Source: an uncultured Deferribacteraceae bacterium (lineage in GTDB: Bacteria > Chrysiogenota > Deferribacteres > CAMZNJ01). Taken from it: a stretch of DNA of 64,000 nt. Positions within the stretch are counted from its first letter, which is position 1, and every line of letters begins with the position of its first letter. Below the pieces are notes generated by a model, which was given only the letters and a program-made list of their open reading frames with translations, had not been told where the DNA came from and searched no databases. The stretch is from the NCBI GenBank assembly GCA_947313855.1, contig CAMZNS010000032.1, positions 1,306 through 65,305 of the forward strand, in the 5' to 3' direction. Below, in pieces: positions 1 to 64,000 of this stretch. Both the position numbers and the translations under genes were made by a program.

Positions 1-794
1 ACATAACTCAGGTTGATGACTATTTTCTACGCCACTTTACATCGTATCTGTCGAGTAAGAATTTGTCCGACTCCAGCATCGAACGCAAAATAGCGACAAC
101 CAAGTCACTTTACAAGTACCTCCTCGCCGTCGGCATTGTTTCCACCAATCCTGCCAAGGGTCTCAAGTTTCCCAAAAAAGATAAGAAGCATCCGGAAATA
201 TTCAGTATCGACAGTATTCTACATCTCATGGATCTGCCCGATAAGTCCACGGCTAGAGGTTTGCGAGATGCTCTTCTCATGGATCTCATGTATTCCATGG
301 GCGTTCGGGTATCGGAGTTGGTAAGCATGGACGTGGGGGATATCGATTTCGGTGCCATGCATATTATCATCACGGGCAAGGGTGGCAAACAGCGTATCCT
401 CCCTGTGTTCGCTGAGCATATGGAGCTTATCAACAAATACATACTCATTCGTCCTCAGATGGTGGGCAAGGGGCATCATATCGATTCCGATTGCTTGTTC
501 ATCAACAAATACGGCAATCGGTTGTCGGATCGTAGTGTTCGCAATATTGTGGACAAATACCTCACCCAATCGGGGCTACCCTTGACACTATCACCGCACT
601 CGTTTCGACACACCTTTGCCACACACCTACTAGAATCAGGGGCAGACATCCGCTCTATCCAAGAGCTACTGGGGCACGATAGCCTTGCCACAACAGAGAA
701 GTACACACACATGAACCTCATAGCACTTCTCAAAGTGTACGACGAATCGCACCCCGCTAACGCAAAAAACACAAAAAAACACAAAAAAACATAA
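1..794 (+). CDS. Tyrosine site-specific recombinase XerC/XerD family, 5' end outside window
   Basis: The frame is open from nt 3. The C-terminal catalytic motifs are present: LSPHSFRHTFATHLLESGADIRSIQELLGH and EKYTHM (R..HxxR..Y). The N-terminal core-binding motif (SIERKIATTKSLYKYL) is present. Confidence 0.8.
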   Translation, partial: ITQVDDYFLRHFTSYLSSKNLSDSSIERKIATTKSLYKYLLAVGIVSTNPAKGLKFPKKDKKHPEIFSIDSILHLMDLPDKSTARGLRDALLMDLMYSMGVRVSELVSMDVGDIDFGAMHIIITGKGGKQRILPVFAEHMELINKYILIRPQMVGKGHHIDSDCLFINKYGNRLSDRSVRNIVDKYLTQSGLPLTLSPHSFRHTFATHLLESGADIRSIQELLGHDSLATTEKYTHMNLIALLKVYDESHPANAKNTKKHKKT

Positions 795-814
795 ACTAAT
801 CTAAGGACAAATAC

Positions 815-1870
815 ATGGGAAAACTTACAAGGAAGATACAGGTGGGGAGTGTGGACGTTGGCGGCGGTGCTCCTGTGTCCATTCAGTCCATGACCACCAC
901 TAACACCACCGACACAGAAGCAACAATCGCTCAGATACGGAGTTTGGCGAATGCTGGGTGCGAAATCATACGGTGCAGTGTTCCGTGCAAGGATTCGGCA
1001 GCCTCACTGAAACACATCGTCGACAGTGTTGACACCCCTGTTATCGCCGACATACACTTCAGCTACTCCCTCGCAATAGCCGCCATGGAGAACGGTGCTA
1101 GTTGCATACGCATTAACCCTGGCAACATCGGTGGTGAAAAGCGTTTGGAGAGTGTTATCCATGCCGCCAAGGCAAACAACTGCTCCATTCGTATCGGCGT
1201 CAATAGCGGTTCCATTGAAAAGCATGTTTTCGAGCAACACGGCATAACGCCAACAGCACTCGTCGAGTCCGCACTGAGCACCTTGGCCATATTTGAGCGG
1301 AACGGATTCTACAACACAAAACTCTCCCTGAAAGCCTCCCATGTGCCCACAATGGTGGAGAGTTATCGCATATTCGCTAGTCGATCAGACTACCCCCTGC
1401 ACCTTGGTGTAACCGAAGCGGGGTTGCCCTTTGAAGGGACAGTTAAGTCGGCTGTGGGTATCGGTGCTCTCCTGTTGGATGGTATCGGCGACACAATTCG
1501 CGTATCACTTACCACGGATCCGTTGGAGGAGATTGTTGTTGCCAAAGAGATACTGCACGCATCAGGGGTACGAAGTAGCGGTGTGGAGATAATCGCTTGC
1601 CCCACGTGTGCCCGTGTGGAGATAGATCTGTTTACGCTGGCTCAACAGGTGAAGGAACTAACCGTAGGGTTGCCCGCGGGCATAAAGATTGCGGTGATGG
1701 GGTGTATTGTGAATGGACCCGGTGAAGCTCGTGAGGCGGATTACGGTATTGCTGGCGGTCGCGGTTCCGGTATCTTATTCAAGAAGGGTGTGATTTTACG
1801 CAAAGTTTCTGAGGGGGAGCTACTCCACAGTTTGGAGGTTATGCTACGTGAGGATGGTCTTCTTAAGTAG
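815..1870 (+). CDS. ispG: 4-hydroxy-3-methylbut-2-enyl diphosphate synthase IspG/GcpE
   Basis: The N-terminus (IQVGSVDVGGGAPVSIQSMTTT) and the C-terminal iron-sulfur cysteines (CPTCARVEIDL, VMGCIVNGPGEA) are typical of GcpE. Confidence 0.9.
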   Translation: MGKLTRKIQVGSVDVGGGAPVSIQSMTTTNTTDTEATIAQIRSLANAGCEIIRCSVPCKDSAASLKHIVDSVDTPVIADIHFSYSLAIAAMENGASCIRINPGNIGGEKRLESVIHAAKANNCSIRIGVNSGSIEKHVFEQHGITPTALVESALSTLAIFERNGFYNTKLSLKASHVPTMVESYRIFASRSDYPLHLGVTEAGLPFEGTVKSAVGIGALLLDGIGDTIRVSLTTDPLEEIVVAKEILHASGVRSSGVEIIACPTCARVEIDLFTLAQQVKELTVGLPAGIKIAVMGCIVNGPGEAREADYGIAGGRGSGILFKKGVILRKVSEGELLHSLEVMLREDGLLK

Positions 1871-1873
1871 GGG

Positions 1874-1967
1874 CGGTCAGACTAGCAGACGGGCGAACAG
1901 TGGTCAGACTAGCAGACGGGCGAACAGTGGTCAGGCGAACAGACGGGCGAACAGACGAACAGACTAA
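1874..1967. repeat. Intergenic tandem repeat of 27-nt unit GGTCAGACTAGCAGACGGGCGAACAGT (2 copies), followed by degenerate ACAGACGGGCGAAC copies
   Basis: Direct reading of the ispG-aroE spacer. Confidence 0.8.
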
Positions 1968-1985
1968 AACCTCAAGGGGTGCTCG

Positions 1986-3020
1986 GTGAACTATAAATAC
2001 TACAACATGGGCGTTATCGGATCCCCCGCAGCCCACTCCCTCTCCCCCGTACTACACTCCTACCTCCTTCAGGAGCGTGGTCTTGTTGGCGGATACAATA
2101 TTTTCGACGTACCCGAATCACGTATTCGCAAGGTGCTCGACCATGGTGCAATGTTTCACTACAGTGGCTTTAATGTTACCCTGCCGTACAAGAAACATAT
2201 TATGTCCATGTGCCACCATATGGATCCGATAGCGACTAGTATTGGGGCGGTGAATACTGTGAAGCTGAGCACACTTGCTAAAAAAGGGGGGCACCATGGC
2301 TCTGAGTCGCCCCCTGTGACGGCTACCGATAGGGAGCTGGCTTGGCACCATGGCTCTGAGTCGCCCCCTGTGTACACTCTGACAGGCTACAATACCGACG
2401 TTGTAGGGTTTGCACATATGCTACAACACAAAAATATTAATCCTGCTGATCAGAATGTACTAGTATTGGGTGCTGGTGGTGGGGCACGAAGTGTTGTTCA
2501 TCACCTTGATGCAGTTGGTGCTAAGGTTCAGGTATTCAATCGCACTGTTGATACAGCCGTTAGCCTCATTGCAGACATGGGGGCTAACGCCACCATAGCA
2601 ACAGCCGACAACCTCGCTCAAGGTGACTTCTACCTCATCGTTAACACAACATCCTCAGGCGTTCATGGGGAGGCGTTCACGGCTCTCCCTCCAGGTGTTA
2701 ATCTCAAGTTGACCCATGCTGTTGATCTGATTTACACACAAAAAGTTGGGGGAGCTGCAACAGGACTAGCAGGGAGCATTGCCACCCCCTTCCTTAGCCA
2801 CATGGGGGCTGATGTTAGTTGTGACGGTTTGCTTCACCTAATTTATCAGGGTGTGGAGTCGTTTGAGATATTCGTCAGGGATACTGAGTCGCAAAATCTT
2901 GGCACTACCCCTGCAACCCCTGCAACCCCTGCAACTCCTACAACCCCTACAACCCCTGATCCCGAATTCATCGACTACCTTTACGCAAAACTAACTAGAA
3001 TAATAAGTGGCAGACAGTAG
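1986..3020 (+). CDS. aroE: Shikimate dehydrogenase AroE with an internal 20-aa duplicated insertion and a TPATPATPATPTTPTTP C-terminal tail
   Basis: Diagnostic motifs are present: GVIGSPAAHSLSP, NVTLPYK, NTD, and a GAGGGARS Rossmann motif. The start may be the ATG at 2007. Confidence 0.8.
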   Translation: MNYKYYNMGVIGSPAAHSLSPVLHSYLLQERGLVGGYNIFDVPESRIRKVLDHGAMFHYSGFNVTLPYKKHIMSMCHHMDPIATSIGAVNTVKLSTLAKKGGHHGSESPPVTATDRELAWHHGSESPPVYTLTGYNTDVVGFAHMLQHKNINPADQNVLVLGAGGGARSVVHHLDAVGAKVQVFNRTVDTAVSLIADMGANATIATADNLAQGDFYLIVNTTSSGVHGEAFTALPPGVNLKLTHAVDLIYTQKVGGAATGLAGSIATPFLSHMGADVSCDGLLHLIYQGVESFEIFVRDTESQNLGTTPATPATPATPTTPTTPDPEFIDYLYAKLTRIISGRQ

Positions 3021-3099
3021 CTAGTAGCGAGCAATAAAAATCTAGTTTAGAAGCTCTGCCCCTTGAAAAAAATATTGAATATGTATAGACTAGGAAAAT

Positions 3100-4686
3100 A
3101 TGAATACCTTAACCACAAATCAAGATCCGCAAATAGTAGCTGTTGAGCTAATGGAGCAGTTTGGGCTTCCCGGAGCTGCGTTCGACCTCTTCTCTGACGG
3201 CAATACAACCGCCATCACCATGAAAAGCAGTATCACCAAGCATATTGTAAAGCATCGTATTGCAAAAAATAAGATGATGGCCACAGTCTGCATACTACCC
3301 GCAACAATCGACTCCGATCTGACCGAAGAGGGGCTAACCACATACCTCAACGAACAAGGGATTAAGTATGGCATCAAGAGTAGAGCCATTAGCAAAGTTG
3401 TTCAGATGGTGAAAAACAAAGAACTTGTACTAGACGCCATTGTCGCCGAAGGGAAAGCTCCCGAAGGGGGCGAAGACGCAAAAGTAACCATCTTTTTCCG
3501 CGACCACTCAGCAAGCAAAGCACGTATCGACTCCTCAGGTCGTGCCGATTATAAAAATATCGACAAATTCGTATCGGTTAGAGCTGGCGACAAACTGATG
3601 ACACTACATAAACCTGTTCTAGGTGCACCCGGAATCAATATTGCCGGCGAAGAACTTGTTGCCAAAGGGTTCGACACCATCGATATCACCACTGGCGACA
3701 ACATACGAGTACTAGACAAAGGGGGCAGAATTGTCTACTTCGCCACCAAAAATGGCTACGTAAGCTATGACGCTGTATCATACAAAATCGCCGTTGTTGA
3801 CCTACTAGTCGTAAACACCGTTAGTTACGAAACAGGCAGTATCAACTTCGAAGGATCCGTTTACATCAAAGAAGATGTGTCGAGAGGCTTTAGAGTGAAA
3901 GCAACAGGAGATATCACTATTGCAGGTGTAGTGTCCGACGCAACTCTTATCGCTGGAGGAAGTATTACCATTCAGTCAGGAGTCAAAGCCAAAGGGAAGG
4001 CAACACTTTCTGCTGTGAAAAATATTGAAGTCGGATACCTGGAGCAAGCAAGTATTTACTGCTCTGGAAACCTAACAATTAACCGATACGCATACAATAG
4101 CGACATAAGGTGCAAGGGGGATCTGTTTTGCAGCCGTGAAGGATCGGTCATCTCGGGCACCACTCTCAGCATTCTCGGAAACGCAAGCATATATCAGCTC
4201 GGAAGCCCTAGCGACAAAGCAACAAGGATTAGCATGGGGGTATGGGAAGACAAATCTGCAACAGAGGTGATCGAAAAAGCCTTCGAACTAGAGGCAACAA
4301 TCGAACGACTCTCACTGATTATGCACTATATCTCATCACGTGAGGGAACACTTGGAGAGGTGGGGCGAGATAAATACAAAAAACTATGCCTGACATACAC
4401 AAAACTAATGTCGGATCTGGAAGCGTTGGAAGATCAGTTCTATATCTCAGATAGATTCATAAATTGCCCAAAATCAAAGCTGACAATATTCGGAACAGCG
4501 TACGAAGGGGTAACTATCGCCTTTTTCTCATCGATATTTCGAATTACCGAACAGTTTGCATACACTGTATTCAAATACAACTACCGAACAAAGCAAATAC
4601 TCCGTATGGATATCGATGATGATGCCGATAACGTAGCAGATAGTGCACCACAGGATGCTATCCAAACAGGGGAAACCTCCTCCTAA
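3100..4686 (+). CDS. FapA/DUF342 family protein (flagellar-assembly-protein-A-like, beta-helical repeats)
   Basis: The N-terminal region has a PG.NI.GE...G.D signature. A long run of degenerate G/V/I-rich beta-helix repeats follows (ITIAGVVSDATLIAGGSITIQSGVKAKG...). The C-terminal region is helical. This is a resemblance call only. Confidence 0.55.
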   Translation: MNTLTTNQDPQIVAVELMEQFGLPGAAFDLFSDGNTTAITMKSSITKHIVKHRIAKNKMMATVCILPATIDSDLTEEGLTTYLNEQGIKYGIKSRAISKVVQMVKNKELVLDAIVAEGKAPEGGEDAKVTIFFRDHSASKARIDSSGRADYKNIDKFVSVRAGDKLMTLHKPVLGAPGINIAGEELVAKGFDTIDITTGDNIRVLDKGGRIVYFATKNGYVSYDAVSYKIAVVDLLVVNTVSYETGSINFEGSVYIKEDVSRGFRVKATGDITIAGVVSDATLIAGGSITIQSGVKAKGKATLSAVKNIEVGYLEQASIYCSGNLTINRYAYNSDIRCKGDLFCSREGSVISGTTLSILGNASIYQLGSPSDKATRISMGVWEDKSATEVIEKAFELEATIERLSLIMHYISSREGTLGEVGRDKYKKLCLTYTKLMSDLEALEDQFYISDRFINCPKSKLTIFGTAYEGVTIAFFSSIFRITEQFAYTVFKYNYRTKQILRMDIDDDADNVADSAPQDAIQTGETSS

Positions 4687-4703
4687 CAGGCGTACACTGA
4701 ATA

Positions 4704-4753
4704 CGCGACACGACTGCGACACGACTGCGACACGACTGCTACACGACTGCTAG
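4704..4753. repeat. Intergenic tandem 11-mer CGACACGACTG, 4 copies
   Basis: Direct reading. Confidence 0.8.
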
Positions 4754-4899
4754 ATACCCCCCCCACCTTTGGCAACAAACTATTGCCAATTACAGCTTCA
4801 GTCTTATCTTAGTTGTAGAAACACCCTGCCACAAACCTCAAACTGTAGCAGGCATAATGAAAACATTAAAAAAAGATACATTTACAGAGGTCTTAAGTT

Positions 4900-7317
4900 A
4901 TGAGCGATGGCGATAAAGCAACGAATATTCAAAGCAGAAACCTACCTGTCCTGCCCGTAAAAGATATTGTGATATTCCCACAGATGATTGTCCCCCTTTT
5001 TATCGGTAGGGAGGGGAGTATTTTGGCGGTCAACGAGGCATCTGCCACACCTAGTCGAAGTATCCTTGTGCTTACACAAAAAGATATCTCCATAGACGAT
5101 CCCGCACCCGAAGACATGTTTGATGTGGGGTGCGTTGCCAACATTATGCGTACCCTAAAACTAAACGACGGTCGCATCAAAATCCTTGTTCAAGGTGTAT
5201 CGCGAGCATCGGTCAATAGCATCAAAAAAGAGGGGGGGCACTATGTTTCTGACGTGACCATTGTTGATACTGAGGAAGTTTCTGAAAACGACTTAGTGCG
5301 TGGCGAAGCCTTAATGCGTAGTGTTCGCGACAAACTCGATACCGCCTCCGACCTAGGCAAACCTATCCTCCCCGATCTACTATCGTTTATCGATGGGCTC
5401 AAAGACCAAGACAGACTCGCCGACATGATTGCAAGCAATGTGGGCTTCGGGTTTGAAGACACACAAGAACTACTATCACTACTCAACCCCATGGAACGAC
5501 TAGAACGAATCTCAGAACTACTAAGCCGCGAACTCTCTATTCTAGAAGTACAACACAAAATTATGGTTGACACGCGGGGCGAAATAGACAAATCGCAACG
5601 TGAATACTACCTACGAGAACAGCTCAAAGCCATCCTCAAAGAGCTAGGGGAAGATGAAGCCTTGGAAGAGGAAGTTGAGCGTTTTCGTGAGAAAATATAC
5701 AAATCAAAAATGCCACAAAAAGCCAAAGAAACAGCTCAAAAAGAGGTGAAAAGACTCGCACGAATGAACCAAGACGCCGCCGAAGCCACTGTTGTTCGCA
5801 ACTACCTCGAATGGCTCATCGAACTACCATGGGACGCACATACTAAAAAACAGGTGGCCCTAGACAAAAGCAAAACCATACTCGACTCCGACCATTACGG
5901 ACTCAAAGATGTCAAAGAACGAATACTCGAATTCCTAGCTGTTCTTAGCTTGAAAAATGCCAAATCTATCAAAAGCCCAATAATATGCCTTGTTGGACCC
6001 CCAGGTGTGGGAAAAACATCTCTAGGTGCATCCATCGCAAAAGCAACATCACGAAAATTTGTACGCATTAGCTTGGGAAGTATGCACGATGAATCAGAGA
6101 TCAAAGGACATCGACGTACCTACATCGGAGCAATGCCCGGCAAACTTATTCAGGCGATGAAAACCGCTGGCACTAGCAACCCCGTTATCCTGCTGGACGA
6201 AATCGACAAGGTGAGCTCTAGCTACCGTGGCGACCCATTCTCAGCGTTGCTCGAAGTGCTCGATCCGCAACAAAATCACTCATTCGTAGACAACTACATC
6301 AACATACCCTACGACCTTAGCCGTGTCCTATTCATCGCTACCGCAAACTACATCGGCAACATACCCGCAGCACTACGCGACAGGATGGATATCGTACAGC
6401 TGTCTGGATACACCAACTCGGAAAAACTCAGTATTGCACAGTCATACCTCATCCCAAGGCAACGCGAAGAATCGGGGCTAGGGGATCAGGATATTAGGTT
6501 TTACCCGAAATCACTGGAGTTTATCATCAGCGACTACACTCGCGAAAGTGGTGTGCGTCAGCTTGAACGTGAAATAGGTCGTATTTATCGCAAAATTGCA
6601 CTCAAAAAAGTCACAAAAGAGAAGTTCTCAACCACCATTACCCCCACTGGAGTAGCAAAATACCTCGGCACACCCCTGTACAAACGTGAAGACGAACTTG
6701 TCCACAACGAACTCGGTGTTGTTACCGGTCTTGCATGGACATCGGTTGGCGGAGATGTTTTGTACGTGGAAGCATTACGCTACAAAGGGGGGGGCAAGCT
6801 AAGTATCACGGGCTCCCTGGGGGACGTAATGAAAGAGTCGGCACGGGCAGCACTGAGCTATATCCGCTCCATTAGTGCTGAGCTTGGCATCGACAACAGC
6901 ATGTTTGAAAAATACGACATCCACATACACGTACCCGCTGGGGCTACCCCCAAAGATGGACCCTCAGCAGGTATCACAATCGTAACAGCACTCATCTCCA
7001 TTCTGCAGTGCAAATATGTCAGCCGACACGTTGCCATGACAGGCGAAATAACCCTTCGTGGAAAAGTCTTGCCTATTGGTGGACTCAAAGAGAAAATACT
7101 TGCAGCCAAAATGGTTGGCATCACAACCATTATCATCCCTGAGGGGAACAGAAAAGACGTGGAAAAGATGGACAAAGAGGTTGTGCATGGTGTGAAAATA
7201 ATACCTATCGCCAACTACATGGATATCATGGACAAAGGTGTTTTTGTCGAAAATAGCGAGGATAGTACTGGCAACACTGGGGGCTCTGGGGGCGACAACT
7301 CTGGCGAGGACAAATAG
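4900..7317 (+). CDS. lon: ATP-dependent protease Lon
   Basis: It has a Lon N-terminal domain. The AAA+ Walker A motif is GPPGVGKTS. The protease-domain catalytic Ser motif is PKDGPSAGITIVTAL. Confidence 0.95.
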   Translation: MSDGDKATNIQSRNLPVLPVKDIVIFPQMIVPLFIGREGSILAVNEASATPSRSILVLTQKDISIDDPAPEDMFDVGCVANIMRTLKLNDGRIKILVQGVSRASVNSIKKEGGHYVSDVTIVDTEEVSENDLVRGEALMRSVRDKLDTASDLGKPILPDLLSFIDGLKDQDRLADMIASNVGFGFEDTQELLSLLNPMERLERISELLSRELSILEVQHKIMVDTRGEIDKSQREYYLREQLKAILKELGEDEALEEEVERFREKIYKSKMPQKAKETAQKEVKRLARMNQDAAEATVVRNYLEWLIELPWDAHTKKQVALDKSKTILDSDHYGLKDVKERILEFLAVLSLKNAKSIKSPIICLVGPPGVGKTSLGASIAKATSRKFVRISLGSMHDESEIKGHRRTYIGAMPGKLIQAMKTAGTSNPVILLDEIDKVSSSYRGDPFSALLEVLDPQQNHSFVDNYINIPYDLSRVLFIATANYIGNIPAALRDRMDIVQLSGYTNSEKLSIAQSYLIPRQREESGLGDQDIRFYPKSLEFIISDYTRESGVRQLEREIGRIYRKIALKKVTKEKFSTTITPTGVAKYLGTPLYKREDELVHNELGVVTGLAWTSVGGDVLYVEALRYKGGGKLSITGSLGDVMKESARAALSYIRSISAELGIDNSMFEKYDIHIHVPAGATPKDGPSAGITIVTALISILQCKYVSRHVAMTGEITLRGKVLPIGGLKEKILAAKMVGITTIIIPEGNRKDVEKMDKEVVHGVKIIPIANYMDIMDKGVFVENSEDSTGNTGGSGGDNSGEDK

Positions 7318-7434
7318 TGGCAAATCGCAAAAACACTACCCGACGACACCTACTTAACAATAAATATACATATTCTAAAATTTATCGTTTCACAAGTATG
7401 CTATTAGTAGTATAATGACACTATAAATCAAATC

Positions 7435-8331
7435 ATGTGTAGGTTTTATATGAAAATTATTGCTATTGGTGGCGGAAAAGGTGGCGTAGGCAAAAGCTTT
7501 GTAACATCATCCCTAGGGATGGCACTCACGAAGGCTGGACACAAGACACTACTGGTTGACTGTGATCTCGGAAGTGCCAACCTCCACAACTTTGTTGGCG
7601 TATCAGCACCAACAAATGCCTTATACAACGTTATGCGTGGAGATACAGGGTTCGAAGAAGCCATAATCTCTACACCGTATGGAGTGGACATCCTATGCGG
7701 ATCCGTGGACATGCTGGGGATGGCACATATTACGCGACACGAACGCAAACACCTCCTAAACAGCATACAAAGCTCGAAATACGACTACGCACTCATGGAT
7801 CTTGGAGCCGGAAACTCATTCCATATGGTGGACTTCTTCAACGAAGCTCACATCAAAGTAATGGTTATGACCTCCGAACCAACATCCATCGAAAATACAT
7901 ACGGATTCCTCAAAGTGGCGTTGTATCGTGCGATTGAGCGTGGCTTTGCAGAAACGAACAGTTACGCCGAAATGTGCAAAATATTGCGTAACGCATCACA
8001 CACTTTTGCCGATATCAGAAGTATCCGATCGTTTATCTACAGCATCGATGTGAACGACCTAACCAAACTTGACAACATCATAAACAACTTCCAAGTCTCT
8101 GTTCTAATAAACGTTGTCCACAGCAAAAGCGATCTCACGCTGCTGAGCGGCTTCAAACAGATTATCTTCAACTACCTAGGTATTCATATCGACTTTATCG
8201 GGTTCGTACCCTACGACAAAGTTGTTGTAGACGCAATCAAAGGACAGCAGTCGGTGTATGGCGACTCATTGCACGAAAATATTATCGGGTGCTTTGACTC
8301 GATTTCAGGCAAACTAGCAGCTAGACTTTAG
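7435..8331 (+). CDS. MinD/ParA/FlhG-family P-loop ATPase (deviant Walker A)
   Basis: The deviant Walker A motif is KIIAIGGGKGGVGKSF. A DCD motif is present. The likely start is the ATG at 7450. Confidence 0.8.
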   Translation: MCRFYMKIIAIGGGKGGVGKSFVTSSLGMALTKAGHKTLLVDCDLGSANLHNFVGVSAPTNALYNVMRGDTGFEEAIISTPYGVDILCGSVDMLGMAHITRHERKHLLNSIQSSKYDYALMDLGAGNSFHMVDFFNEAHIKVMVMTSEPTSIENTYGFLKVALYRAIERGFAETNSYAEMCKILRNASHTFADIRSIRSFIYSIDVNDLTKLDNIINNFQVSVLINVVHSKSDLTLLSGFKQIIFNYLGIHIDFIGFVPYDKVVVDAIKGQQSVYGDSLHENIIGCFDSISGKLAARL

Positions 8332-8348
8332 ACGAAAAAGGAGCGGAG

Positions 8349-9470
8349 ATGGCTACGGAAAAAGGACAGACAACAAATACAGCTAATCCGATACTAACAA
8401 GAGCTGCAACTGAAGACTCTGTTCTTCGAAACTACTACTCCGAAACCTACTCGCAGGACAAGAAAGTAGGGCTTCTCGTATTTAGGATAGGGGACGGTGT
8501 TTTTGCCATCGCAAGTCTAAAAACACAAGAAATAATACGCTCTGTGGATATTACAAGAGTTCCACATCTTGAAAAATATATTCTGGGTATCACAAACTTG
8601 AGGGGAAAAATACTACCCATTTGCGACCTCAGATACTTCTTCGGACTGAAAAATACCATCTTCGATAGGGACACAAGGGTTATTGTTGCCAAATTTAACC
8701 AAGGATCGATCGGGTTTGTGGTGGATGCAGTGGTGGATACAATCCACATTGCTGTGTCCTCCTTGGAAAAAAATAATTCATCGGTGTCTTCATTACAATT
8801 CGACGGATTCATCTCAGGCGTATGCAACCATAAAGATGGCATCATATTTCTACTGAATATTCTGAAAGTTGCTGGCATTGAGTCTGCACCGGGGGAAAGC
8901 GATCCACTTGACACCTTCCTGAATATGTTGGGGGACAGGGAGGGTGGTAAGGGGTTGGAACGCTCAGGTGGCGACGGTGGTGGCGACGGTGGTGGCAGCA
9001 GCAACACACTCTGGTACCTCCTCGGACGATACAACCACAGTAACCCCGCAAAACTAACCCTCTACATACTATTCACCATACTCAACCAAGGGGGGTACAT
9101 GTTCGCTCCTTGGCGATGCTCCTCGTGCGGACAGAGCCTCACAGCCGAAAACCAAGATTGCAACACTGCGAGGGGCGTTGCAACCCTAAACCATGACGGC
9201 GAAATGCACTGTGCACAGTGTACGCCACAACCACACACCATTACTGCCACCGATATTGCTAGCTCAAACATCAAGTATGTTCGCACTAGTGTGTTTTTGG
9301 CGTTGCAGAGCTTTTACCACAGCCATAGCTACACATCCCTCGAGGTGGACGCAATACTGGAGCACGAATTACTAGACCTACTGTTTTACCATGGTGCCAA
9401 CGTGTTAGGGTATCAGCTGCACGCCTATCGCCACTACCGACTGCTCATGCCACCACCCAAAGGGGCATAA
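8349..9470 (+). CDS. CheW-domain protein with a ~200-aa C-terminal extension containing a CxxC...CxxC motif
   Basis: The CheW fold signature is VPHLEKYILGITNLRGKILPICDLR...RVIVAKFNQGSIGFVVDAV. The tail contains WRCSSCGQ...HCAQCT. Confidence 0.7.
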   Translation: MATEKGQTTNTANPILTRAATEDSVLRNYYSETYSQDKKVGLLVFRIGDGVFAIASLKTQEIIRSVDITRVPHLEKYILGITNLRGKILPICDLRYFFGLKNTIFDRDTRVIVAKFNQGSIGFVVDAVVDTIHIAVSSLEKNNSSVSSLQFDGFISGVCNHKDGIIFLLNILKVAGIESAPGESDPLDTFLNMLGDREGGKGLERSGGDGGGDGGGSSNTLWYLLGRYNHSNPAKLTLYILFTILNQGGYMFAPWRCSSCGQSLTAENQDCNTARGVATLNHDGEMHCAQCTPQPHTITATDIASSNIKYVRTSVFLALQSFYHSHSYTSLEVDAILEHELLDLLFYHGANVLGYQLHAYRHYRLLMPPPKGA

Positions 9471-9501
9471 TGAAGTCACCATACGGCTAATTCATGGCAA
9501 C

Positions 9502-10671
9502 TTAGTCGTAGCTCTCTAACTCCGCAAATGGGTAGCTGTCCACTTCATACACGTACCCCAAAGGGTTTTGTATGTAGTAAAATATACCAACCTGACAGAT
9601 GGGGAGGAGCGTATCGGTAATCCCTGCGGATTCGGTGCCTTGCACCACAACCATGGAGCCCGAAACGGCGTTACCCGTGGTTGGCGTTAACGTGGTTGGC
9701 GTGGCACCCAACCCCAAGGCAGAACACTCCTGCGGAAACCGACCATCCAAAGAGTACACGCGGAAGGCATCCAGTGGTGCAATATTCGCAAAAACCCTGC
9801 GACTCTCATCCGCCTGCAAAACCACTTTCGAGTTGAGTATCCACACCCCACCCCGCTCCGACAAAAACCCCTCTTCGTCACCCCCCACATGGGAATACAC
9901 AAGGGAATACTGCAAATCGCCAACATTCACAGCCCAAAACTCCATGCTATCCATGACAATATCGTAAACCCTCTGACTCGCTACCTGCTCGGCTGTGTCC
10001 GGTATAATCTGATACAAGTTCGTCGTCACAATATGAACTCTGTCCCCATACTTAACATACATGAACCCCTGAAAATGGGACGACTGCTCCCGTATTGCCG
10101 ATCCAAACTCCAAAACATGCCTCGCACCATTTCGAGTAACAATGGTCAGCTTACTAGGGTGCCCTTCACGGGTGACACTCAGGGGGGCATCGTCGTTGTT
10201 GCTGTCGTTGTTGCTGTCGTCAACACCATCCGCCATTTGTGGCAAAAAATCTTTCAAAAAATACTCGTCGCCAACTTCATCAATAGGTGTGGAACCCTCA
10301 CTTTTCAGATCGACCACATCCCGCAACACCTTCTCCACCAATGCGTTGTTAGCGGGGATACGCACACCCCTGTGAGTGTCGCCACCAGCGGTTTTATACG
10401 CGGTGATAAACCACCCCGCACCACCACCCGAAGCATACTCGAGGGTGTAAGCAGGCATCGACGTAACCATGGCACCAGCACCAACACTAGGCGTGTAACT
10501 CACCGACTGAATAACATTGCCGTCGTTGCCACTAACAAGGATATTCGCAGGGAGAACGTTTGCCACTGCACTAGGACGCACAGACACAACGTACACAGAC
10601 ACAGCAACAATTACTACAACCACGGCCATCACTTCAATACGTATTAAATGTGCAAGCTTGTGTTTAGTCAT
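9502..10671 (-). CDS. Membrane-anchored periplasmic protein, possibly the DUF4340-like accessory of the upstream GldG-type ABC system
   Basis: An N-terminal TM anchor (MAVVVVIVAVSVYVVSV) is present at the internal Met start. The assignment rests on position immediately downstream of the GldFG-like gene. Confidence 0.35.
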   Translation of the reverse strand: MTKHKLAHLIRIEVMAVVVVIVAVSVYVVSVRPSAVANVLPANILVSGNDGNVIQSVSYTPSVGAGAMVTSMPAYTLEYASGGGAGWFITAYKTAGGDTHRGVRIPANNALVEKVLRDVVDLKSEGSTPIDEVGDEYFLKDFLPQMADGVDDSNNDSNNDDAPLSVTREGHPSKLTIVTRNGARHVLEFGSAIREQSSHFQGFMYVKYGDRVHIVTTNLYQIIPDTAEQVASQRVYDIVMDSMEFWAVNVGDLQYSLVYSHVGGDEEGFLSERGGVWILNSKVVLQADESRRVFANIAPLDAFRVYSLDGRFPQECSALGLGATPTTLTPTTGNAVSGSMVVVQGTESAGITDTLLPICQVGIFYYIQNPLGYVYEVDSYPFAELESYD

Positions 10672-13240
10672 CCCTACCCCCTTGGGCACCCCTGAGCAAC
10701 AACGATACCGCCCGAAAACGCCGACGCAAACCCATAACCATGAAGAAACCGACAACCAGAAGGGGTGCAACAACAAACCATAACCTATACACACCCTCGG
10801 AACCGTACACGTCAGGACGAACAGGGGTTACACCCCGACCCTTGGGTGGTACCGGCGAAATATAAACACCGCCAGACGCACCGCCAGACACACCGCCAGA
10901 CGCACCGCCAGACACAAACTTACTACGACTCAACACGGCTCCACTATTGAGAATACTTACCAGAAGCTGAGCATTGTCGGCACTGTGGAAGAACTGCTCC
11001 CCCCACAACTGTGCGTCTGACACTAAGTAGAGCCCCCCGAACCCCGTTGCATCACCAGACTCACCAGACTCACCAGACTCACCAGCTGAAACCACTTTAA
11101 CCGCAAGTGCACTCGAACCTGTATAGTTTGTGTACTGCTTCCCCAAAGGTATGGCCAGCTCCCTCGACATATCCACCCCCGACTGCTTGGTGGAGCTCAG
11201 GATGGGGGTAACAGTAATATTGACAACGCCACCACCATGGCGACCGTAAGGCTCGTACACACCTGTACTGCCAAAGGGGTACGACGCGGTGATGGCAGAC
11301 GCATACGCCAACACAACCCGCGATACACCCTCCGTCTCCAAGGCTGTGCCCGTGGTCGTGGTCGGCTGAACATTCAACACAAACGGCAGCTTGACGCTAC
11401 GAACACCGCCAAACATATCACCAATCTGCACAAACAACGAACTGCTATCGTAAACAAGACCCTGACTCAAAACAATACCCATGGACGCAAGTAACGGCTC
11501 AAAACCTGTTTGCACACGCTGAAGAGGTATCTGATTGCGATTAATACTGCTAAGACCCAGACCATCCAGCTGAACATTATCCAACGCAAGCAACACGGTG
11601 CCACCTAGCTCCAAGTAGGTTGCCACGGAGTTAACAACAGCTGTCGGTGCCGTGCCCTCGTCCACCACAACAACCAAAATATCGTATGCTAAGTTGCGGT
11701 CTGCTGAGGTGCCCGACGTGGTGGAGGCACTGAATAACGGATTACTACCCGTGCTATTGCTAATATCCGTCCCACTCAACCACTCAATACGGAAATCGCT
11801 ACCAAGGTGTGTTTTCCAAATTATGGCTAGGGCATCTTGCTCTTCGCTACCGTGCTCATGATCGTCACCTGCGTAAGCATCACCGTCACCTGCGTAAGCA
11901 TCACCGTCACCACCCATGTACACAACACCCACCGTTGGCATAGCAATCTTCGACCCCAAAAGCTGCTTGATGACACCACTAATTCGCCGCTCCATCAACG
12001 ACTTCCCCATCAAGTTGGGTATGACAACATTTTCACCGCCGTAAGATACGATGGCACCAAAATAGTTCTCACCACCACCCGACGCACCACCACCCGACGC
12101 ACCCTTGCTCGGCGTATAAATGGGCTCCAACTCATACGCACCCGGAATCAGGGGCAACAACTCCCTGCCACTAATGGAGATGTTGCTCACTCGCACCGAT
12201 CCCCGCAAACCGCTCCTGTCCGCATAAGACACATACCTATCCAGCAACTGCTCAGCGTAGGTGTAGTTCTCCTGTATCGACGCAGGCAAAGGTGTTGTAT
12301 GCAACAAGATAACTCCCACATCACCACCCGTTCCCGCAATATCCAAAATCTCACGAGTAGGCTCACTAAGGCGAAACAAACCCCTGCCCGTCATGTCAAA
12401 CTGCACAACAAACCAGTAGGGCAACAGCAACGAACTCACAACAATTACCCAAACCGAAACAACTTTCACAAACAACAAACCGATGCCCACAAAACCACGT
12501 CGCAACTGTGCCACATAGTAAGCCATAAACAGAATACCCAAGGGCACAACAACAAAATAAACCACATTCAACAAGGTCTGCTCACCAAACAAAAACGGCG
12601 GATAATGATAAGCAATACTGCCAACATATGCATAACGAAGAAGACTCTCCGGTAACAAAAAAGTGAGAAACAACGGCGTATACAACAAAAACCACAAAAA
12701 TAACGCAAATGCAAACGATGCCGAAATACGACGCACAACCATGGACGAAAAAATAATCAAAGAAGCATTCAACAAAATAATGAAAACAAAACCGATGAGC
12801 GAAGATAACTCCAAAACCCAAACAATACCACCAGTACTCGAAACAACAAACAACAAACCAACCGTAACAACAACAAGGGGCAACGATACCAATACCAACG
12901 CAAAATACGAACCAACAATAATATGATACCAACGGATATTCGACGAAAATAAGTAATCCATCAAACCACCACGAGACTTGCTAAGGGGATGACTAAGAAG
13001 ACCCGCACCCATAAATAACATGGCAATCATACTCAAAAACGGGGCCAGAAGATAGTAAGGATACAACGATACGCGGTACTCAATAAAATAAACGGACGAA
13101 AGATACACACCGCTAACAACACCATACACCAACAAAACCACGTAATACGAATAAGCACGACCGTACAACACGAAACACAACGAATATACCGCCAAAAACT
13201 TGCGAATACTAGACGACAGCAACATAACCAACATCCTCAC
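10664..13240 (-). CDS. Fused ABC-2-type permease plus GldG-like auxiliary component, with several in-frame low-complexity repeat insertions
   Basis: The N-terminal ~280 aa form a polytopic membrane domain. They are followed by a GldG-like signature (FRLSEPTREILDIAG...VGVILLH). Repeats GASGGGASGGG, GDGDAYAGDGDAYAGDD, SGESGESGESGD and GGASGGVSGGASGGV are present. Confidence 0.5.
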   Translation of the reverse strand: MRMLVMLLSSSIRKFLAVYSLCFVLYGRAYSYYVVLLVYGVVSGVYLSSVYFIEYRVSLYPYYLLAPFLSMIAMLFMGAGLLSHPLSKSRGGLMDYLFSSNIRWYHIIVGSYFALVLVSLPLVVVTVGLLFVVSSTGGIVWVLELSSLIGFVFIILLNASLIIFSSMVVRRISASFAFALFLWFLLYTPLFLTFLLPESLLRYAYVGSIAYHYPPFLFGEQTLLNVVYFVVVPLGILFMAYYVAQLRRGFVGIGLLFVKVVSVWVIVVSSLLLPYWFVVQFDMTGRGLFRLSEPTREILDIAGTGGDVGVILLHTTPLPASIQENYTYAEQLLDRYVSYADRSGLRGSVRVSNISISGRELLPLIPGAYELEPIYTPSKGASGGGASGGGENYFGAIVSYGGENVVIPNLMGKSLMERRISGVIKQLLGSKIAMPTVGVVYMGGDGDAYAGDGDAYAGDDHEHGSEEQDALAIIWKTHLGSDFRIEWLSGTDISNSTGSNPLFSASTTSGTSADRNLAYDILVVVVDEGTAPTAVVNSVATYLELGGTVLLALDNVQLDGLGLSSINRNQIPLQRVQTGFEPLLASMGIVLSQGLVYDSSSLFVQIGDMFGGVRSVKLPFVLNVQPTTTTGTALETEGVSRVVLAYASAITASYPFGSTGVYEPYGRHGGGVVNITVTPILSSTKQSGVDMSRELAIPLGKQYTNYTGSSALAVKVVSAGESGESGESGDATGFGGLYLVSDAQLWGEQFFHSADNAQLLVSILNSGAVLSRSKFVSGGASGGVSGGASGGVYISPVPPKGRGVTPVRPDVYGSEGVYRLWFVVAPLLVVGFFMVMGLRRRFRAVSLLLRGAQGGRDD

Positions 13241-13255
13241 AAAAACATCCTCGCA

Positions 13256-14188
13256 TTAACACGAAGAACCCGAACCAACCGAGTTACCCAAAATACCATC
13301 ATAAATACCCGAAAGATACTCCCGAACACCCACACCACTCAAAGAGGAAGAAACATCACCACCAACACGAAGATGAACCGTTCTCGCAAGACAACCACCA
13401 TCCAACACAAACACCGTATCACACAACTCAACCATATCATCCAACAGGTGCGAAGACACAACAACAATACTACCACAACCCATCAAACGAATAATCTCAT
13501 GCAAAAATATGCGAAAAGAAGCATCAACATCACTGGACGGCTCATCAAGAACAACTACTGGCGGTGAATAAAGCAGAGCAGCAGCAATACCCACACGCTT
13601 GCGGTAACCCTTGGACAGCTTACCGCAAAGGGTGGCGGAATACGGGGCAAGACCACACAGATTCATGACACGACGTGCCTCTTGGCGAGGGGTGGCAGAC
13701 GCGGTGGACGCGATGGACGCAGAAACACGGTCGGGACACCTCAACTTTGCACAAAACTCGAGGAACTCAACAACACTAAGCTCAGGCACAACAAAACTAT
13801 CCTCAGGGAGGTAGCCAACACTCACAGACGACGTGGGCGACGTGGGCGACGTGGGCGACGTGGACACATCAGGCACCCCACCAGCACTAATCTCCACCCC
13901 ACCAGTGGTCGCCACCATCGCACCAGCCATAATACGCATCCACGTGCTTTTCCCACTACCGTTTGCCCCCAGTATCCCGTACACCCCAGGGGCACCCATA
14001 ACAATACGCTCCCCACGTAGATCGAGGATCGTCTGCTTACGCCCCATACGCTTGCTGAGGTTGACGGTAGTCATCACGGTTGCAACAGGCGTAGCCGTAG
14101 TCGTGGTCGTGGTCGTAGGCTGTCTCTCCATACTGATCTGCCCCCAAATAAATACAATGCGAAATAACTGTACCATCATACACCGCAA
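13256..14188 (-). CDS. ABC transporter ATP-binding protein (GldA-like) with a TSPTSPTSPTSS insertion
   Basis: Walker A is GANGSGKST. The ABC signature is LSKGYRKRVGIAAAL. Walker B is VVVLDEPSSDVD. Confidence 0.8.
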   Translation of the reverse strand: MRCMMVQLFRIVFIWGQISMERQPTTTTTTTATPVATVMTTVNLSKRMGRKQTILDLRGERIVMGAPGVYGILGANGSGKSTWMRIMAGAMVATTGGVEISAGGVPDVSTSPTSPTSPTSSVSVGYLPEDSFVVPELSVVEFLEFCAKLRCPDRVSASIASTASATPRQEARRVMNLCGLAPYSATLCGKLSKGYRKRVGIAAALLYSPPVVVLDEPSSDVDASFRIFLHEIIRLMGCGSIVVVSSHLLDDMVELCDTVFVLDGGCLARTVHLRVGGDVSSSLSGVGVREYLSGIYDGILGNSVGSGSSC

Positions 14189-14235
14189 GAACAGCCAAAC
14201 ACAACAGTAATTTGCCGTGCATCAGCACCCTCGGG

Positions 14236-14290
14236 CACCACAACAATCACGCCACGGCAATCACGCCACGGCAATCACGCCACAGCAAAA
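14236..14290. repeat. Intergenic tandem 14-mer GGCAATCACGCCAC, 3 copies, followed by (ACATGC)3 at 14440-14462
   Basis: Direct reading. Confidence 0.8.
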
Positions 14291-14426
14291 CAAGCGTTGA
14301 AATTCCCGTATTGCCGTGTTACAATGGTCTTGTTACACAAATACTCTTGCTACAAAAATACTTTCGTTACAAGCCGACCTGCCTTGAAAAGTGTAGCTTC
14401 AGGAGCACGCCACAGTTATCAAGACC

Positions 14427-16127
14427 ATGCACACGCAAACGCACATGCACATGCACATGCGACCCAACTTTCTCCAGTTGCGATCCCTTTTGTACCTCTT
14501 TTTTGCCCTATTTTTCCTTGGCAATATCCCCTTCCTGAGCATCGCCTTCCTCGACTACTCCTACGACGGTATTTTGCATTCAACATTTGCGGGGTTCGAC
14601 AACTTTCGTCCCATATTCAACGGCACCATGTCGCCTGTCATCCTCTGGAACACCCTCTGGCTTGGCACCGTTCGCATACTGCTCCTCCTCACGTTCTCCC
14701 TAACCAGTGCCTACTTCATCTCAAAATACTGGCATTCATGGTTAATGCCCGCCTTGTTGATTGTCGCCCTGTTGCCCAATTTTTTCTCATCCCCCGCAAC
14801 AGCCGCAATTTTCAAAACCCTTTTCGCCCATGACGGCATTATCGTCACAGTATTCGCCATGGATGCCAACCATACTGTTTTTTTCACTAGTGCCCCCTAT
14901 TTTTACATAGTTGTGTTCTTGTATATTTTATGGCAGAGTAGCGGTTTGTACATATTATTGGCGACCCTAGCGTTTACCAGTATCGATTCCAACTACTACG
15001 ACTTCATTCGCCTCCATTCAAGTCGCAACAAAACATTAAACTCCATCGCCTACGTACTGCTCCCCTTTTCACGCGGATACCTTTTCACCACCCTTGTACT
15101 CCTTGCCCTAGGTTTTTTCTCCGGAGTATTCGAGCCCATCTACACCATGTACAATCCCGCCCTGTATGATCGCGTCGACACAGTCTCCACCTACGCCTTA
15201 CGCACGTTTCTCAGCACCTCCCAACCTGAGCTACCCTTTGCCCTCACCCTTTTGGAGAACATGGCACTCCTCCTCCTCCTTGCCCCCCTTGTTCGCACCA
15301 CATTCCAACGCGTTGACGGTTGGGGCACCCGTTCCAAGGAGAACCACCATCGCTTCGTTCCGACCCGTATCACCATCCTTGCCAGAGTGTTTGTCCCCCT
15401 GTTTGTGGTGTTTTTCCTCGCCCCCATCCTACTCACCATACCTTGGCGAATCGCCCCCCTCCTTGTTCCCCTCCACGATCCTAGCTTCGTCCACGCCCTT
15501 TGGGTGAGCATCAAGGTAACAAGCATGGGCACCGCCCTCTCCCTGATACTTATTTACAGCAGTGCCTATATTTTTTCCAACATCAGTGCACGGGAAACCA
15601 GTGTATTTTTCCACATCCTTATGTTTGCTGTGGTGTTCAACGGTGGTGTTCTCGGTTTGTACATGGTTCTGAAGTGGCTCGGACTTATCAACACCCTGTA
15701 CGCCCTTATCCTCCCCTACCTGTTTTCGCCATTCTACTTTTATTACGCATTTTTCCGCATCAAAGATTACCCCGCAAGCGTTATCTACAGCACCAAGTTG
15801 CACACAGGGAGCCACGTTAAGATGCTGTTGAAGGTGTTGGTACCCATGGACAAGAAGTTTATCATGGCACTAGGTGTGCTCCTGTTTTTCTCACACTGGA
15901 ACAACTGGCTACCGAACATTATTTTCACCCACGCCGAAGACCTCGTAACCGTACAACTCTACATCCTCAACGTATTTCGTGGCGGTGGCAGTGTCCTTGG
16001 CATGGGGGACATACTCAGCACACAAGAGCAGATGGCATACGTTTACATCTCCCTACTTCCCGCCCTAGCACTCTTCCCTTTTACATACGGTATCTTTCGA
16101 ATATGGAAAAATATACCAAAACAGTAA
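14427..16127 (+). CDS. Fused carbohydrate-type ABC transporter permease (two MalF/MalG-like membrane domains in one polypeptide)
   Basis: There are about 12 predicted TM segments. Two weak EAA-loop-like regions (DFIRLHSSRNKT and FFRIKDYPASV) each sit in a half resembling a binding-protein-dependent permease. An adjacent solute-binding lipoprotein supports the call. Confidence 0.45.
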   Translation: MHTQTHMHMHMRPNFLQLRSLLYLFFALFFLGNIPFLSIAFLDYSYDGILHSTFAGFDNFRPIFNGTMSPVILWNTLWLGTVRILLLLTFSLTSAYFISKYWHSWLMPALLIVALLPNFFSSPATAAIFKTLFAHDGIIVTVFAMDANHTVFFTSAPYFYIVVFLYILWQSSGLYILLATLAFTSIDSNYYDFIRLHSSRNKTLNSIAYVLLPFSRGYLFTTLVLLALGFFSGVFEPIYTMYNPALYDRVDTVSTYALRTFLSTSQPELPFALTLLENMALLLLLAPLVRTTFQRVDGWGTRSKENHHRFVPTRITILARVFVPLFVVFFLAPILLTIPWRIAPLLVPLHDPSFVHALWVSIKVTSMGTALSLILIYSSAYIFSNISARETSVFFHILMFAVVFNGGVLGLYMVLKWLGLINTLYALILPYLFSPFYFYYAFFRIKDYPASVIYSTKLHTGSHVKMLLKVLVPMDKKFIMALGVLLFFSHWNNWLPNIIFTHAEDLVTVQLYILNVFRGGGSVLGMGDILSTQEQMAYVYISLLPALALFPFTYGIFRIWKNIPKQ

Positions 16128-16186
16128 AAAGCATAGACAAAAAACTTTACAATATGTATGTATATCAAATACAAGGAGGTAGCATT

Positions 16187-17737
16187 ATGCCTTTTCACAG
16201 CAAAACAAAAATACTAGGTGCACACACAACCTACAACACTATTATTCCTATCGCCCTTGCACTCTTTCTCCTACTAGCCAGTGGGTGTGCCACCACCAAC
16301 AACAAGAATGACAATGACAGCCTCAACACCGTAAGCATCTTCCACTACAACCTCAAAATCAACAGCACCTCCCCCGTATACCAACAGATACACAACGCCA
16401 CAGGACTCGATATTGTGGGCATCTACTCACCAATATCCATGTGGAGCGAAAAACTCAACACCATGGCTCTCGCAAACGACCTACCCGACATATTCATTAC
16501 CTACGGACCAGGGTTTAGCGACGGCGAAAATCTGCGGAAAAAAGGTGCCCTCCTCAACCTAGCACCATACATCAACCCACCACGCAAAGCCAGCCTATAC
16601 CCCAATCTACAAAAACACTTAACCCTACTCAACGTCGACTACCACCAAACCAACAAAATATTCTTCATCCCTATTAACGTCGGACTCGAACACACATTCA
16701 TATTCCGACAAGATATGCTGGACGCCATTAACACAAAAACACCCAGAACACTCGACGAATTCTACATCGCCGCCAAAAAACTACGCCAAAAATACAACAT
16801 CTACCCCATAACATCAGGGGACTACAGCAGTGGCGGACTTCGTCGACTCAACCCCATTTTCTACGCCCACAACGGCTCATGGTACTCATGGTACAAAAAT
16901 CCCGAAACAGAAACCATGGAACCCGACTGGATAAGCAACAACAACAAAGAAGCTGTCCGATACATCCGCAAACTCTACACCGAACAACTACTCGACCCAA
17001 ACTTCTTCACCAACACAGACGCTACCAAAAATAAAAAAATCTACGCATCAGAAGCAGCAATCGCACAAGTATCGAACTACGGACGCGTTTACAACAACCT
17101 ACGTAAACAATCACCAAATGCACGCCTATCATACACACCCGTACTCTTCAACAACGAAGAAAAAGCCGGAATACAACGCATGCCCTTCCTCACAGCCATA
17201 TCCATACCCGCAAACAGGAACGACAGACAGATACACAACGCCCTCACACTACTAGACTACCTCTACTCCGACGAAGGACGAAAACTATTGCGATACGGTA
17301 TCGAAGGAAAACACTACTACATCAACAACAACGGCACCCCCATGCCACTACTACCCAAAGTAGGGACCACCATCGAAGGCAAAATCATCTACGAAAACCT
17401 CGACAAAATCGACACCACAGCAAAACTACGCACACTCGTGGAAAAAGGGGGTGCGTTCTACGTCCCTTGGGAACCCTACTACGAAGACCTCGTCAACATC
17501 GTAAATATGGCCAACAAATACGCACAGTTTGACCCCACTCACTTCCGCAAAACCGACCTACAAAACAAACTCGAACCCGCACTCAACAGCTACGCCATCA
17601 GCAGTTATGTCCAACTAATCGTAAGCAAAGATGTCACCGACCAAAACTTCGACAACAGGTGGAACACCTTTGTACAAACATACCTAAGCAAGGGGGGAGC
17701 GGAACTCATACAAGAACAAAAAGATTTGTCAAAATAA
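16187..17737 (+). CDS. ABC transporter extracellular solute-binding lipoprotein
   Basis: A strong RBS (AAGGAGG) precedes the ATG at 16187. The lipoprotein signal is LALFLLLASGC. The size and composition fit family-1 solute-binding proteins. Confidence 0.55.
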   Translation: MPFHSKTKILGAHTTYNTIIPIALALFLLLASGCATTNNKNDNDSLNTVSIFHYNLKINSTSPVYQQIHNATGLDIVGIYSPISMWSEKLNTMALANDLPDIFITYGPGFSDGENLRKKGALLNLAPYINPPRKASLYPNLQKHLTLLNVDYHQTNKIFFIPINVGLEHTFIFRQDMLDAINTKTPRTLDEFYIAAKKLRQKYNIYPITSGDYSSGGLRRLNPIFYAHNGSWYSWYKNPETETMEPDWISNNNKEAVRYIRKLYTEQLLDPNFFTNTDATKNKKIYASEAAIAQVSNYGRVYNNLRKQSPNARLSYTPVLFNNEEKAGIQRMPFLTAISIPANRNDRQIHNALTLLDYLYSDEGRKLLRYGIEGKHYYINNNGTPMPLLPKVGTTIEGKIIYENLDKIDTTAKLRTLVEKGGAFYVPWEPYYEDLVNIVNMANKYAQFDPTHFRKTDLQNKLEPALNSYAISSYVQLIVSKDVTDQNFDNRWNTFVQTYLSKGGAELIQEQKDLSK

Positions 17738-17808
17738 AACATGCACTCTATCGATTTTTTTGGTATAATATCAAGCAGTAAGTTCTTTTTTTAGCTACTG
17801 GAGGTTTT

Positions 17809-19395
17809 ATGATCAACAACACAACCACTAACTCAACAAACACAAACCACGACAAAAACCCACTCGACAAGCTCTTTCAACTGCAAACAAAATATATGAA
17901 AGGGGGCTCCGACGCCTCAATACAAAAACAACACGACAAAGGGAAACTCACAGCACGTGAACGACTACTACTACTCTTCGACGAAAATACCTTCGTCGAA
18001 CTAGACATGTTTGTCCGAACACGATCCACAAACTTCGACATACACAAAAACCTTCCACACTCCGAAAGCGTTGTCACAGGGTATGGACTCATTCACGGAC
18101 GACTCGTTTACGCATACTCACAAGACTTCACCATCGTTGGCGGATCACTCGGCGAAATGCATGCCAAAAAAATCACCAAAGTAATGGACAACGCCCACAA
18201 AATGGGAGCACCACTCGTCGGCATCAACGACTCCGGTGGTGCACGCATCCAAGAAGGTATCGACGCCCTCAACGGCTACGGCGAAATATTCTACCGCAAT
18301 ACAAAATCCTCAGGCGTTATACCACAAATCACCGCAATTATGGGACCCTGTGCCGGCGGTGCCGTCTACTCACCCGCACTCACCGACTTCATCTTCATGG
18401 TGGAAAACTCCTCACAAATGTTCATCACTGGACCGCAGGTTATCAAATCCGTCACCGGCGAAGACGTCTCAGCTGAAACACTCGGCGGTGCCTCAACACA
18501 CAGCGGTCGAAGCGGTGTCGCACACTTCAGTGCCCCCAACGACGAAACCTGTATCGCACAAATCAAACAACTCATCAGCTACCTACCCTCCAACTACGGC
18601 GAAACACCACCCACATTCCAACCAAATGACGACGCAAACCGTAGCGTTGACCTCCTCAACACAGTCATACCACAAGACGCAAACACACCCTACAACGTCC
18701 TAGACATCATCAACACCGTAATGGACAACGGATCCTTCCTCGAAATACAAGCTCAGTTTGCACAAAATATCATCATCGGATTCGCACGACTCAACGGCTC
18801 AACAATCGGCATCGTTGCCAACCAACCACAAATCCTCGCCGGATGCCTCGACATCGACGCGTCCGACAAAGCTGCACGCTTCGTACGCTTCTGCGACGCA
18901 TTCAACATCCCCATACTAACAATTGTCGACGTACCAGGGTTTTTACCCGGCACCAACCAAGAATTCAACGGCATTATCCGACACGGTGCCAAACTCCTGT
19001 ACGCCTACTCCGAAGCCACTACCCCCAAAGTACAACTCGTTACACGCAAAGCCTACGGCGGCTCTTACCTTGCCATGAGCCCAAAATCACTCGGCGGGGA
19101 CATATGTCTCGCTTGGCCAACAGCCGAAATCGCCGTAATGGGTGCCAGTGGTGCCGCAAACATCATCTTCCGCAAAGAGATTGCCAAGGCAACAGACAAA
19201 GAAGCAACCAAAACAAACCTCATCAACAACTACGAATCAGAATTCAATACGCCATACAAAGCCGCCGAAAGGGGACTCATCGACGACGTTATCGAACCCG
19301 CAACAACACGCATACGACTCATCGACGCCTTCAACATGCTCCATACCAAAAATGAAGTTGCAATCGACAAAAAACACGGGAACATACCACTCTAA
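17809..19395 (+). CDS. mmdA: Methylmalonyl-CoA decarboxylase alpha subunit / acyl-CoA carboxyltransferase
   Basis: Carboxyltransferase motifs are present: NDSGGARIQEG, IMGPCAGGAVYSPALTDF, AYGGSYLAM. Confidence 0.85.
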   Translation: MINNTTTNSTNTNHDKNPLDKLFQLQTKYMKGGSDASIQKQHDKGKLTARERLLLLFDENTFVELDMFVRTRSTNFDIHKNLPHSESVVTGYGLIHGRLVYAYSQDFTIVGGSLGEMHAKKITKVMDNAHKMGAPLVGINDSGGARIQEGIDALNGYGEIFYRNTKSSGVIPQITAIMGPCAGGAVYSPALTDFIFMVENSSQMFITGPQVIKSVTGEDVSAETLGGASTHSGRSGVAHFSAPNDETCIAQIKQLISYLPSNYGETPPTFQPNDDANRSVDLLNTVIPQDANTPYNVLDIINTVMDNGSFLEIQAQFAQNIIIGFARLNGSTIGIVANQPQILAGCLDIDASDKAARFVRFCDAFNIPILTIVDVPGFLPGTNQEFNGIIRHGAKLLYAYSEATTPKVQLVTRKAYGGSYLAMSPKSLGGDICLAWPTAEIAVMGASGAANIIFRKEIAKATDKEATKTNLINNYESEFNTPYKAAERGLIDDVIEPATTRIRLIDAFNMLHTKNEVAIDKKHGNIPL

Positions 19396-19466
19396 CACAA
19401 GCTCTAACACAGCACCCAAAAGGGTGGAACAACCCGCAACGTAGTACTCCACAATAGGATGCAATT

Positions 19467-19886
19467 ATGGATTTTACACACTTAATGGAAACCTTCACAA
19501 ACCCAGATACAATACACTCCCTACACATATTCGACAAAATGATTGTTAGCGGATTCTCCATGTTTATCGGAATCAGCGTCACCATTGCAACACTGACTAT
19601 CATTTATATCGCCATGAAACTACTCACAGTCGCATGCAACATAATCATAGCCATGAACAACGCAGGGGGCATGATGAAAATGATGCGTGGCAGGAAAGAT
19701 GCTAACGCAAATACTAGCAATGACAACAACACGAATAACACGAACAACGATAACAATGACGTTGACGTTGTCGCCATCAGTGCCGCCATACACGCCTACT
19801 ACGCACCAAGGCTACAAGCAGGGAATCGTATCGTCATCAAAAATATTATACGTGGCGAAACAAAAACACGATTCCGACACAAATAA
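19467..19886 (+). CDS. Na+-transporting decarboxylase small membrane subunit (OadG/MmdD-like)
   Basis: It has a single TM helix and an Asn-rich linker. It sits between the carboxyltransferase and BCCP genes. Confidence 0.55.
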   Translation: MDFTHLMETFTNPDTIHSLHIFDKMIVSGFSMFIGISVTIATLTIIYIAMKLLTVACNIIIAMNNAGGMMKMMRGRKDANANTSNDNNTNNTNNDNNDVDVVAISAAIHAYYAPRLQAGNRIVIKNIIRGETKTRFRHK

Positions 19887-19934
19887 CCAAAACCTAAGTA
19901 CACTACATAAATTTATCCCTAGAGGTCAGTATTC

Positions 19935-20291
19935 ATGAGTATTAAAAAATTTAACATCAAAGTTAACGGTAAAAATTATAATGTGGAAGTTGAAGAGATT
20001 GGAGGTGTGGCGTCAGCTCCCACACCCTCGGCACCTGTGGCGTCGGCACCTGTGTCCTCGGCACCCACTGGTGGCGGTGCAGGGGGAATTACCGCACCCA
20101 TGCCAGGGAATATTATCGAAATAAATGTTAAGGTTGGCGACACTGTTGCCCCTGGAGATATTATTCTTGTTCTTGAGGCGATGAAAATGAAGAACAATAT
20201 TACTGCTCCCTCTGGTGGTACCGTTCAGGCTGTCAATATTAAGGCTGGCGATACTGTTGCCACTGGCGAGGTGCTTGTTAGCATCGGCTAA
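19935..20291 (+). CDS. Biotin carboxyl carrier protein (biotinyl domain)
   Basis: An EAMKM biotinylation motif is present. An Ala/Pro-rich linker is present. Confidence 0.85.
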   Translation: MSIKKFNIKVNGKNYNVEVEEIGGVASAPTPSAPVASAPVSSAPTGGGAGGITAPMPGNIIEINVKVGDTVAPGDIILVLEAMKMKNNITAPSGGTVQAVNIKAGDTVATGEVLVSIG

Positions 20292-20348
20292 CGAGCTAAT
20301 GTTTCACCAAATTATCCATTTCAACAGGGCTTGCCCTTTAGATGAGGT

Positions 20349-21509
20349 TTGATTCTTATGTCTGTGTTTATAAATTACTTTCAGTCAACAGGTGTTTTCA
20401 ACCTAGGTGTTGGGGACATGATAATGTTGTCCATCTCCCTACTCTTGCTGTACCTTGCAATACGCAAGCAGTTTGAGCCCCTTCTGCTTCTTCCCATAGC
20501 TTTTGGGATGATGCTTGCGAACCTCCCCCTTAGCGGTATCACCGATCTTCCCATCCCCGGCATGAACGGCAACCATGGTACTCCTGGCGGCTTGCTCTAC
20601 TACCTTTACCTCGGTGATGAGCTCGGTATCTTCCCGCCACTAATTTTCTTGGGTATCGGTGCTATGACCGATTTCGGTCCTTTGCTTGCTGCTCCCCGCT
20701 CTTTATTTATCGGTGCGGCTGCACAGTTCGGCATATTTATCACCTTCTTTGGAGCTGTTCTTCTTGGTTTCACCGCTCAGGAGGCTGCCACCATCGGCAT
20801 TATTGGCGGTGCCGACGGTCCCACCACCATCTACCTTTCATCCAAACTTGCTCCGACCATATTGGCGTCCGTGGCTGTTGCTGCTTACTCCTACATGGCA
20901 CTTGTTCCCCTCATTCAGCGTCCCATCATGGCCGCTCTCACCACGGAAAAGGAGCGTGTTATCCCCATGGCTCAGCTTCGCCAAGTGAGCAAGCTTGAGA
21001 AGATACTGTTCCCTATTGTTGTTACCATTATCGTCTCCCTCCTTGTTCCCGCTGCTACAACCCTTGTTGGTATGCTTATGCTTGGTAACCTGTTCCGCGA
21101 ATCGGGTGTTGTGGCTCGTTTGACCAACGTTTCCGAGAATGCACTCATTAATATCGTAACCATATTCTTAGGTTTGTCTGTTGGTAGCTCCGCGTCTGCC
21201 GAGTACTTCCTCACGCTGGATACCCTGAAGATACTACTTCTTGGTGTTTTTGCTTTCTCCGTTGGTAGTGCCACGGGGATTATTATTGTGAAGATTATGA
21301 ACCTATTCTTGAAGACCCCCATCAACCCCTTAATCGGTAGTGCTGGCGTCTCAGCAGTCCCCATGGCCGCACGTGTCTCCCAAGAGATGGGGCAACGTTA
21401 CTCGCCATCCAACTTCCTACTGATGCACGCTATCGGTCCTAATGTTGCCGGTGTTATCGGTAGTGCCGTTGTTGCTGGTACGTTCCTGAGCTTATACTCC
21501 TTGGTATAA
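20349..21509 (+). CDS. Na+-translocating decarboxylase beta subunit (OadB/MmdB)
   Basis: It is a polytopic membrane protein resembling the OadB family throughout. Confidence 0.85.
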
Positions 21510-21523
21510 AGAGGTACTCTTTT

Positions 21524-22603
21524 ATGACTGTTAGTGTTAGAAACGATGCAAAAAGAATACTCATCTTTAACCCCTCGTTCCTTGGCGACACTGTGCTGAT
21601 GACCCCATTGGCACAGTGTCTTAGTACCCTCTACAAGGATTCCGAAATATGGATCTGTGTTCGCCCCGAAAGCAAGCCTTTAGTGGACAACATACCCGCT
21701 GTTCACGGCGTCATTGTTTACGACAAACGGAACAAACAGAAGGGGTTTGCAAAATCTATCGCATTTATCAAAACACTTCGCAGCTACAACTTCCATCTTG
21801 TTTTAGGACTACACCTCTCATTTCGCTCAACATACATCATACGGGGACTAAAATCAGAATCCACCACCACTGTTGGGTTCCACGAAGGCGTAATGTCCAA
21901 AACCTACGACTTCCGTACAGCAAAATACACCGACGACGCCAAACATGAAGTTGAACGTTACCTCAACATTATCCGCTGCCTTGTCACCCCAAACTCGTTT
22001 CAAATGGCGGACGCCAAAGAACTGGCAGGCAAATGCCAAGTCTCCATCGACACCACCCTCGCCAACAACATCACAGAATACGTCGCAACCCTCAAACACA
22101 GCACCCTCGTAGGCATTGCACCCTTCTCCGCATGGAAAACCAAAGAATGGCCCATGGAAGGATACGCTTGGCTCGCACGACAACTAACTCTACAAGGACA
22201 CCTTGTGTTCCTATTCGGCGAAACCCGACACACGATTCAGGGTGAAGAGTTTCTGAAGCTGTGCATGGTCGATGTGGTCAACCTCATCGGCGTTGTGGAT
22301 ATTCAGGGTGCCGCAACATACATCCAAGCCCTCGACCTGCTGATTACCAACGACACCGCACCCATGCATATTGCCGCGGCTGTTGACACCCACGTTGTTG
22401 CCATGTTCGGACCAACCGTCCCCCACCTAGGCTTCCTCCCCTACACCGACAAATACACCCTCTTCGAAAACATCAACATCAACTGTCGCCCCTGCACCAT
22501 GCACGGTTCCGAGCTTTGCCCGCAAGGACACTTCAAATGCATGGAAGATATCCACCCACAGCGCGTCTACAACGCTGCCCAAGAGGTTTTGAGCCATGTC
22601 TAA
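21524..22603 (+). CDS. Glycosyltransferase family 9 (ADP-heptose:LPS heptosyltransferase-like)
   Basis: The N-terminal motif is ILIFNPSFLGDTVL. The C-terminal nucleotide-sugar pocket is TNDTAPMHIAAA. A C-terminal Cys/His cluster is present. Confidence 0.8.
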   Translation: MTVSVRNDAKRILIFNPSFLGDTVLMTPLAQCLSTLYKDSEIWICVRPESKPLVDNIPAVHGVIVYDKRNKQKGFAKSIAFIKTLRSYNFHLVLGLHLSFRSTYIIRGLKSESTTTVGFHEGVMSKTYDFRTAKYTDDAKHEVERYLNIIRCLVTPNSFQMADAKELAGKCQVSIDTTLANNITEYVATLKHSTLVGIAPFSAWKTKEWPMEGYAWLARQLTLQGHLVFLFGETRHTIQGEEFLKLCMVDVVNLIGVVDIQGAATYIQALDLLITNDTAPMHIAAAVDTHVVAMFGPTVPHLGFLPYTDKYTLFENININCRPCTMHGSELCPQGHFKCMEDIHPQRVYNAAQEVLSHV

Positions 22604-23759
22604 CAACAACTGCAACTACGACAACAATTCCCATCGAAACAGTGCCGAACAACACGATCCCATGTCGCCCAACCTCCTCTTCATCCGATTCAGCTCCCTT
22701 GGCGATGTACTCCTCACAACAGGGATCATCAAAGCCGCCCACGAAGCCCTCCCCCACGCAACAATCTCAGTCATCACCAAAAGCGAATACTACCACATTT
22801 ACGACGCATGCCCATTTGTGGACAACATCTACACCATACCCAACGGTGTCAGGTTCACCTCCTACCGCCGCCTGCTCCGCCATATCCGCGACAATATCAC
22901 CTTCCACTACATCATCGACCTACACAGCAACACTCGCTCCCACATGCTCGGCATCTGTTTCCGTTCCGCTCGTCTCAAGAAATACAAAAAGAATAGCTTC
23001 GCACGACGTCTCTACGCTAAAACCAAGATAAAGCTTCCCAGTATCGGTAAACATGTTGTTCAGAAGTATTACGCCTGCCTCTACACCACCCTTAAACCCC
23101 TACACAACAGCATTCCTGAGGGGAAACTGCCCCACCCTAAACAGGTCTCCCTCGAGTACCTTGCCCCCCATATCCACAGCGTTGGCAAGCTGAGTAAGGA
23201 GGTTCTCAAGGAGGTGTCGAAATTTTCCGATCAGAGTCGTCCATCGGTTGTTCTAGCCCCTTTTGCGAGCAAGCACACAAAACATATTCAGAATTATACA
23301 CATATTATGCGTAGCCTTGCCGCTGATTACAATGTTGTTCTTGTTGGCGTTTCACACGACTACTCCCCGCTGGACATGACCCTGTATGCCCCCAACAACA
23401 CCACAACTATTGTTGATCTTGTGGGGCGTCTTGAGATCCCCGACCTACTCCAGATTATCAGTACTGCGAACGTCGTTGTTAGTGCCGATTCGGGTATCAC
23501 CCATGCTGCTTCAGCGTTGCAGATCCCCCTTGTGACACTATTTTGCGGAACGGATACGCTCCTTGGGTTTGCCCCGTCGTATGGTATTTACGAAATCCTC
23601 GAGATAAACACCCTGAGCTGTCGTCCATGCAGTATTCATGGTAGGTCTAAGTGTAAGCTTGGCGATTTCCCCTGCTCGACCGGCATCACCCCCGCCATGG
23701 TTATGGAGACGGTTTCCCATGTTATTCAATATAAATATAGGGCACACATGCCGTCCTAG
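22596..23759 (+). CDS. Glycosyltransferase family 9 (second heptosyltransferase-like paralog)
   Basis: The N-terminal motif is LLFIRFSSLGDVLL. The C-terminal motif is SADSGITHAASAL. A CRPC...C..C motif is present. The likely start is the ATG at 22662. Confidence 0.8.
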   Translation: MSNNNCNYDNNSHRNSAEQHDPMSPNLLFIRFSSLGDVLLTTGIIKAAHEALPHATISVITKSEYYHIYDACPFVDNIYTIPNGVRFTSYRRLLRHIRDNITFHYIIDLHSNTRSHMLGICFRSARLKKYKKNSFARRLYAKTKIKLPSIGKHVVQKYYACLYTTLKPLHNSIPEGKLPHPKQVSLEYLAPHIHSVGKLSKEVLKEVSKFSDQSRPSVVLAPFASKHTKHIQNYTHIMRSLAADYNVVLVGVSHDYSPLDMTLYAPNNTTTIVDLVGRLEIPDLLQIISTANVVVSADSGITHAASALQIPLVTLFCGTDTLLGFAPSYGIYEILEINTLSCRPCSIHGRSKCKLGDFPCSTGITPAMVMETVSHVIQYKYRAHMPS

Positions 23760-23935
23760 GAGACGGTTTCCATACGGTTTCCATACGGTTCCCATATTGT
23801 TCCCATATTATTCAATATAAATATAGGGCACACATGCCGTCCTAGGAGACGGTTTCCATACGGTTCCCATACGGTTCCCATACGGTTCCCATATTGTTCA
23901 ATATAAATATAGGGCACACATGCCTATTAATCCAC
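23690..23935. repeat. Threefold direct repeat of the 3' end of the GT9 gene (unit TTCAATATAAATATAGGGCACACATGCC plus GGTT(T/C)CCATAC sub-repeats), followed by (CCCTATTG)4 at 23938-23970
   Basis: Direct reading. The first copy contains the native stop codon. Copies 2 and 3 lie downstream of it. Confidence 0.85.
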
Positions 23936-24099
23936 ATTTTGCCCCTTCCCTATTGCCCTATTGCCCTATTGCCCTATTTGATAAATTTCCCTTGATTTTT
24001 TTTGCAATACTCTTTATAGTTATTAACTAGTGATTATTAGTTTGATTTTTCAAACAAACTGTACTATTTTATACATAGGTGCTGTTTATTATTTTTTTT

Positions 24100-24173
24100 C
24101 GGGGCGTGGCGCAGCCTGGTAGCGTGCACCCTTGGGGTGGGTGAGGTCGCTGGTTCAAATCCAGTCGTTCCGA
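24100..24173 (+). tRNA. tRNA-Pro (anticodon GGG)
   Basis: A manual cloverleaf was built. The 7-bp acceptor stem is CGGGGCG/CGUUCCG with two G-U pairs. The D arm is GCGC/GCGU. The anticodon stem is CACCC/GGGUG with loop UUGGGGU. The T arm is GCUGG-UUCAAAU-CCAGU. The discriminator is A. No CCA is encoded. Confidence 0.85.
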
Positions 24174-24331
24174 TTTATTTTAAAAAATAGTTAATTGCAA
24201 ACATAGTAACCGTTTAAATTAAAAAATAAAAAATATTGCAGATACTTGTTAAGTTTTTGAATATTGCTACGATATACTAATTGTAGACACCACTCCACTC
24301 GCCTTGAGCCCTGTAGCATGGAGGCTATCTT

Positions 24332-25411
24332 ATGAAAACAACAACCCTTACGCTGTTTGCCGTTATCCTAGTGCTCGTATTCTCTCCACTAACCGCAAAA
24401 GCAACCTTTATCGCCCCCACTGCAACCATAAACAAAAAAACCACCCTCGGTCCCAACGTACAAATACTCGATTATGTCAGAATTTCCAAATCGGCAAAGG
24501 TGCTCGACAGTGCCTCAATTGAAGGGTTCTCCGAAATAGGCAAAAAAGTTGTCATTCGCAATAACGCCATCGTCTCTGGAAGCTCACGGGTGCTCAGTGG
24601 CTCCACTGTATCCAATAACGCCAAAATCCTCAACAACAGCTATGTCAAAGACGAATCCTCTGTCGCCGGATCCAGCACCATCGATGGCACATCATCCATC
24701 GAATCCCAATCACGCATATTCGGCAGTGTATCGATTAGTGGTAGCGTCCGTGTTATTCAAAAATCCACTGTCCGAGACAAAGCCACCGTACAAGACTCTG
24801 TTATTGTCAAAAAAGGCTCCACCGTACGAGACAATGCCCGCGTAAGCGGTAGTGCCGTTATCGACAAACGATCCATCATCAGAGACAACAGTACTGTTGG
24901 CGGTACTAGTCGCGTACGCGGTGCCATCATCCAAAACAACGTCGCACTCTACAACGCCTCCTTCGTAAACGGCAGATCCGTGGTCATCAAAGACTACGCC
25001 ACACTCTACGACTACGCATATGTTGCCCACAACGCCTCTGTTGCAGGACGTGCCACACTCCGTGACAGCGTTCGCGTTCTCAACAATGCCAAAATATACG
25101 ACATGGCAACACTCTCAAACTCCGCTGAAGTTCGCGACAATGCCAAAGTTTACGGCAAAGCCTCCCTAAGCGGTAGCACCATCGTTGAACAAAATGCCAC
25201 CGTCTCCGGCAATGCACAAATTATCGGCAATGTTCGTATCTCCGGCAATGCAAAAGTATCCGGCAATGCACAACTCTCCGGCAACCTTATCATCACTGGT
25301 GATGCTGTGATTACTGGTGATGCTATCATTAGTGGCACGATGGTTATTCGCTCAGGAACTATTACCGACCGGTACACAGGCGAATTCGTTCGGAGCTTTA
25401 CACCGCAGTAA
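24332..25411 (+). CDS. Secreted left-handed beta-helix (hexapeptide-repeat) protein of unknown function
   Basis: A Sec signal peptide is present (MKTTTLTLFAVILVLVFSPLTAKA). It is followed by more than 40 consecutive [LIV]-x-G/N-x-A-x hexapeptide-type repeats (ISGNAKVSGNAQLSGNLIITGDAVITGDAIISG). Confidence 0.6.
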   Translation: MKTTTLTLFAVILVLVFSPLTAKATFIAPTATINKKTTLGPNVQILDYVRISKSAKVLDSASIEGFSEIGKKVVIRNNAIVSGSSRVLSGSTVSNNAKILNNSYVKDESSVAGSSTIDGTSSIESQSRIFGSVSISGSVRVIQKSTVRDKATVQDSVIVKKGSTVRDNARVSGSAVIDKRSIIRDNSTVGGTSRVRGAIIQNNVALYNASFVNGRSVVIKDYATLYDYAYVAHNASVAGRATLRDSVRVLNNAKIYDMATLSNSAEVRDNAKVYGKASLSGSTIVEQNATVSGNAQIIGNVRISGNAKVSGNAQLSGNLIITGDAVITGDAIISGTMVIRSGTITDRYTGEFVRSFTPQ

Positions 25412-25454
25412 AAAGTCTCGCAACGCCGTCGATTATCAGTCGTAATGAGCAATA

Positions 25455-25575
25455 CTGTTGCGAACAACACACCGCCTCCCGCACCGCCTCCCACACCGCC
25501 TCCCGCACCGCCTCCCACACCGCCGCTCACACCGCCTCCCACACCGCCGCTCACACCGCCGCCCACACTGAGAGC
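25455..25575. repeat. Intergenic tandem 15-mer CACCGCCTCCCRCAC, about 8 copies
   Basis: Direct reading. It generates a spurious Gly-rich minus-strand ORF. Confidence 0.85.
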
Positions 25576-25626
25576 TAATAACATCAAATAATCGTACTGA
25601 ATTGTGACAGTACTAGGGGTTTTCGT

Positions 25627-26781
25627 ATGCCTTACAGCGATGAGCGTAACCAGCATGAACATAGCCATAGCCATAACCATAACCATAGTAATCGTGGCGA
25701 ACTTGTGTCCAGCCTCCTACCTGTGCACATCGTTCATACTGCCGACACACTCTCCACAGCGATGGCTCATGCCGTCATGGAGCACATAACGCGTATGGTT
25801 CATGAGAGCTCGACCGTGAACGCACCCGTGAACACACCCGCGAACACGAGCTCGCCCGTGAACAACACACCCGTGAGCACGAGCTCGCCAACAAATAGCA
25901 CTGATAACACTAGCAACACTGACAGTCGCATTGTTGTCCACCAATGTATTCGCGACTACGACTTCTTCCAACATATCACACATATTGCCACCAGCATTGC
26001 CAATCCATCCGTTAATGGGTCTATCATCGCAATCGACATGCACGGGATTCAGAGCTTCCACGCCGCCGTTGCTGTGCCCGGAATAGTTTCTGCACAGTGC
26101 TACGACGAGTTTACCAGCCAAATGACACGTGCACACAATGATGCCAAATGTATTACCCTTGCGTCGTCCATACTGTCGCCAAGCCTAGGGAGTCGCATTG
26201 CTGAGTTGTTCCTTACGACAGAGTTTGAGGGTGGGCGACATGCCGACAGGTTGAGGCTTCTTCATGGCATCCGGAGCAGTGCGACCGCGACCGCGACCGC
26301 AACCGCAACCGCAACCGCAACCGCAACCGCAACCGCAACCGCAACCGCAACCACGTTGATTGCCATCGGTTGCGATCACAGTGCACTCCAACACAAGAAT
26401 GAGATTAAGGCATACATCGAAGGGATGACGGTTCCGGGTAGCTCGAGTCATGTTTGCAAAGTTGTGGATGTTGGCACAAATACCACTGAAAGTGTACATT
26501 ACCCGAACTATGGGGAGGCAGTGGGTCGCTTGGTTGCCTCAGGCGAGGTTCACCTAGGGATTGTAATTTGTGGCACAGGTGTGGGGATAGTGAATGCTGC
26601 GAGCAAGGTTGATGGCGTGCGTAGCACCCTAGCGTTACACCCTAGCACGGCATACATTTCGCAATCGATGTACAGCTGCAACGTACTCGCCATAGGTGCA
26701 CGTACGACAGGTGTGGGTGTGGCGTTGGAGCTTGTTGAGTCGTTTGTTACGTCATGGCACCAGTATCGCCTAGCCCACTAG
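25627..26781 (+). CDS. rpiB: Ribose-5-phosphate isomerase B (RpiB/LacAB family) carrying an N-terminal partial duplication, a His-rich leader and an (Ala-Thr)12 linker
   Basis: The C-terminal 150 aa is a complete RpiB (IAIGCDHSA...GIVICGTGVGIVNAASKV...NVLAIGARTTG). Residues ~130-220 repeat the second half of RpiB, including the C-terminal signature FLTTEFEGGRHADRL. Confidence 0.7.
   Translation: MPYSDERNQHEHSHSHNHNHSNRGELVSSLLPVHIVHTADTLSTAMAHAVMEHITRMVHESSTVNAPVNTPANTSSPVNNTPVSTSSPTNSTDNTSNTDSRIVVHQCIRDYDFFQHITHIATSIANPSVNGSIIAIDMHGIQSFHAAVAVPGIVSAQCYDEFTSQMTRAHNDAKCITLASSILSPSLGSRIAELFLTTEFEGGRHADRLRLLHGIRSSATATATATATATATATATATATATTLIAIGCDHSALQHKNEIKAYIEGMTVPGSSSHVCKVVDVGTNTTESVHYPNYGEAVGRLVASGEVHLGIVICGTGVGIVNAASKVDGVRSTLALHPSTAYISQSMYSCNVLAIGARTTGVGVALELVESFVTSWHQYRLAH
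26281..26355 (+). repeat. In-frame hexanucleotide repeat (GCRACC)12 encoding (Ala-Thr)12 inside rpiB
   Basis: Direct reading. Confidence 0.9.
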
Positions 26782-26859
26782 AGCTAACTTGGTTAGTGCA
26801 TCAGCTACGGCGATGGCGTCGTCATGGCACCAGTATCGCCTAGCCCACTAGAGCTAACT
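26750..26859. repeat. 39-nt direct repeat (GTCATGGCACCAGTATCGCCTAGCCCACTAGAGCTAACT) duplicating the 3' end of rpiB downstream of its stop; copies at 26750-26788 and 26821-26859
   Basis: Direct reading. The second copy abuts the flgH stop codon on the opposite strand. Confidence 0.85.
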
Positions 26860-27657
26860 AAACGGCCAGAGCCAGTCTACAACTTTGCTGAATAGCCCTG
26901 TGTTCCTCGTATCAGAGATCATCCCTTTCCCGGAGTAGCTAATCTGTGCGTTAGCGATATTTTGCGATGAAACCACGTTGTTTGCGTTAATATCTTTGGG
27001 ACGAATCAGTCCTCGAATGGACATTATCTGCTTCTCATTATCCACAACAATTTCACGGTGCCCTTCAATTACCAGATTGCCTGATGGTAGTACTCGCAAA
27101 ACTGTTGCTGCGATTGTTGCCTGTATCTGATCTTGCCTTGTGTTTGAGCCTTGCCCGGCAAAAGATGACGTGTACTGCGTGCCTAGGTTTGGCGAAAAGC
27201 CCACTCCACTGCCGAGGAAGTTTGTTATGCCAAGGTCGAGTGGCAGTCCTCCCAGTGCTGTTGCCGAGGCTCCCACGGATGAGGTTTTCCCCGTTGTTGC
27301 ACTCCCTGTGTTGGTTGCGGATGATGATTCTGAAATGATTACGGTAATAAGGTCGCCCACTTGTCGTCCTTTGTAGTCGGCAAACAGGTCGCTTTTGTAT
27401 TCGTTATTTGCCCACAGTGATGCTGTACGCGAGGATTTTTGTGCAACTTGGTTATCGTAGTCTTCCATGAGAGCCACGTAGTCCACGGATGGTTCGAATG
27501 CCACACTGTCTGTGTTTACGCGGGCACATCCCCCCAGTGGCAATAGCATCAGCGACGCCAACGCAACCGATGCAAGCACAGAAACCTTTTTCAGATTCAT
27601 CGTAGGTGTATGGTTGGTTATGGTTTGTGGGATGGTAGTAGTTTTTGTGTTAATCAT
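26854..27657 (-). CDS. flgH: Flagellar L-ring lipoprotein FlgH
   Basis: The lipobox is LLPLGGC. FlgH signature regions are GDLITVIISESSSA and LRVLPSGNLVIEGHREIVVDNEKQIMSIRGLIRPKDI. The likely start is the internal Met at 27600. Confidence 0.85.
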   Translation of the reverse strand: MINTKTTTIPQTITNHTPTMNLKKVSVLASVALASLMLLPLGGCARVNTDSVAFEPSVDYVALMEDYDNQVAQKSSRTASLWANNEYKSDLFADYKGRQVGDLITVIISESSSATNTGSATTGKTSSVGASATALGGLPLDLGITNFLGSGVGFSPNLGTQYTSSFAGQGSNTRQDQIQATIAATVLRVLPSGNLVIEGHREIVVDNEKQIMSIRGLIRPKDINANNVVSSQNIANAQISYSGKGMISDTRNTGLFSKVVDWLWPFS

Positions 27658-28147
27658 AGGCGTACCCTTATGTTATAATCTCATGGTTTTCATATTAGCA
27701 ACCCCCCTCACAGAAGCCTATGAGAGGGGTTAGTGGTTTATCCTAATAGCGGATGTTGTGTTTTTGAGTAATAATTTTAACAGCAAGTGTTTGTGGTAAA
27801 AGTTAGTATGAAGTCGTCACTTGCGTACTGTAGAGCTTTTGGGCAACAGTTGAAGGTTCTTGTTCTGTTTAGAGAACTTGGAACATGGAAAGAACATCAT
27901 CAATCTTAGTTGCAACTTGGTAGATTCCTGTGAAAATAATCACATTGATTATTGCTTTCATAATGCACACCCTTCGTTTTATTTTGATAAATAAAACTTA
28001 TGTAATATGCATAGTAAGTAGCAACAAGCATGCCAACTTCGGACTATGGTGCTAATTTTTTGGGGATAAGTTGTTGATGAGGGGTTAAACCCTCCATAGA
28101 TAAAGGGTTTCGGGTGGTAGCTAAGTTTTGTGAATTATGTAGACGTG

Positions 28148-28393
28148 TTAATCTTTGGTATGTTTTTTACGCAGTTGCTCCAACGCTGAGGAACTCTTTA
28201 CCTTCGTTGCCTGCCTATTTTCCTCCAAAACCATGTCAAATATCTCTTTACGCAAAATATGATACTTCATCGGAGCTTCAATACCCACTTTCACAGCATT
28301 GGCACTAATATCCACAATTTTGAACTCAATCAGCCCATCGATCATTATACTTTCGTTTAGCTTTCGTGACAGTACAAGCATTGTTGCAAACAC
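28148..28393 (-). CDS. csrA: Carbon storage regulator CsrA
   Basis: The diagnostic motif is MLVLSRKLNESIMIDGLIEFKIVDI...VKVGIEAP. The start is probably the Met at 28381. Confidence 0.9.
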   Translation of the reverse strand: MFATMLVLSRKLNESIMIDGLIEFKIVDISANAVKVGIEAPMKYHILRKEIFDMVLEENRQATKVKSSSALEQLRKKHTKD

Positions 28394-28438
28394 CTCTGAC
28401 GTTTCTAGTTTTTGTATCTGTACTTAGGGTACTGTGTG

Positions 28439-28918
28439 TTAGGCGAATATCTTTGTTCGCAGTCCGAGTGTTTCGTCATCCAAGACAAACTGCATGGCAA
28501 AGCGTTTTTCAAGGTTGAGGAGGATGGGTGCACGCATATTGACTGTAGCCTGTTCGATATTGGAGTGCATCCGTACTACTCCGAATAAGTTTAGGGAGTT
28601 TTTGTTGTTAGCATCCGCCTCGAGCACTTCGTAACATGAGTCTGGTATTTGTGGGTCGTAATCCACCCCTGAGCTTTGCATATCGAGTAGTATAAATATT
28701 AAGTCGGGCTCTTCAATGCACACAAGGCGGTAGAATGGCATCTCGCCATCGTTGCCCACAAGTAGGAACTGCCTACGGAATGGGTAGCCGATAATCGGTG
28801 CTGCAAAGTTCACGATATCGCTACGCGAGTAGTTTACTGATCCTAAGCCGTCTATCTCTATTTGGAATTTCTCTTCGACTACTTGACGAGACATCAATCC
28901 TCCACCATATTGATCCAT
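28439..28918 (-). CDS. fliW: Flagellar assembly factor FliW (CsrA antagonist)
   Basis: FliW family motifs are present: FAAPIIGYPFRRQFLLV, FYRLVCIEEP, APILLN. Confidence 0.85.
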   Translation of the reverse strand: MDQYGGGLMSRQVVEEKFQIEIDGLGSVNYSRSDIVNFAAPIIGYPFRRQFLLVGNDGEMPFYRLVCIEEPDLIFILLDMQSSGVDYDPQIPDSCYEVLEADANNKNSLNLFGVVRMHSNIEQATVNMRAPILLNLEKRFAMQFVLDDETLGLRTKIFA

Positions 28919-28970
28919 TAAGCTTGTACAGTAGCAGTCCTATCCCGGTGAAATATTTGTCACCGGTGCC

Positions 28971-31900
28971 CTAAATATAGTTCATTAGGGATAGACCTAG
29001 TATTCTGCTTGTTGCTTGCAGTGCTGTTTCGTATATCAGCATGGACTGTTGATAGTTATTCGTTATGTTGTAGATATCGTTTTCGGTAGATCCTAGGTAG
29101 TTGGATCGGAACTGTTCTAGGTTGAGGTTTATCCGTTCGTTAAACGATATCTGGGAGCTTACAATATTCCCTCTGTTACCTATATCGGCATAAATGCTAT
29201 TTACCTGAGAGGCAATTTTGTCGAATATGTCAATTTCCTGTTGTACTCCTGATCCGAGTGCGGTGGTGAAGTTGTTGCCACGCATTACACTCCCTGAGTC
29301 GAACCCCAAGGAGATTCCGTCTGCTACGAAATAGTTTTGGTTGGCAGTTTTGATGTTAATGTTGTCCACTATTCTGCCTGCGGAATCGGTAATGGCAACG
29401 CTCAAGGACTCCCCTGCACGTGCAAACCCTAGCACTATGTTGTTTTCAGCCCTTGGATCGTGGTTCCCCTCGACAAACCCCACTGTTGTGTTGGCTTTGT
29501 TGACCACAAATCCAAACCCTTTATCCCCTGTGCGTACGGCGGTGAAGAATGTGTCAAGACCGGCTGTGGCAAGCTCTGTTGCCAGATCGTCCATGAGGTT
29601 GTTGAAGCCTGTGGTGCTGTAGTCTTTGTTGGGGATGGTAATGGATTGTGTCTGTACTTGCGTCCCGACCATGTATCGGAAAGTTAGTGTTCGTTCGTCC
29701 ACAGATGCTTTTGACAGATCGAGGCTTACCATGTCTGCAACGGGGCTGATGAGGTCAGTACCTTTGTATCCTACGCCTAGGGGGTTGTTGGGGGAGGCGG
29801 ACAGATACCCTGTGCCACTAGTGTACGTTGGCGTAATGGTGTCGCCACTACCTGCAAACGTTATCAGTGTATTGAGCACTGCTGAGGCTGATATCTGGTT
29901 GTTTATCTCTGTGGCGAGTGCATCGACGTCGCCATAGTTGTTGGCTGGTATGGTGATGGTGTCGCTCACCCAAGTATTTGTTCCGAGGTCGAAGGTTTTG
30001 ATGGTCATATCTTGTGCAACGGCAATATTTAGGTTGACGGGGAAAGGATCCCCTGTTGGCTTCCCCGCATCGAGGGCAATAATTGCCGCATCACTTTGTG
30101 CCGCTAGGTTTATGTTGCTTGTGCCCGCCCCAGACTTTACCACGAGGGTGCCACCATTGTCGTGTGCTACTATCCCTACTGCTTTGAATGCGGGGTCGTT
30201 ATTGATTGCGTCGATGATAAGTTTGTTTTGCTGTTTGAGGGTCATACCTGTGGGGTAGCTTGTTGCGGGGATTTGAACGGGGATGGTGCGAAGTGTGTCT
30301 TTGTCGTTATCCCATACCTCCACGTCGAACAGGATATCGCCTAGGGCGGGGCTAACGAGGGTGGTGTTGGCGTACTCCAAGCGAAGCTCGTCTTGGAGGT
30401 ACGACTCGGGGGACGAAGCGAACTGATTAACATTGAATCCCCATGTATCGTTGTTGTAGCCGGTGTATTGCCCTGAGAAGAATGCCTTTGCGAGGAGATC
30501 GTTGTTCGGATCGAGGGCCCATTCGCTTGGTGACAGGTCGCCATTGTCGCGAACATTGTTGCTCAAGGCGTCTTCTAGGTTTTGGATGGCGTTAAATATG
30601 TTTACGTTACTGCCCTGCTCCGTAATATGCATATCCCCTAGGCGAAGGTTGTTGCCACCACTTAGTGCGATGGTGAAGTTCCTGTCCACGCCTATGTTTG
30701 CTGCATCAATGGGGGGAGTCCACGAGATCCCCTGCTTCAGATCCACAGGACCACCCTTGTAGTCGGCAACTGTACCGCTAGCTATGGGACCACCCTTTTT
30801 GCTTACGATATTGTAGGTTAAGTCGAACCGACCACCAACGTTGTCTATGCGATAGCTAACATCCCAGTCCATGTCCCCTTGACCATCGTAAGAGCCACTT
30901 ATAATTTGGTCGGTGTACCCCAACGAGCGATCGATACCTCTGTTGTCGGGGGTCATGCTCAAGGATAGGCGACTGTCGGAACCGCTGTACAAATCCTCCA
31001 CAACAATCTGACCGACGCTGTTGATGGAAACGATTGCTGAGCCGTTGTAGAAGTTGTTGGCGAAGTTGAGGAGATCCTCGAACGATTTGTTGACAGGGGC
31101 GGAGTAGTCGCGACCCAAGGTTGCACTGTGCAGGGTGCCGTTGGACATGATGGACAGGGATGTGTTCTCGCCGTAATTCTCATTCTCGAAGGTGTAGGTT
31201 ATGTCGTAAACGTCGGCAACACCAGTGGCAACAACGTGGGATTGGATGTTAAACCCTGTGTCCATACTCATCTGCTTGTTTATCATAAACTGAATATCTA
31301 ACTCTGTCGAACCCGCAGGGATAGCTAACGTGTAGTCGTTGCCGTTGATGGTGTAGTTGTATGTACCCGAAGAGAGGTTTGTGTTGGTAGCGGTTAGTTG
31401 CAAAAACTCGTTGGCACCCGGTACCGTAAACGGACGAGTCGACAGGTTGAACTCGTTATCTTTCCCGTAGGTGAGGTTCCCCGTGTAGTCCTGAAACTTG
31501 TCAAACCCCAAAGCGTTATCGATGTCGCCAAACGCTGAGAGGGAAACCTTATCCCCAACCTCATTGGTCATTATCATAAGTTGCTGTCCGTCGGCAACAC
31601 TACGCAATTCGCCAGATATATCCACAACATGGCTAGTATCTTGAGGCGTGGGGGATAGTAGGGATGACCCAGCAAACGTTGCTGTTTTCATGGCAACGTT
31701 GAAAGCGTCGGAAAGATTTTCCACACTACCATAATTCTTCGCCTCAAGCTCTACCTTGTAGTAACTACTGCCATAACGAACATAAGTAATACGTGCACTA
31801 TCAGGGAGATCGGCTAAGTTAACATTAACCTCACTGGTGCCCGACACCCGTGCATTCCCCACAGGATGACCATAATGATCGCTTGCCCGAAACTGAATCG

Positions 31901-32906
31901 CATCACCGGGACTACTCTTCACACCATCCAATCCCGAAAACACGGAGGCTAAGTTTATTGGGAGACCGCTGTAGGTGTTGAGAAACGAACTCTGCAACGT
32001 CTTGTACGTGGACATGAATAAGGAGTTGCCTGAAACATTCAATGCCACATTGGAGTTGCTCCCTATCTGCGACACGATCTCACTGGAATCACCTTTGTAC
32101 GTAATATCCGAACCCGCAACATAGGTGAAATGGTATTCGGTGAAAAGGTGCGTCGTATTTTCGGGTAGCTTTATGGCCATGCCACGACCTAGGTTGACCA
32201 CCTTGCCAGGCTCGTATGCCACTGATGTTGAGAGCATCAACTTGTTGCCGTCACTCGTTGCATCATCGCTAGAGTTGGAGTCGATGGGTACGGCATTCCC
32301 GTATTTGTCGTACAGGGTAAGCTCTGCCATACCGTTGGAAATTGTTACCCCCATGCGATAGTCGCCCTGAGGGAGCTCCCGCACGTCGCTGAATGTATCT
32401 GTGGCGAACAAAGCCCCGTCGCTGTTGTTGCTAGAGCGAATGTTCTTCACATCGTTGCTACCCTCAACAAACGGCGGTTCACCTGTGCCAAAACCACCAA
32501 AAATATAGTGATCAAGGTAATCGGTGTTGGACAAACCAACAACCTGTTGCATAATGGACTTAATCGCCGAAGCCATGGAGCTCCTATCGCTAGCACTAAG
32601 GGTATCGTTGGCACCCTGTATGGCGTAGTCGTTTTTGACAGTATTGATAATGTTCACTAGGGAACCAACGGCGGAATCCGACTCTGTCAGCCAGTGTGAG
32701 GCTTTGTCCGCATTGTCGCCATAGGATTGCAGAATATTTATTTGTTGCTGTGTTTTGAGGTAGAACGAGTAGGATCGAACGTCGTTTTCAGGGTTAATCA
32801 ATTGGCGACCATTTAAAACACGCATGTAGTCTTGTTGCATGCGTTGGTTTGTGGACTGCATATGTGCTGCCCCTGTGTTGTACAAGCTGTTGAATGTAAC
32901 TCTCAT
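28971..32906 (-). CDS. flgL: Flagellar hook-associated protein 3 FlgL, giant form (1311 aa)
   Basis: The N-terminal flagellin-like helices are MRVTFNSLYNTGAAHMQSTNQRMQQ. The C-terminal helices are QEIDIFDKIASQVNSIYADIGNRGNIVSSQISFNERIN...SRILGLSLMNYI. About 900 aa of central insertion lie between them. Confidence 0.7.
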   Translation of the reverse strand: MRVTFNSLYNTGAAHMQSTNQRMQQDYMRVLNGRQLINPENDVRSYSFYLKTQQQINILQSYGDNADKASHWLTESDSAVGSLVNIINTVKNDYAIQGANDTLSASDRSSMASAIKSIMQQVVGLSNTDYLDHYIFGGFGTGEPPFVEGSNDVKNIRSSNNSDGALFATDTFSDVRELPQGDYRMGVTISNGMAELTLYDKYGNAVPIDSNSSDDATSDGNKLMLSTSVAYEPGKVVNLGRGMAIKLPENTTHLFTEYHFTYVAGSDITYKGDSSEIVSQIGSNSNVALNVSGNSLFMSTYKTLQSSFLNTYSGLPINLASVFSGLDGVKSSPGDAIQFRASDHYGHPVGNARVSGTSEVNVNLADLPDSARITYVRYGSSYYKVELEAKNYGSVENLSDAFNVAMKTATFAGSSLLSPTPQDTSHVVDISGELRSVADGQQLMIMTNEVGDKVSLSAFGDIDNALGFDKFQDYTGNLTYGKDNEFNLSTRPFTVPGANEFLQLTATNTNLSSGTYNYTINGNDYTLAIPAGSTELDIQFMINKQMSMDTGFNIQSHVVATGVADVYDITYTFENENYGENTSLSIMSNGTLHSATLGRDYSAPVNKSFEDLLNFANNFYNGSAIVSINSVGQIVVEDLYSGSDSRLSLSMTPDNRGIDRSLGYTDQIISGSYDGQGDMDWDVSYRIDNVGGRFDLTYNIVSKKGGPIASGTVADYKGGPVDLKQGISWTPPIDAANIGVDRNFTIALSGGNNLRLGDMHITEQGSNVNIFNAIQNLEDALSNNVRDNGDLSPSEWALDPNNDLLAKAFFSGQYTGYNNDTWGFNVNQFASSPESYLQDELRLEYANTTLVSPALGDILFDVEVWDNDKDTLRTIPVQIPATSYPTGMTLKQQNKLIIDAINNDPAFKAVGIVAHDNGGTLVVKSGAGTSNINLAAQSDAAIIALDAGKPTGDPFPVNLNIAVAQDMTIKTFDLGTNTWVSDTITIPANNYGDVDALATEINNQISASAVLNTLITFAGSGDTITPTYTSGTGYLSASPNNPLGVGYKGTDLISPVADMVSLDLSKASVDERTLTFRYMVGTQVQTQSITIPNKDYSTTGFNNLMDDLATELATAGLDTFFTAVRTGDKGFGFVVNKANTTVGFVEGNHDPRAENNIVLGFARAGESLSVAITDSAGRIVDNINIKTANQNYFVADGISLGFDSGSVMRGNNFTTALGSGVQQEIDIFDKIASQVNSIYADIGNRGNIVSSQISFNERINLNLEQFRSNYLGSTENDIYNITNNYQQSMLIYETALQATSRILGLSLMNYI

Positions 32907-33034
32907 GATTTTCCGCTCCTAAAAACATATTCGTGGGTAGTTGTGTGCGAACCCCTGCTAACCAGCACTACACACCACGCCACACCTACCAACCAGCACC
33001 ACACACCACGCACACCTACCAACTAGCACTACGG

Positions 33035-34789
33035 CTACCTACCAACCAGCCCAAGCCGATTAACGATTAAGTCCAACATCTGATCAACAGCCGTAATAAA
33101 CCTTGCGTTCGCCTCATACGACTTCTGAAATTTTGTAAGATTTATTGCCTCTTCATCGAGGGAGACCCCTGTAACTGCGTCTAAGCGTACACTTACCGCC
33201 TGAAGTGAGACCAGCTTCGAGCCGGCAAAAATATCCGCCTCGTACTTCATGGCAGATATTTCCGCCACAAAAGAGGAGTAGTACGCCTCAAACGATATAT
33301 TCCCAAGCGACCCGCCAGTATTAATTCCTGACATGGCTATGGCGTTTGTATTATCGCCAACCTTACCTGACGTACCCGCCACCAAAAACCCTGAATCCAC
33401 CTGTATCTTTTGGCTTACAGAGATATCTCGCACACCTGTGCCGCTGAAAAAACTATTGAACCCCATAGCGGCCGAAAACCCCGTATTGTCGGCGGTGAAA
33501 GCGATTGTGCTGTTATCTTTACTCGACAGCACCAGTCGGTTGTCCGAATTAACAACAGCACTTATCAGCCCCCCTGAAGCATCACTAATCTTCTCCGCAA
33601 TGCTCCCGATGGAGTCGACTTTAGGGTCGATACTAATGTTAACAGTTTGCACAACCGTATTGTTGTCGTCATAAATACTCAGGGAGAACGATCCCGCCTG
33701 CATCTGAAAACTCGTATTCTCAAACGTATCACCAAGGTGCTGTTGCAACGGGAATCGAGAATCGGTAACGCTGTAGGCGGAAACAAGACTAGACTCTGCA
33801 CGCAAGTGTCGTCCTAGACCATGCACCTTGTTTGTTTCAAAGATTAGGGCACTAGCAAACGAATCTATCTGCTCGATGGTGTTCAGAAGGTTCTTGTCGC
33901 GAGAATCAAGGTCGCCGCGAATCGAGCCAGCACGTATTTGGCTAGTAATATCCACAGACTCGCCACGGGTGCCAATATTTACCCCCCGATACTTGATTGT
34001 CAGGAGCCTGTCCTGCCCCTCCCCAACCTCGGTAATAAACTTACCCGCATCACCACGATCCACAGCCACAACACCAGCGATTACGACGGCATAACTACCA
34101 TCAACACGCTCCGTTACGTTTGTTGGTGCGTAGTTAGAGATTGTCGCCACAGCCATGTCACGTTTGTCACGCAATTCATTTGCGATTGTAACCCCATCAC
34201 TCTCAATCTCCACTATTTTCAGGTTATACTGAGCAATATTTTTCAACTGCATATTCATGTCATCCACAGCGATATTAACTTTGACCTCAATATCATCGCG
34301 AACAGACTCAATATGCTTGTAGCCGTCTTGGAGCTTATCCGAAAGGGTGACAGCTTTGTTGACTACGTTGTTTCGGTTTGTCAGAGCTGTCTGGGTATCG
34401 TCTGGCGGTGTTCCCCCAAGGGTAACCCACGATTGTGTGTAGTCACTAAGGGCATCGGAGAGTCCGCCACTCCCGTCGAGTTCGTTGAAGTATTGTTGTA
34501 GGTTGCCGATGTTTTCCTGCATCGAAGACCACATGGTAAACCCCGACATTTCATGGCGAACATTTGATGCAAGGAGATCGTCGTAAACACGCTCAACACG
34601 GGTAAGGCTAGCACCTGTGCCGAACCAACCACGAGTGTCGATAGCTTCACGGGATTCGATAACAGCACGTTGACGCGAATAACCGACCGTATTGGCATTA
34701 GAAATATTATTACCTGTAACACTGATTCCTGCTTGGGCGGTGTAGAGCCCCGACGAGCCGGTGTAGAGCATTCCGAACAAAGAACTCAT
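33035..34789 (-). CDS. flgK: Flagellar hook-associated protein 1 FlgK
   Basis: The N-terminus is LFGMLYTGSSGLYTAQAGISVTGNNISNANTVGYSRQ. The C-terminal conserved helix is QKSYEANARFITAVDQMLD. Confidence 0.9.
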   Translation of the reverse strand: MSSLFGMLYTGSSGLYTAQAGISVTGNNISNANTVGYSRQRAVIESREAIDTRGWFGTGASLTRVERVYDDLLASNVRHEMSGFTMWSSMQENIGNLQQYFNELDGSGGLSDALSDYTQSWVTLGGTPPDDTQTALTNRNNVVNKAVTLSDKLQDGYKHIESVRDDIEVKVNIAVDDMNMQLKNIAQYNLKIVEIESDGVTIANELRDKRDMAVATISNYAPTNVTERVDGSYAVVIAGVVAVDRGDAGKFITEVGEGQDRLLTIKYRGVNIGTRGESVDITSQIRAGSIRGDLDSRDKNLLNTIEQIDSFASALIFETNKVHGLGRHLRAESSLVSAYSVTDSRFPLQQHLGDTFENTSFQMQAGSFSLSIYDDNNTVVQTVNISIDPKVDSIGSIAEKISDASGGLISAVVNSDNRLVLSSKDNSTIAFTADNTGFSAAMGFNSFFSGTGVRDISVSQKIQVDSGFLVAGTSGKVGDNTNAIAMSGINTGGSLGNISFEAYYSSFVAEISAMKYEADIFAGSKLVSLQAVSVRLDAVTGVSLDEEAINLTKFQKSYEANARFITAVDQMLDLIVNRLGLVGR

Positions 34790-34792
34790 GGC

Positions 34793-35356
34793 TTACCCCT
34801 TAAATGAAATGGTGCTAATGTCTGAACCGCCACTTGTTGGTTTCCAAGGTGAGTTTGCGTAAACGCCACTATTTGCAATCCCCACCGACTGAAAGAACCC
34901 CTCGCAAAGACGCTTATTTGTGTTATAAACCGACTGGAGTTGAGCCGTCAACCCCTTCAGAGCTAGCACCTGTTCTTCGATTGTTTTTTGCAGTAGCTCC
35001 AACTCTGTTGCGATAGAGGTGTCAGGCATATCTTTCAACGCCTCGATAACTTGAGGGAGAGTCATCTCCGACGATCCAAGCTCTCGGCACACTCTGGTCA
35101 TAATGGCGGTCTTGCTTTTGCCAAGAACAGCTTCGTTTGCGATGAGTGTCTCCTTACGCTTGGTAAACTCCTCCACCGCCTCACTATCCCATTGTATTGC
35201 ACTTTCAAGCTCTTGAGTCGAGATGGTAATAAATTCCGTCAAAAGGTTGGACGACGACACTAAAACATCTCTCAAGCGTTGAATAATCTCCATAACGTCA
35301 CCTCGATCATAAGTATCATTTGCGTTCATCAGTAGTGTTAACGGCATTCTCAGCAC
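34793..35356 (-). CDS. Probable flagellar chaperone FlgN-like protein
   Basis: It is small, helical and acidic. It sits between flgM and flgK, the canonical flgN position. No strong motif was found. The likely start is the Met at 35296. Confidence 0.4.
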   Translation of the reverse strand: MLRMPLTLLMNANDTYDRGDVMEIIQRLRDVLVSSSNLLTEFITISTQELESAIQWDSEAVEEFTKRKETLIANEAVLGKSKTAIMTRVCRELGSSEMTLPQVIEALKDMPDTSIATELELLQKTIEEQVLALKGLTAQLQSVYNTNKRLCEGFFQSVGIANSGVYANSPWKPTSGGSDISTISFKG

Positions 35357-35426
35357 TGGCTAACACTACTCCACATATCACTCTATTCCCTAGCAATTTT
35401 CTAGCCAACTCTCCGCCGTCTGGCGT

Positions 35427-35531
35427 TGTGGACGTGTGGGACGTGTGGGACGCGGGGGGACGCATGGAACGTGTGGGACGTGTGGGACGTGTGGGACGCG
35501 GGGGACGCGGGGGGACGCGGGGGGACGCATG
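35427..35531. repeat. G-rich tandem repeats (GGGACGTGT / GGGACGCGGG units, about 12 copies) in the flgM-flgN spacer
   Basis: Direct reading. There are multiple GGG/GGGG runs on the plus strand. Confidence 0.85.
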
Positions 35532-35628
35532 AGGATGGACGGTGCTGGCACTCTAGTGGAGCAGGTGATATTTTACGGGAGCAAAGCGAACAGCGAAGAT
35601 TAATGGAGAAAACGGACGACCAAATGAA

Positions 35629-35700
35629 CGCAGGAGCAAAACTAACGAACGCAGGAGCAAAACTAACGGACAAGTGGACAAAACTAACGGACAGGCGGAC
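35629..35700. repeat. Tandem about 20-mer GCAGGAGCAAAACTAACGRAC (3 degenerate copies) immediately downstream of flgM
   Basis: Direct reading. Confidence 0.75.
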
Positions 35701-36020
35701 TACTCCGAGTCAAGAGATATCTCATCAAACACACTATTAACCATCGCCGCCGCAATTAAATCGGGAGAGGGCTTGTACGTTCCATTAGCAATCTTTTCCT
35801 TAAGATCATTCACCAAATCCAAACGAATATTCGGCTGACTCTCAATGGACTTGGACAAAGAGGAAGCACTACTACTCACAGATACAGAGGCTGCCGATGG
35901 CACCTTGGCACCAGGGGAGGACTCTGCACCCACAAGAGCATTACGTTTACTACTGTTTACACTTACCCTATCTGAATCTAGATAAGGTGGCAATAACGAC
36001 GCATCTCCGTTTATTTTCAT
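35700..36020 (-). CDS. flgM: Anti-sigma-28 factor FlgM
   Basis: The C-terminal signature is RLDLVNDLKEKIANGTYKPSPDLIAAAMV. Confidence 0.7.
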   Translation of the reverse strand: MKINGDASLLPPYLDSDRVSVNSSKRNALVGAESSPGAKVPSAASVSVSSSASSLSKSIESQPNIRLDLVNDLKEKIANGTYKPSPDLIAAAMVNSVFDEISLDSE

Positions 36021-36403
36021 AGTAAACCTCTATGGGTCTGCAAACACACCCTTGCAGCAATTAGATACCCTGAGACGATAACCCTAACTAGTTAGCAATT
36101 CAATTAGCAACTCTCAATTTAGATTCTCAACCTAGACTGCCGATTGCTATGGCAACTAATTACAATATCGACATTAAGTAATAATTCTAAACATAAATAT
36201 AATATATGTCTACTGAAGTCAGTATTTAGTTCAGTTTCCGAGACAATTAGTTCAGTTTCCGAGACAATTAAACAACAAGCACAACAGCTCTGCAACAGGC
36301 TAGAAAGCGAACAAGAAATTATAACTCGGATACGACGATAACTACGACTCTGCAACACAAACTGCACTACCGTAGATAATACACGCCTGCTACTACATTA
36401 ATC

Positions 36404-36940
36404 CTAATATACTTTGTTGTCAAGTGCTTTGTCGTTAAAATTCTGAGACTTTATCTCTCTAAGGGTGCTGGATAGCCCCAAATACTGATCTGTTAGCATG
36501 TTGCTATTTATTTTATCACCACCATTATTGTTACCAGCTGTAACTTCAACATCCGAAGACGGAACTATTACCCCTGCCGATCTGAGCTGATTAGTGCGAT
36601 TCTCATGCCAACCTTCAAGGGTCGGTAGCAGAGATTGATACACCATTTCAGAGAGACCGTAAGGATTTTTGTGCGACGCCATGTCGGCAATTTCTGCATC
36701 CAACATGGAGGTAAATATTTTCTCCTCTTGAGTTGTCTGAAATAAACCTTTCTCGTCATCGTCAGAAAAACTTATCTTACGCATGGACTTAAATATTTCG
36801 TTGGTCAATAGCGACTCGAAACTTTCTGCCAATGTGCGTAACTTATCCTTCTGCATGCTCAAAAATTTCTCAGGATCGCGAGTATCCCCACCTACCTGCA
36901 TGGCGGTGGCTTTGTATTGAGTGCTGTTAATGCTTTCCAT
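36404..36940 (-). CDS. flgJ: Flagellar rod-binding protein (FlgJ N-terminal-domain-only homolog, no muramidase domain)
   Basis: The rod-binding-domain motif is LRTLAESFESLLTNEIFKSMRK...EEKIFTSMLDAEIADMAS. Confidence 0.65.
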   Translation of the reverse strand: MESINSTQYKATAMQVGGDTRDPEKFLSMQKDKLRTLAESFESLLTNEIFKSMRKISFSDDDEKGLFQTTQEEKIFTSMLDAEIADMASHKNPYGLSEMVYQSLLPTLEGWHENRTNQLRSAGVIVPSSDVEVTAGNNNGGDKINSNMLTDQYLGLSSTLREIKSQNFNDKALDNKVY

Positions 36941-36954
36941 GATAATGCCCCTTG

Positions 36955-38034
36955 TTAGATTATTTCCAGTTCTGCGTGCAATGCACCTGCAACTTTCACA
37001 CTTTGGAGTATGGCTATGAGGTCGTTGGAGGTGGCACCCACGGCGTTGAGGGCACGGATGAGATCCCCGATGGTTGCCCCCCCCCCTAGGGAGAATACAC
37101 TTGCTTGTGTTGCACCTTCGATGAGGGGATCGAGGTCGTTTGGTGCTCCATCGAGTGGTGCATCGCTCCCTATTGTGATGGTCATCCCTGCGTGTGATAC
37201 TGCCACTTGGTTGATGCTAACGTCCGAGCCCATGACAACCGTACCTGTGCGTTGGTCGATTACTACTCTGGCAAAATTTGCGGGGGTAATTTCTAGGTTG
37301 AGGATGGTGTTGAGGAAGTCGTAGTAGCTTGCACGATAGTTTTCAGGGACAGCAACCGAAACCGTATTCGGGCTTGAGATGATGCTGATGGGTGAGTTGA
37401 AGAATTTGTTGATGGCATTTTTGATGCTTACGGTGTCGTCAACGTTGTACCTTGATAGCGACAGGTCGATCTTTGTGGTGTCCATGTTGTAGTCGATTTT
37501 GTGTTCGACAAACCCACCGTTGGGGATATTCCCTGCAGTCAGTGCGACACCGTTGGGGTCGACAACAACTTGTCCTTGAGCGATGGCGTATATTTGTCCA
37601 TCGGCACCAACAAGTTGTGTCATTAGTAGTGTGCCGCTTGCCAGCGAGCTAGCGTCCCCTAGGGATGATATTTTCAGGTCGATACGTGATCCCGGTTGTG
37701 CGAATGGTGGTAGCATTGCTGTGACCATAACAGCGGCGACGTTATTGACGTTGATGTCTGCTGCGTTTACCGATACTCCCATGCGTTCCAGAGCTGAGGA
37801 GAGTGATTGCACGGTGAATTGTGCATTTTGCGAGTTATCGCCGGTGCCTTCAAGACCTACAACGAGTCCGTATCCGATGAGCTGATTGAATCGAATCCCT
37901 TCGACGGTGGATATGTCCCGTATTTTCACTGATGCTAGAAGGTTGGTGCTAAGGAGTAGCATGACTGTTGTGATGGCAATGATGGCCAAGGGTTGTTTCC
38001 CATCTATTTTGGTGTACTTTGCGAATCTAGTCAT
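36955..38034 (-). CDS. flgI: Flagellar P-ring protein FlgI
   Basis: The signal peptide is followed by VKIRDISTVEGIRFNQLIGYGLVVGLEGTGD. The FlgI family is matched throughout. Confidence 0.9.
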   Translation of the reverse strand: MTRFAKYTKIDGKQPLAIIAITTVMLLLSTNLLASVKIRDISTVEGIRFNQLIGYGLVVGLEGTGDNSQNAQFTVQSLSSALERMGVSVNAADINVNNVAAVMVTAMLPPFAQPGSRIDLKISSLGDASSLASGTLLMTQLVGADGQIYAIAQGQVVVDPNGVALTAGNIPNGGFVEHKIDYNMDTTKIDLSLSRYNVDDTVSIKNAINKFFNSPISIISSPNTVSVAVPENYRASYYDFLNTILNLEITPANFARVVIDQRTGTVVMGSDVSINQVAVSHAGMTITIGSDAPLDGAPNDLDPLIEGATQASVFSLGGGATIGDLIRALNAVGATSNDLIAILQSVKVAGALHAELEII

Positions 38035-38179
38035 ATTAGTTTATTCCCTGCGTGTATTTATTCGGCTACGTTGTTGCACCTTGTTAAGGGCGTTGTTTGT
38101 TGCCATGTAGTTCACAGCAATTAGTGTGCCATGGGGTGGCGGTTTGGTTAAACCAGATTGTTTGGTTAAACGCCCTTGT

Positions 38180-40159
38180 TTAGTTAAACGCCCCCGCTGC
38201 TTCGAGTATGCTTACAATGTTCACGCTATTGTACAACCCTGCCACACGCCTTGCTGTAAACCCTGCGTCGTTGGTATGAGTAACGTCGGCACCGTAAACG
38301 AGTAGTTGTTGTACTAGCTGTTGGTTGTTGTTTGTTACCCCCCATATTAGTGGTGAGTCGCCGGCAATGTTGTAGATATTCGGGTTCGCACCATTTTTCA
38401 GCAGTAGGTTGACGATGGTGAGTGAGTCGCGACTTGCGGCTAGTATGAGTGGTGTGTTCCCTTCAACATTTTGTGTGTTCAGGTTGGCACCAGCATCAAC
38501 TAGCATGGACACAATACCGTATTGATCTTGTGCGATTGCGAGGAAGATGGCGGTGTTGCCTGTTTCGTTGTCCACAATATCGGGGGAGGCACCCAACCTT
38601 AGGGCACGCTGTACTTTGGCGATGTTGCCCGTATTGGCACCATCAAACATCATGGCATTGTATTCGGTTAGTTGGCTGTAGTATTCGGAGAGGATATTTT
38701 GTATTACGGGATAGCCGTTCTGTTCAGCAATGTCGTATGCTGTGGAGCGTTCGTTGTTTTGAGTAAGTGGGTTCGGTTTGTTTTCGATAACGAGGCGAAC
38801 CATATCGAGGAACCCATTGGAAGACGCAACCATGAGTGGTGTGTTCCCGTCGGAGTTGACGATGTCGACCATGGCACCGTCGTTGAGTGCTTCACGTGCG
38901 GTGGCAATGCTGTTATTCATTACGGCAAGCATGAGGGGGGTGTTGCCTTGATTGTCTTTTGTTTCGAGGTTGGCACCGTAGTTGACTAACGTACGCATGG
39001 TGAATACGTTGTCGTTGTAGGATGCGAGGGAGAGGGCTGTTCGACCATTGTTGTCCCGTGTTTCGATATCAGTGGAGTAGGAGGCTAGTATGTTTGCTGT
39101 GGCGGAGTTGCCCACACTGGCAGCAATCATGAGGGGGGTACGCCCCTGAGCGTCCACCGTATCTATCTGTGCACCGCTAGCAATGAGCAGGTTAACAATG
39201 TCGGAGTCGCCACGGTATGATGCGTACGCCAAAACGGACATCTCTTGGTTATCCTTGCTGTTGGGGCTAGCACGAAGGCGTAGTAGCATCTCCACAACGT
39301 CTTCATGGGAGTACACAACAGCATACATGAGGGCGGTTTGCCCCCGAGCGTTGGTTCGGAAGATGTCCGCACCCTGTTCGATGAGGAATGTTGCTGTTTC
39401 GTATTGGTTGTTGGCGAGGGCGTACATGAGAGCTGTGTTGCCTAAGGCATCCACGGTGTTGATGCTCAGGGTGGACACCTCGATACTGCGAGCAAGGGCA
39501 TCAAGCTGACCGCGAGACGCCGCATAAAGTAGGGGGCTCTTAGGGGACAAACCAACATCTATGTTGACCAAACTCTTCTCTTGAACCACAGTGTAACGCT
39601 TAGTCAACGTTGCAATACTGTTGGAGTCGTCTAGGTTGCTCTTCATACCCATACGCTCACGCATACTGTAAGCGTTAGCTGAGTCCTCAATGTAGAGGAT
39701 CGTCTGAACGGTGTCGGAACGCTCACCAATGGTTTCACTCGAAGTGAGCACGTTGTCCACAACAACAAGCTTACGAAGCAGGGTTGACTGTGGTATCTGG
39801 TAAATATTGCCGTAATCGAAGTCCACCGCAATCCCGATACGATTAACATCTGTCCCCAAGGCATTGTTGTTGATGAACCACTCACCACGACGACGAACAA
39901 GATCTATGGACACGTCGCGATAACCACGCTTCTCCAAAACAACATGATAGCTGTCGCCAGAGATGCGAACCCATGAAGGGAGTGCCGCAACTTTATTGTT
40001 GATAAAATATTCAGCATTCTTTTTGGATGGTGGCTTGGTAAGGCTTCGAACATCAGACGAAAAATATGAACAAGACGCTATTATGGGCAAAATTAACATC
40101 ACCAAACCCAACTTCAAAAACCTCAACATAACAAGAACCCTCCGCACACGGACACACAA
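38180..40159 (-). CDS. Ankyrin-repeat lipoprotein (about 12 ANK repeats), co-directional with and immediately upstream of flgI
   Basis: The lipobox is LILPIIASC. There are repeated ANK consensus units (G.TALMYA....V..LL..GA..N..D..G.TPL). The likely start is the Met at 40129. Confidence 0.8.
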   Translation of the reverse strand: MCVRVRRVLVMLRFLKLGLVMLILPIIASCSYFSSDVRSLTKPPSKKNAEYFINNKVAALPSWVRISGDSYHVVLEKRGYRDVSIDLVRRRGEWFINNNALGTDVNRIGIAVDFDYGNIYQIPQSTLLRKLVVVDNVLTSSETIGERSDTVQTILYIEDSANAYSMRERMGMKSNLDDSNSIATLTKRYTVVQEKSLVNIDVGLSPKSPLLYAASRGQLDALARSIEVSTLSINTVDALGNTALMYALANNQYETATFLIEQGADIFRTNARGQTALMYAVVYSHEDVVEMLLRLRASPNSKDNQEMSVLAYASYRGDSDIVNLLIASGAQIDTVDAQGRTPLMIAASVGNSATANILASYSTDIETRDNNGRTALSLASYNDNVFTMRTLVNYGANLETKDNQGNTPLMLAVMNNSIATAREALNDGAMVDIVNSDGNTPLMVASSNGFLDMVRLVIENKPNPLTQNNERSTAYDIAEQNGYPVIQNILSEYYSQLTEYNAMMFDGANTGNIAKVQRALRLGASPDIVDNETGNTAIFLAIAQDQYGIVSMLVDAGANLNTQNVEGNTPLILAASRDSLTIVNLLLKNGANPNIYNIAGDSPLIWGVTNNNQQLVQQLLVYGADVTHTNDAGFTARRVAGLYNSVNIVSILEAAGAFN

Positions 40160-40309
40160 CCATGACTAGTAACTCTCCTCTTTCAAGCAATTTCAATACC
40201 AACTCAAACGACAAGAGCAAAAAATACACAAACAAAAAAGGGCAAGCACAGCACAATAATGCTGAACCTACCCTCTTACGTAAACTATTCGAGTTGAAAA
40301 GCTTAAAGC

Positions 40310-41131
40310 CTACTTTTTACTGTTGTGGTGTGCCTCTTCGATAATATTGAGAAGATCACGGGAACCAGACACAACGTTAAACCCAGAGTCAGCATACATA
40401 ACCTCACCAGTGATAGCACTAGCAAGATAACTCGACAAGAATGCCGCTACATTACCAACCTCTTCCTGAGTTACAAGCTTGCGACTTGGTGCAATAACCT
40501 CGAAGGAGCGTAGGAGGGAGTTGAAGTTGCCAACACCGCTAGCAGCAAGGGTTTTGATCGGGCCAGCGGAAATAGCATTAACGCGAATACCCTTGGTGGA
40601 GCCGAGATCGTCGGCAAGGTAGATTACCGATGCTTCGAGGGCTGCTTTCGCAACACCCATAACGTTGTAGGATGGAACAACTTTTTGTGAGCCGTAGTAG
40701 GTTAGTGTTAGGAAGCTGCTCCCCGGCTTCATCATGGGGGAGAAGTGTTGTGCGACGCTAACAAAGGAGTAGCAGCTAATGTCTAGTGCAACTTTGAACG
40801 CATCTCGTGTTGTTTGTGAAAATGGTGCTTTCAGAGCTTCACGTGGGGCATAGGCTACGGAGTGTATTACGATATCCACCTCGCCAAAAACCTCTTTGGT
40901 GAGGGCGGCGGCCTTTTCCACATCGGCGTCTATGCTTAGGTCTGCCTCCGCACATATTTTTGCGTTATATTTTTCTGCAATGGGTTGAACCCTTTTCTCG
41001 AGTTGTGGTATCCCGTAAAACAAGCCTAACTCAGCACCTTCACGATGAAGTGCTTCGGCAATACCTGCCGCTATCGACTTGTCATTTGCAATACCAAAAA
41101 TTACGGCTTTTTTGCCCTTTAATATTCCCAT
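40310..41131 (-). CDS. fabI: Enoyl-[acyl-carrier-protein] reductase (NADH) FabI
   Basis: The Rossmann N-terminus is GKKAVIFGIANDKSIAAGIA. A Y-x6-K catalytic dyad is present (SYNVMGVAKAALE). Confidence 0.9.
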   Translation of the reverse strand: MGILKGKKAVIFGIANDKSIAAGIAEALHREGAELGLFYGIPQLEKRVQPIAEKYNAKICAEADLSIDADVEKAAALTKEVFGEVDIVIHSVAYAPREALKAPFSQTTRDAFKVALDISCYSFVSVAQHFSPMMKPGSSFLTLTYYGSQKVVPSYNVMGVAKAALEASVIYLADDLGSTKGIRVNAISAGPIKTLAASGVGNFNSLLRSFEVIAPSRKLVTQEEVGNVAAFLSSYLASAITGEVMYADSGFNVVSGSRDLLNIIEEAHHNSKK

Positions 41132-41288
41132 AACTAAAACCTCTAAAACATATTACTTTGAATACCCTAATAACTAACACAAAAGCATATACTTTTGCAA
41201 CATACAATTAACGTAAAAAGAACAAATATTAAAAAAACGTCGAACTTAGCATGCAGAAACGTACTCAAAACCATGGCAACTGCCCTAT

Positions 41289-42689
41289 TTATAGGCTGTC
41301 GATTAGTTGAACCAAGTTCCTTACATATTTAATGCTAACATGTTTAACCGACTTTGTGAACTCTAACCTTTCCGATCCCACAATACTCGTTACCCCAAAC
41401 TTCTCAGCTTCGCTGAGTCGACTGTTGACGTTGGTGACCGACGATATTTCGCCACTCAAACCAACCTCCCCCAAAAAGGAGTATTGAGAGCTGATGGGCT
41501 TGTCTTTAACCGAAGAGAGGATCGCCGCACATATGGCCAGATCGCCACCAGGATCGTTGACGCGAAGCCCCCCAGCAATATTTAAATAAACGTCGTAGGT
41601 GCTCAGATTGATGTTGCAGTATTTGTCGAGCACGGCCATGAGCATATCCAACCGACGTGCATCAAAGCCTACTGTTGTGCGTTTGGGGTATTGGTAGTAG
41701 GTGGTGGACACCAACGCCTGAACCTCAACCAAAAATGAGCGTGTCCCCTCCATAATGGGCGTGATGACCTTACCCGGCATGGGGGTATCGAGGTTTGATA
41801 CAAACATGGACGCATCAGCACTTTTGAGACCTTGGGAGCTCATCTCGAAAACACCCACCTCATCCGTACTGCCAAACCTGTTTTTCACCGCCCGAAGGAT
41901 ACGAAGCCCACGGTTGTGATCCCCTTCAAAGTAGAGCACCGTGTCCACCAGATGCTCCAAAACCTTGGGGCCAGCAACAGCACCATCTTTCGTAACCTGT
42001 CCGATGAGGAACAGGGTAATATTTTTGCGTTTTGCAATCTCCATCATCTGATAGGCTATGTGTTTCACTTGTGTAACGGTGCCTGCCGCTGAGCTCAGGT
42101 TGGAAGACGACACCGATTGCACGGAATCAACTATGGCATACCGGTATGTGCCACTCTCCAAATGGGAGATGGCCTGCTCGATGTCCATGGTGGCGAGGAC
42201 GCTAATGTTCTTGCTTGTGGCGTTGAGTCGCTCAGCACGATTTTTAATCTGCGATGGAGATTCCTCCCCGGAGATGTAGAGAACACCGTGACCTGCTTCT
42301 GCTAAAATCGACGCCACCATGAGAATAATGGTGGATTTGCCGATACCGGGTTCGCCACCGATGAGGGTAACGGAGCCTTGAACGATACCACCACCCAGCA
42401 CAGTGTCAAACTCGCGTATGCCTGTCATGAAGCGACTGAATTCGCCACGGGTTTCTATCTCGTCAAACTTCTTGGGCACAAGGGTGCTGATGGCGTAGCC
42501 ACTACCCATCCCTAGCCCCCCTATCCCCCCCATGGAGTTGCCTGCCATGGTGGAAGATTTTTTGGCGGCGACCACCACAGGTTCTTGCGGGATGGTGTTC
42601 CACTCGCCACAGTCGGGGCATTTGCCTGCCCATTTTGGAAACTCACCACCACAGCTGGAGCATATGTATCTTTGTTTCGGTTTTGCCAT
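41289..42689 (-). CDS. radA: DNA repair protein RadA/Sms
   Basis: The N-terminal zinc finger is CSSCGGEFPKWAGKCPDCGEWNT. Walker A is GGEPGIGKST. A KNRFG motif is present. A Lon-like C-terminal domain is present. Confidence 0.95.
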   Translation of the reverse strand: MAKPKQRYICSSCGGEFPKWAGKCPDCGEWNTIPQEPVVVAAKKSSTMAGNSMGGIGGLGMGSGYAISTLVPKKFDEIETRGEFSRFMTGIREFDTVLGGGIVQGSVTLIGGEPGIGKSTIILMVASILAEAGHGVLYISGEESPSQIKNRAERLNATSKNISVLATMDIEQAISHLESGTYRYAIVDSVQSVSSSNLSSAAGTVTQVKHIAYQMMEIAKRKNITLFLIGQVTKDGAVAGPKVLEHLVDTVLYFEGDHNRGLRILRAVKNRFGSTDEVGVFEMSSQGLKSADASMFVSNLDTPMPGKVITPIMEGTRSFLVEVQALVSTTYYQYPKRTTVGFDARRLDMLMAVLDKYCNINLSTYDVYLNIAGGLRVNDPGGDLAICAAILSSVKDKPISSQYSFLGEVGLSGEISSVTNVNSRLSEAEKFGVTSIVGSERLEFTKSVKHVSIKYVRNLVQLIDSL

Positions 42690-42758
42690 TATAATTCTAC
42701 CTAGTTAATAATTTGAGTTCGACCATATGAAAACACGCCTGAATAACTCTAAAGACAC

Positions 42759-43574
42759 TTACAAACCGCTGAGCAACTCCACAACATCCCCTAACCCCTT
42801 GCGGTTCCGCTTCTCCACCAAAAACTGCACAAAACCTAAGGGATCGTAGTTGTATATTTTGTCTTCACGAATACCCGCACCAAGGGCAAGGGCAAGGGCT
42901 TCATCCACAATACCAACCTGAGACGAGTGGTGTGCATCAGAGGACAAAACAACATGCATGTCTAACTGTGCAGCAATGGTTGCAATGAGCCCACAGTTCG
43001 GCTTGCTCCCCAACCTCGATCGCACCAAGGAGCTGTTGTTTATCTCCACCAACACATTATTCGCCTTCGCCACCTCCATAACCCGAAAGTAGTCGCAGCT
43101 GTAGTGGGGATTGCCAAGGTGACCAAGAATATCCACCCTGCCACTTTGGACAACGTCCATGAGTGTTTGGGTAATGTTGGCGGGATCGGATTGTGGGTAA
43201 ACAGCATCATGGAGGGACGCAACAACAACGTCCAGACGTTCATTCACAGCGTCGGGGATGTCGATGGGCACCCCCCCCTTTTTCACAGGCATAATATTCG
43301 CCTCAACACCGCGAAGGATGATGACACCCTCCTGAACCCTCGGACAAGTGGATTGATTGCTAATGCCGTAAATATGAGCACCACCAGGCATTTCAGGGGC
43401 ATGCTCTGTGGAAACAATAACCTGAACACCCAAACTACTTGCTGCCCGTGCATTCTCCCACAAAGTGGAGTAGGCATGGGTACTGAGAACCGTATGGGTG
43501 TGCGTATCCAGAAGATTGCGACGCCCCTGAGATGTGCTTCCTAAGCTTCCTATGTTTTCCATAATAACTGCCAC
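42759..43574 (-). CDS. PHP-domain metal-dependent phosphoesterase (YcdX/histidinol-phosphatase-like)
   Basis: The N-terminal motif is DTHTHTVLSTHAYS. PHP-fold His/Asp/Glu residues are distributed through the protein. Confidence 0.7.
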   Translation of the reverse strand: MAVIMENIGSLGSTSQGRRNLLDTHTHTVLSTHAYSTLWENARAASSLGVQVIVSTEHAPEMPGGAHIYGISNQSTCPRVQEGVIILRGVEANIMPVKKGGVPIDIPDAVNERLDVVVASLHDAVYPQSDPANITQTLMDVVQSGRVDILGHLGNPHYSCDYFRVMEVAKANNVLVEINNSSLVRSRLGSKPNCGLIATIAAQLDMHVVLSSDAHHSSQVGIVDEALALALGAGIREDKIYNYDPLGFVQFLVEKRNRKGLGDVVELLSGL

Positions 43575-43597
43575 CTCGTATTTGATTTTTTCATTTG

Positions 43598-43731
43598 CAA
43601 CTTACGAACACAACTTACGAACACAACTTACGAACACAACTTACGAACACAACTTACGAACGCGACTTACGAACACAACTTACGAACGCAACTTACGAAC
43701 GCAACTTACGAACGCAACTTACGAACGCGAC
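43598..43731. repeat. Intergenic tandem 13-mer CTTACGAAC(A/G)C(A/G)A, about 10 copies, in the 5' region of the PHP gene and just downstream of ruvB
   Basis: Direct reading. The unit length is not a multiple of 3. Confidence 0.9.
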
Positions 43732-45005
43732 GAAGACGGTGTCCAAGGTACGCCAAGATGTGCATATGCCTGCTCAGTGGCAACCCGTCCACGTGGCGTT
43801 TTATGCACAAAACCTAAATAAATAAGGTAAGGCTCAATAACATACTCCACCGTGACCCTGTCCTCCGAAAGCATGGACGCCATCGTCTCAAGACCCACCG
43901 GTGCCCCTTTATACACCTCTATCATTGCACGCAAATAACCCACATCTGCCGTCGTAAGACCGATGGGATCAACGCCGATACGATTCATACCCTCTTGTGC
44001 GATGGACTTCGTAATCTTGCCACCATTGTAAACGTCGGCAAAATCGCGAATACGATTAAGGGTGCGAAGGGCTATGCGAGGCGTGCCACGTGAACGACTA
44101 CCTATTTCGATAGCAGCATCAGCATCTAAAGTGGCGATACTAGAACTACTCTGAGCAGCATTCAACACGATAGTAGCAAGCTCCTCATGTGTGTAGTACT
44201 CAAGACGCATAATAATGCCAAACCGATCCCGAAGGGGGGAAGTGAGCATACCAGCACGCGTTGTCGCACCAATAAGGGTGAACGGCGGGAGATCCATGGT
44301 AACAGTGCGAGCAGCAGGACCCTGACCGATGATGATGTCCAAACGGTAGTCCTCCATGGCAGGGTAAAGGAGCTCCTCAACCGATGGATGAAGGCGATGG
44401 ATCTCGTCGATAAATAAAACGTCGCCAGCGTTGAGGTTGGTCAAGATGGCCGCCAAGTCGCCCTGCTTTTCGATGGTAGGACCTGTGGTAGTGCGGATTG
44501 TGGTGCCCATTTCGTTGGCGATAATGTTCGCAAGGGTGGTTTTCCCTAACCCTGGGGGACCATAAAACAGTGTGTGATCCAACGGCTTCTCACGCCGACG
44601 CGCTGCTTCGATGTAAACCTTGAGGTTGCCAACAACATGGGACTGACCGATGTACGTGCTGAAACTTTGGGGTCGTGTGCTGATGTGTGCATTTATCGTG
44701 GGATCTGCCCACGTATCATCGGCACCGTCAGCGTCGTAACCAGAGCCGCCAGCATCGTAACCAAAGCCGTCAGCATCGTAACCCGAGCCGTCAGCATCGT
44801 AGCCAGAACCGCCAGCATCGTAACCCGAGCCGCCAGCATCGTAACCAGAACCGCCAGCATCGTAACCCGAGCCGTCAGCATCGTAGCCAGAACCGCCAGC
44901 ATCGTAACCCGAGCCGCCAGCATCGTAACCAGAACCGCCAGCATCGTAACCCGAGCCGTCGCCTTTCGTATCCCTATTCTTTTCCATGGAAGAAGTATAC
45001 CCCAT
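43719..45005 (-). CDS. ruvB: Holliday junction branch-migration helicase RuvB with an N-terminal about 16-copy (GSGYDAG)-type repeat extension
   Basis: The RuvB core has Walker [12 protein letters not shown], the motif [11 protein letters not shown] and sensor motifs. The only in-frame Met codons lie upstream of the repeat array, so the repeats are translated if the gene is intact. Confidence 0.9.
44722..44960 (-). repeat. In-frame 15-nt tandem repeat (about 16 copies) encoding GSGYDA(G/D)G at the ruvB 5' end
   Basis: Direct reading. The unit length of 15 preserves the frame. Confidence 0.9.
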
Positions 45006-45087
45006 TCCCCCCTATCTTGCAAACCATAAACGAAAAATGGGTTTGAACCCGAAAAATGACGAATTCAAACCCATAATTAAGTGGTAT

Positions 45088-45370
45088 GTTGCTTGCTTGC
45101 GTTACGTTGCTTGCTTGCGTTACGTTGCTTGCTTGCGTTGCTTGCTTGCTTGCTTGCGTTACGTTGCTTGCTTGCGTTGCTTGCTTGCTTGCGTTACGTT
45201 GCTTGCTTGCGTTGCTTGCTTGCTTGCTTGCGTTACGTTGCTTGCTTGCGTTGCTTGCTTGCTTGCTTGCTTGCGTTACGTTGCTTGCTTGCGTTACATT
45301 CCCACCCGCGTTACTTGCTTGCTTGCGTTACGTTGCTTGCTTGCGTTACATTCCCGCCCGCGTTGCCCGC
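45088..45370. repeat. Intergenic tandem array of about 18-mer GTTGCTTGCTTGCGTTAC units with GCTTGC sub-repeat variation, about 280 nt, immediately upstream of ruvB
   Basis: Direct reading. It generates several spurious Leu/Ala/Cys-rich ORFs in the track. Confidence 0.9.
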
Positions 45371-47292
45371 TATGGCTGCGTCACAACACCAGATTCGCTC
45401 GCATCTACTGTGTACAAATCAAGGTAGTCATACAACCAAAATCTCACAGCTGATGCAGTCTGTATTACCGTCTTTTTGCCATTAATATCGTATGAGTAGG
45501 ATGTTACCGACTCACTATCGAGCCTACCAAGGGGGTTACCCACACTATTCGTTGGTCGACCGAAGAACGACAATGAACCGGGATCATCTGTTCCTAATTT
45601 TGCTAGGGCGTCATTAGAGCTTTGCTGAGAGGCATCGTAGTAATCGGTTACAACAAGGTTGAAAAATGTTCCCTTCTCTTTTGGGGATGTAGTCCCAACC
45701 TGTGGTGCTTTCGTGTAGTTAAACACACCCTTAAACGCATCGTTTGCATCAACAGTAATGGAGCGATTGTCCACCTCAGACTGAGCAATTAATATTCTAC
45801 TTGGCGAGGGGCTTAACAGTATCGGTGCATCGTATCCGCAAATATCCACCTTAAGATTAGTTGACTTTGCTATTTGTGGGTCGTAACCAGATTGACCATA
45901 GTGTGGCGAAAGGGGGTTGCTAGTCACGGTGGTTATAACCAAGCTGGAATCGGCATAACACGTGATACCCGCAGCTGTGGACGGCTGAATACCAGAAGTG
46001 GTGCTCGATAACCCTTGATACGGATCAGAGAACGAGTAATTCCCCGTCGATGGCGAAAGGGTGGGTGATGGTGCACCGTATTCATCTGCCGACAACTCGA
46101 AAGAGCTGAAGCTTTGGGATGTGGGATTGTGGACTTTTAACTCCACAAAGTGCACCCTCATTACGTCACCATTGATACCACTTGCAACTGTCGACTTAAA
46201 CTTATCCCGAACAGTAGCTGTAATATCTGTGTTGCTACTATCTTGCACAGTGTAGGAGCATGATGATTCCGCTAGGGGCGACTCGTGCGTAATGTAAGAG
46301 CATGGGTCGAAGCCAATGGAGATGAGTGCCACACCGTTCTCCACAGCATAAACACCAAGGTTGGAAGCAAGGGTCAGACCGCCGTCAGTAAGGTCATTGG
46401 TGGTGGCATTTCGCTGCACATCGGGGATAGCCTTCACACGAAGGTTGCAACCTACGGAATCAGTGTTGCCTGTAACCCCTGGGTATGGGGAGCACAGGGA
46501 GTAGAGTCCGGAGTATTGTTCCGTGTCGAACAGTATTTTTGAGAAGAATTCTTCGTAAGCGGTACTTGTTTTGCTGGTCGATGCCGAAAATTGTGGCAGA
46601 AGGGTATTGCTTGACGGCATGTCAAGGGTGCCTGAGTCGTACTTCATGTGAACATCGTAGGAGTTCGGCACCGGATCGCCTGAGTGTGGATCAACATCTT
46701 GTTCAAAGTCGAGCCCTGAGAACTTAACGTCGAACGGTTTGATTGTTGCGTGCGTGCTAGTTAGTGAGTGGGGATCAAATACCTGTTGCCCCCCCTCGTT
46801 CCATGATGCTCGCAACGGGTGTAGTACTAGTGTGTTTAGTTTTCCGGAAACAATCTCAGCGTCAACATTAAACTGTTCATGTAGCTTACCGATGCACAAT
46901 GTAGTGTCGTTCGGGTTAACTCCCCCGCTGTAGGAGGACAGTGTAAATTTGTTCATGCCTTCCGGAACATTTATGGTGCCACTTGCCTTAGCTCCTGAGA
47001 ACCCAGCCGCAAGTTTGGCATTTGGGTCGCGATTGGAGCTGATGGCGATACATCTTGTTTCGGTGGTGATAATTTGAGCAAGGTTACCAGAGTTTGCAAC
47101 TGCCTCTGTTTGTTGAAATTCGAAGAAAACATCAGCTCTCTTCTGCTCAGCTGTTCCACCACAAGCAACAATTACGGTTGTTGTTAGCACCGCAATAGCT
47201 AGTAATGCAATACGTCGCATAAGTCTTACCTCCAAGGGCAAACATAAACATAGATATAGGTCGTTTCCCCACTGTGTATTCTGTAAAATCAA
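45370..47292 (-). CDS. Large putative surface lipoprotein of unknown function
   Basis: The probable start is the Met at 47220. A lipoprotein signal follows (RRIALLAIAVLTTTVIVACGG). The protein is Ser/Thr/Asn-rich with no recognisable domain. Confidence 0.45.
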   Translation of the reverse strand: MILQNTQWGNDLYLCLCLPLEVRLMRRIALLAIAVLTTTVIVACGGTAEQKRADVFFEFQQTEAVANSGNLAQIITTETRCIAISSNRDPNAKLAAGFSGAKASGTINVPEGMNKFTLSSYSGGVNPNDTTLCIGKLHEQFNVDAEIVSGKLNTLVLHPLRASWNEGGQQVFDPHSLTSTHATIKPFDVKFSGLDFEQDVDPHSGDPVPNSYDVHMKYDSGTLDMPSSNTLLPQFSASTSKTSTAYEEFFSKILFDTEQYSGLYSLCSPYPGVTGNTDSVGCNLRVKAIPDVQRNATTNDLTDGGLTLASNLGVYAVENGVALISIGFDPCSYITHESPLAESSCSYTVQDSSNTDITATVRDKFKSTVASGINGDVMRVHFVELKVHNPTSQSFSSFELSADEYGAPSPTLSPSTGNYSFSDPYQGLSSTTSGIQPSTAAGITCYADSSLVITTVTSNPLSPHYGQSGYDPQIAKSTNLKVDICGYDAPILLSPSPSRILIAQSEVDNRSITVDANDAFKGVFNYTKAPQVGTTSPKEKGTFFNLVVTDYYDASQQSSNDALAKLGTDDPGSLSFFGRPTNSVGNPLGRLDSESVTSYSYDINGKKTVIQTASAVRFWLYDYLDLYTVDASESGVVTQP

Positions 47293-47371
47293 TAACTATC
47301 TTACCATATAAGAGTACATTAGTGTATTAAAGTTTACTATTTCTATGGTGTGGGGAGCTAAGTACTCTAAT

Positions 47372-47797
47372 CTACACTTCCACAGAAAGTGCTTCTGACT
47401 GCCATAAACCGTGTAGGTTGCAGTAGCTTGATGCCATGAGGGTGCCTTTTTTGTCTAGGCGAACCTTGAATATGGCGGAAGAATCTGTGTGTGCTGGTCC
47501 ATTGTTGGCACCTTTCAAAGACTCACCATGTGCCGTAAACTCCACTTTGCCAAGCTCGGTAATCATTTTTGTACCTGCTGGTAGGTAGTAAAGTGCTATC
47601 CATGAGATAAAGTGTTCGGTGGTATTTGGGTGTGCAATATCTTTGCCAACGCTTACCTCTACTGTAAAATATTCACCTGACTTGGGATCTGTCAAGAGGG
47701 TGATAACGGGGGCGTGTTTCTCTAGTTTGAAGTCTGCACTCTGAATATGGTTTGTTAATGACATGGCGTTCTCCTTGGGTATTTTTATCGTAGGCAA
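47372..47797 (-). CDS. Superoxide reductase (desulfoferrodoxin/neelaredoxin family)
   Basis: The iron-centre ligand regions are EKHAPVI, HPNTTEHFISWI and CNLHGLW. The likely start is the Met at 47764. Confidence 0.85.
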   Translation of the reverse strand: MPTIKIPKENAMSLTNHIQSADFKLEKHAPVITLLTDPKSGEYFTVEVSVGKDIAHPNTTEHFISWIALYYLPAGTKMITELGKVEFTAHGESLKGANNGPAHTDSSAIFKVRLDKKGTLMASSYCNLHGLWQSEALSVEV

Positions 47798-47897
47798 GAA
47801 ATGTTATGCTCATGTTACTACCCTCCCCCCCAAATAGCAAGGTTTTTCGAAAAAATATAAATAGGTTACCAAGTACGACAATTTTATTTGTGGGGTC

Positions 47898-49130
47898 TTG
47901 TCCCTAATTGTGCTAAAGTGGTGGTTGCTTCCACTGTGCTTGAAGTACAGAACGTCACCATTAGGAGTTCGTATGCGTGGTTTATACATACATGTGCCAT
48001 ACTGTCAAATGCGATGCCACTACTGTGCGTTCTACTCCAAAACCCGATTCGACACGAACGAACCTGAACTGTTTGCCCGTAGTGTTGTTGCTGAGCTGTC
48101 CACCTTGCAAAACACGAACTTCCAAACGGTGTATATCGGTGGCGGAACCCCAACGATCATGGGCAACGGACTTGTGGAACTTATTCAGCAGGTGGCGAAT
48201 ACCATCCAGCTCCCACAAGTGGCGGAGTTTACCATCGAGGCGAACCCGGAATCACTAACGCCTGACCTACTCCATAACCTCAAACACTACACACCCGTCA
48301 ACAGAATAAGCATCGGTGCACAGTCTTTCGACGACAAAACACTGAAATTCCTCAACAGACCACACTCAGCTAAAGTGGCAACTCAGCGTATCGAAAAATC
48401 GCTAAACCTAGGCTTCAACACCGGTGCCGACATTATATTCGACATACCAACAGTTCCAACCAGCAACACTCTCAACGATATCAATACACTCGTCAAACTT
48501 GGCGTAAACCATATCTCAGCATACTCCTACACTCCAGACACAAACTTCCTCAAAGACAAAGTCAACCCTGACAATACAATATTCGACCAAGTTGCAAACG
48601 AAATAACAAAATACGGCTACAAACACTACGAAGTCAGCAACTTTGCCCAAAAAGGGTGCGAATCCAAACACAACGGAATATACTGGAACATGGACGAATA
48701 CATGGGACTAGGACCTTCAGCACACTCAATGTTCTACAACGACAAAGGGGAACGAATACGATACAAAAACGTGAGCAACACAAAACTCTACTGCCAAAAC
48801 TACGAAAAATATCGACAATACACAACGCTAACCTCACACCAACAACTAATGGAAAGCTTTGTCTTCCCCTTACGAACAAGTCGAGGCGTTGACGTGGCAA
48901 ACGTCTTGAATCGAATGCCCATAGCATGGCAACAAGATCGGAAAAATAATCAGGGGAACAGGAACGAACAACCGAGACTAAAAATATTGCAAGGACTACC
49001 AGACGAACTGCAAAAAAGGGTTGTGCACCTCATGGACAAACAACTACTACTCGAAACACCTGTGGGAGTCGCAACAACACCGAAAGGACTCATGCTACTA
49101 GACTCGGTGATGGAGTATTTATACTACTGA
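47898..49130 (+). CDS. hemW: Radical SAM heme chaperone HemW (HemN-like, oxygen-independent coproporphyrinogen oxidase family)
   Basis: The motif YIHVPYCQMRCHYCAFY (CxxxCxxC) is present. Further motifs are GGGTPT and the HemN C-terminal domain. The likely start is the ATG at 47973. Confidence 0.85.
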   Translation: MSLIVLKWWLLPLCLKYRTSPLGVRMRGLYIHVPYCQMRCHYCAFYSKTRFDTNEPELFARSVVAELSTLQNTNFQTVYIGGGTPTIMGNGLVELIQQVANTIQLPQVAEFTIEANPESLTPDLLHNLKHYTPVNRISIGAQSFDDKTLKFLNRPHSAKVATQRIEKSLNLGFNTGADIIFDIPTVPTSNTLNDINTLVKLGVNHISAYSYTPDTNFLKDKVNPDNTIFDQVANEITKYGYKHYEVSNFAQKGCESKHNGIYWNMDEYMGLGPSAHSMFYNDKGERIRYKNVSNTKLYCQNYEKYRQYTTLTSHQQLMESFVFPLRTSRGVDVANVLNRMPIAWQQDRKNNQGNRNEQPRLKILQGLPDELQKRVVHLMDKQLLLETPVGVATTPKGLMLLDSVMEYLYY

Positions 49131-50012
49131 ATCAGCACCTGAACCAGCACCTGAACCAGCACCAGCACTAGTGCGATCCATATCCATGTGCTTCACCAAG
49201 CAGTTGTACCCCAAATCAGTAAGGTGCGTACCAACAGACTCAGCAACATGAACAGAACGATGACGACCACCCGTGCAACCGATGGACAACGTAAACGACG
49301 ACTTCATCTCATTAATATAACGGGGAACAAGGAGATCCAACATGGCGAAAAGTTGGGTCATGAACGGCTCATAAAAATCGTCCCGCTGAATATACGCCGA
49401 TACATCAGCATTTTGACCCGAAAAACCGCGAAGCTCCGGAACAAAATACGGATTCTTCAGAAAACGAACATCCATAAGCATGTCGCTATCACGAGGCGAA
49501 CCGTACTTGAAACCAAACGACTGAACAACTATCTGAAACTCAGCACGATTATCACGCTCAACCCATGTCTGCAACCGACTCTGCAAGTCGTGGGGCGAAT
49601 AATCCGAAGTATCGATAATAACGTCAGCAAACTCGCGAATGGGAGCGAGCATGGTAATCTCCTCGTCGATGGCATCACCAATAATCACACCCCGTGGATG
49701 CATCCGTCGCGACTCCTTAAAGCGGTTAATCAGCACCGCTTTGTCGCACTCAAGGTAGACAACTCGTGCGTTGTAACGAGTCTTCTCCTTGTCAATAACC
49801 TTGTACGCGTTCTCAATGCCACGGGTGCGAACATCGATGGACAAAACAAGCTTGCTTACACCAGAACTCGGCTTACTCGACGTCTCAATAATGGCGGTAA
49901 ACATGTCTAGCGGAACGTTGTCTATGGCGTAGTAGCCGTTGTCGTTGAATATGCTCAGTGCCTTGGTTTTACCGGCACCCGAAAGCCCCGTCAGTATTAC
50001 TAGCTCAAGCAT
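49119..50012 (-). CDS. rapZ: RNase adapter protein RapZ (YhbJ)
   Basis: Walker A is LTGLSGAGKT. The C-terminal signature is GCTGGRHRSV. Confidence 0.9.
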   Translation of the reverse strand: MLELVILTGLSGAGKTKALSIFNDNGYYAIDNVPLDMFTAIIETSSKPSSGVSKLVLSIDVRTRGIENAYKVIDKEKTRYNARVVYLECDKAVLINRFKESRRMHPRGVIIGDAIDEEITMLAPIREFADVIIDTSDYSPHDLQSRLQTWVERDNRAEFQIVVQSFGFKYGSPRDSDMLMDVRFLKNPYFVPELRGFSGQNADVSAYIQRDDFYEPFMTQLFAMLDLLVPRYINEMKSSFTLSIGCTGGRHRSVHVAESVGTHLTDLGYNCLVKHMDMDRTSAGAGSGAGSGADSVV

Positions 50013-50073
50013 AGTGTTGCTCCATTGTTGACTAAAACGTGCGTGTTTGCGTTAATGCAGGGTAAAGGAGGGC

Positions 50074-50185
50074 ACCATCGACCATCGACCATCGACCATC
50101 GACCATCGACCATCGACCATCGACCATCGACCACTGCCACCGAAAGCATGGCGAACATGGCGAACATGGCGAACATGGCGAACAT
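50074..50185. repeat. Intergenic tandem 8-mer CCATCGAC (about 9 copies), then 9-mer CATGGCGAA (4 copies), in the hpf-rapZ spacer
   Basis: Direct reading. Confidence 0.9.
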
Positions 50186-50223
50186 GGTGCCCAAATAACT
50201 ATAACACCGCAACGTTCATGGTT

Positions 50224-50841
50224 TTAGTCGGTGTAGAATAGTCCTATTTTTTTGTCGTCGCGAACATACACAACCTTAACAGAGTTGTCTTCCACATCCC
50301 TGAATACGTAGAAGTTTTTGTGTAGGAGTTCCATTTGCAAAACAGCTTCGTCGAGCATCATGGGTTTGAAGGGTACGTCTTTCACTACAACAGCGGTGGA
50401 CATGCCGATATTTTCGTCATTGTCGTCCCCATCCATGCCAAACGGCTCGTAAACCGCCATTTTGAATGTTTCGTCCCCTTTGCGAACGGACAGCCTTTTT
50501 GTTAGGCTTTTGTCTTTGTATTTCGATAGTTTTGCTTCTAGCTTGTCCGTTGCCTCTTCGATGGATGCGTAAAGGTCGTTTGTTGAGGCAGTTGCTTTGA
50601 AGAAGACTCCTTTTACGAGGAGTAGCATCTCCACCTTGTGTGTATCTTTTTGAACCGAGTAGGTAACGATTAGGTCGGCGTCTTTTTTGGGGTAATGTTT
50701 AAACACTCGTTCCGTTTTCTTGTCTGTGAATTCTTTTATGGCCTCTGTTACATCGAGTCCTCTTCCAACATACTTCGTCATATGAATACCTCCAGTATTA
50801 GGAATATATCTTACGTGTTCAGTATTTTCTACTGTTGTCAT
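50224..50841 (-). CDS. hpf: Ribosome hibernation-promoting factor HPF (long form)
   Basis: The N-terminal S30AE/YfiA domain is GRGLDVTEAIKEFTDKK...VEMLL. It also has a C-terminal dimerisation domain. It lies directly downstream of rpoN. The likely start is the Met at 50781. Confidence 0.85.
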   Translation of the reverse strand: MTTVENTEHVRYIPNTGGIHMTKYVGRGLDVTEAIKEFTDKKTERVFKHYPKKDADLIVTYSVQKDTHKVEMLLLVKGVFFKATASTNDLYASIEEATDKLEAKLSKYKDKSLTKRLSVRKGDETFKMAVYEPFGMDGDDNDENIGMSTAVVVKDVPFKPMMLDEAVLQMELLHKNFYVFRDVEDNSVKVVYVRDDKKIGLFYTD

Positions 50842-52388
50842 TGCGTTCGATCGAATCTTGATGGTATGGCAAAGTCTTCGCGGTATTTGGTAACAGTTCG
50901 TCGGGCGATTTTTATCCCCCTTTCGGCAAGTTTTTCGGATATTTTTTGGTCGCTTAGTGGGTTATTTTTGTTTTCTCCGTCAATTATTTCTTGCAGAACC
51001 AGTTTTACGGCTTGGTTAGAGAGAGTGTTCCCCTCTGAGCCAGCGGGTTTGGGCACCCCTTTTACGAAGAAGTGTTTGAGTTCGAGTAGTCCGTACGCCG
51101 TCATGGCGAATTTACCTGCTGTTGCTCTGCTTACGGTGGATTCGTGCAGTCCTGTGACTGTTGCGATGTCCACAAGACGCAGTGGGCTAAGCCTGAGTGA
51201 TCGTTTCATTAGGAAGTCTTCTTGGTGTTCGGCAATTACTTCGCAAACTCGTCGAATGGTATCTTGTCGTTTTGTTAGCCCTGATATTAGAAATTGTGCT
51301 TCTTTTAGTTTTTCGTCAACATATTTTTTATGTCCGATGTTATTTGGTGTGTTTGTTTTGTTATTTTTGATGTCTAGGAACATTTTGATATACTTGCGAT
51401 TAATTCCTAGGGATGGCACAACGTTGTCGTTTAGTGTGATTTCGATACTGTCATTGTTGGCGTTGGGCACAAGGTAGATATCGGGAATAATGTGGTGTCC
51501 AACACTATCGTACCCTTTGCTGGGTGCAAGTGTAGTTTTTTTGATGGATGCGGCTGTCCGCTCTACGAATGTTGTGGGTATCCCTAGTGCTGTGGCGATT
51601 TTGCTATAACGCATGAGCGACAGCTCTTTTAGGTAGTCGTGGAGTAGTATGGTTGCGAGTTCTACCTCGTCGGGGCATACCTCCATATCTTTCATCTGTT
51701 TGATTATGCTCTCTTGGAATGAGGCACAGGCGACGCCAACAGGGTGAAACTCTTTGATAACGTTGAGCACCTCTTCAAACTCGCCAACAGTTATGCCTAG
51801 GTATCTGCTTGATTTTTTAATATCGAGGGTAAAGAAGCCGTTGTCGTCAAGGTTTCCGATAATGTACATCCCTATTGTTTCTTGGCTTGGCGAGAGGTGC
51901 GAGATGATTAGCTGTTTTGAAAGTGCTTCGTACAGGGATTCGGTATGCCCCACAAAGCTTTCATACTCCACAAAATCGGTGTCGCCGTAGGAGTCTATCC
52001 CAGTCATGGGTTGGTAGGTTTCGCTGATGAAGTTGTCCCATTCGTCGGAATCGAACGTTTCGTAAATCGAGTCATCTTTGCCGCTAATATTTTCGGTGGT
52101 ATCTTGGGTATTGCTAGTGTTGTCGGTGTTATTGGAGTCTGAGTCTGAGCCGGAATCTGCGTTTGTGTTTGCGTCCATGTTTATGTTTGTGTTTGCGTCT
52201 GATTCTGCGTCGGCGTCTAGGTCGTGTGTGTACTCGAGTAGTGGGTTCTCCTCCATGAGTTCGCCGATGGTGGAGGCGAGTTCCATGGTTGTCATGCGTA
52301 ACATGCTAATGGATTGTTGCATGGAGGCAGTCATGACAATCTTCTGGCTAAGCTGATTATTGAGGGATAGATTTATTCCTTGAGCCAT
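50838..52388 (-). CDS. rpoN: RNA polymerase sigma-54 factor RpoN with an acidic low-complexity insertion
   Basis: The N-terminal Gln/Leu-rich region I is present. The C-terminal RpoN box is ARRTVTKYRE. A helix-turn-helix is present. Confidence 0.9.
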   Translation of the reverse strand: MAQGINLSLNNQLSQKIVMTASMQQSISMLRMTTMELASTIGELMEENPLLEYTHDLDADAESDANTNINMDANTNADSGSDSDSNNTDNTSNTQDTTENISGKDDSIYETFDSDEWDNFISETYQPMTGIDSYGDTDFVEYESFVGHTESLYEALSKQLIISHLSPSQETIGMYIIGNLDDNGFFTLDIKKSSRYLGITVGEFEEVLNVIKEFHPVGVACASFQESIIKQMKDMEVCPDEVELATILLHDYLKELSLMRYSKIATALGIPTTFVERTAASIKKTTLAPSKGYDSVGHHIIPDIYLVPNANNDSIEITLNDNVVPSLGINRKYIKMFLDIKNNKTNTPNNIGHKKYVDEKLKEAQFLISGLTKRQDTIRRVCEVIAEHQEDFLMKRSLRLSPLRLVDIATVTGLHESTVSRATAGKFAMTAYGLLELKHFFVKGVPKPAGSEGNTLSNQAVKLVLQEIIDGENKNNPLSDQKISEKLAERGIKIARRTVTKYREDFAIPSRFDRTQ

Positions 52389-52390
52389 GG

Positions 52391-53335
52391 TTACAGGGTG
52401 AACTCCTCGCCTAAATATTTTCTACGAACTTCAGCATTACTGGCGATATCATGGGCATTCCCCTCCGCCACAATACTACCTTCTATCATTATATACGAAC
52501 GATGAGTAATACTCAAGGTATCGCGAACGTTGTGATCGGTGATAAGCACGCCAATACCGTCTTTTGTTAGGTCAGAAATAATATTTTTTATGTCGCTGAC
52601 GTTCACAGGATCAACACCCGCAAACGGCTCGTCAAGCATGATGAATGTGGGATCGATGGCAAGACAGCGGGCTATCTCCAAGCGACGACGCTCACCACCA
52701 GACAACACGGAAGCTTCCGAATAAAGAACGCCACCCAAACCGAATCGGCTCACAAGGCTGTCTAAATCCTTCTCATTATTGAGGGGTGCCTCGGATTTGC
52801 GTAACTGCAGTGCGGTGAGGATGTTGTCGCGAACAGTCATTTTACGAAAAATGGATGTCTCTTGCGGCAGGTAACCCATACCTATTCTTGCACGTTTGTG
52901 GATGGGGTACGAAGTAATATCCTTGTCGCCGAAGAATACCTGACCACGATCCGGCTTGATAAGACCAACAAGCATGTAGAATGATGTGGTTTTCCCCGCA
53001 CCGTTGGGTCCCAAGAGACCCACACACTCACCAGCAGAGATGTGGAACGTGATGTCATGCACAACCTCACGCCTACCGTAGGATTTGGATATCCCCGAAG
53101 CGGTAATGGTTGTGACCGGCTGGGCGGTTGTGTTGGTGTGCCCTTGCGGTGTGCTGCTATTTTTTGCCATCGGTGAGCCCCCCGTTAGTACGCCCCTTGT
53201 CGATACGCTCCCCGTCGCGACGAAGAGATTGCAAGCCGTCAGACGACTTGAGTGTGGCAACGGAGCCGTTGTTGGATTCGATAACAGTACGATTTTCTTC
53301 GTAGTAGTGGTAGATAACGTCGCCGCTAACAACAT
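52391..53335 (-). CDS. lptB: LPS export ABC transporter ATP-binding protein LptB (the ORF has about 55 extra N-terminal codons; real start probably near 53170)
   Basis: Walker A is GPNGAGKTT. The ABC signature is LSGGERRRLEIARCL. It lies upstream of rpoN. Confidence 0.85.
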   Translation of the reverse strand: MLLAATLSTTTTKKIVLLSNPTTAPLPHSSRLTACNLFVATGSVSTRGVLTGGSPMAKNSSTPQGHTNTTAQPVTTITASGISKSYGRREVVHDITFHISAGECVGLLGPNGAGKTTSFYMLVGLIKPDRGQVFFGDKDITSYPIHKRARIGMGYLPQETSIFRKMTVRDNILTALQLRKSEAPLNNEKDLDSLVSRFGLGGVLYSEASVLSGGERRRLEIARCLAIDPTFIMLDEPFAGVDPVNVSDIKNIISDLTKDGIGVLITDHNVRDTLSITHRSYIMIEGSIVAEGNAHDIASNAEVRRKYLGEEFTL

Positions 53336-53771
53336 AAGATGAGCCGTGCCATATGGTCACATTCCCTATTAGTTTGATAAACTTGCCCGTTTTGTCGTCA
53401 ATATCAACAGCATCTGCAATACCGATATTCCCCCACCTATCGGAGTAGGTAATGTTGCCCTGTGCACTGCCTTTGATTCCGCTGTTGTCGATGGCAACCT
53501 TGGCACGATCACCCTTGACGGCGAAACGGTGATCGAAAACCTCAACATTGCCCCTTAATTCGACAGTGCCTTCGTTGGAGTTGTAGGTGGTGGTGTCGGC
53601 AAAGATATTTATTCGTGCTGTGGCTGTGGTTGGGTAGAGGAGGGGTGTCCACAAAAGGAGTGCCCATGGGAGGAGTGCCCATGGGAGGAGTGCCGCAACG
53701 GGAGTACCCCACCAGCGTTGAATAGTGCTAAGAAAAGCCTGTGGGGCTACTAATAGTTTCACCATTCCCAT
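53157..53771 (-). CDS. lptA: LptA/OstA-like periplasmic LPS transport protein
   Basis: It has signal/hydrophobic-like and Pro-rich N-terminal segments. An OstA-like beta-jellyroll region is present (GNVEVFDHRFAVKGDRAKV...GNVTIWHGS). It is positioned between lptC-like and lptB. Confidence 0.55.
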   Translation of the reverse strand: MGMVKLLVAPQAFLSTIQRWWGTPVAALLPWALLPWALLLWTPLLYPTTATARINIFADTTTYNSNEGTVELRGNVEVFDHRFAVKGDRAKVAIDNSGIKGSAQGNITYSDRWGNIGIADAVDIDDKTGKFIKLIGNVTIWHGSSYVVSGDVIYHYYEENRTVIESNNGSVATLKSSDGLQSLRRDGERIDKGRTNGGLTDGKK

Positions 53772-53869
53772 GCCTCCCTTTTTGTACCATTAATATGTAA
53801 CCATTATACACCGTAAACACAACTAACTACAACGGTAATAACAACAAATACAAAAAAGTTGCCACAACC

Positions 53870-54799
<930 letters not shown>

Positions 54800-54933
54800 A
54801 CCCTACCCCCCGAAGTAGTCTCTGCATCGTTATTTCGCTTTTAATGTGTGGGCACCTGAGTGCCCATTAATGTCTACCCCCCGAAGTAGTCTCTGCATCG
54901 TTATTTCGCAGGTTAATCCATGTTATTGCGAGC

Positions 54934-56538
54934 CTACCCTTTCTGGCTACTGTGGTTTATCGCTGCTGAAATAAACCCTACAAATAAGGGGTGCGGTGAT
55001 GTTGGTTTCGACTTAAACTCGGGATGGAATTGGCATCCCAAAAACCACGGATGACCAGGTATTTCCGCAACTTCAGGGAGACCTGAACCGGGGTTGACGC
55101 CAGAGATAACGAGTCCTTGTTCGCTGTAGCGATCGAGGTAGTCCTGATTGACTTCCAGACGATGACGGTGTCGTTCGTGAATAGTTTTCACACCGTAAGC
55201 TGTCCGTGCAAGCGAGCCTTCATCCAGCTCGCATTCGTAAGCACCAAGACGCATGGTTCCACCCTTTTCAGCACCCTCCTGACCAGCCATGTAGTGGATG
55301 ACGGGGTTGGGGGTAAATGGGGCAAACTCTTGACTGTTGGCATCGGCAAGACCTAGCACGTTTCGTGCGAAGTCGATAATGGCAACCTGCATCCCCAGAC
55401 AGATACCGAAGTACGGAATATTATTCTCCCTAGCATAGGCGGACGAGCGTATCTTCCCTTCAACGCCTCGCTCCCCAAAGCCACCGGGGGTCAGGATACC
55501 GCTAACGTTGGCGAAAGCGTTCCTTGCGTCCTCATCGGTTTTTATCCCCTCGGAGTCAACAAGCTTGACCTGTATTTTGGTTTGGTGATGAATCCCCGCA
55601 TGGTTGAGGGCTTCTCGCAGGGAGATGTATGTATCTTTGAGGTTAACATATTTTCCAACCATGGCGACGGTTACTTCGTGTTTCGGATCTTTTATGCGAT
55701 TGCTAATGTCGTACCATTTGTCTAGTGTGTACGGTTTTTCGTCCAGTTGTAGTTTGCGTAACACGAGGTTGTCCATCCCCTCTTTGTTGAGCATGATGGG
55801 TATTTCATAGATGGAGGCAACATCAAATGCGTTGATTATGTCTTCGTCACGCAGGTTGCAGAACCGTGCTGTTTTGCTTTTCGTATCTTGGTTGAGGGGG
55901 TATCGACTACGGCAAACAAGGATATCTGCCATGATGCCTATCTCCATCAGTTTCTGCACGGAGTGTTGCGTTGGTTTGGTTTTCATCTCCCCAGATGTTT
56001 CCAGGTAGGGAACGTATGTTACGTGTACGTAGACAACGGAGTTGGTAGGTGCATCGTATTTGAATTGGCGAATAGCTTCCAGAAACGGCAACGACTCGAT
56101 GTCGCCAACGGTGCCGCCAACCTCGATGATAACAATATCGTAGTCGTCGTCACCTTTGGTAATGCGTTCTTTGATCATGTCGGTAATATGGGGGATAACC
56201 TGCACTGTTTGTCCTAGGTAGTCACCCCGACGCTCTTTCTCCAGCACTTTGTCGTACACCTTGCCGGATGTAATGTTGGAGTATTTGTTGGTGTTGGAGG
56301 ACAGGAATCGTTCGTAGTGTCCTAGGTCCAAGTCGGTTTCGGTTCCGTCTTCGGTGACGAAAACCTCCCCATGTTCAAAGGGGCTCATGGTTCCGGGATC
56401 GATGTTTAGGTATGGGTCGAATTTTTTCATTAAAACTCGGTATCCTCGCCCTTCAAGGAGAGATCCTAAAGCTGCACCTGTGATCCCTTTGCCTAGGGCA
56501 GACATTACGCCACCTGTAATGAAAATATATTTAGCCAT
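54934..56538 (-). CDS. pyrG: CTP synthase PyrG
   Basis: The N-terminus is KYIFITGGVMSALGKGI. The glutamine amidotransferase region is GICLGMQ. The full length is consistent with CTP synthase. Confidence 0.95.
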   Translation of the reverse strand: MAKYIFITGGVMSALGKGITGAALGSLLEGRGYRVLMKKFDPYLNIDPGTMSPFEHGEVFVTEDGTETDLDLGHYERFLSSNTNKYSNITSGKVYDKVLEKERRGDYLGQTVQVIPHITDMIKERITKGDDDYDIVIIEVGGTVGDIESLPFLEAIRQFKYDAPTNSVVYVHVTYVPYLETSGEMKTKPTQHSVQKLMEIGIMADILVCRSRYPLNQDTKSKTARFCNLRDEDIINAFDVASIYEIPIMLNKEGMDNLVLRKLQLDEKPYTLDKWYDISNRIKDPKHEVTVAMVGKYVNLKDTYISLREALNHAGIHHQTKIQVKLVDSEGIKTDEDARNAFANVSGILTPGGFGERGVEGKIRSSAYARENNIPYFGICLGMQVAIIDFARNVLGLADANSQEFAPFTPNPVIHYMAGQEGAEKGGTMRLGAYECELDEGSLARTAYGVKTIHERHRHRLEVNQDYLDRYSEQGLVISGVNPGSGLPEVAEIPGHPWFLGCQFHPEFKSKPTSPHPLFVGFISAAINHSSQKG

Positions 56539-56583
56539 AATACCTCTGTTGTTTCGCTCTATGCGTCGCTATTATTGTTATGT

Positions 56584-57246
56584 TTACTTCATGTTATATT
56601 TTTGCAAAATATGGAGCAACATCTCGCCGTAATCGCTGATGCGAACACACCCTGAGCTGTCTAACTTGCCTGTGTCATCGAAATCAACACCGATAAAGTA
56701 GCACCCAACAGCCAATGCACCCTCCATATCGGATATGGAGTCGCCAATCATGATTGTTGTTTCAGGGGTGGCACCACAGTGGGTCATGGCGGTACGTAGG
56801 TGTGCTTCTTTCATGTTTGGATCGCCGTAAATGCCACGAAAGTAGTGGCTCAAGCCAGACTGATCAACCGCCTTGGTTAGAAACTCTTGGGGCGTTGCAG
56901 AGTTGATGTACAGGCTGACGCCCATGCTTGCTAGGTGGTCGAAGAATGGTATCACATTGCGAACAATATTTTTTTGGGAGGTGAAGAACTCGTCAAGGGT
57001 GGATGCATACCGCTCGAGGAGGTATTGGGGCGACAACCCTGATATTTCGGAAAAATACTGTGCAAGGTCGTACCTGTCTTTAAACGGTTTAAACGCATAA
57101 ACCTCACGTATCATCTCCCCATATTTGGGATCGAGCATATCGTACCACAATTGGCGTTTGATGCTTTCGCTCATTACAATGGTATCGTCAAAGTCGAGTA
57201 CTACACATTTCAACATAAGAACACCTTCACAACAATTATACACCAT
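56584..57246 (-). CDS. HAD-superfamily hydrolase
   Basis: Motif I is VVLDFDDTIV. The C-terminal motif is GDSISDMEGA. The likely start is the Met at 57216. Confidence 0.6.
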   Translation of the reverse strand: MVYNCCEGVLMLKCVVLDFDDTIVMSESIKRQLWYDMLDPKYGEMIREVYAFKPFKDRYDLAQYFSEISGLSPQYLLERYASTLDEFFTSQKNIVRNVIPFFDHLASMGVSLYINSATPQEFLTKAVDQSGLSHYFRGIYGDPNMKEAHLRTAMTHCGATPETTIMIGDSISDMEGALAVGCYFIGVDFDDTGKLDSSGCVRISDYGEMLLHILQKYNMK

Positions 57247-57326
57247 CTTAATTATTTTGTAAATATTGGATATTGATCACGAAAAACGAATTCTGCATAA
57301 TGGATTGCTTTACAGTGGCTGTGGCA

Positions 57327-58859
57327 CTACTGTGTTTTTTTGAGGCGATACAAAGACTCCTCAATACCCACTACGTAACGGTGAGGATTCACCAAACGAC
57401 GATAAGAAATGTCTAAACTTTGAAGAGATTTCTGCAACAAACTACGAGCAGACTCAACAGAGTAGTCCCCGCCAGAGGAGTAACAACCGGTGCCAACATG
57501 GCGACGACAAGGCTCATAAAGAACAGAACAACATGTACCAACAGGGAATGTGCGAACACGTGAGGTGTACTCATCCACCGAACGAACATCTCGCAACAAA
57601 CGCAAACCAACATTGCCCGAACCAACAACACCGTCAAGCATATCCATGGGCAGAATAACATCACCCATCAACCTAGAACCACCATCAGAATCGGGTCTAA
57701 ACATGCGAAGAAGAACAGTGGCACCCGGCAGAGTGGTCTTAAACGGATCCGACGAAATCTTCTGCACACCAACACCATCGATGGAACGAAGCTTGTACAC
57801 ACCCCCCAAAGGTGCAAGACCCTTACCAACAACAAGGGAGGTACCAACACCGAACGCGTCGATAGGTGCCGACTGCTCGCCAAGGAGGGAGTGGATAACA
57901 AACTCATCCAAATCACCCGAAACAATAATCTTAGTGGACGAAAATCCGCCCAAATCCAGCACCTTACGCACCTCCATGCTCAAATAAGCAAGATCACCAC
58001 TATCGATTCGCACAGAAGCAAGGGGCACACCCGTAAGCTTAGACGCTAACATGGCGTTTTTTGCACCCTCAATAGTCTCGTAAGTGTCGATCAAAAGAGT
58101 TGCCGAACCCAAACCGCAATGACGCATGTAGCTGCAAAAAGCATCCAATTCACCACCATCACCATAACTCATCACAAACGAATGTGCATGGGTGCCCATA
58201 ACAGGAAGATTGTAACGCAAACTAGCACAAACATTGCTCGTACCTGTCACACCACCAATACTCGCACCGCGTGACGACAACATACCACCAACATCCATGG
58301 AACGACGCAAACCGAACTCGACCACAGGACGACCATCTGCAGAACCAACAATACGACTCGCAATAGTTGCAACAGCCGTCTGCGTATTCACAAAATTCAG
58401 CAACGCCGCCTCAACAACAACGCAAGCCCAATGGGGACCACTAATCTGGACCAATGGGGTGTTAGGAAAAAATATCTCACCCTCACGAAGGGCATTAATC
58501 GTTATGTCAAGGGTGGAGTGAGACAAAAAATCGAGGAAATCGGAATCAAGGGCAGACAAACCGGAATTAGCAAGGGGAGAAACACCACTACCACACTCCG
58601 AAAGGAAACGAGCAACATTCTCCTCCCAACTATCCACCCACTCAAGGAAAGTGCCCAAACCAGCAAAAACCATGTAGGAGTAGCCGAGGGGCACCTTGCG
58701 AACAAACATCTCGTAAACAGTATGACGCTCGTGAGTGCCCTCACGCAGAAGAGACTGACACATACTTAGGTGGTAAAGATCGCAATTAAGACCCATGGGA
58801 GCCCCTCCTCGCGGGCAACATACTAACGTGCGGGGCGAACATCGCCCAGTAATAAGCAA
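57327..58859 (-). CDS. pncB: Nicotinate phosphoribosyltransferase family protein
   Basis: NAPRTase family motifs are present: DLYHLSMCQSLLREG...YEMFVRKVPLGYSYMVFAGL, ATNVCASLRYNLPVMGTHAHSFV and IRIDSGDLAYLS. The likely start is the Met at 58796. Confidence 0.75.
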   Translation of the reverse strand: MLITGRCSPRTLVCCPRGGAPMGLNCDLYHLSMCQSLLREGTHERHTVYEMFVRKVPLGYSYMVFAGLGTFLEWVDSWEENVARFLSECGSGVSPLANSGLSALDSDFLDFLSHSTLDITINALREGEIFFPNTPLVQISGPHWACVVVEAALLNFVNTQTAVATIASRIVGSADGRPVVEFGLRRSMDVGGMLSSRGASIGGVTGTSNVCASLRYNLPVMGTHAHSFVMSYGDGGELDAFCSYMRHCGLGSATLLIDTYETIEGAKNAMLASKLTGVPLASVRIDSGDLAYLSMEVRKVLDLGGFSSTKIIVSGDLDEFVIHSLLGEQSAPIDAFGVGTSLVVGKGLAPLGGVYKLRSIDGVGVQKISSDPFKTTLPGATVLLRMFRPDSDGGSRLMGDVILPMDMLDGVVGSGNVGLRLLRDVRSVDEYTSRVRTFPVGTCCSVLYEPCRRHVGTGCYSSGGDYSVESARSLLQKSLQSLDISYRRLVNPHRYVVGIEESLYRLKKTQ

Positions 58860-58869
58860 GCAGGGGGGG

Positions 58870-59012
58870 CATCATCGCCCAGCAGGCACCACCCAGCAGG
58901 CAGGGGGCATCATCACCACCACCGCCCAACAGGCACCGCCCAACAGGCACCACCCAACAGGCATCACCGCCCAACAGGCACCACCCAACAGGCATCACCG
59001 CCCAACAGGCAG
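58870..59012. repeat. Intergenic tandem repeat of CCCAACAGGCA(C/T)CACCG 17/11-mer units, about 9 copies, between the pncB start and oppF end
   Basis: Direct reading. Confidence 0.85.
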
Positions 59013-59031
59013 GGACGACACAAGCTAAATA

Positions 59032-60015
59032 CTACTTCTCATGCAGGAAACAAGCAACCTTATGACCCGCTTCCATTTCGATAAGCTTAGGTTTGTTGTC
59101 CAAACACTTGTCCATCTTCCTAGGACAACGTGAGTAGAACGGACACCCGAATATTTTCACCGTTGGAGATGGCAGATCCCCCTCCAAGATAATCCTACTA
59201 CGGGAACGCTCAATCTCAGGATCAGGAACCGGAACAGCTGACAACAACGACTCAGTATACGGATGCAAAGGGTTCTCATAAAGACGAGAAGCCTCACACA
59301 TCTCCATAATCTGACCGAGATACATCACAGCAACACGATGACAAGTGTATCGAACAACAGCCAGATCGTGGGCAACAAAAAGGTAACTCAACCCACGCTC
59401 CTCCTGAAGATCGGAAAGAAGATTCAACACCTGTGCCTGAATAGAAACATCCAAGGCACTAACAGGCTCATCCAAAAGGATAAGCTTCGGATCCATAGCC
59501 AAGGCACGAGCGATACCGATACGCTGACGCTGACCACCAGAAAACTCGTGGGGGTAACGCTTACGCAAGCTGTAACGCAAACCAACACGCTCCATAACCT
59601 CAGCAACCTTACGATCGATACCTGCTTTATCTATGTCGATGAGCTTCCTGTTGCGAAAAATTGTCAACGGCTCCGCAATAATATTACCAACAGTAATACG
59701 AGGACTTAGGGATTCATAAGGATCCTGAAAAACAATCTGCATCTCACGACGAGAAGCGATAAGCTCTCTCTTGTTCAGATTTGCAAGATCCTTGCCCTCG
59801 AAAATAACAGACCCCGAAGTGGGCTTGTACAAACGTGCAATGGTACGAATTGTTGTGGACTTACCGCAACCAGACTCACCAACAAGACCCAATGTTTCAC
59901 CGGGATAGATATCGAAACTCACACCATCAACGGCACGAAGTGTTCGCTTACCACTTATATCAAAGTGCTGTTTTAATTTGCGAACCTGCAATAAAGGTTT
60001 CTTTTTGTTACTCAT
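59032..60015 (-). CDS. oppF: Oligopeptide/dipeptide ABC transporter ATP-binding protein OppF-like
   Basis: Walker A is GESGCGKST. The signature is LSGGQRQRIGIARAL. A C-terminal Cys-rich oligopeptide-transporter domain is present. Confidence 0.85.
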   Translation of the reverse strand: MSNKKKPLLQVRKLKQHFDISGKRTLRAVDGVSFDIYPGETLGLVGESGCGKSTTIRTIARLYKPTSGSVIFEGKDLANLNKRELIASRREMQIVFQDPYESLSPRITVGNIIAEPLTIFRNRKLIDIDKAGIDRKVAEVMERVGLRYSLRKRYPHEFSGGQRQRIGIARALAMDPKLILLDEPVSALDVSIQAQVLNLLSDLQEERGLSYLFVAHDLAVVRYTCHRVAVMYLGQIMEMCEASRLYENPLHPYTESLLSAVPVPDPEIERSRSRIILEGDLPSPTVKIFGCPFYSRCPRKMDKCLDNKPKLIEMEAGHKVACFLHEK

Positions 60016-61021
60016 GACTCCCCCCCTCCTCGTCGTACAACCAGCATGCTACCCTGTGGACGTCACCACCTTCGGAAACCTTTAGCACCTTGGACTCAGG
60101 AAGCTTATCCTGACAAATATCCATACGCTTGGAGCACCTATCGTAAAAGGCACAACCCTTAGGCAAGTGTAGTAGGTTTGGCGGCTGACCTTCGATGGAT
60201 ATGAGTCGCTCTGTTACATCCATGTCAACGCGGGGCACAGAGGCGATAAGACCCTGTGTGTAGGGGTGATGGGGGCTCTTGAACAGGTCAACAGCACAGC
60301 TCTCCTCAACAATTTTACCAGCATACATAACGCAGATGCGATCGCACAGACCAGCGATAACACCGAGGTCGTGGGATATCATAATAATCGATGTACCAAG
60401 ATCGGCGGCAAGAGCTTTAAGGAGATCGATAATTTGTGCCTGAATGGTTACATCCAACGCCGTGGTGGGTTCATCGGCAATAAGTATCTTAGGGTTGCAA
60501 CTCAATGCCATGGCTATCATAACACGCTGACGCATACCACCGGAAAACTGGTGCGGATACGAATCAACAACCTTGACAGGATCAGGGATACCAACCATCT
60601 CCAAGCTTTTTATCGCTATCGCTTTCGCCTCTTTTCGCCTCACGTTCTGATGCAAAACAATGGTTTCAATCATCTGAGTGGATATGCGAAGGAACGGGTT
60701 CAGGGAGGTCATCGGATCCTGAAATATCATGGCGATGTCACCACCACGAACCTTCTGCATCTCCTTTTCAGTTGCCTTCAACAGATCCTTGCCATCAAAA
60801 AGCACCTCACCACTTTCAATGCGTGCTGTGCCCCCTGGCAAGAGACCCATTATGGTCATGGCTGTAATAGACTTACCCGACCCAGACTCCCCAACAATAC
60901 CGATAAGCTCACCCGGTTTCAGGGTGATACTCACGCCGTCGACAGCCTTTACAACGCCGTCGTCGGTGTTGAAGTATGTTCTCAAGTTGTTAACTTCTAG
61001 GATATTCCCGTTGCTACTCAT
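60008..61021 (-). CDS. oppD: Oligopeptide/dipeptide ABC transporter ATP-binding protein OppD-like
   Basis: Walker A is GESGSGKS. The signature is FSGGMRQRVMIAMAL. A C-terminal Cys cluster is present. Confidence 0.85.
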   Translation of the reverse strand: MSSNGNILEVNNLRTYFNTDDGVVKAVDGVSITLKPGELIGIVGESGSGKSITAMTIMGLLPGGTARIESGEVLFDGKDLLKATEKEMQKVRGGDIAMIFQDPMTSLNPFLRISTQMIETIVLHQNVRRKEAKAIAIKSLEMVGIPDPVKVVDSYPHQFSGGMRQRVMIAMALSCNPKILIADEPTTALDVTIQAQIIDLLKALAADLGTSIIMISHDLGVIAGLCDRICVMYAGKIVEESCAVDLFKSPHHPYTQGLIASVPRVDMDVTERLISIEGQPPNLLHLPKGCAFYDRCSKRMDICQDKLPESKVLKVSEGGDVHRVACWLYDEEGGSHE

Positions 61022-61117
61022 AATAAGTAAACTCCTCTAACGCCACTCTTCTTCGTAATAGTGTCTAGTGTGCCCCAAGCAGTGCGAGACAACAAACATA
61101 ACGCCACCTAACCAGCA

Positions 61118-62233
61118 TTACAGATTCTTTTTGTCATGGGGATCGAAGGCGTCCCGAAGTCCATCACCGATGAAGTTCATGGAGAACAGGAACACAACCA
61201 TGGCAACAGATGGCACAATCAAACGCCAAGGGTAAACGCTCATGCTAGGAACGCCATCGCGAACCAGAACGCCCCAAGAGGTGTACGGTGCCGAAATACC
61301 AAGACCCAAGAACGACAAGAACGACTCGGTCAAAATAAATGCAGGAACACCAAGGGTTACAAATATAATAATCACGGTGAGGGTGTTTGGAATAAGGTGT
61401 ATAAACACTATGCGAAGATTAGATGCACCCATGGAGCGTGCCGACTCGATGAACAGTGAGTTCTTAAGGGACATAATCTGACCCCGGACGACTCGAGCCG
61501 TCGTCAGCCAACTAACCAAGGCTAATGCCAAAAATAGATTGAAAATATTACGACCAAAAATGGACATCAGAAGAATAACTAGGAGCATGTAGGGCAAACC
61601 GTACATGACGTCAACAACACGCATGATTATGTAATCCGTACGACCCCCAACATAACCCGAAATAGCACCGATAATCGTACCGATGAGCACGGACGTAACA
61701 GCACCAAAAATACCAACAGCAATGGATATTTGACTACCGTAAATTACGCGGGCAAGAACATCGCGACCAAGATCGTCCACACCAAGAATATATCGACGAT
61801 CGTTGACCATGACAAGCTTACCGCTAAGAGTACGCTCCTCAAGGGCAAGCATTTCGGTGTACTCTGTGTAGTTGGAAACAGCACTGCGGGACAGCATGGA
61901 TACGTCCGAAACCTGCTCCTGCTGCATCAAGGACTTAATACGCAACTCAACAAGGAGCTCCCCAGCAGTTTTGGTCAGGGATGGACGAAGATTTTGGTGA
62001 GACAAAACCTGATCCGAAAAGGAGTGTATGGGGAGTATGGGTGCGGTGACGGCAAGGATAATGTAAACCCCCACAATCCATAAACCTATTATCGCTAGCT
62101 TATTCTTACGCAGACGCCTGATGGCATCTTTAGTCAAAGAGCCACCCTTGACTGCCTCGTCATCTAGAATATTATTCGAGTTATCTGAGCCAACAGACGC
62201 AATGGCCGACTCTTTTATTTCAGTGCTTTTCAT
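61118..62233 (-). CDS. oppC: Oligopeptide ABC transporter permease OppC-like
   Basis: It has an OppC N-terminal TM domain. An EAA-like loop is IESARSMGASNLRIVFIHLIPN. Confidence 0.8.
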   Translation of the reverse strand: MKSTEIKESAIASVGSDNSNNILDDEAVKGGSLTKDAIRRLRKNKLAIIGLWIVGVYIILAVTAPILPIHSFSDQVLSHQNLRPSLTKTAGELLVELRIKSLMQQEQVSDVSMLSRSAVSNYTEYTEMLALEERTLSGKLVMVNDRRYILGVDDLGRDVLARVIYGSQISIAVGIFGAVTSVLIGTIIGAISGYVGGRTDYIIMRVVDVMYGLPYMLLVILLMSIFGRNIFNLFLALALVSWLTTARVVRGQIMSLKNSLFIESARSMGASNLRIVFIHLIPNTLTVIIIFVTLGVPAFILTESFLSFLGLGISAPYTSWGVLVRDGVPSMSVYPWRLIVPSVAMVVFLFSMNFIGDGLRDAFDPHDKKNL

Positions 62234-62369
62234 AACTACACTCTCCTAAATCGTACTTCTGGAGGCTTACAGCAAGCCCAACCAACTTCAGGAGCCTGCC
62301 ACAGGACAACTAACTAGCAAAACGATATGTTGATCGTTGCCCTTAATCTATCTCGTTTCTGCTCCGTTC

Positions 62370-63299
62370 TTATTTATAATCTATGCGTGGATCGAGGAAT
62401 ACGTACAGGAGATCCACAATGAGGTTGAAAACCACTAGCAATGATGCGTAAACCACTACGATACCCAATAGCAAGAAGTAGTCACGGTGCAACGCCGACT
62501 CAACAAAGTAGCGACCGATACCGGGCACACGGAATATCTGTTCGATAACAATGGAGCCCGTCAGGATGGACGCCATGGTTGGCCCTAGAAAGCTGACAAT
62601 GGGCAGCAAACCCCCTTTGAGGGTGTGGCGAACAACAACAGCGCGCGTGGACAACCCTTTCGCCCTAGCCGTGCGGATGTAGTCGCTCTTCAGAACCTCG
62701 AGCATACTACCACGCGTAATACGGGCAATCTCAGCAAAGTAGATGAACGCGAGGGTAACCACAGGCAGGATGACGGCAGACCAACCGTTGATGCTAGACA
62801 GCCATCCCGACGTGGGGAGGAGCCCCAGCTTGAGGGCGAACACGTACTGCAGTAAGGGTCCTATCACAAAGAGGGGGATGGAGATACCGATGATTGCGAT
62901 ACCCATCAAGGTGTAATCTATGTAGGTATTCTTAAACAGGGCGGCGAGAACCCCCACCGTTATCCCCAAGGAGAGTGCCAAAATCATGGCGAGACCTCCG
63001 AGGGTGATGGATATGGGAAGCGACTTGAATATGTATTCTGTTACGGTGTAGTCCTTGTAAAATATGGACAAACCCAGGTCGCCATGGAGCAACCTGCCGA
63101 CGTAGTTGAAATACTGAATCACAGGGGCTTTGTCTAACCCATACTTCGCCTCAAGATTGGCACGAACCTCAGGTGGTATGGGGCGTTCGGAGCTGAATGG
63201 ATCCCCCGGTGCCAAGTGAAGCATTGCAAAACTGATGCTTATAATTACAAATATTGTGGGTATGATACCCAGCACCCTTTTAATGGCGTAGACTCTCAT
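62370..63299 (-). CDS. oppB: Oligopeptide ABC transporter permease OppB-like
   Basis: The N-terminus is IKRVLGIIPTIFVIISISFAMLHLAPGDPF. The EAA loop is YIRTARAKGLSTRAVVVRHTLKG. Confidence 0.85.
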   Translation of the reverse strand: MRVYAIKRVLGIIPTIFVIISISFAMLHLAPGDPFSSERPIPPEVRANLEAKYGLDKAPVIQYFNYVGRLLHGDLGLSIFYKDYTVTEYIFKSLPISITLGGLAMILALSLGITVGVLAALFKNTYIDYTLMGIAIIGISIPLFVIGPLLQYVFALKLGLLPTSGWLSSINGWSAVILPVVTLAFIYFAEIARITRGSMLEVLKSDYIRTARAKGLSTRAVVVRHTLKGGLLPIVSFLGPTMASILTGSIVIEQIFRVPGIGRYFVESALHRDYFLLLGIVVVYASLLVVFNLIVDLLYVFLDPRIDYK

Positions 63300-63754
63300 T
63301 TAAAATCCCCCTGCTTGATCGAAACAGTGTAAGCAACCGGCACGGTACGTTATTGTTATCACTAACACTAGTGATAATACCGTAATAAGTTAATTATTGT
63401 TGCAAATGCCTTATTAGCTGTGATAAAGTAGCCCCGTTCAGCCGTAAAACTTAACCATGCAACTAACTGATACGACTACTTTTTAACTACTTAACGGGCA
63501 GCTTAACCACTTTGCATTCGCAATAATTTAGTTATCTGATTATTATAACAGATGCCTTTTCCGGATGTCAACATTTAAATTAACTCCGCGACACATCCAC
63601 GCGGAACCCCTAACCATGCACCACACAAAGGCTTCACGAACCGAAACACACGAACCGAAACACACGAACACACTGCAAGTGTGCACCAACACCAACAACA
63701 ACACTCCCGTGGCACACTGCAACACTCAAACAACCATCCTACGAGGTGCTTACC

Positions 63755-64000
63755 ATGCGTATACTTGATATTGTTGACTCACAGGCGGGCTTCATGGCTC
63801 CATGGGGGAACCTCTATGTTGAAGGTGCCGACCAAATAATCGAACCCATAAACAACTTTTTCCGAAAAGTACCCCCAAACGCCTACAAACTTGCCCTCGC
63901 AAAATACGACACGCACCTAAAAGAAACTTACCACCTGTCACCCGAAAGCAAACTCTTCCCACTGCACTGCGAATACCAATCCCAAGACTGGCAACTCGCC
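63755..64000 (+). CDS. Nicotinamidase/pyrazinamidase PncA-like (isochorismatase family), 3' end outside window
   Basis: An RBS (GAGGTG) lies 7 nt upstream of the ATG at 63755. The motifs are ILDIVDSQAGF (D-x-Q-x-x-F) and KYDTHLKETYH...FPLHCEYQSQDW (D-x-H...H...HC metal/catalytic cluster). It is absent from the ORF track because no stop codon falls inside the window. Confidence 0.55.
   Translation, partial: MRILDIVDSQAGFMAPWGNLYVEGADQIIEPINNFFRKVPPNAYKLALAKYDTHLKETYHLSPESKLFPLHCEYQSQDWQLA

Follow-up and report, generated by a model that had tools for sequence, protein, structure and literature searches.

The ruvB gene in the 64,000-nucleotide stretch of DNA analysed here (the window) carries a minisatellite within its reading frame, which places a repetitive, acidic and, by prediction, disordered tail of 110 residues in front of an otherwise canonical RuvB motor. 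Our preferred reading, to which we assign a probability of roughly 60%, is that this translated repeat tail is a low-complexity extension which arose by slippage and is tolerated because the N-terminus is permissive, i.e. a by-product of genome-wide repeat instability. The tail most likely does not represent a new mechanism. The elements of the locus are as follows (window coordinates, all on the minus strand).

45088..45347, minus: compound array in the intergenic spacer, (GCAA)n tracts interspersed with CGTAAC (TRF periods 4, 35 and 39)
45027..45074, minus: terminator-like hairpin with a 15 bp stem, an 8-nt loop and the T-rich tail TTTTCGTTTA (scan and three-genome alignment)
45007..45012, minus: G-run GGGGGG at -7 to -2 of the first ATG, Shine-Dalgarno-like and unusually close (sequence)
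44994..45022, minus: promoter-like TTGCAA-17 nt-TATACT, overlapping codons 1-4 (consensus scan, 9/12 matches)
44985..44987, minus: in-frame ATG at codon 7, 7 nt past TATACT, where a leaderless mRNA might start
43719-45005, minus: ruvB open reading frame, 428 aa, intact
44676..45005, minus: N-terminal tail, residues 1-110, consisting of a 15-residue leader, 11 heptads and an 18-residue linker (translation)
44730..44960, minus: minisatellite within the reading frame, 11 units of 21 nt, encoding [D/G]G[S/F]GYDA (TRF coordinates 44724-44958)
43722..44675, minus: RuvB core, residues 111-428, with P-loop AAA+ domain, lid and C-terminal winged helix (Pfam, structures, AF2, dN/dS)
43719..43721, minus: ruvB stop codon TAA, part of unit 1 of the 13-nt array that follows (sequence and ORF listing)
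43598..43726, minus: intercistronic array, 13 nt x 9.9, sense GTTCGTAAGTTGY (TRF and sequence)

A conserved RuvB motor

The core of the protein is intact, as had been stated in a preliminary description of this DNA. All three Pfam domains lie far above their cut-offs (RuvB_N, E = 5.9e-79, 263.8 bits versus 27; AAA_lid_4, 1.7e-20, 73.0 versus 27; RuvB_C, 4.8e-23, 81.3 versus 24.7), and Walker A (GPPGLGKT, G149-T157), Walker B (DEIH, D200-H203) as well as the sensor and arginine motifs TTR (T248-R250), PLRDRFG (P257-G263) and RGTPR (R306-R310) all fall into invariant columns of a 32-sequence alignment. Solved canonical RuvB structures (PDB 7x7q, 1hqc, 7pbl, 1in4) are colinear with the window protein from residue 107-110 onward to about residue 420 (E ~1e-115 to 1e-97), with residues 110-419 aligning to residues 24-331 of 7x7q_M at E = 2.6e-115, and AF2 assigns a pLDDT >90 to most of the core. 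A dN/dS of 0.05-0.08 in comparison with relatives indicates strong purifying selection and, together with the intact motifs, rules out a pseudogene. By domains, motifs and colinearity, this protein is a canonical branch-migration helicase, for which activity with RuvA is predicted.

The nearest named RuvBs are those of Deferribacteres; an exact look-up of the window protein gave no record, although one cluster member (P0121) is identical to it, and a search of genome contigs with the protein yielded only RuvBs that are 47-61% identical. The gene lies between a lipoprotein-like gene upstream and a PHP-domain gene, followed by radA, downstream. It differs from the canonical arrangement in not being adjacent to ruvA, which was detected neither beside ruvB nor among the 37 window ORFs scanned with Pfam, a scan that left out about 12 candidate ORFs.

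An in-frame minisatellite encodes an acidic tail predicted to be disordered

What sets this RuvB apart is the stretch of 110 residues ahead of the RP motif with which the core begins, where solved structures and constructs have only 1-26 residues. The preliminary description had recognized an in-frame GSGYDAG-type repeat just behind the start codons and its fusion to RuvB as an N-terminal tail, both of which stand. Its 16 copies, however, come down to 11, and the supposedly perfect 15-nt units are imperfect units of 21 nt (seven codons): TRF reports period 21 x 11.1 with 86% matches and period 42 x 5.6 with 92%. At a higher order, units 5-8 repeat units 1-4 exactly over 84 nt. The motif GGTTACGATGCTGRC, allowing up to two mismatches, occurs 11 times, always within the coding array, as against a mean of 0.28 in shuffled sequences, none of which reached 11.

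The disorder that had been suggested for the tail is borne out by prediction, with residues 1-108 showing a pLDDT <50 and no secondary structure in the AF2 model. The tail has a net charge of -18 and contains 12 tyrosines. Since the protein has no lysine or arginine between K14 and R111, tryptic proteomics would miss the repeat. A signal peptide or secretion role of the leader was ruled out, as it has no hydrophobic core.

The N-terminus of RuvB is a permissive site, as reflected in the short and variable pre-core peptide, in tagged constructs and in the low pLDDT; the structural work in PMC10272136 relied on N-terminally His-tagged RuvB. In the other RuvBs that we examined, the pre-core peptide also tends to be acidic. 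Among the 120 best database hits, no RuvB outside the lineage has a comparable tail. A query with the tail alone returned nothing at E<=1e-3, which is a weak negative, as this search is insensitive to low complexity and missed even P0001. Apparent tail matches in L016, L028, L005 and L073 proved spurious, tblastn having extended the alignments into upstream frames that are interrupted by stops. Metagenome contigs queried with the conserved leader and linker DNA gave zero matches and hence no further relatives, and a literature search turned up no RuvB described as carrying a repeat.

The coding array is hypervariable between close relatives

Our comparison covers four assemblies, i.e. the window and the three loci L001, L002 and L083, which form two species pairs. 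Leader and linker are common to all four, and between them lie arrays encoding Gly, Tyr, Asp, Ala and in part Ser that differ from genome to genome. The comparison of copy number in related genomes that had been proposed earlier thus reveals clear differences, with tails of 110, 68, 89 and 120 aa in proteins of 428, 386, 407 and 438 aa (window, L001, L002 and L083, respectively). The window and L001 have 11 and 5 units at a dS of 0.067, copy numbers that come from probably short-read metagenome-assembled genomes (MAGs) and may be consensus or partly collapsed values. L002 and L083 have low-complexity parts of 57 and 88 aa on cores that are 99.8% identical (dS 0.0085). Across the 12-kb neighbourhood, large length variation is confined to ruvB, with almost none in the neighbouring genes, which makes ruvB an outlier even within its own genome. 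On these sequence comparisons, the ruvB coding array is hypervariable.

In all four genomes, the repetitive tract is limited to Gly, Ala, Ser, Tyr and Asp, has a tyrosine every 5-7 residues and goes with a net charge of -13 to -28, and an acidic Gly/Tyr/Asp tract occupies the same site in both species, at a dS of ~0.5-0.6.

Comparative evidence that the repeat is translated

In-frame canonical start codons ahead of the core are found only at codons 1 and 7, both upstream of the repeat, which confirms this element of the preliminary description; a scan of the ruvB frame for ATG, GTG or TTG from codon 7 to beyond codon 132 found none. With starts available only upstream of it, the repeat is fused to RuvB as its N-terminal tail. 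The open frame by itself proves little, since the arrays are likewise free of stops in the sense +1 frame, and in the window/L001 pair a unit of 21 nt preserves the frame of its own accord. More telling is that TRF periods of the coding arrays in the four genomes (21/42; 21; 9/15/24/33; 9/12/15/18/33/45/78) are all multiples of three, whereas the intergenic arrays at the same four loci have periods of 4, 5, 10, 12, 13, 18, 30, 35 and 39. In addition, the linker behind the array has, at a core dS of 0.58, four synonymous differences, no non-synonymous one and a single 6-nt indel that keeps the frame, and the sites that vary between the units of the window array comprise 5 of 7 third codon positions versus 2 of 14 others (P=0.017). 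The locus therefore behaves as a coding-type tandem repeat, in which the frame is kept across variants of length and architecture and substitutions follow a coding pattern. Multiple-of-three periods, linker substitutions and the lack of a start codon between codon 7 and the core together argue that the repeat is translated, a conclusion drawn by comparing just four assemblies in two species pairs.

Expression signals and flanking arrays

A separate array upstream of ruvB does exist, as the preliminary description had noted, but it is about 260 rather than 280 nt long and is a (GCAA)n/CGTAAC compound with 18-mers in some sub-blocks only. It lies between the hairpin and the lipoprotein-like gene upstream, whose stop codon is at 45370-45372; at this position, L001 has 18 nt x 6.9, L002 10 nt x 10.3 and L083 10 nt x 3.9. 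Neither does it fill the putative promoter region as had been supposed, since 82 nt of unique and conserved sequence (45006-45087) separate it from the ATG. Over 76 nt from the T-tail of the hairpin through codon 15 there are just 2 differences, whereas 4-fold sites diverge by 34% (P~1e-11), and in the three-genome alignment the hairpin shows no broken pair, five one-sided (wobble-compatible) changes and one compensatory change. By structure and conservation, it is a putative Rho-independent terminator that probably ends the transcript of the upstream gene. With the array preceding this hairpin and a consensus scan finding no promoter-like site within the array, the earlier proposal that its copy number tunes ruvB expression loses its footing. 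The strongly conserved 31 nt downstream of the hairpin, together with the leader, are a likelier promoter and initiation region than the array.

Within this region, TTGCAA-17-TATACT could yield a leaderless ruvB mRNA starting at about the codon 7 ATG; such promoter-like sites are not above chance in the scanned region (3 found versus 2.7 expected). The alternative start, ATG1, has the close G-run, whereas in 21 other genes (28 starts examined) a Shine-Dalgarno-like word lies at -8 or further upstream, mostly at -8 to -16. A sigma-54 promoter at TGGTTTGCA was ruled out by eye, the GG and GC elements being 3 and not 10 nt apart. Rfam searches of 43400-45600 yielded no RNA family at E<=1 in or around the arrays, and in the whole window a tRNA-Pro is the sole match above the gathering score.

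A third array, which had been missed so far, lies in the gap that separates ruvB from the PHP-domain gene downstream, whose ATG is at 43562, and the first 13-nt unit of this array provides the ruvB stop codon. In relatives, the same gap contains only 12 nt x 2.9 (L001) or no array at all (L002 and L083). All three arrays around ruvB thus vary between genomes. They do not have the layout of a phase-variable contingency locus: the coding units are always multiples of three, which precludes on/off switching, and the upstream array is 82 nt away from the ATG and lies beyond the hairpin.

Repeat richness of the window

The ruvB arrays are not isolated. The window has 6.4 tandem arrays per 10 kb, about 7-fold more than the 0.93 found at 80 other bacterial ruvB loci. 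Arrays with at least three copies inside ORFs have periods divisible by three, with a single exception that straddles a stop codon, and intergenic arrays do not follow this rule. In-frame repeats also occur in AroE, RpiB, an ABC ATPase, RpoN and RapZ, and the repeat types in such other housekeeping proteins of the window are G/D/A/Y, T/P, A/T and G/S. The source organism is probably a gut symbiont of the vent shrimp Rimicaris belonging to the Deferribacterota; the two papers on these probable source organisms make no mention of a tandem-repeat excess. This probable assignment draws on a GC content of 48%, on the nearest named RuvBs being from Deferribacteres, on the four assemblies falling into two species pairs, which matches PMC9636832, and on the accession CAMZN.. 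lying next to CAMZLX. Spurious ORFs traverse arrays at 45086-45427 and 35426-35740, both on the plus strand.

Discussion

The minisatellite sits in the short N-terminal peptide ahead of the conserved RP...YIGQ start of the core, where, we propose, replication slippage or unequal recombination would make it grow, shrink and reshuffle far faster than point substitution. Only variants that keep the frame and a benign composition of Gly, Ala, Ser, Tyr and Asp would survive, and this filter on slippage would leave each genome with its own 68-120-aa disordered acidic tail on a constrained motor. The RuvB tail would then exemplify a spread of short tandem repeats throughout the genome which, in genes, is accepted only as multiples of three and at permissive sites. 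The flanking arrays may reflect the same process in neutral spacers, i.e. the 3'-UTR of the upstream gene before its putative terminator and the ruvB-PHP gap. Signals for ruvB expression would reside in the conserved 82-nt segment that separates the terminator-like hairpin from the coding array, with two start candidates, both upstream of the repeat: a leaderless start at codon 7 served by TTGCAA-17-TATACT, or ATG1 with its close G-run. Given the genome-wide repeat richness, a neutral origin is the simpler reading.

Two alternatives concern the nature of the array itself. That it is an untranslated 5' leader, with translation starting at ATA104 or ATC108 and array length modulating ruvB at the RNA level, would fit the lack of a normally spaced Shine-Dalgarno element at both ATGs, the position of these in-frame ATA and ATC codons immediately before the core and the fact that a 21-nt unit leaves the frame open even without selection. 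We consider this very unlikely, as we do the near-cognate start already entertained in the preliminary description: the units of 9-78 nt in L002 and L083 leave the frame intact with all periods being multiples of three, although intergenic arrays of the same genome freely adopt other periods, linker codons upstream of ATA104 have changed synonymously only, unit variation favours third codon positions and no Shine-Dalgarno-like element precedes ATA104 or ATC108. Moreover, initiation at ATA or ATC is very rare in bacteria. Almost as improbable is that the assembly of short metagenomic reads has produced false array lengths, or even false arrays, and that the hypervariability is non-biological. 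It is true that the relatives are MAG contigs which, if they are Rimicaris gut MAGs, were built by MEGAHIT from 2x150-bp reads, and that exact internal repeats of up to 106 nt occur within arrays of 110-270 nt. Yet all four independent assemblies place an array here, between conserved flanks and in the same gene order, and the differing unit architectures of the two species are beyond the reach of collapse or expansion. As the longest exact internal repeat (<=106 nt) is below the 150-nt read, the arrays should be assemblable; it is also below the largest default k of MEGAHIT, which is 141.

A different kind of alternative accepts the translated tail and assigns it an adaptive function, either as a DNA-mimicking or autoinhibitory module that gates the engagement of DNA or RuvA, or as a sticker-spacer former of condensates, with copy number tuning the effect. 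This is possible, if clearly less probable than a tolerated by-product. The tract has stayed at the same position in both species while its unit architecture was fully turned over, its restricted composition, regularly spaced tyrosines and strong negative charge would suit such roles, and ruvB alone in its neighbourhood varies greatly in length. The repeat also exaggerates a feature that already exists in the acidic pre-core peptides of the RuvBs examined, and, by analogy, acidic tails gate other DNA-binding proteins, with a RuvB hexamer having six of them. The persistence of a very pure acidic Gly/Tyr/Asp tract in both species could itself signal a selected function and thus speak against neutrality. 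However, a roughly 1.5-fold difference in tail length at 99.8% core identity is unexpected for a tuned module, other RuvBs have no similar tail (among the 120 best hits and with the tail-only query), and concerted evolution suffices to keep the composition of a repeat pure. Similar repeats in unrelated housekeeping proteins of the window also mean that mutational origin explains the composition of the tail. Still more doubtful is the extended version, in which the tail is a selected, length-tunable appendage (DNA-mimicking, autoinhibitory or condensate-forming) whose minisatellite rapidly varies recombination or branch migration in the symbiont population; if true, this would be a contingency-like mechanism operating on the dosage of a disordered region instead of the on/off state of a gene.

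With bacterial in-frame VNTRs and contingency repeats, the ruvB array shares slippage-prone coding repeats of strain-variable copy number. In the classic bacterial cases, the repeats belong to proteins that are secreted or on the cell surface, or they act as on/off switches through frameshifts, whereas the ruvB repeat extends a DNA-repair motor of the cytoplasm and the upstream array does not separate promoter hexamers. Also comparable are the glycine-rich GGFGGQ repeat tail of Acinetobacter Hfq and the low-complexity inserts in Plasmodium housekeeping proteins, likewise lineage-specific, Gly-rich repeats of variable length outside the folded core of a conserved housekeeping protein that handles nucleic acids. 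Protein, terminus and composition are not those of the RuvB tail, which is acidic and contains tyrosine. At the genome level, the passages on Ehrlichia ruminantium in PMC10710844, which cites Collins et al. (2005 PNAS), describe a host-associated bacterium with a small genome and actively variable tandem repeats throughout, whose short arrays vary between close strains and lie mostly in non-coding spacers. The repeat density of the window and the three ruvB-locus arrays varying between genomes resemble this account. In contrast, the coding density of E. ruminantium is ~64%, compared with ~89% in the window (a rough figure from the longest ORFs, at least two of them spurious), many window arrays are inside housekeeping genes, and the phylum, for the window probably Deferribacterota, is unrelated.

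The ~7-fold excess of tandem repeats, together with in-frame repeats in housekeeping enzymes, is an unreported property of this genome. In practical terms, such arrays provide ready-made VNTR markers for typing symbiont strains across vent sites, and they also risk misleading gene callers into spurious ORFs. The placement is rare: coding minisatellites in bacteria are usually discussed in the context of surface proteins and phase variation, and here a constrained motor at the core of DNA repair tolerates a hypervariable low-complexity tail of 68-120 aa. Should this tail turn out to be functional, it would offer a simple natural system for studying how an AAA+ motor is tuned through the length of a disordered appendage.

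A complete RuvB core behind a repetitive tail

By every sequence-level measure that we applied, the protein is a RuvB. Pfam places a complete RuvB in residues 111–428 of the 428-aa ORF, with bit scores well over the cut-offs (RuvB_N 263.8, AAA lid 73, C-terminal winged helix 81.3), solved RuvB structures are colinear with it from residue 107–110 on (E ~1e-115), and the Walker A, Walker B and Arg/sensor motifs are invariant columns in a 32-sequence alignment. A recorded protein (P0121) is identical to it and, among the best 120 database matches, its close homologues are confined to one lineage, the next-closest RuvBs outside being ~60–66% identical and, where named, from Deferribacteres.

Features at the ruvB locus
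43598–43726: third array, directly after ruvB, 13 nt x 9.9; its first unit carries the ruvB stop codon
43719–45005, minus: ruvB, 428 aa, longest ORF of the interval flagged in the preliminary description
44724–44958, minus: ruvB coding array, TRF period 21 x 11.1 (86% matches) or 42 x 5.6 (92%)
45022–44994, minus: promoter-like TTGCAA-17-TATACT (from a scan in which the count of such sites is not above chance)
45074–45037, minus: terminator-like hairpin, then TTTTCGTTTA
45088–45347: upstream array, ~260 nt, (GCAA)n tracts broken by CGTAAC; TRF periods 4, 35, 39

Ahead of the core lie 110 residues, i.e. a 15-aa leader, eleven heptads [D/G]G[S/F]GYDA (in frame at 44730–44960, units 5–8 being an exact copy of units 1–4) and a linker. 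This tail (G32, D20, A14, S13, Y12) has a net charge of −18, with −13 to −28 in relatives, and AlphaFold2, given the 32-sequence alignment, predicts residues 1–108 to be without secondary structure at pLDDT <50, most of the core exceeding 90. The preliminary description had proposed a repeat-bearing disordered tail fused to RuvB, which both this prediction and coding-type evolution in four genomes bear out; its GSGYDAG-type motif is real, but there are 11 units rather than 16, of 21 rather than 15 nt, and they match at 86% rather than perfectly. A 15-nt core motif occurs 11 times, always inside the ruvB array (0.28 expected by chance).

No Pfam family covers the tail, a database search with the tail alone, a method insensitive to low-complexity sequence, gave no match, and a counterpart tail on other RuvBs was not found among the best 120 RuvB matches, by the tail-only search or in the literature search. 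Solved RuvBs have only 1–26 residues ahead of the RP motif. Since N-terminally His-tagged RuvB served in cryo-EM work (PMC10272136), the N-terminus is plausibly a permissive site.

Translation of the repeat

An open ORF alone is weak evidence of translation, given that the arrays are stop-free in the sense +1 frame as well. In all four genomes of the lineage, TRF periods of the coding array are multiples of 3, those of non-coding arrays at the same loci being 4, 5, 10, 12, 13, 18, 30, 35 and 39; across the window, arrays of at least three copies inside ORFs have periods divisible by 3 (the sole exception straddles a stop codon), and intergenic arrays are not confined to such periods. The 18-codon linker differs between the window and L002, the ruvB locus of a related assembly, by four synonymous and no non-synonymous changes plus one in-frame 6-nt indel, and is therefore coding. 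Of the 7 third codon positions in the repeat unit, 5 vary among copies, and of the 14 others 2 do (Fisher P=0.017). After codon 7 the frame lacks ATG, GTG and TTG until beyond codon 132, ATA104 and ATC108 being the only near-cognate codons before the core. That the array might be an untranslated 5'-UTR followed by a near-cognate start is unlikely, as its periods, all multiples of 3, and the coding-type linker substitutions speak against it. Because periods, linker evolution, start-codon positions and unit variation agree, we conclude from comparison of the four genomes that the tail is translated, from the ATG at codon 1 (ATG1) or codon 7 (ATG7).

Length variation among relatives

ruvB loci of the four genomes (L001, L002 and L083 are syntenic with the window)
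Window: protein 428 aa, tail 110 aa; 11 x 21 nt coding array
L001, GCA_947313805.1: 386 aa, tail 68 aa; 5 x 21 nt (GSGYDAD)
L002, GCA_947313825.1: 407 aa, tail 89 aa; degenerate G/A/Y/D block, TRF periods 9/15/24/33
L083, GCA_947313785.1: 438 aa, tail 120 aa; degenerate G/A/Y/D block, TRF periods 9/12/15/18/33/45/78

The four genomes form two pairs, window with L001 (ruvB core dS 0.067) and L002 with L083 (dS 0.0085, cores 99.8% identical); between pairs, core dS is 0.50–0.58 and dN/dS ~0.05. The leader is identical and the linker common to all four, with an additional in-frame KI in L002 and L083, and the low-complexity block between them differs among the four. Copy number, which the preliminary description had singled out for comparison, does vary, as the arrays and tail lengths show. 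Genes flanking ruvB within 12 kb are nearly constant in length across the four genomes, and no coding segment of those 12 kb varies more than the ruvB tail.

Flanking arrays and the ruvB start region

Each of the three arrays round ruvB varies among the genomes. The upstream array exists as first described, but over ~260 nt and with 18-mers in some sub-blocks only; it is 18 nt x 6.9 in L001, 10 nt x 10.3 in L002 and 10 nt x 3.9 in L083. The third array, absent from the earlier account, is 12 nt x 2.9 in L001 and missing from L002 and L083. Stop-free arrays also carry spurious ORFs of >100 codons, which gene callers would probably take for genes, at 45086–45427 (+; Leu/Ala/Cys-rich, opposite strand of the GCAA array) and 35426–35740 (+; crossing a 9-nt x 10.7 array), and in L002 a 78-aa ORF is called over the upstream array.

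The upstream array had been described as filling the putative promoter, where it could tune ruvB expression. This is not supported: 82 unique nt (45006–45087), conserved in all relatives and including the hairpin, separate it from ATG1, and our scan found no promoter-like site within it. Because it lies upstream of the hairpin, it would most simply be placed outside the ruvB promoter, within the upstream gene's 3'-UTR. The hairpin (15–17 pairs) has, in three genomes, no broken pair, five one-sided wobble-compatible changes and one compensatory change, and its wobble pairs are valid only on the strand shared by ruvB and the upstream gene, which fits a terminator of that 616–640-aa lipoprotein-like gene. 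The latter (45370–47292, minus; ~616 aa, lipoprotein-type signal MRRIALLAIAVLTTTVIVACGG, no Pfam match) looks like a fast-evolving surface protein, because it is 80% identical between the two species versus 94–98% for neighbours.

From the T-tail to codon 15 (76 nt), window and L002 differ at 2 positions, 4-fold sites being 34% different (P ~1e-11); Rfam has no family match in the ruvB region. Since the −10 hexamer of the candidate promoter ends 7 nt before ATG7, ruvB mRNA made from it would be leaderless. A G-run occupies −7 to −2 of ATG1, so near that a typical Shine-Dalgarno element is present at neither ATG; among 28 starts examined, the 21 other genes that have a Shine-Dalgarno-like word have its beginning at −8 or further upstream. 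Downstream, no terminator-like site lies between ruvB, the PHP-domain gene (42759–43574, minus, longest ORF) and radA, and the three may be co-transcribed; the PHP gene most likely starts at ATG 43562 and not at the longest-ORF GTG 43574, because GAGGTG lies 9 nt upstream and is kept in relatives.

Repeat richness of the window and its lineage

With arrays merged at a score of at least 50, TRF yields 41 in the window, which cover 4.3% of its bases. Their density of 6.4 per 10 kb is ~7 times that of 80 other bacterial ruvB loci (0.93 per 10 kb); per 10 kb there are 4.2 in L001 and 5.3 in L002. Intergenic periods include 4, 7, 8, 11, 13, 14, 17, 22 and 31, and in-frame repeats are also found in AroE, RpiB, an ABC ATPase, an 858-aa ABC-auxiliary protein, RpoN and RapZ.

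Repeats elsewhere in the window
1986–3020, plus: shikimate dehydrogenase (AroE); TPATPATPATPTTPTTP near C-terminus, internal HHGSESPPV duplicate
11863–11911, in ORF 10664–13240, minus: GDGDAYA heptad repeat of the 858-aa ABC-transport auxiliary protein, 21 nt x 2.3
13256–14188, minus: ABC ATPase; poly-Thr and TSPTSPTSP
23709–23978 and 24099–24174: intergenic repeats, 86 nt x 2.5 with nested 11-nt ACGGTTCCCAT x 4 blocks, and 8 nt x 3.9
25627–26781, plus: RpiB; ribose-5-phosphate isomerase B domain at residues 245–376, N-terminal extension ~240 aa
26284–26352: (Ala-Thr)x11 array of RpiB, 6 nt x 11.5
53870–54799, minus: 309-aa ORF, no Pfam match; four 6/12-nt arrays

The RpiB extension combines (Ala-Thr)x11 with His-rich and Thr/Ser/Pro/Asn-rich low-complexity stretches. 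The 858-aa protein has further GASGGG, GESGES and GGASGGV repeats, and its GDGDAYA repeat is built of the same four codons as the ruvB tail (GGT, GAT, GCT, TAC). The 86-nt and 8-nt repeats lie just upstream of tRNA-Pro (GGG), the sole tRNA of the window.

Ankyrin-repeat proteins are typical of host-associated bacteria, and a 659-aa protein (38180–40159, minus) consists of ankyrin repeats nearly throughout. A 1311-aa protein (28971–32906, minus) with a flagellin N-terminal domain only lies within a flagellar gene cluster (FlgK, FlgI, rod-binding protein). From the two species pairs, a GC content of 48%, Deferribacteres RuvBs as the nearest named ones, the flagellar genes and the ankyrin-repeat protein, the lineage is probably that of the midgut Deferribacteres of the vent shrimp Rimicaris exoculata, represented by four MAGs of two species with 46.7–47.6% GC and 1.25–1.36 Mb (PMC9636832). 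Tandem repeats apart from CRISPR-related ones are not mentioned in that paper or in the R. kairei paper (PMC10344455), and the repeat richness of this symbiont lineage is unreported.

Origin of the RuvB tail

The best-supported account is that the ruvB array is a slippage-generated, in-frame minisatellite and one case of genome-wide repeat proliferation. Slippage would generate a rapidly evolving tract at a permissive, naturally disordered N-terminus; repeats inside genes would be filtered for frame and benign composition, and the arrays flanking ruvB would occupy neutral spacers. Such a process resembles that of in-frame VNTRs and that in Ehrlichia ruminantium, whose tandem repeats are actively variable (PMC10710844, citing Collins et al. 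2005).

Copy numbers need care, because the R. exoculata MAGs came from MEGAHIT assembly of 2x150-bp reads (PMC9636832). That the arrays are an assembly artefact is nevertheless unlikely: no array has an exact internal repeat of more than 106 nt, which is less than a read, so the arrays are assemblable in principle. The main rival to slippage is selection for an acidic Tyr/Gly/Asp tail as DNA mimic, autoinhibitory element or condensate former, for which the strikingly pure composition and the retention of the tract at the same site over dS ~0.5–0.6 would speak; yet tail length shifts ~1.5-fold between nearly identical genomes, and unrelated proteins carry similar repeats. A phase-variation switch was also considered and rejected, because the unit length is in every case divisible by 3 and the array upstream of ruvB is not placed between promoter elements.

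In functional architecture, the RuvB tail has analogues in Acinetobacter Hfq, with its glycine-rich repeat tail, and in Plasmodium housekeeping proteins, with their low-complexity inserts. The main interest of this locus lies in the joining of a constrained motor to a disordered, hypervariable tail, and in the hitherto unreported repeat richness of the lineage that carries it.
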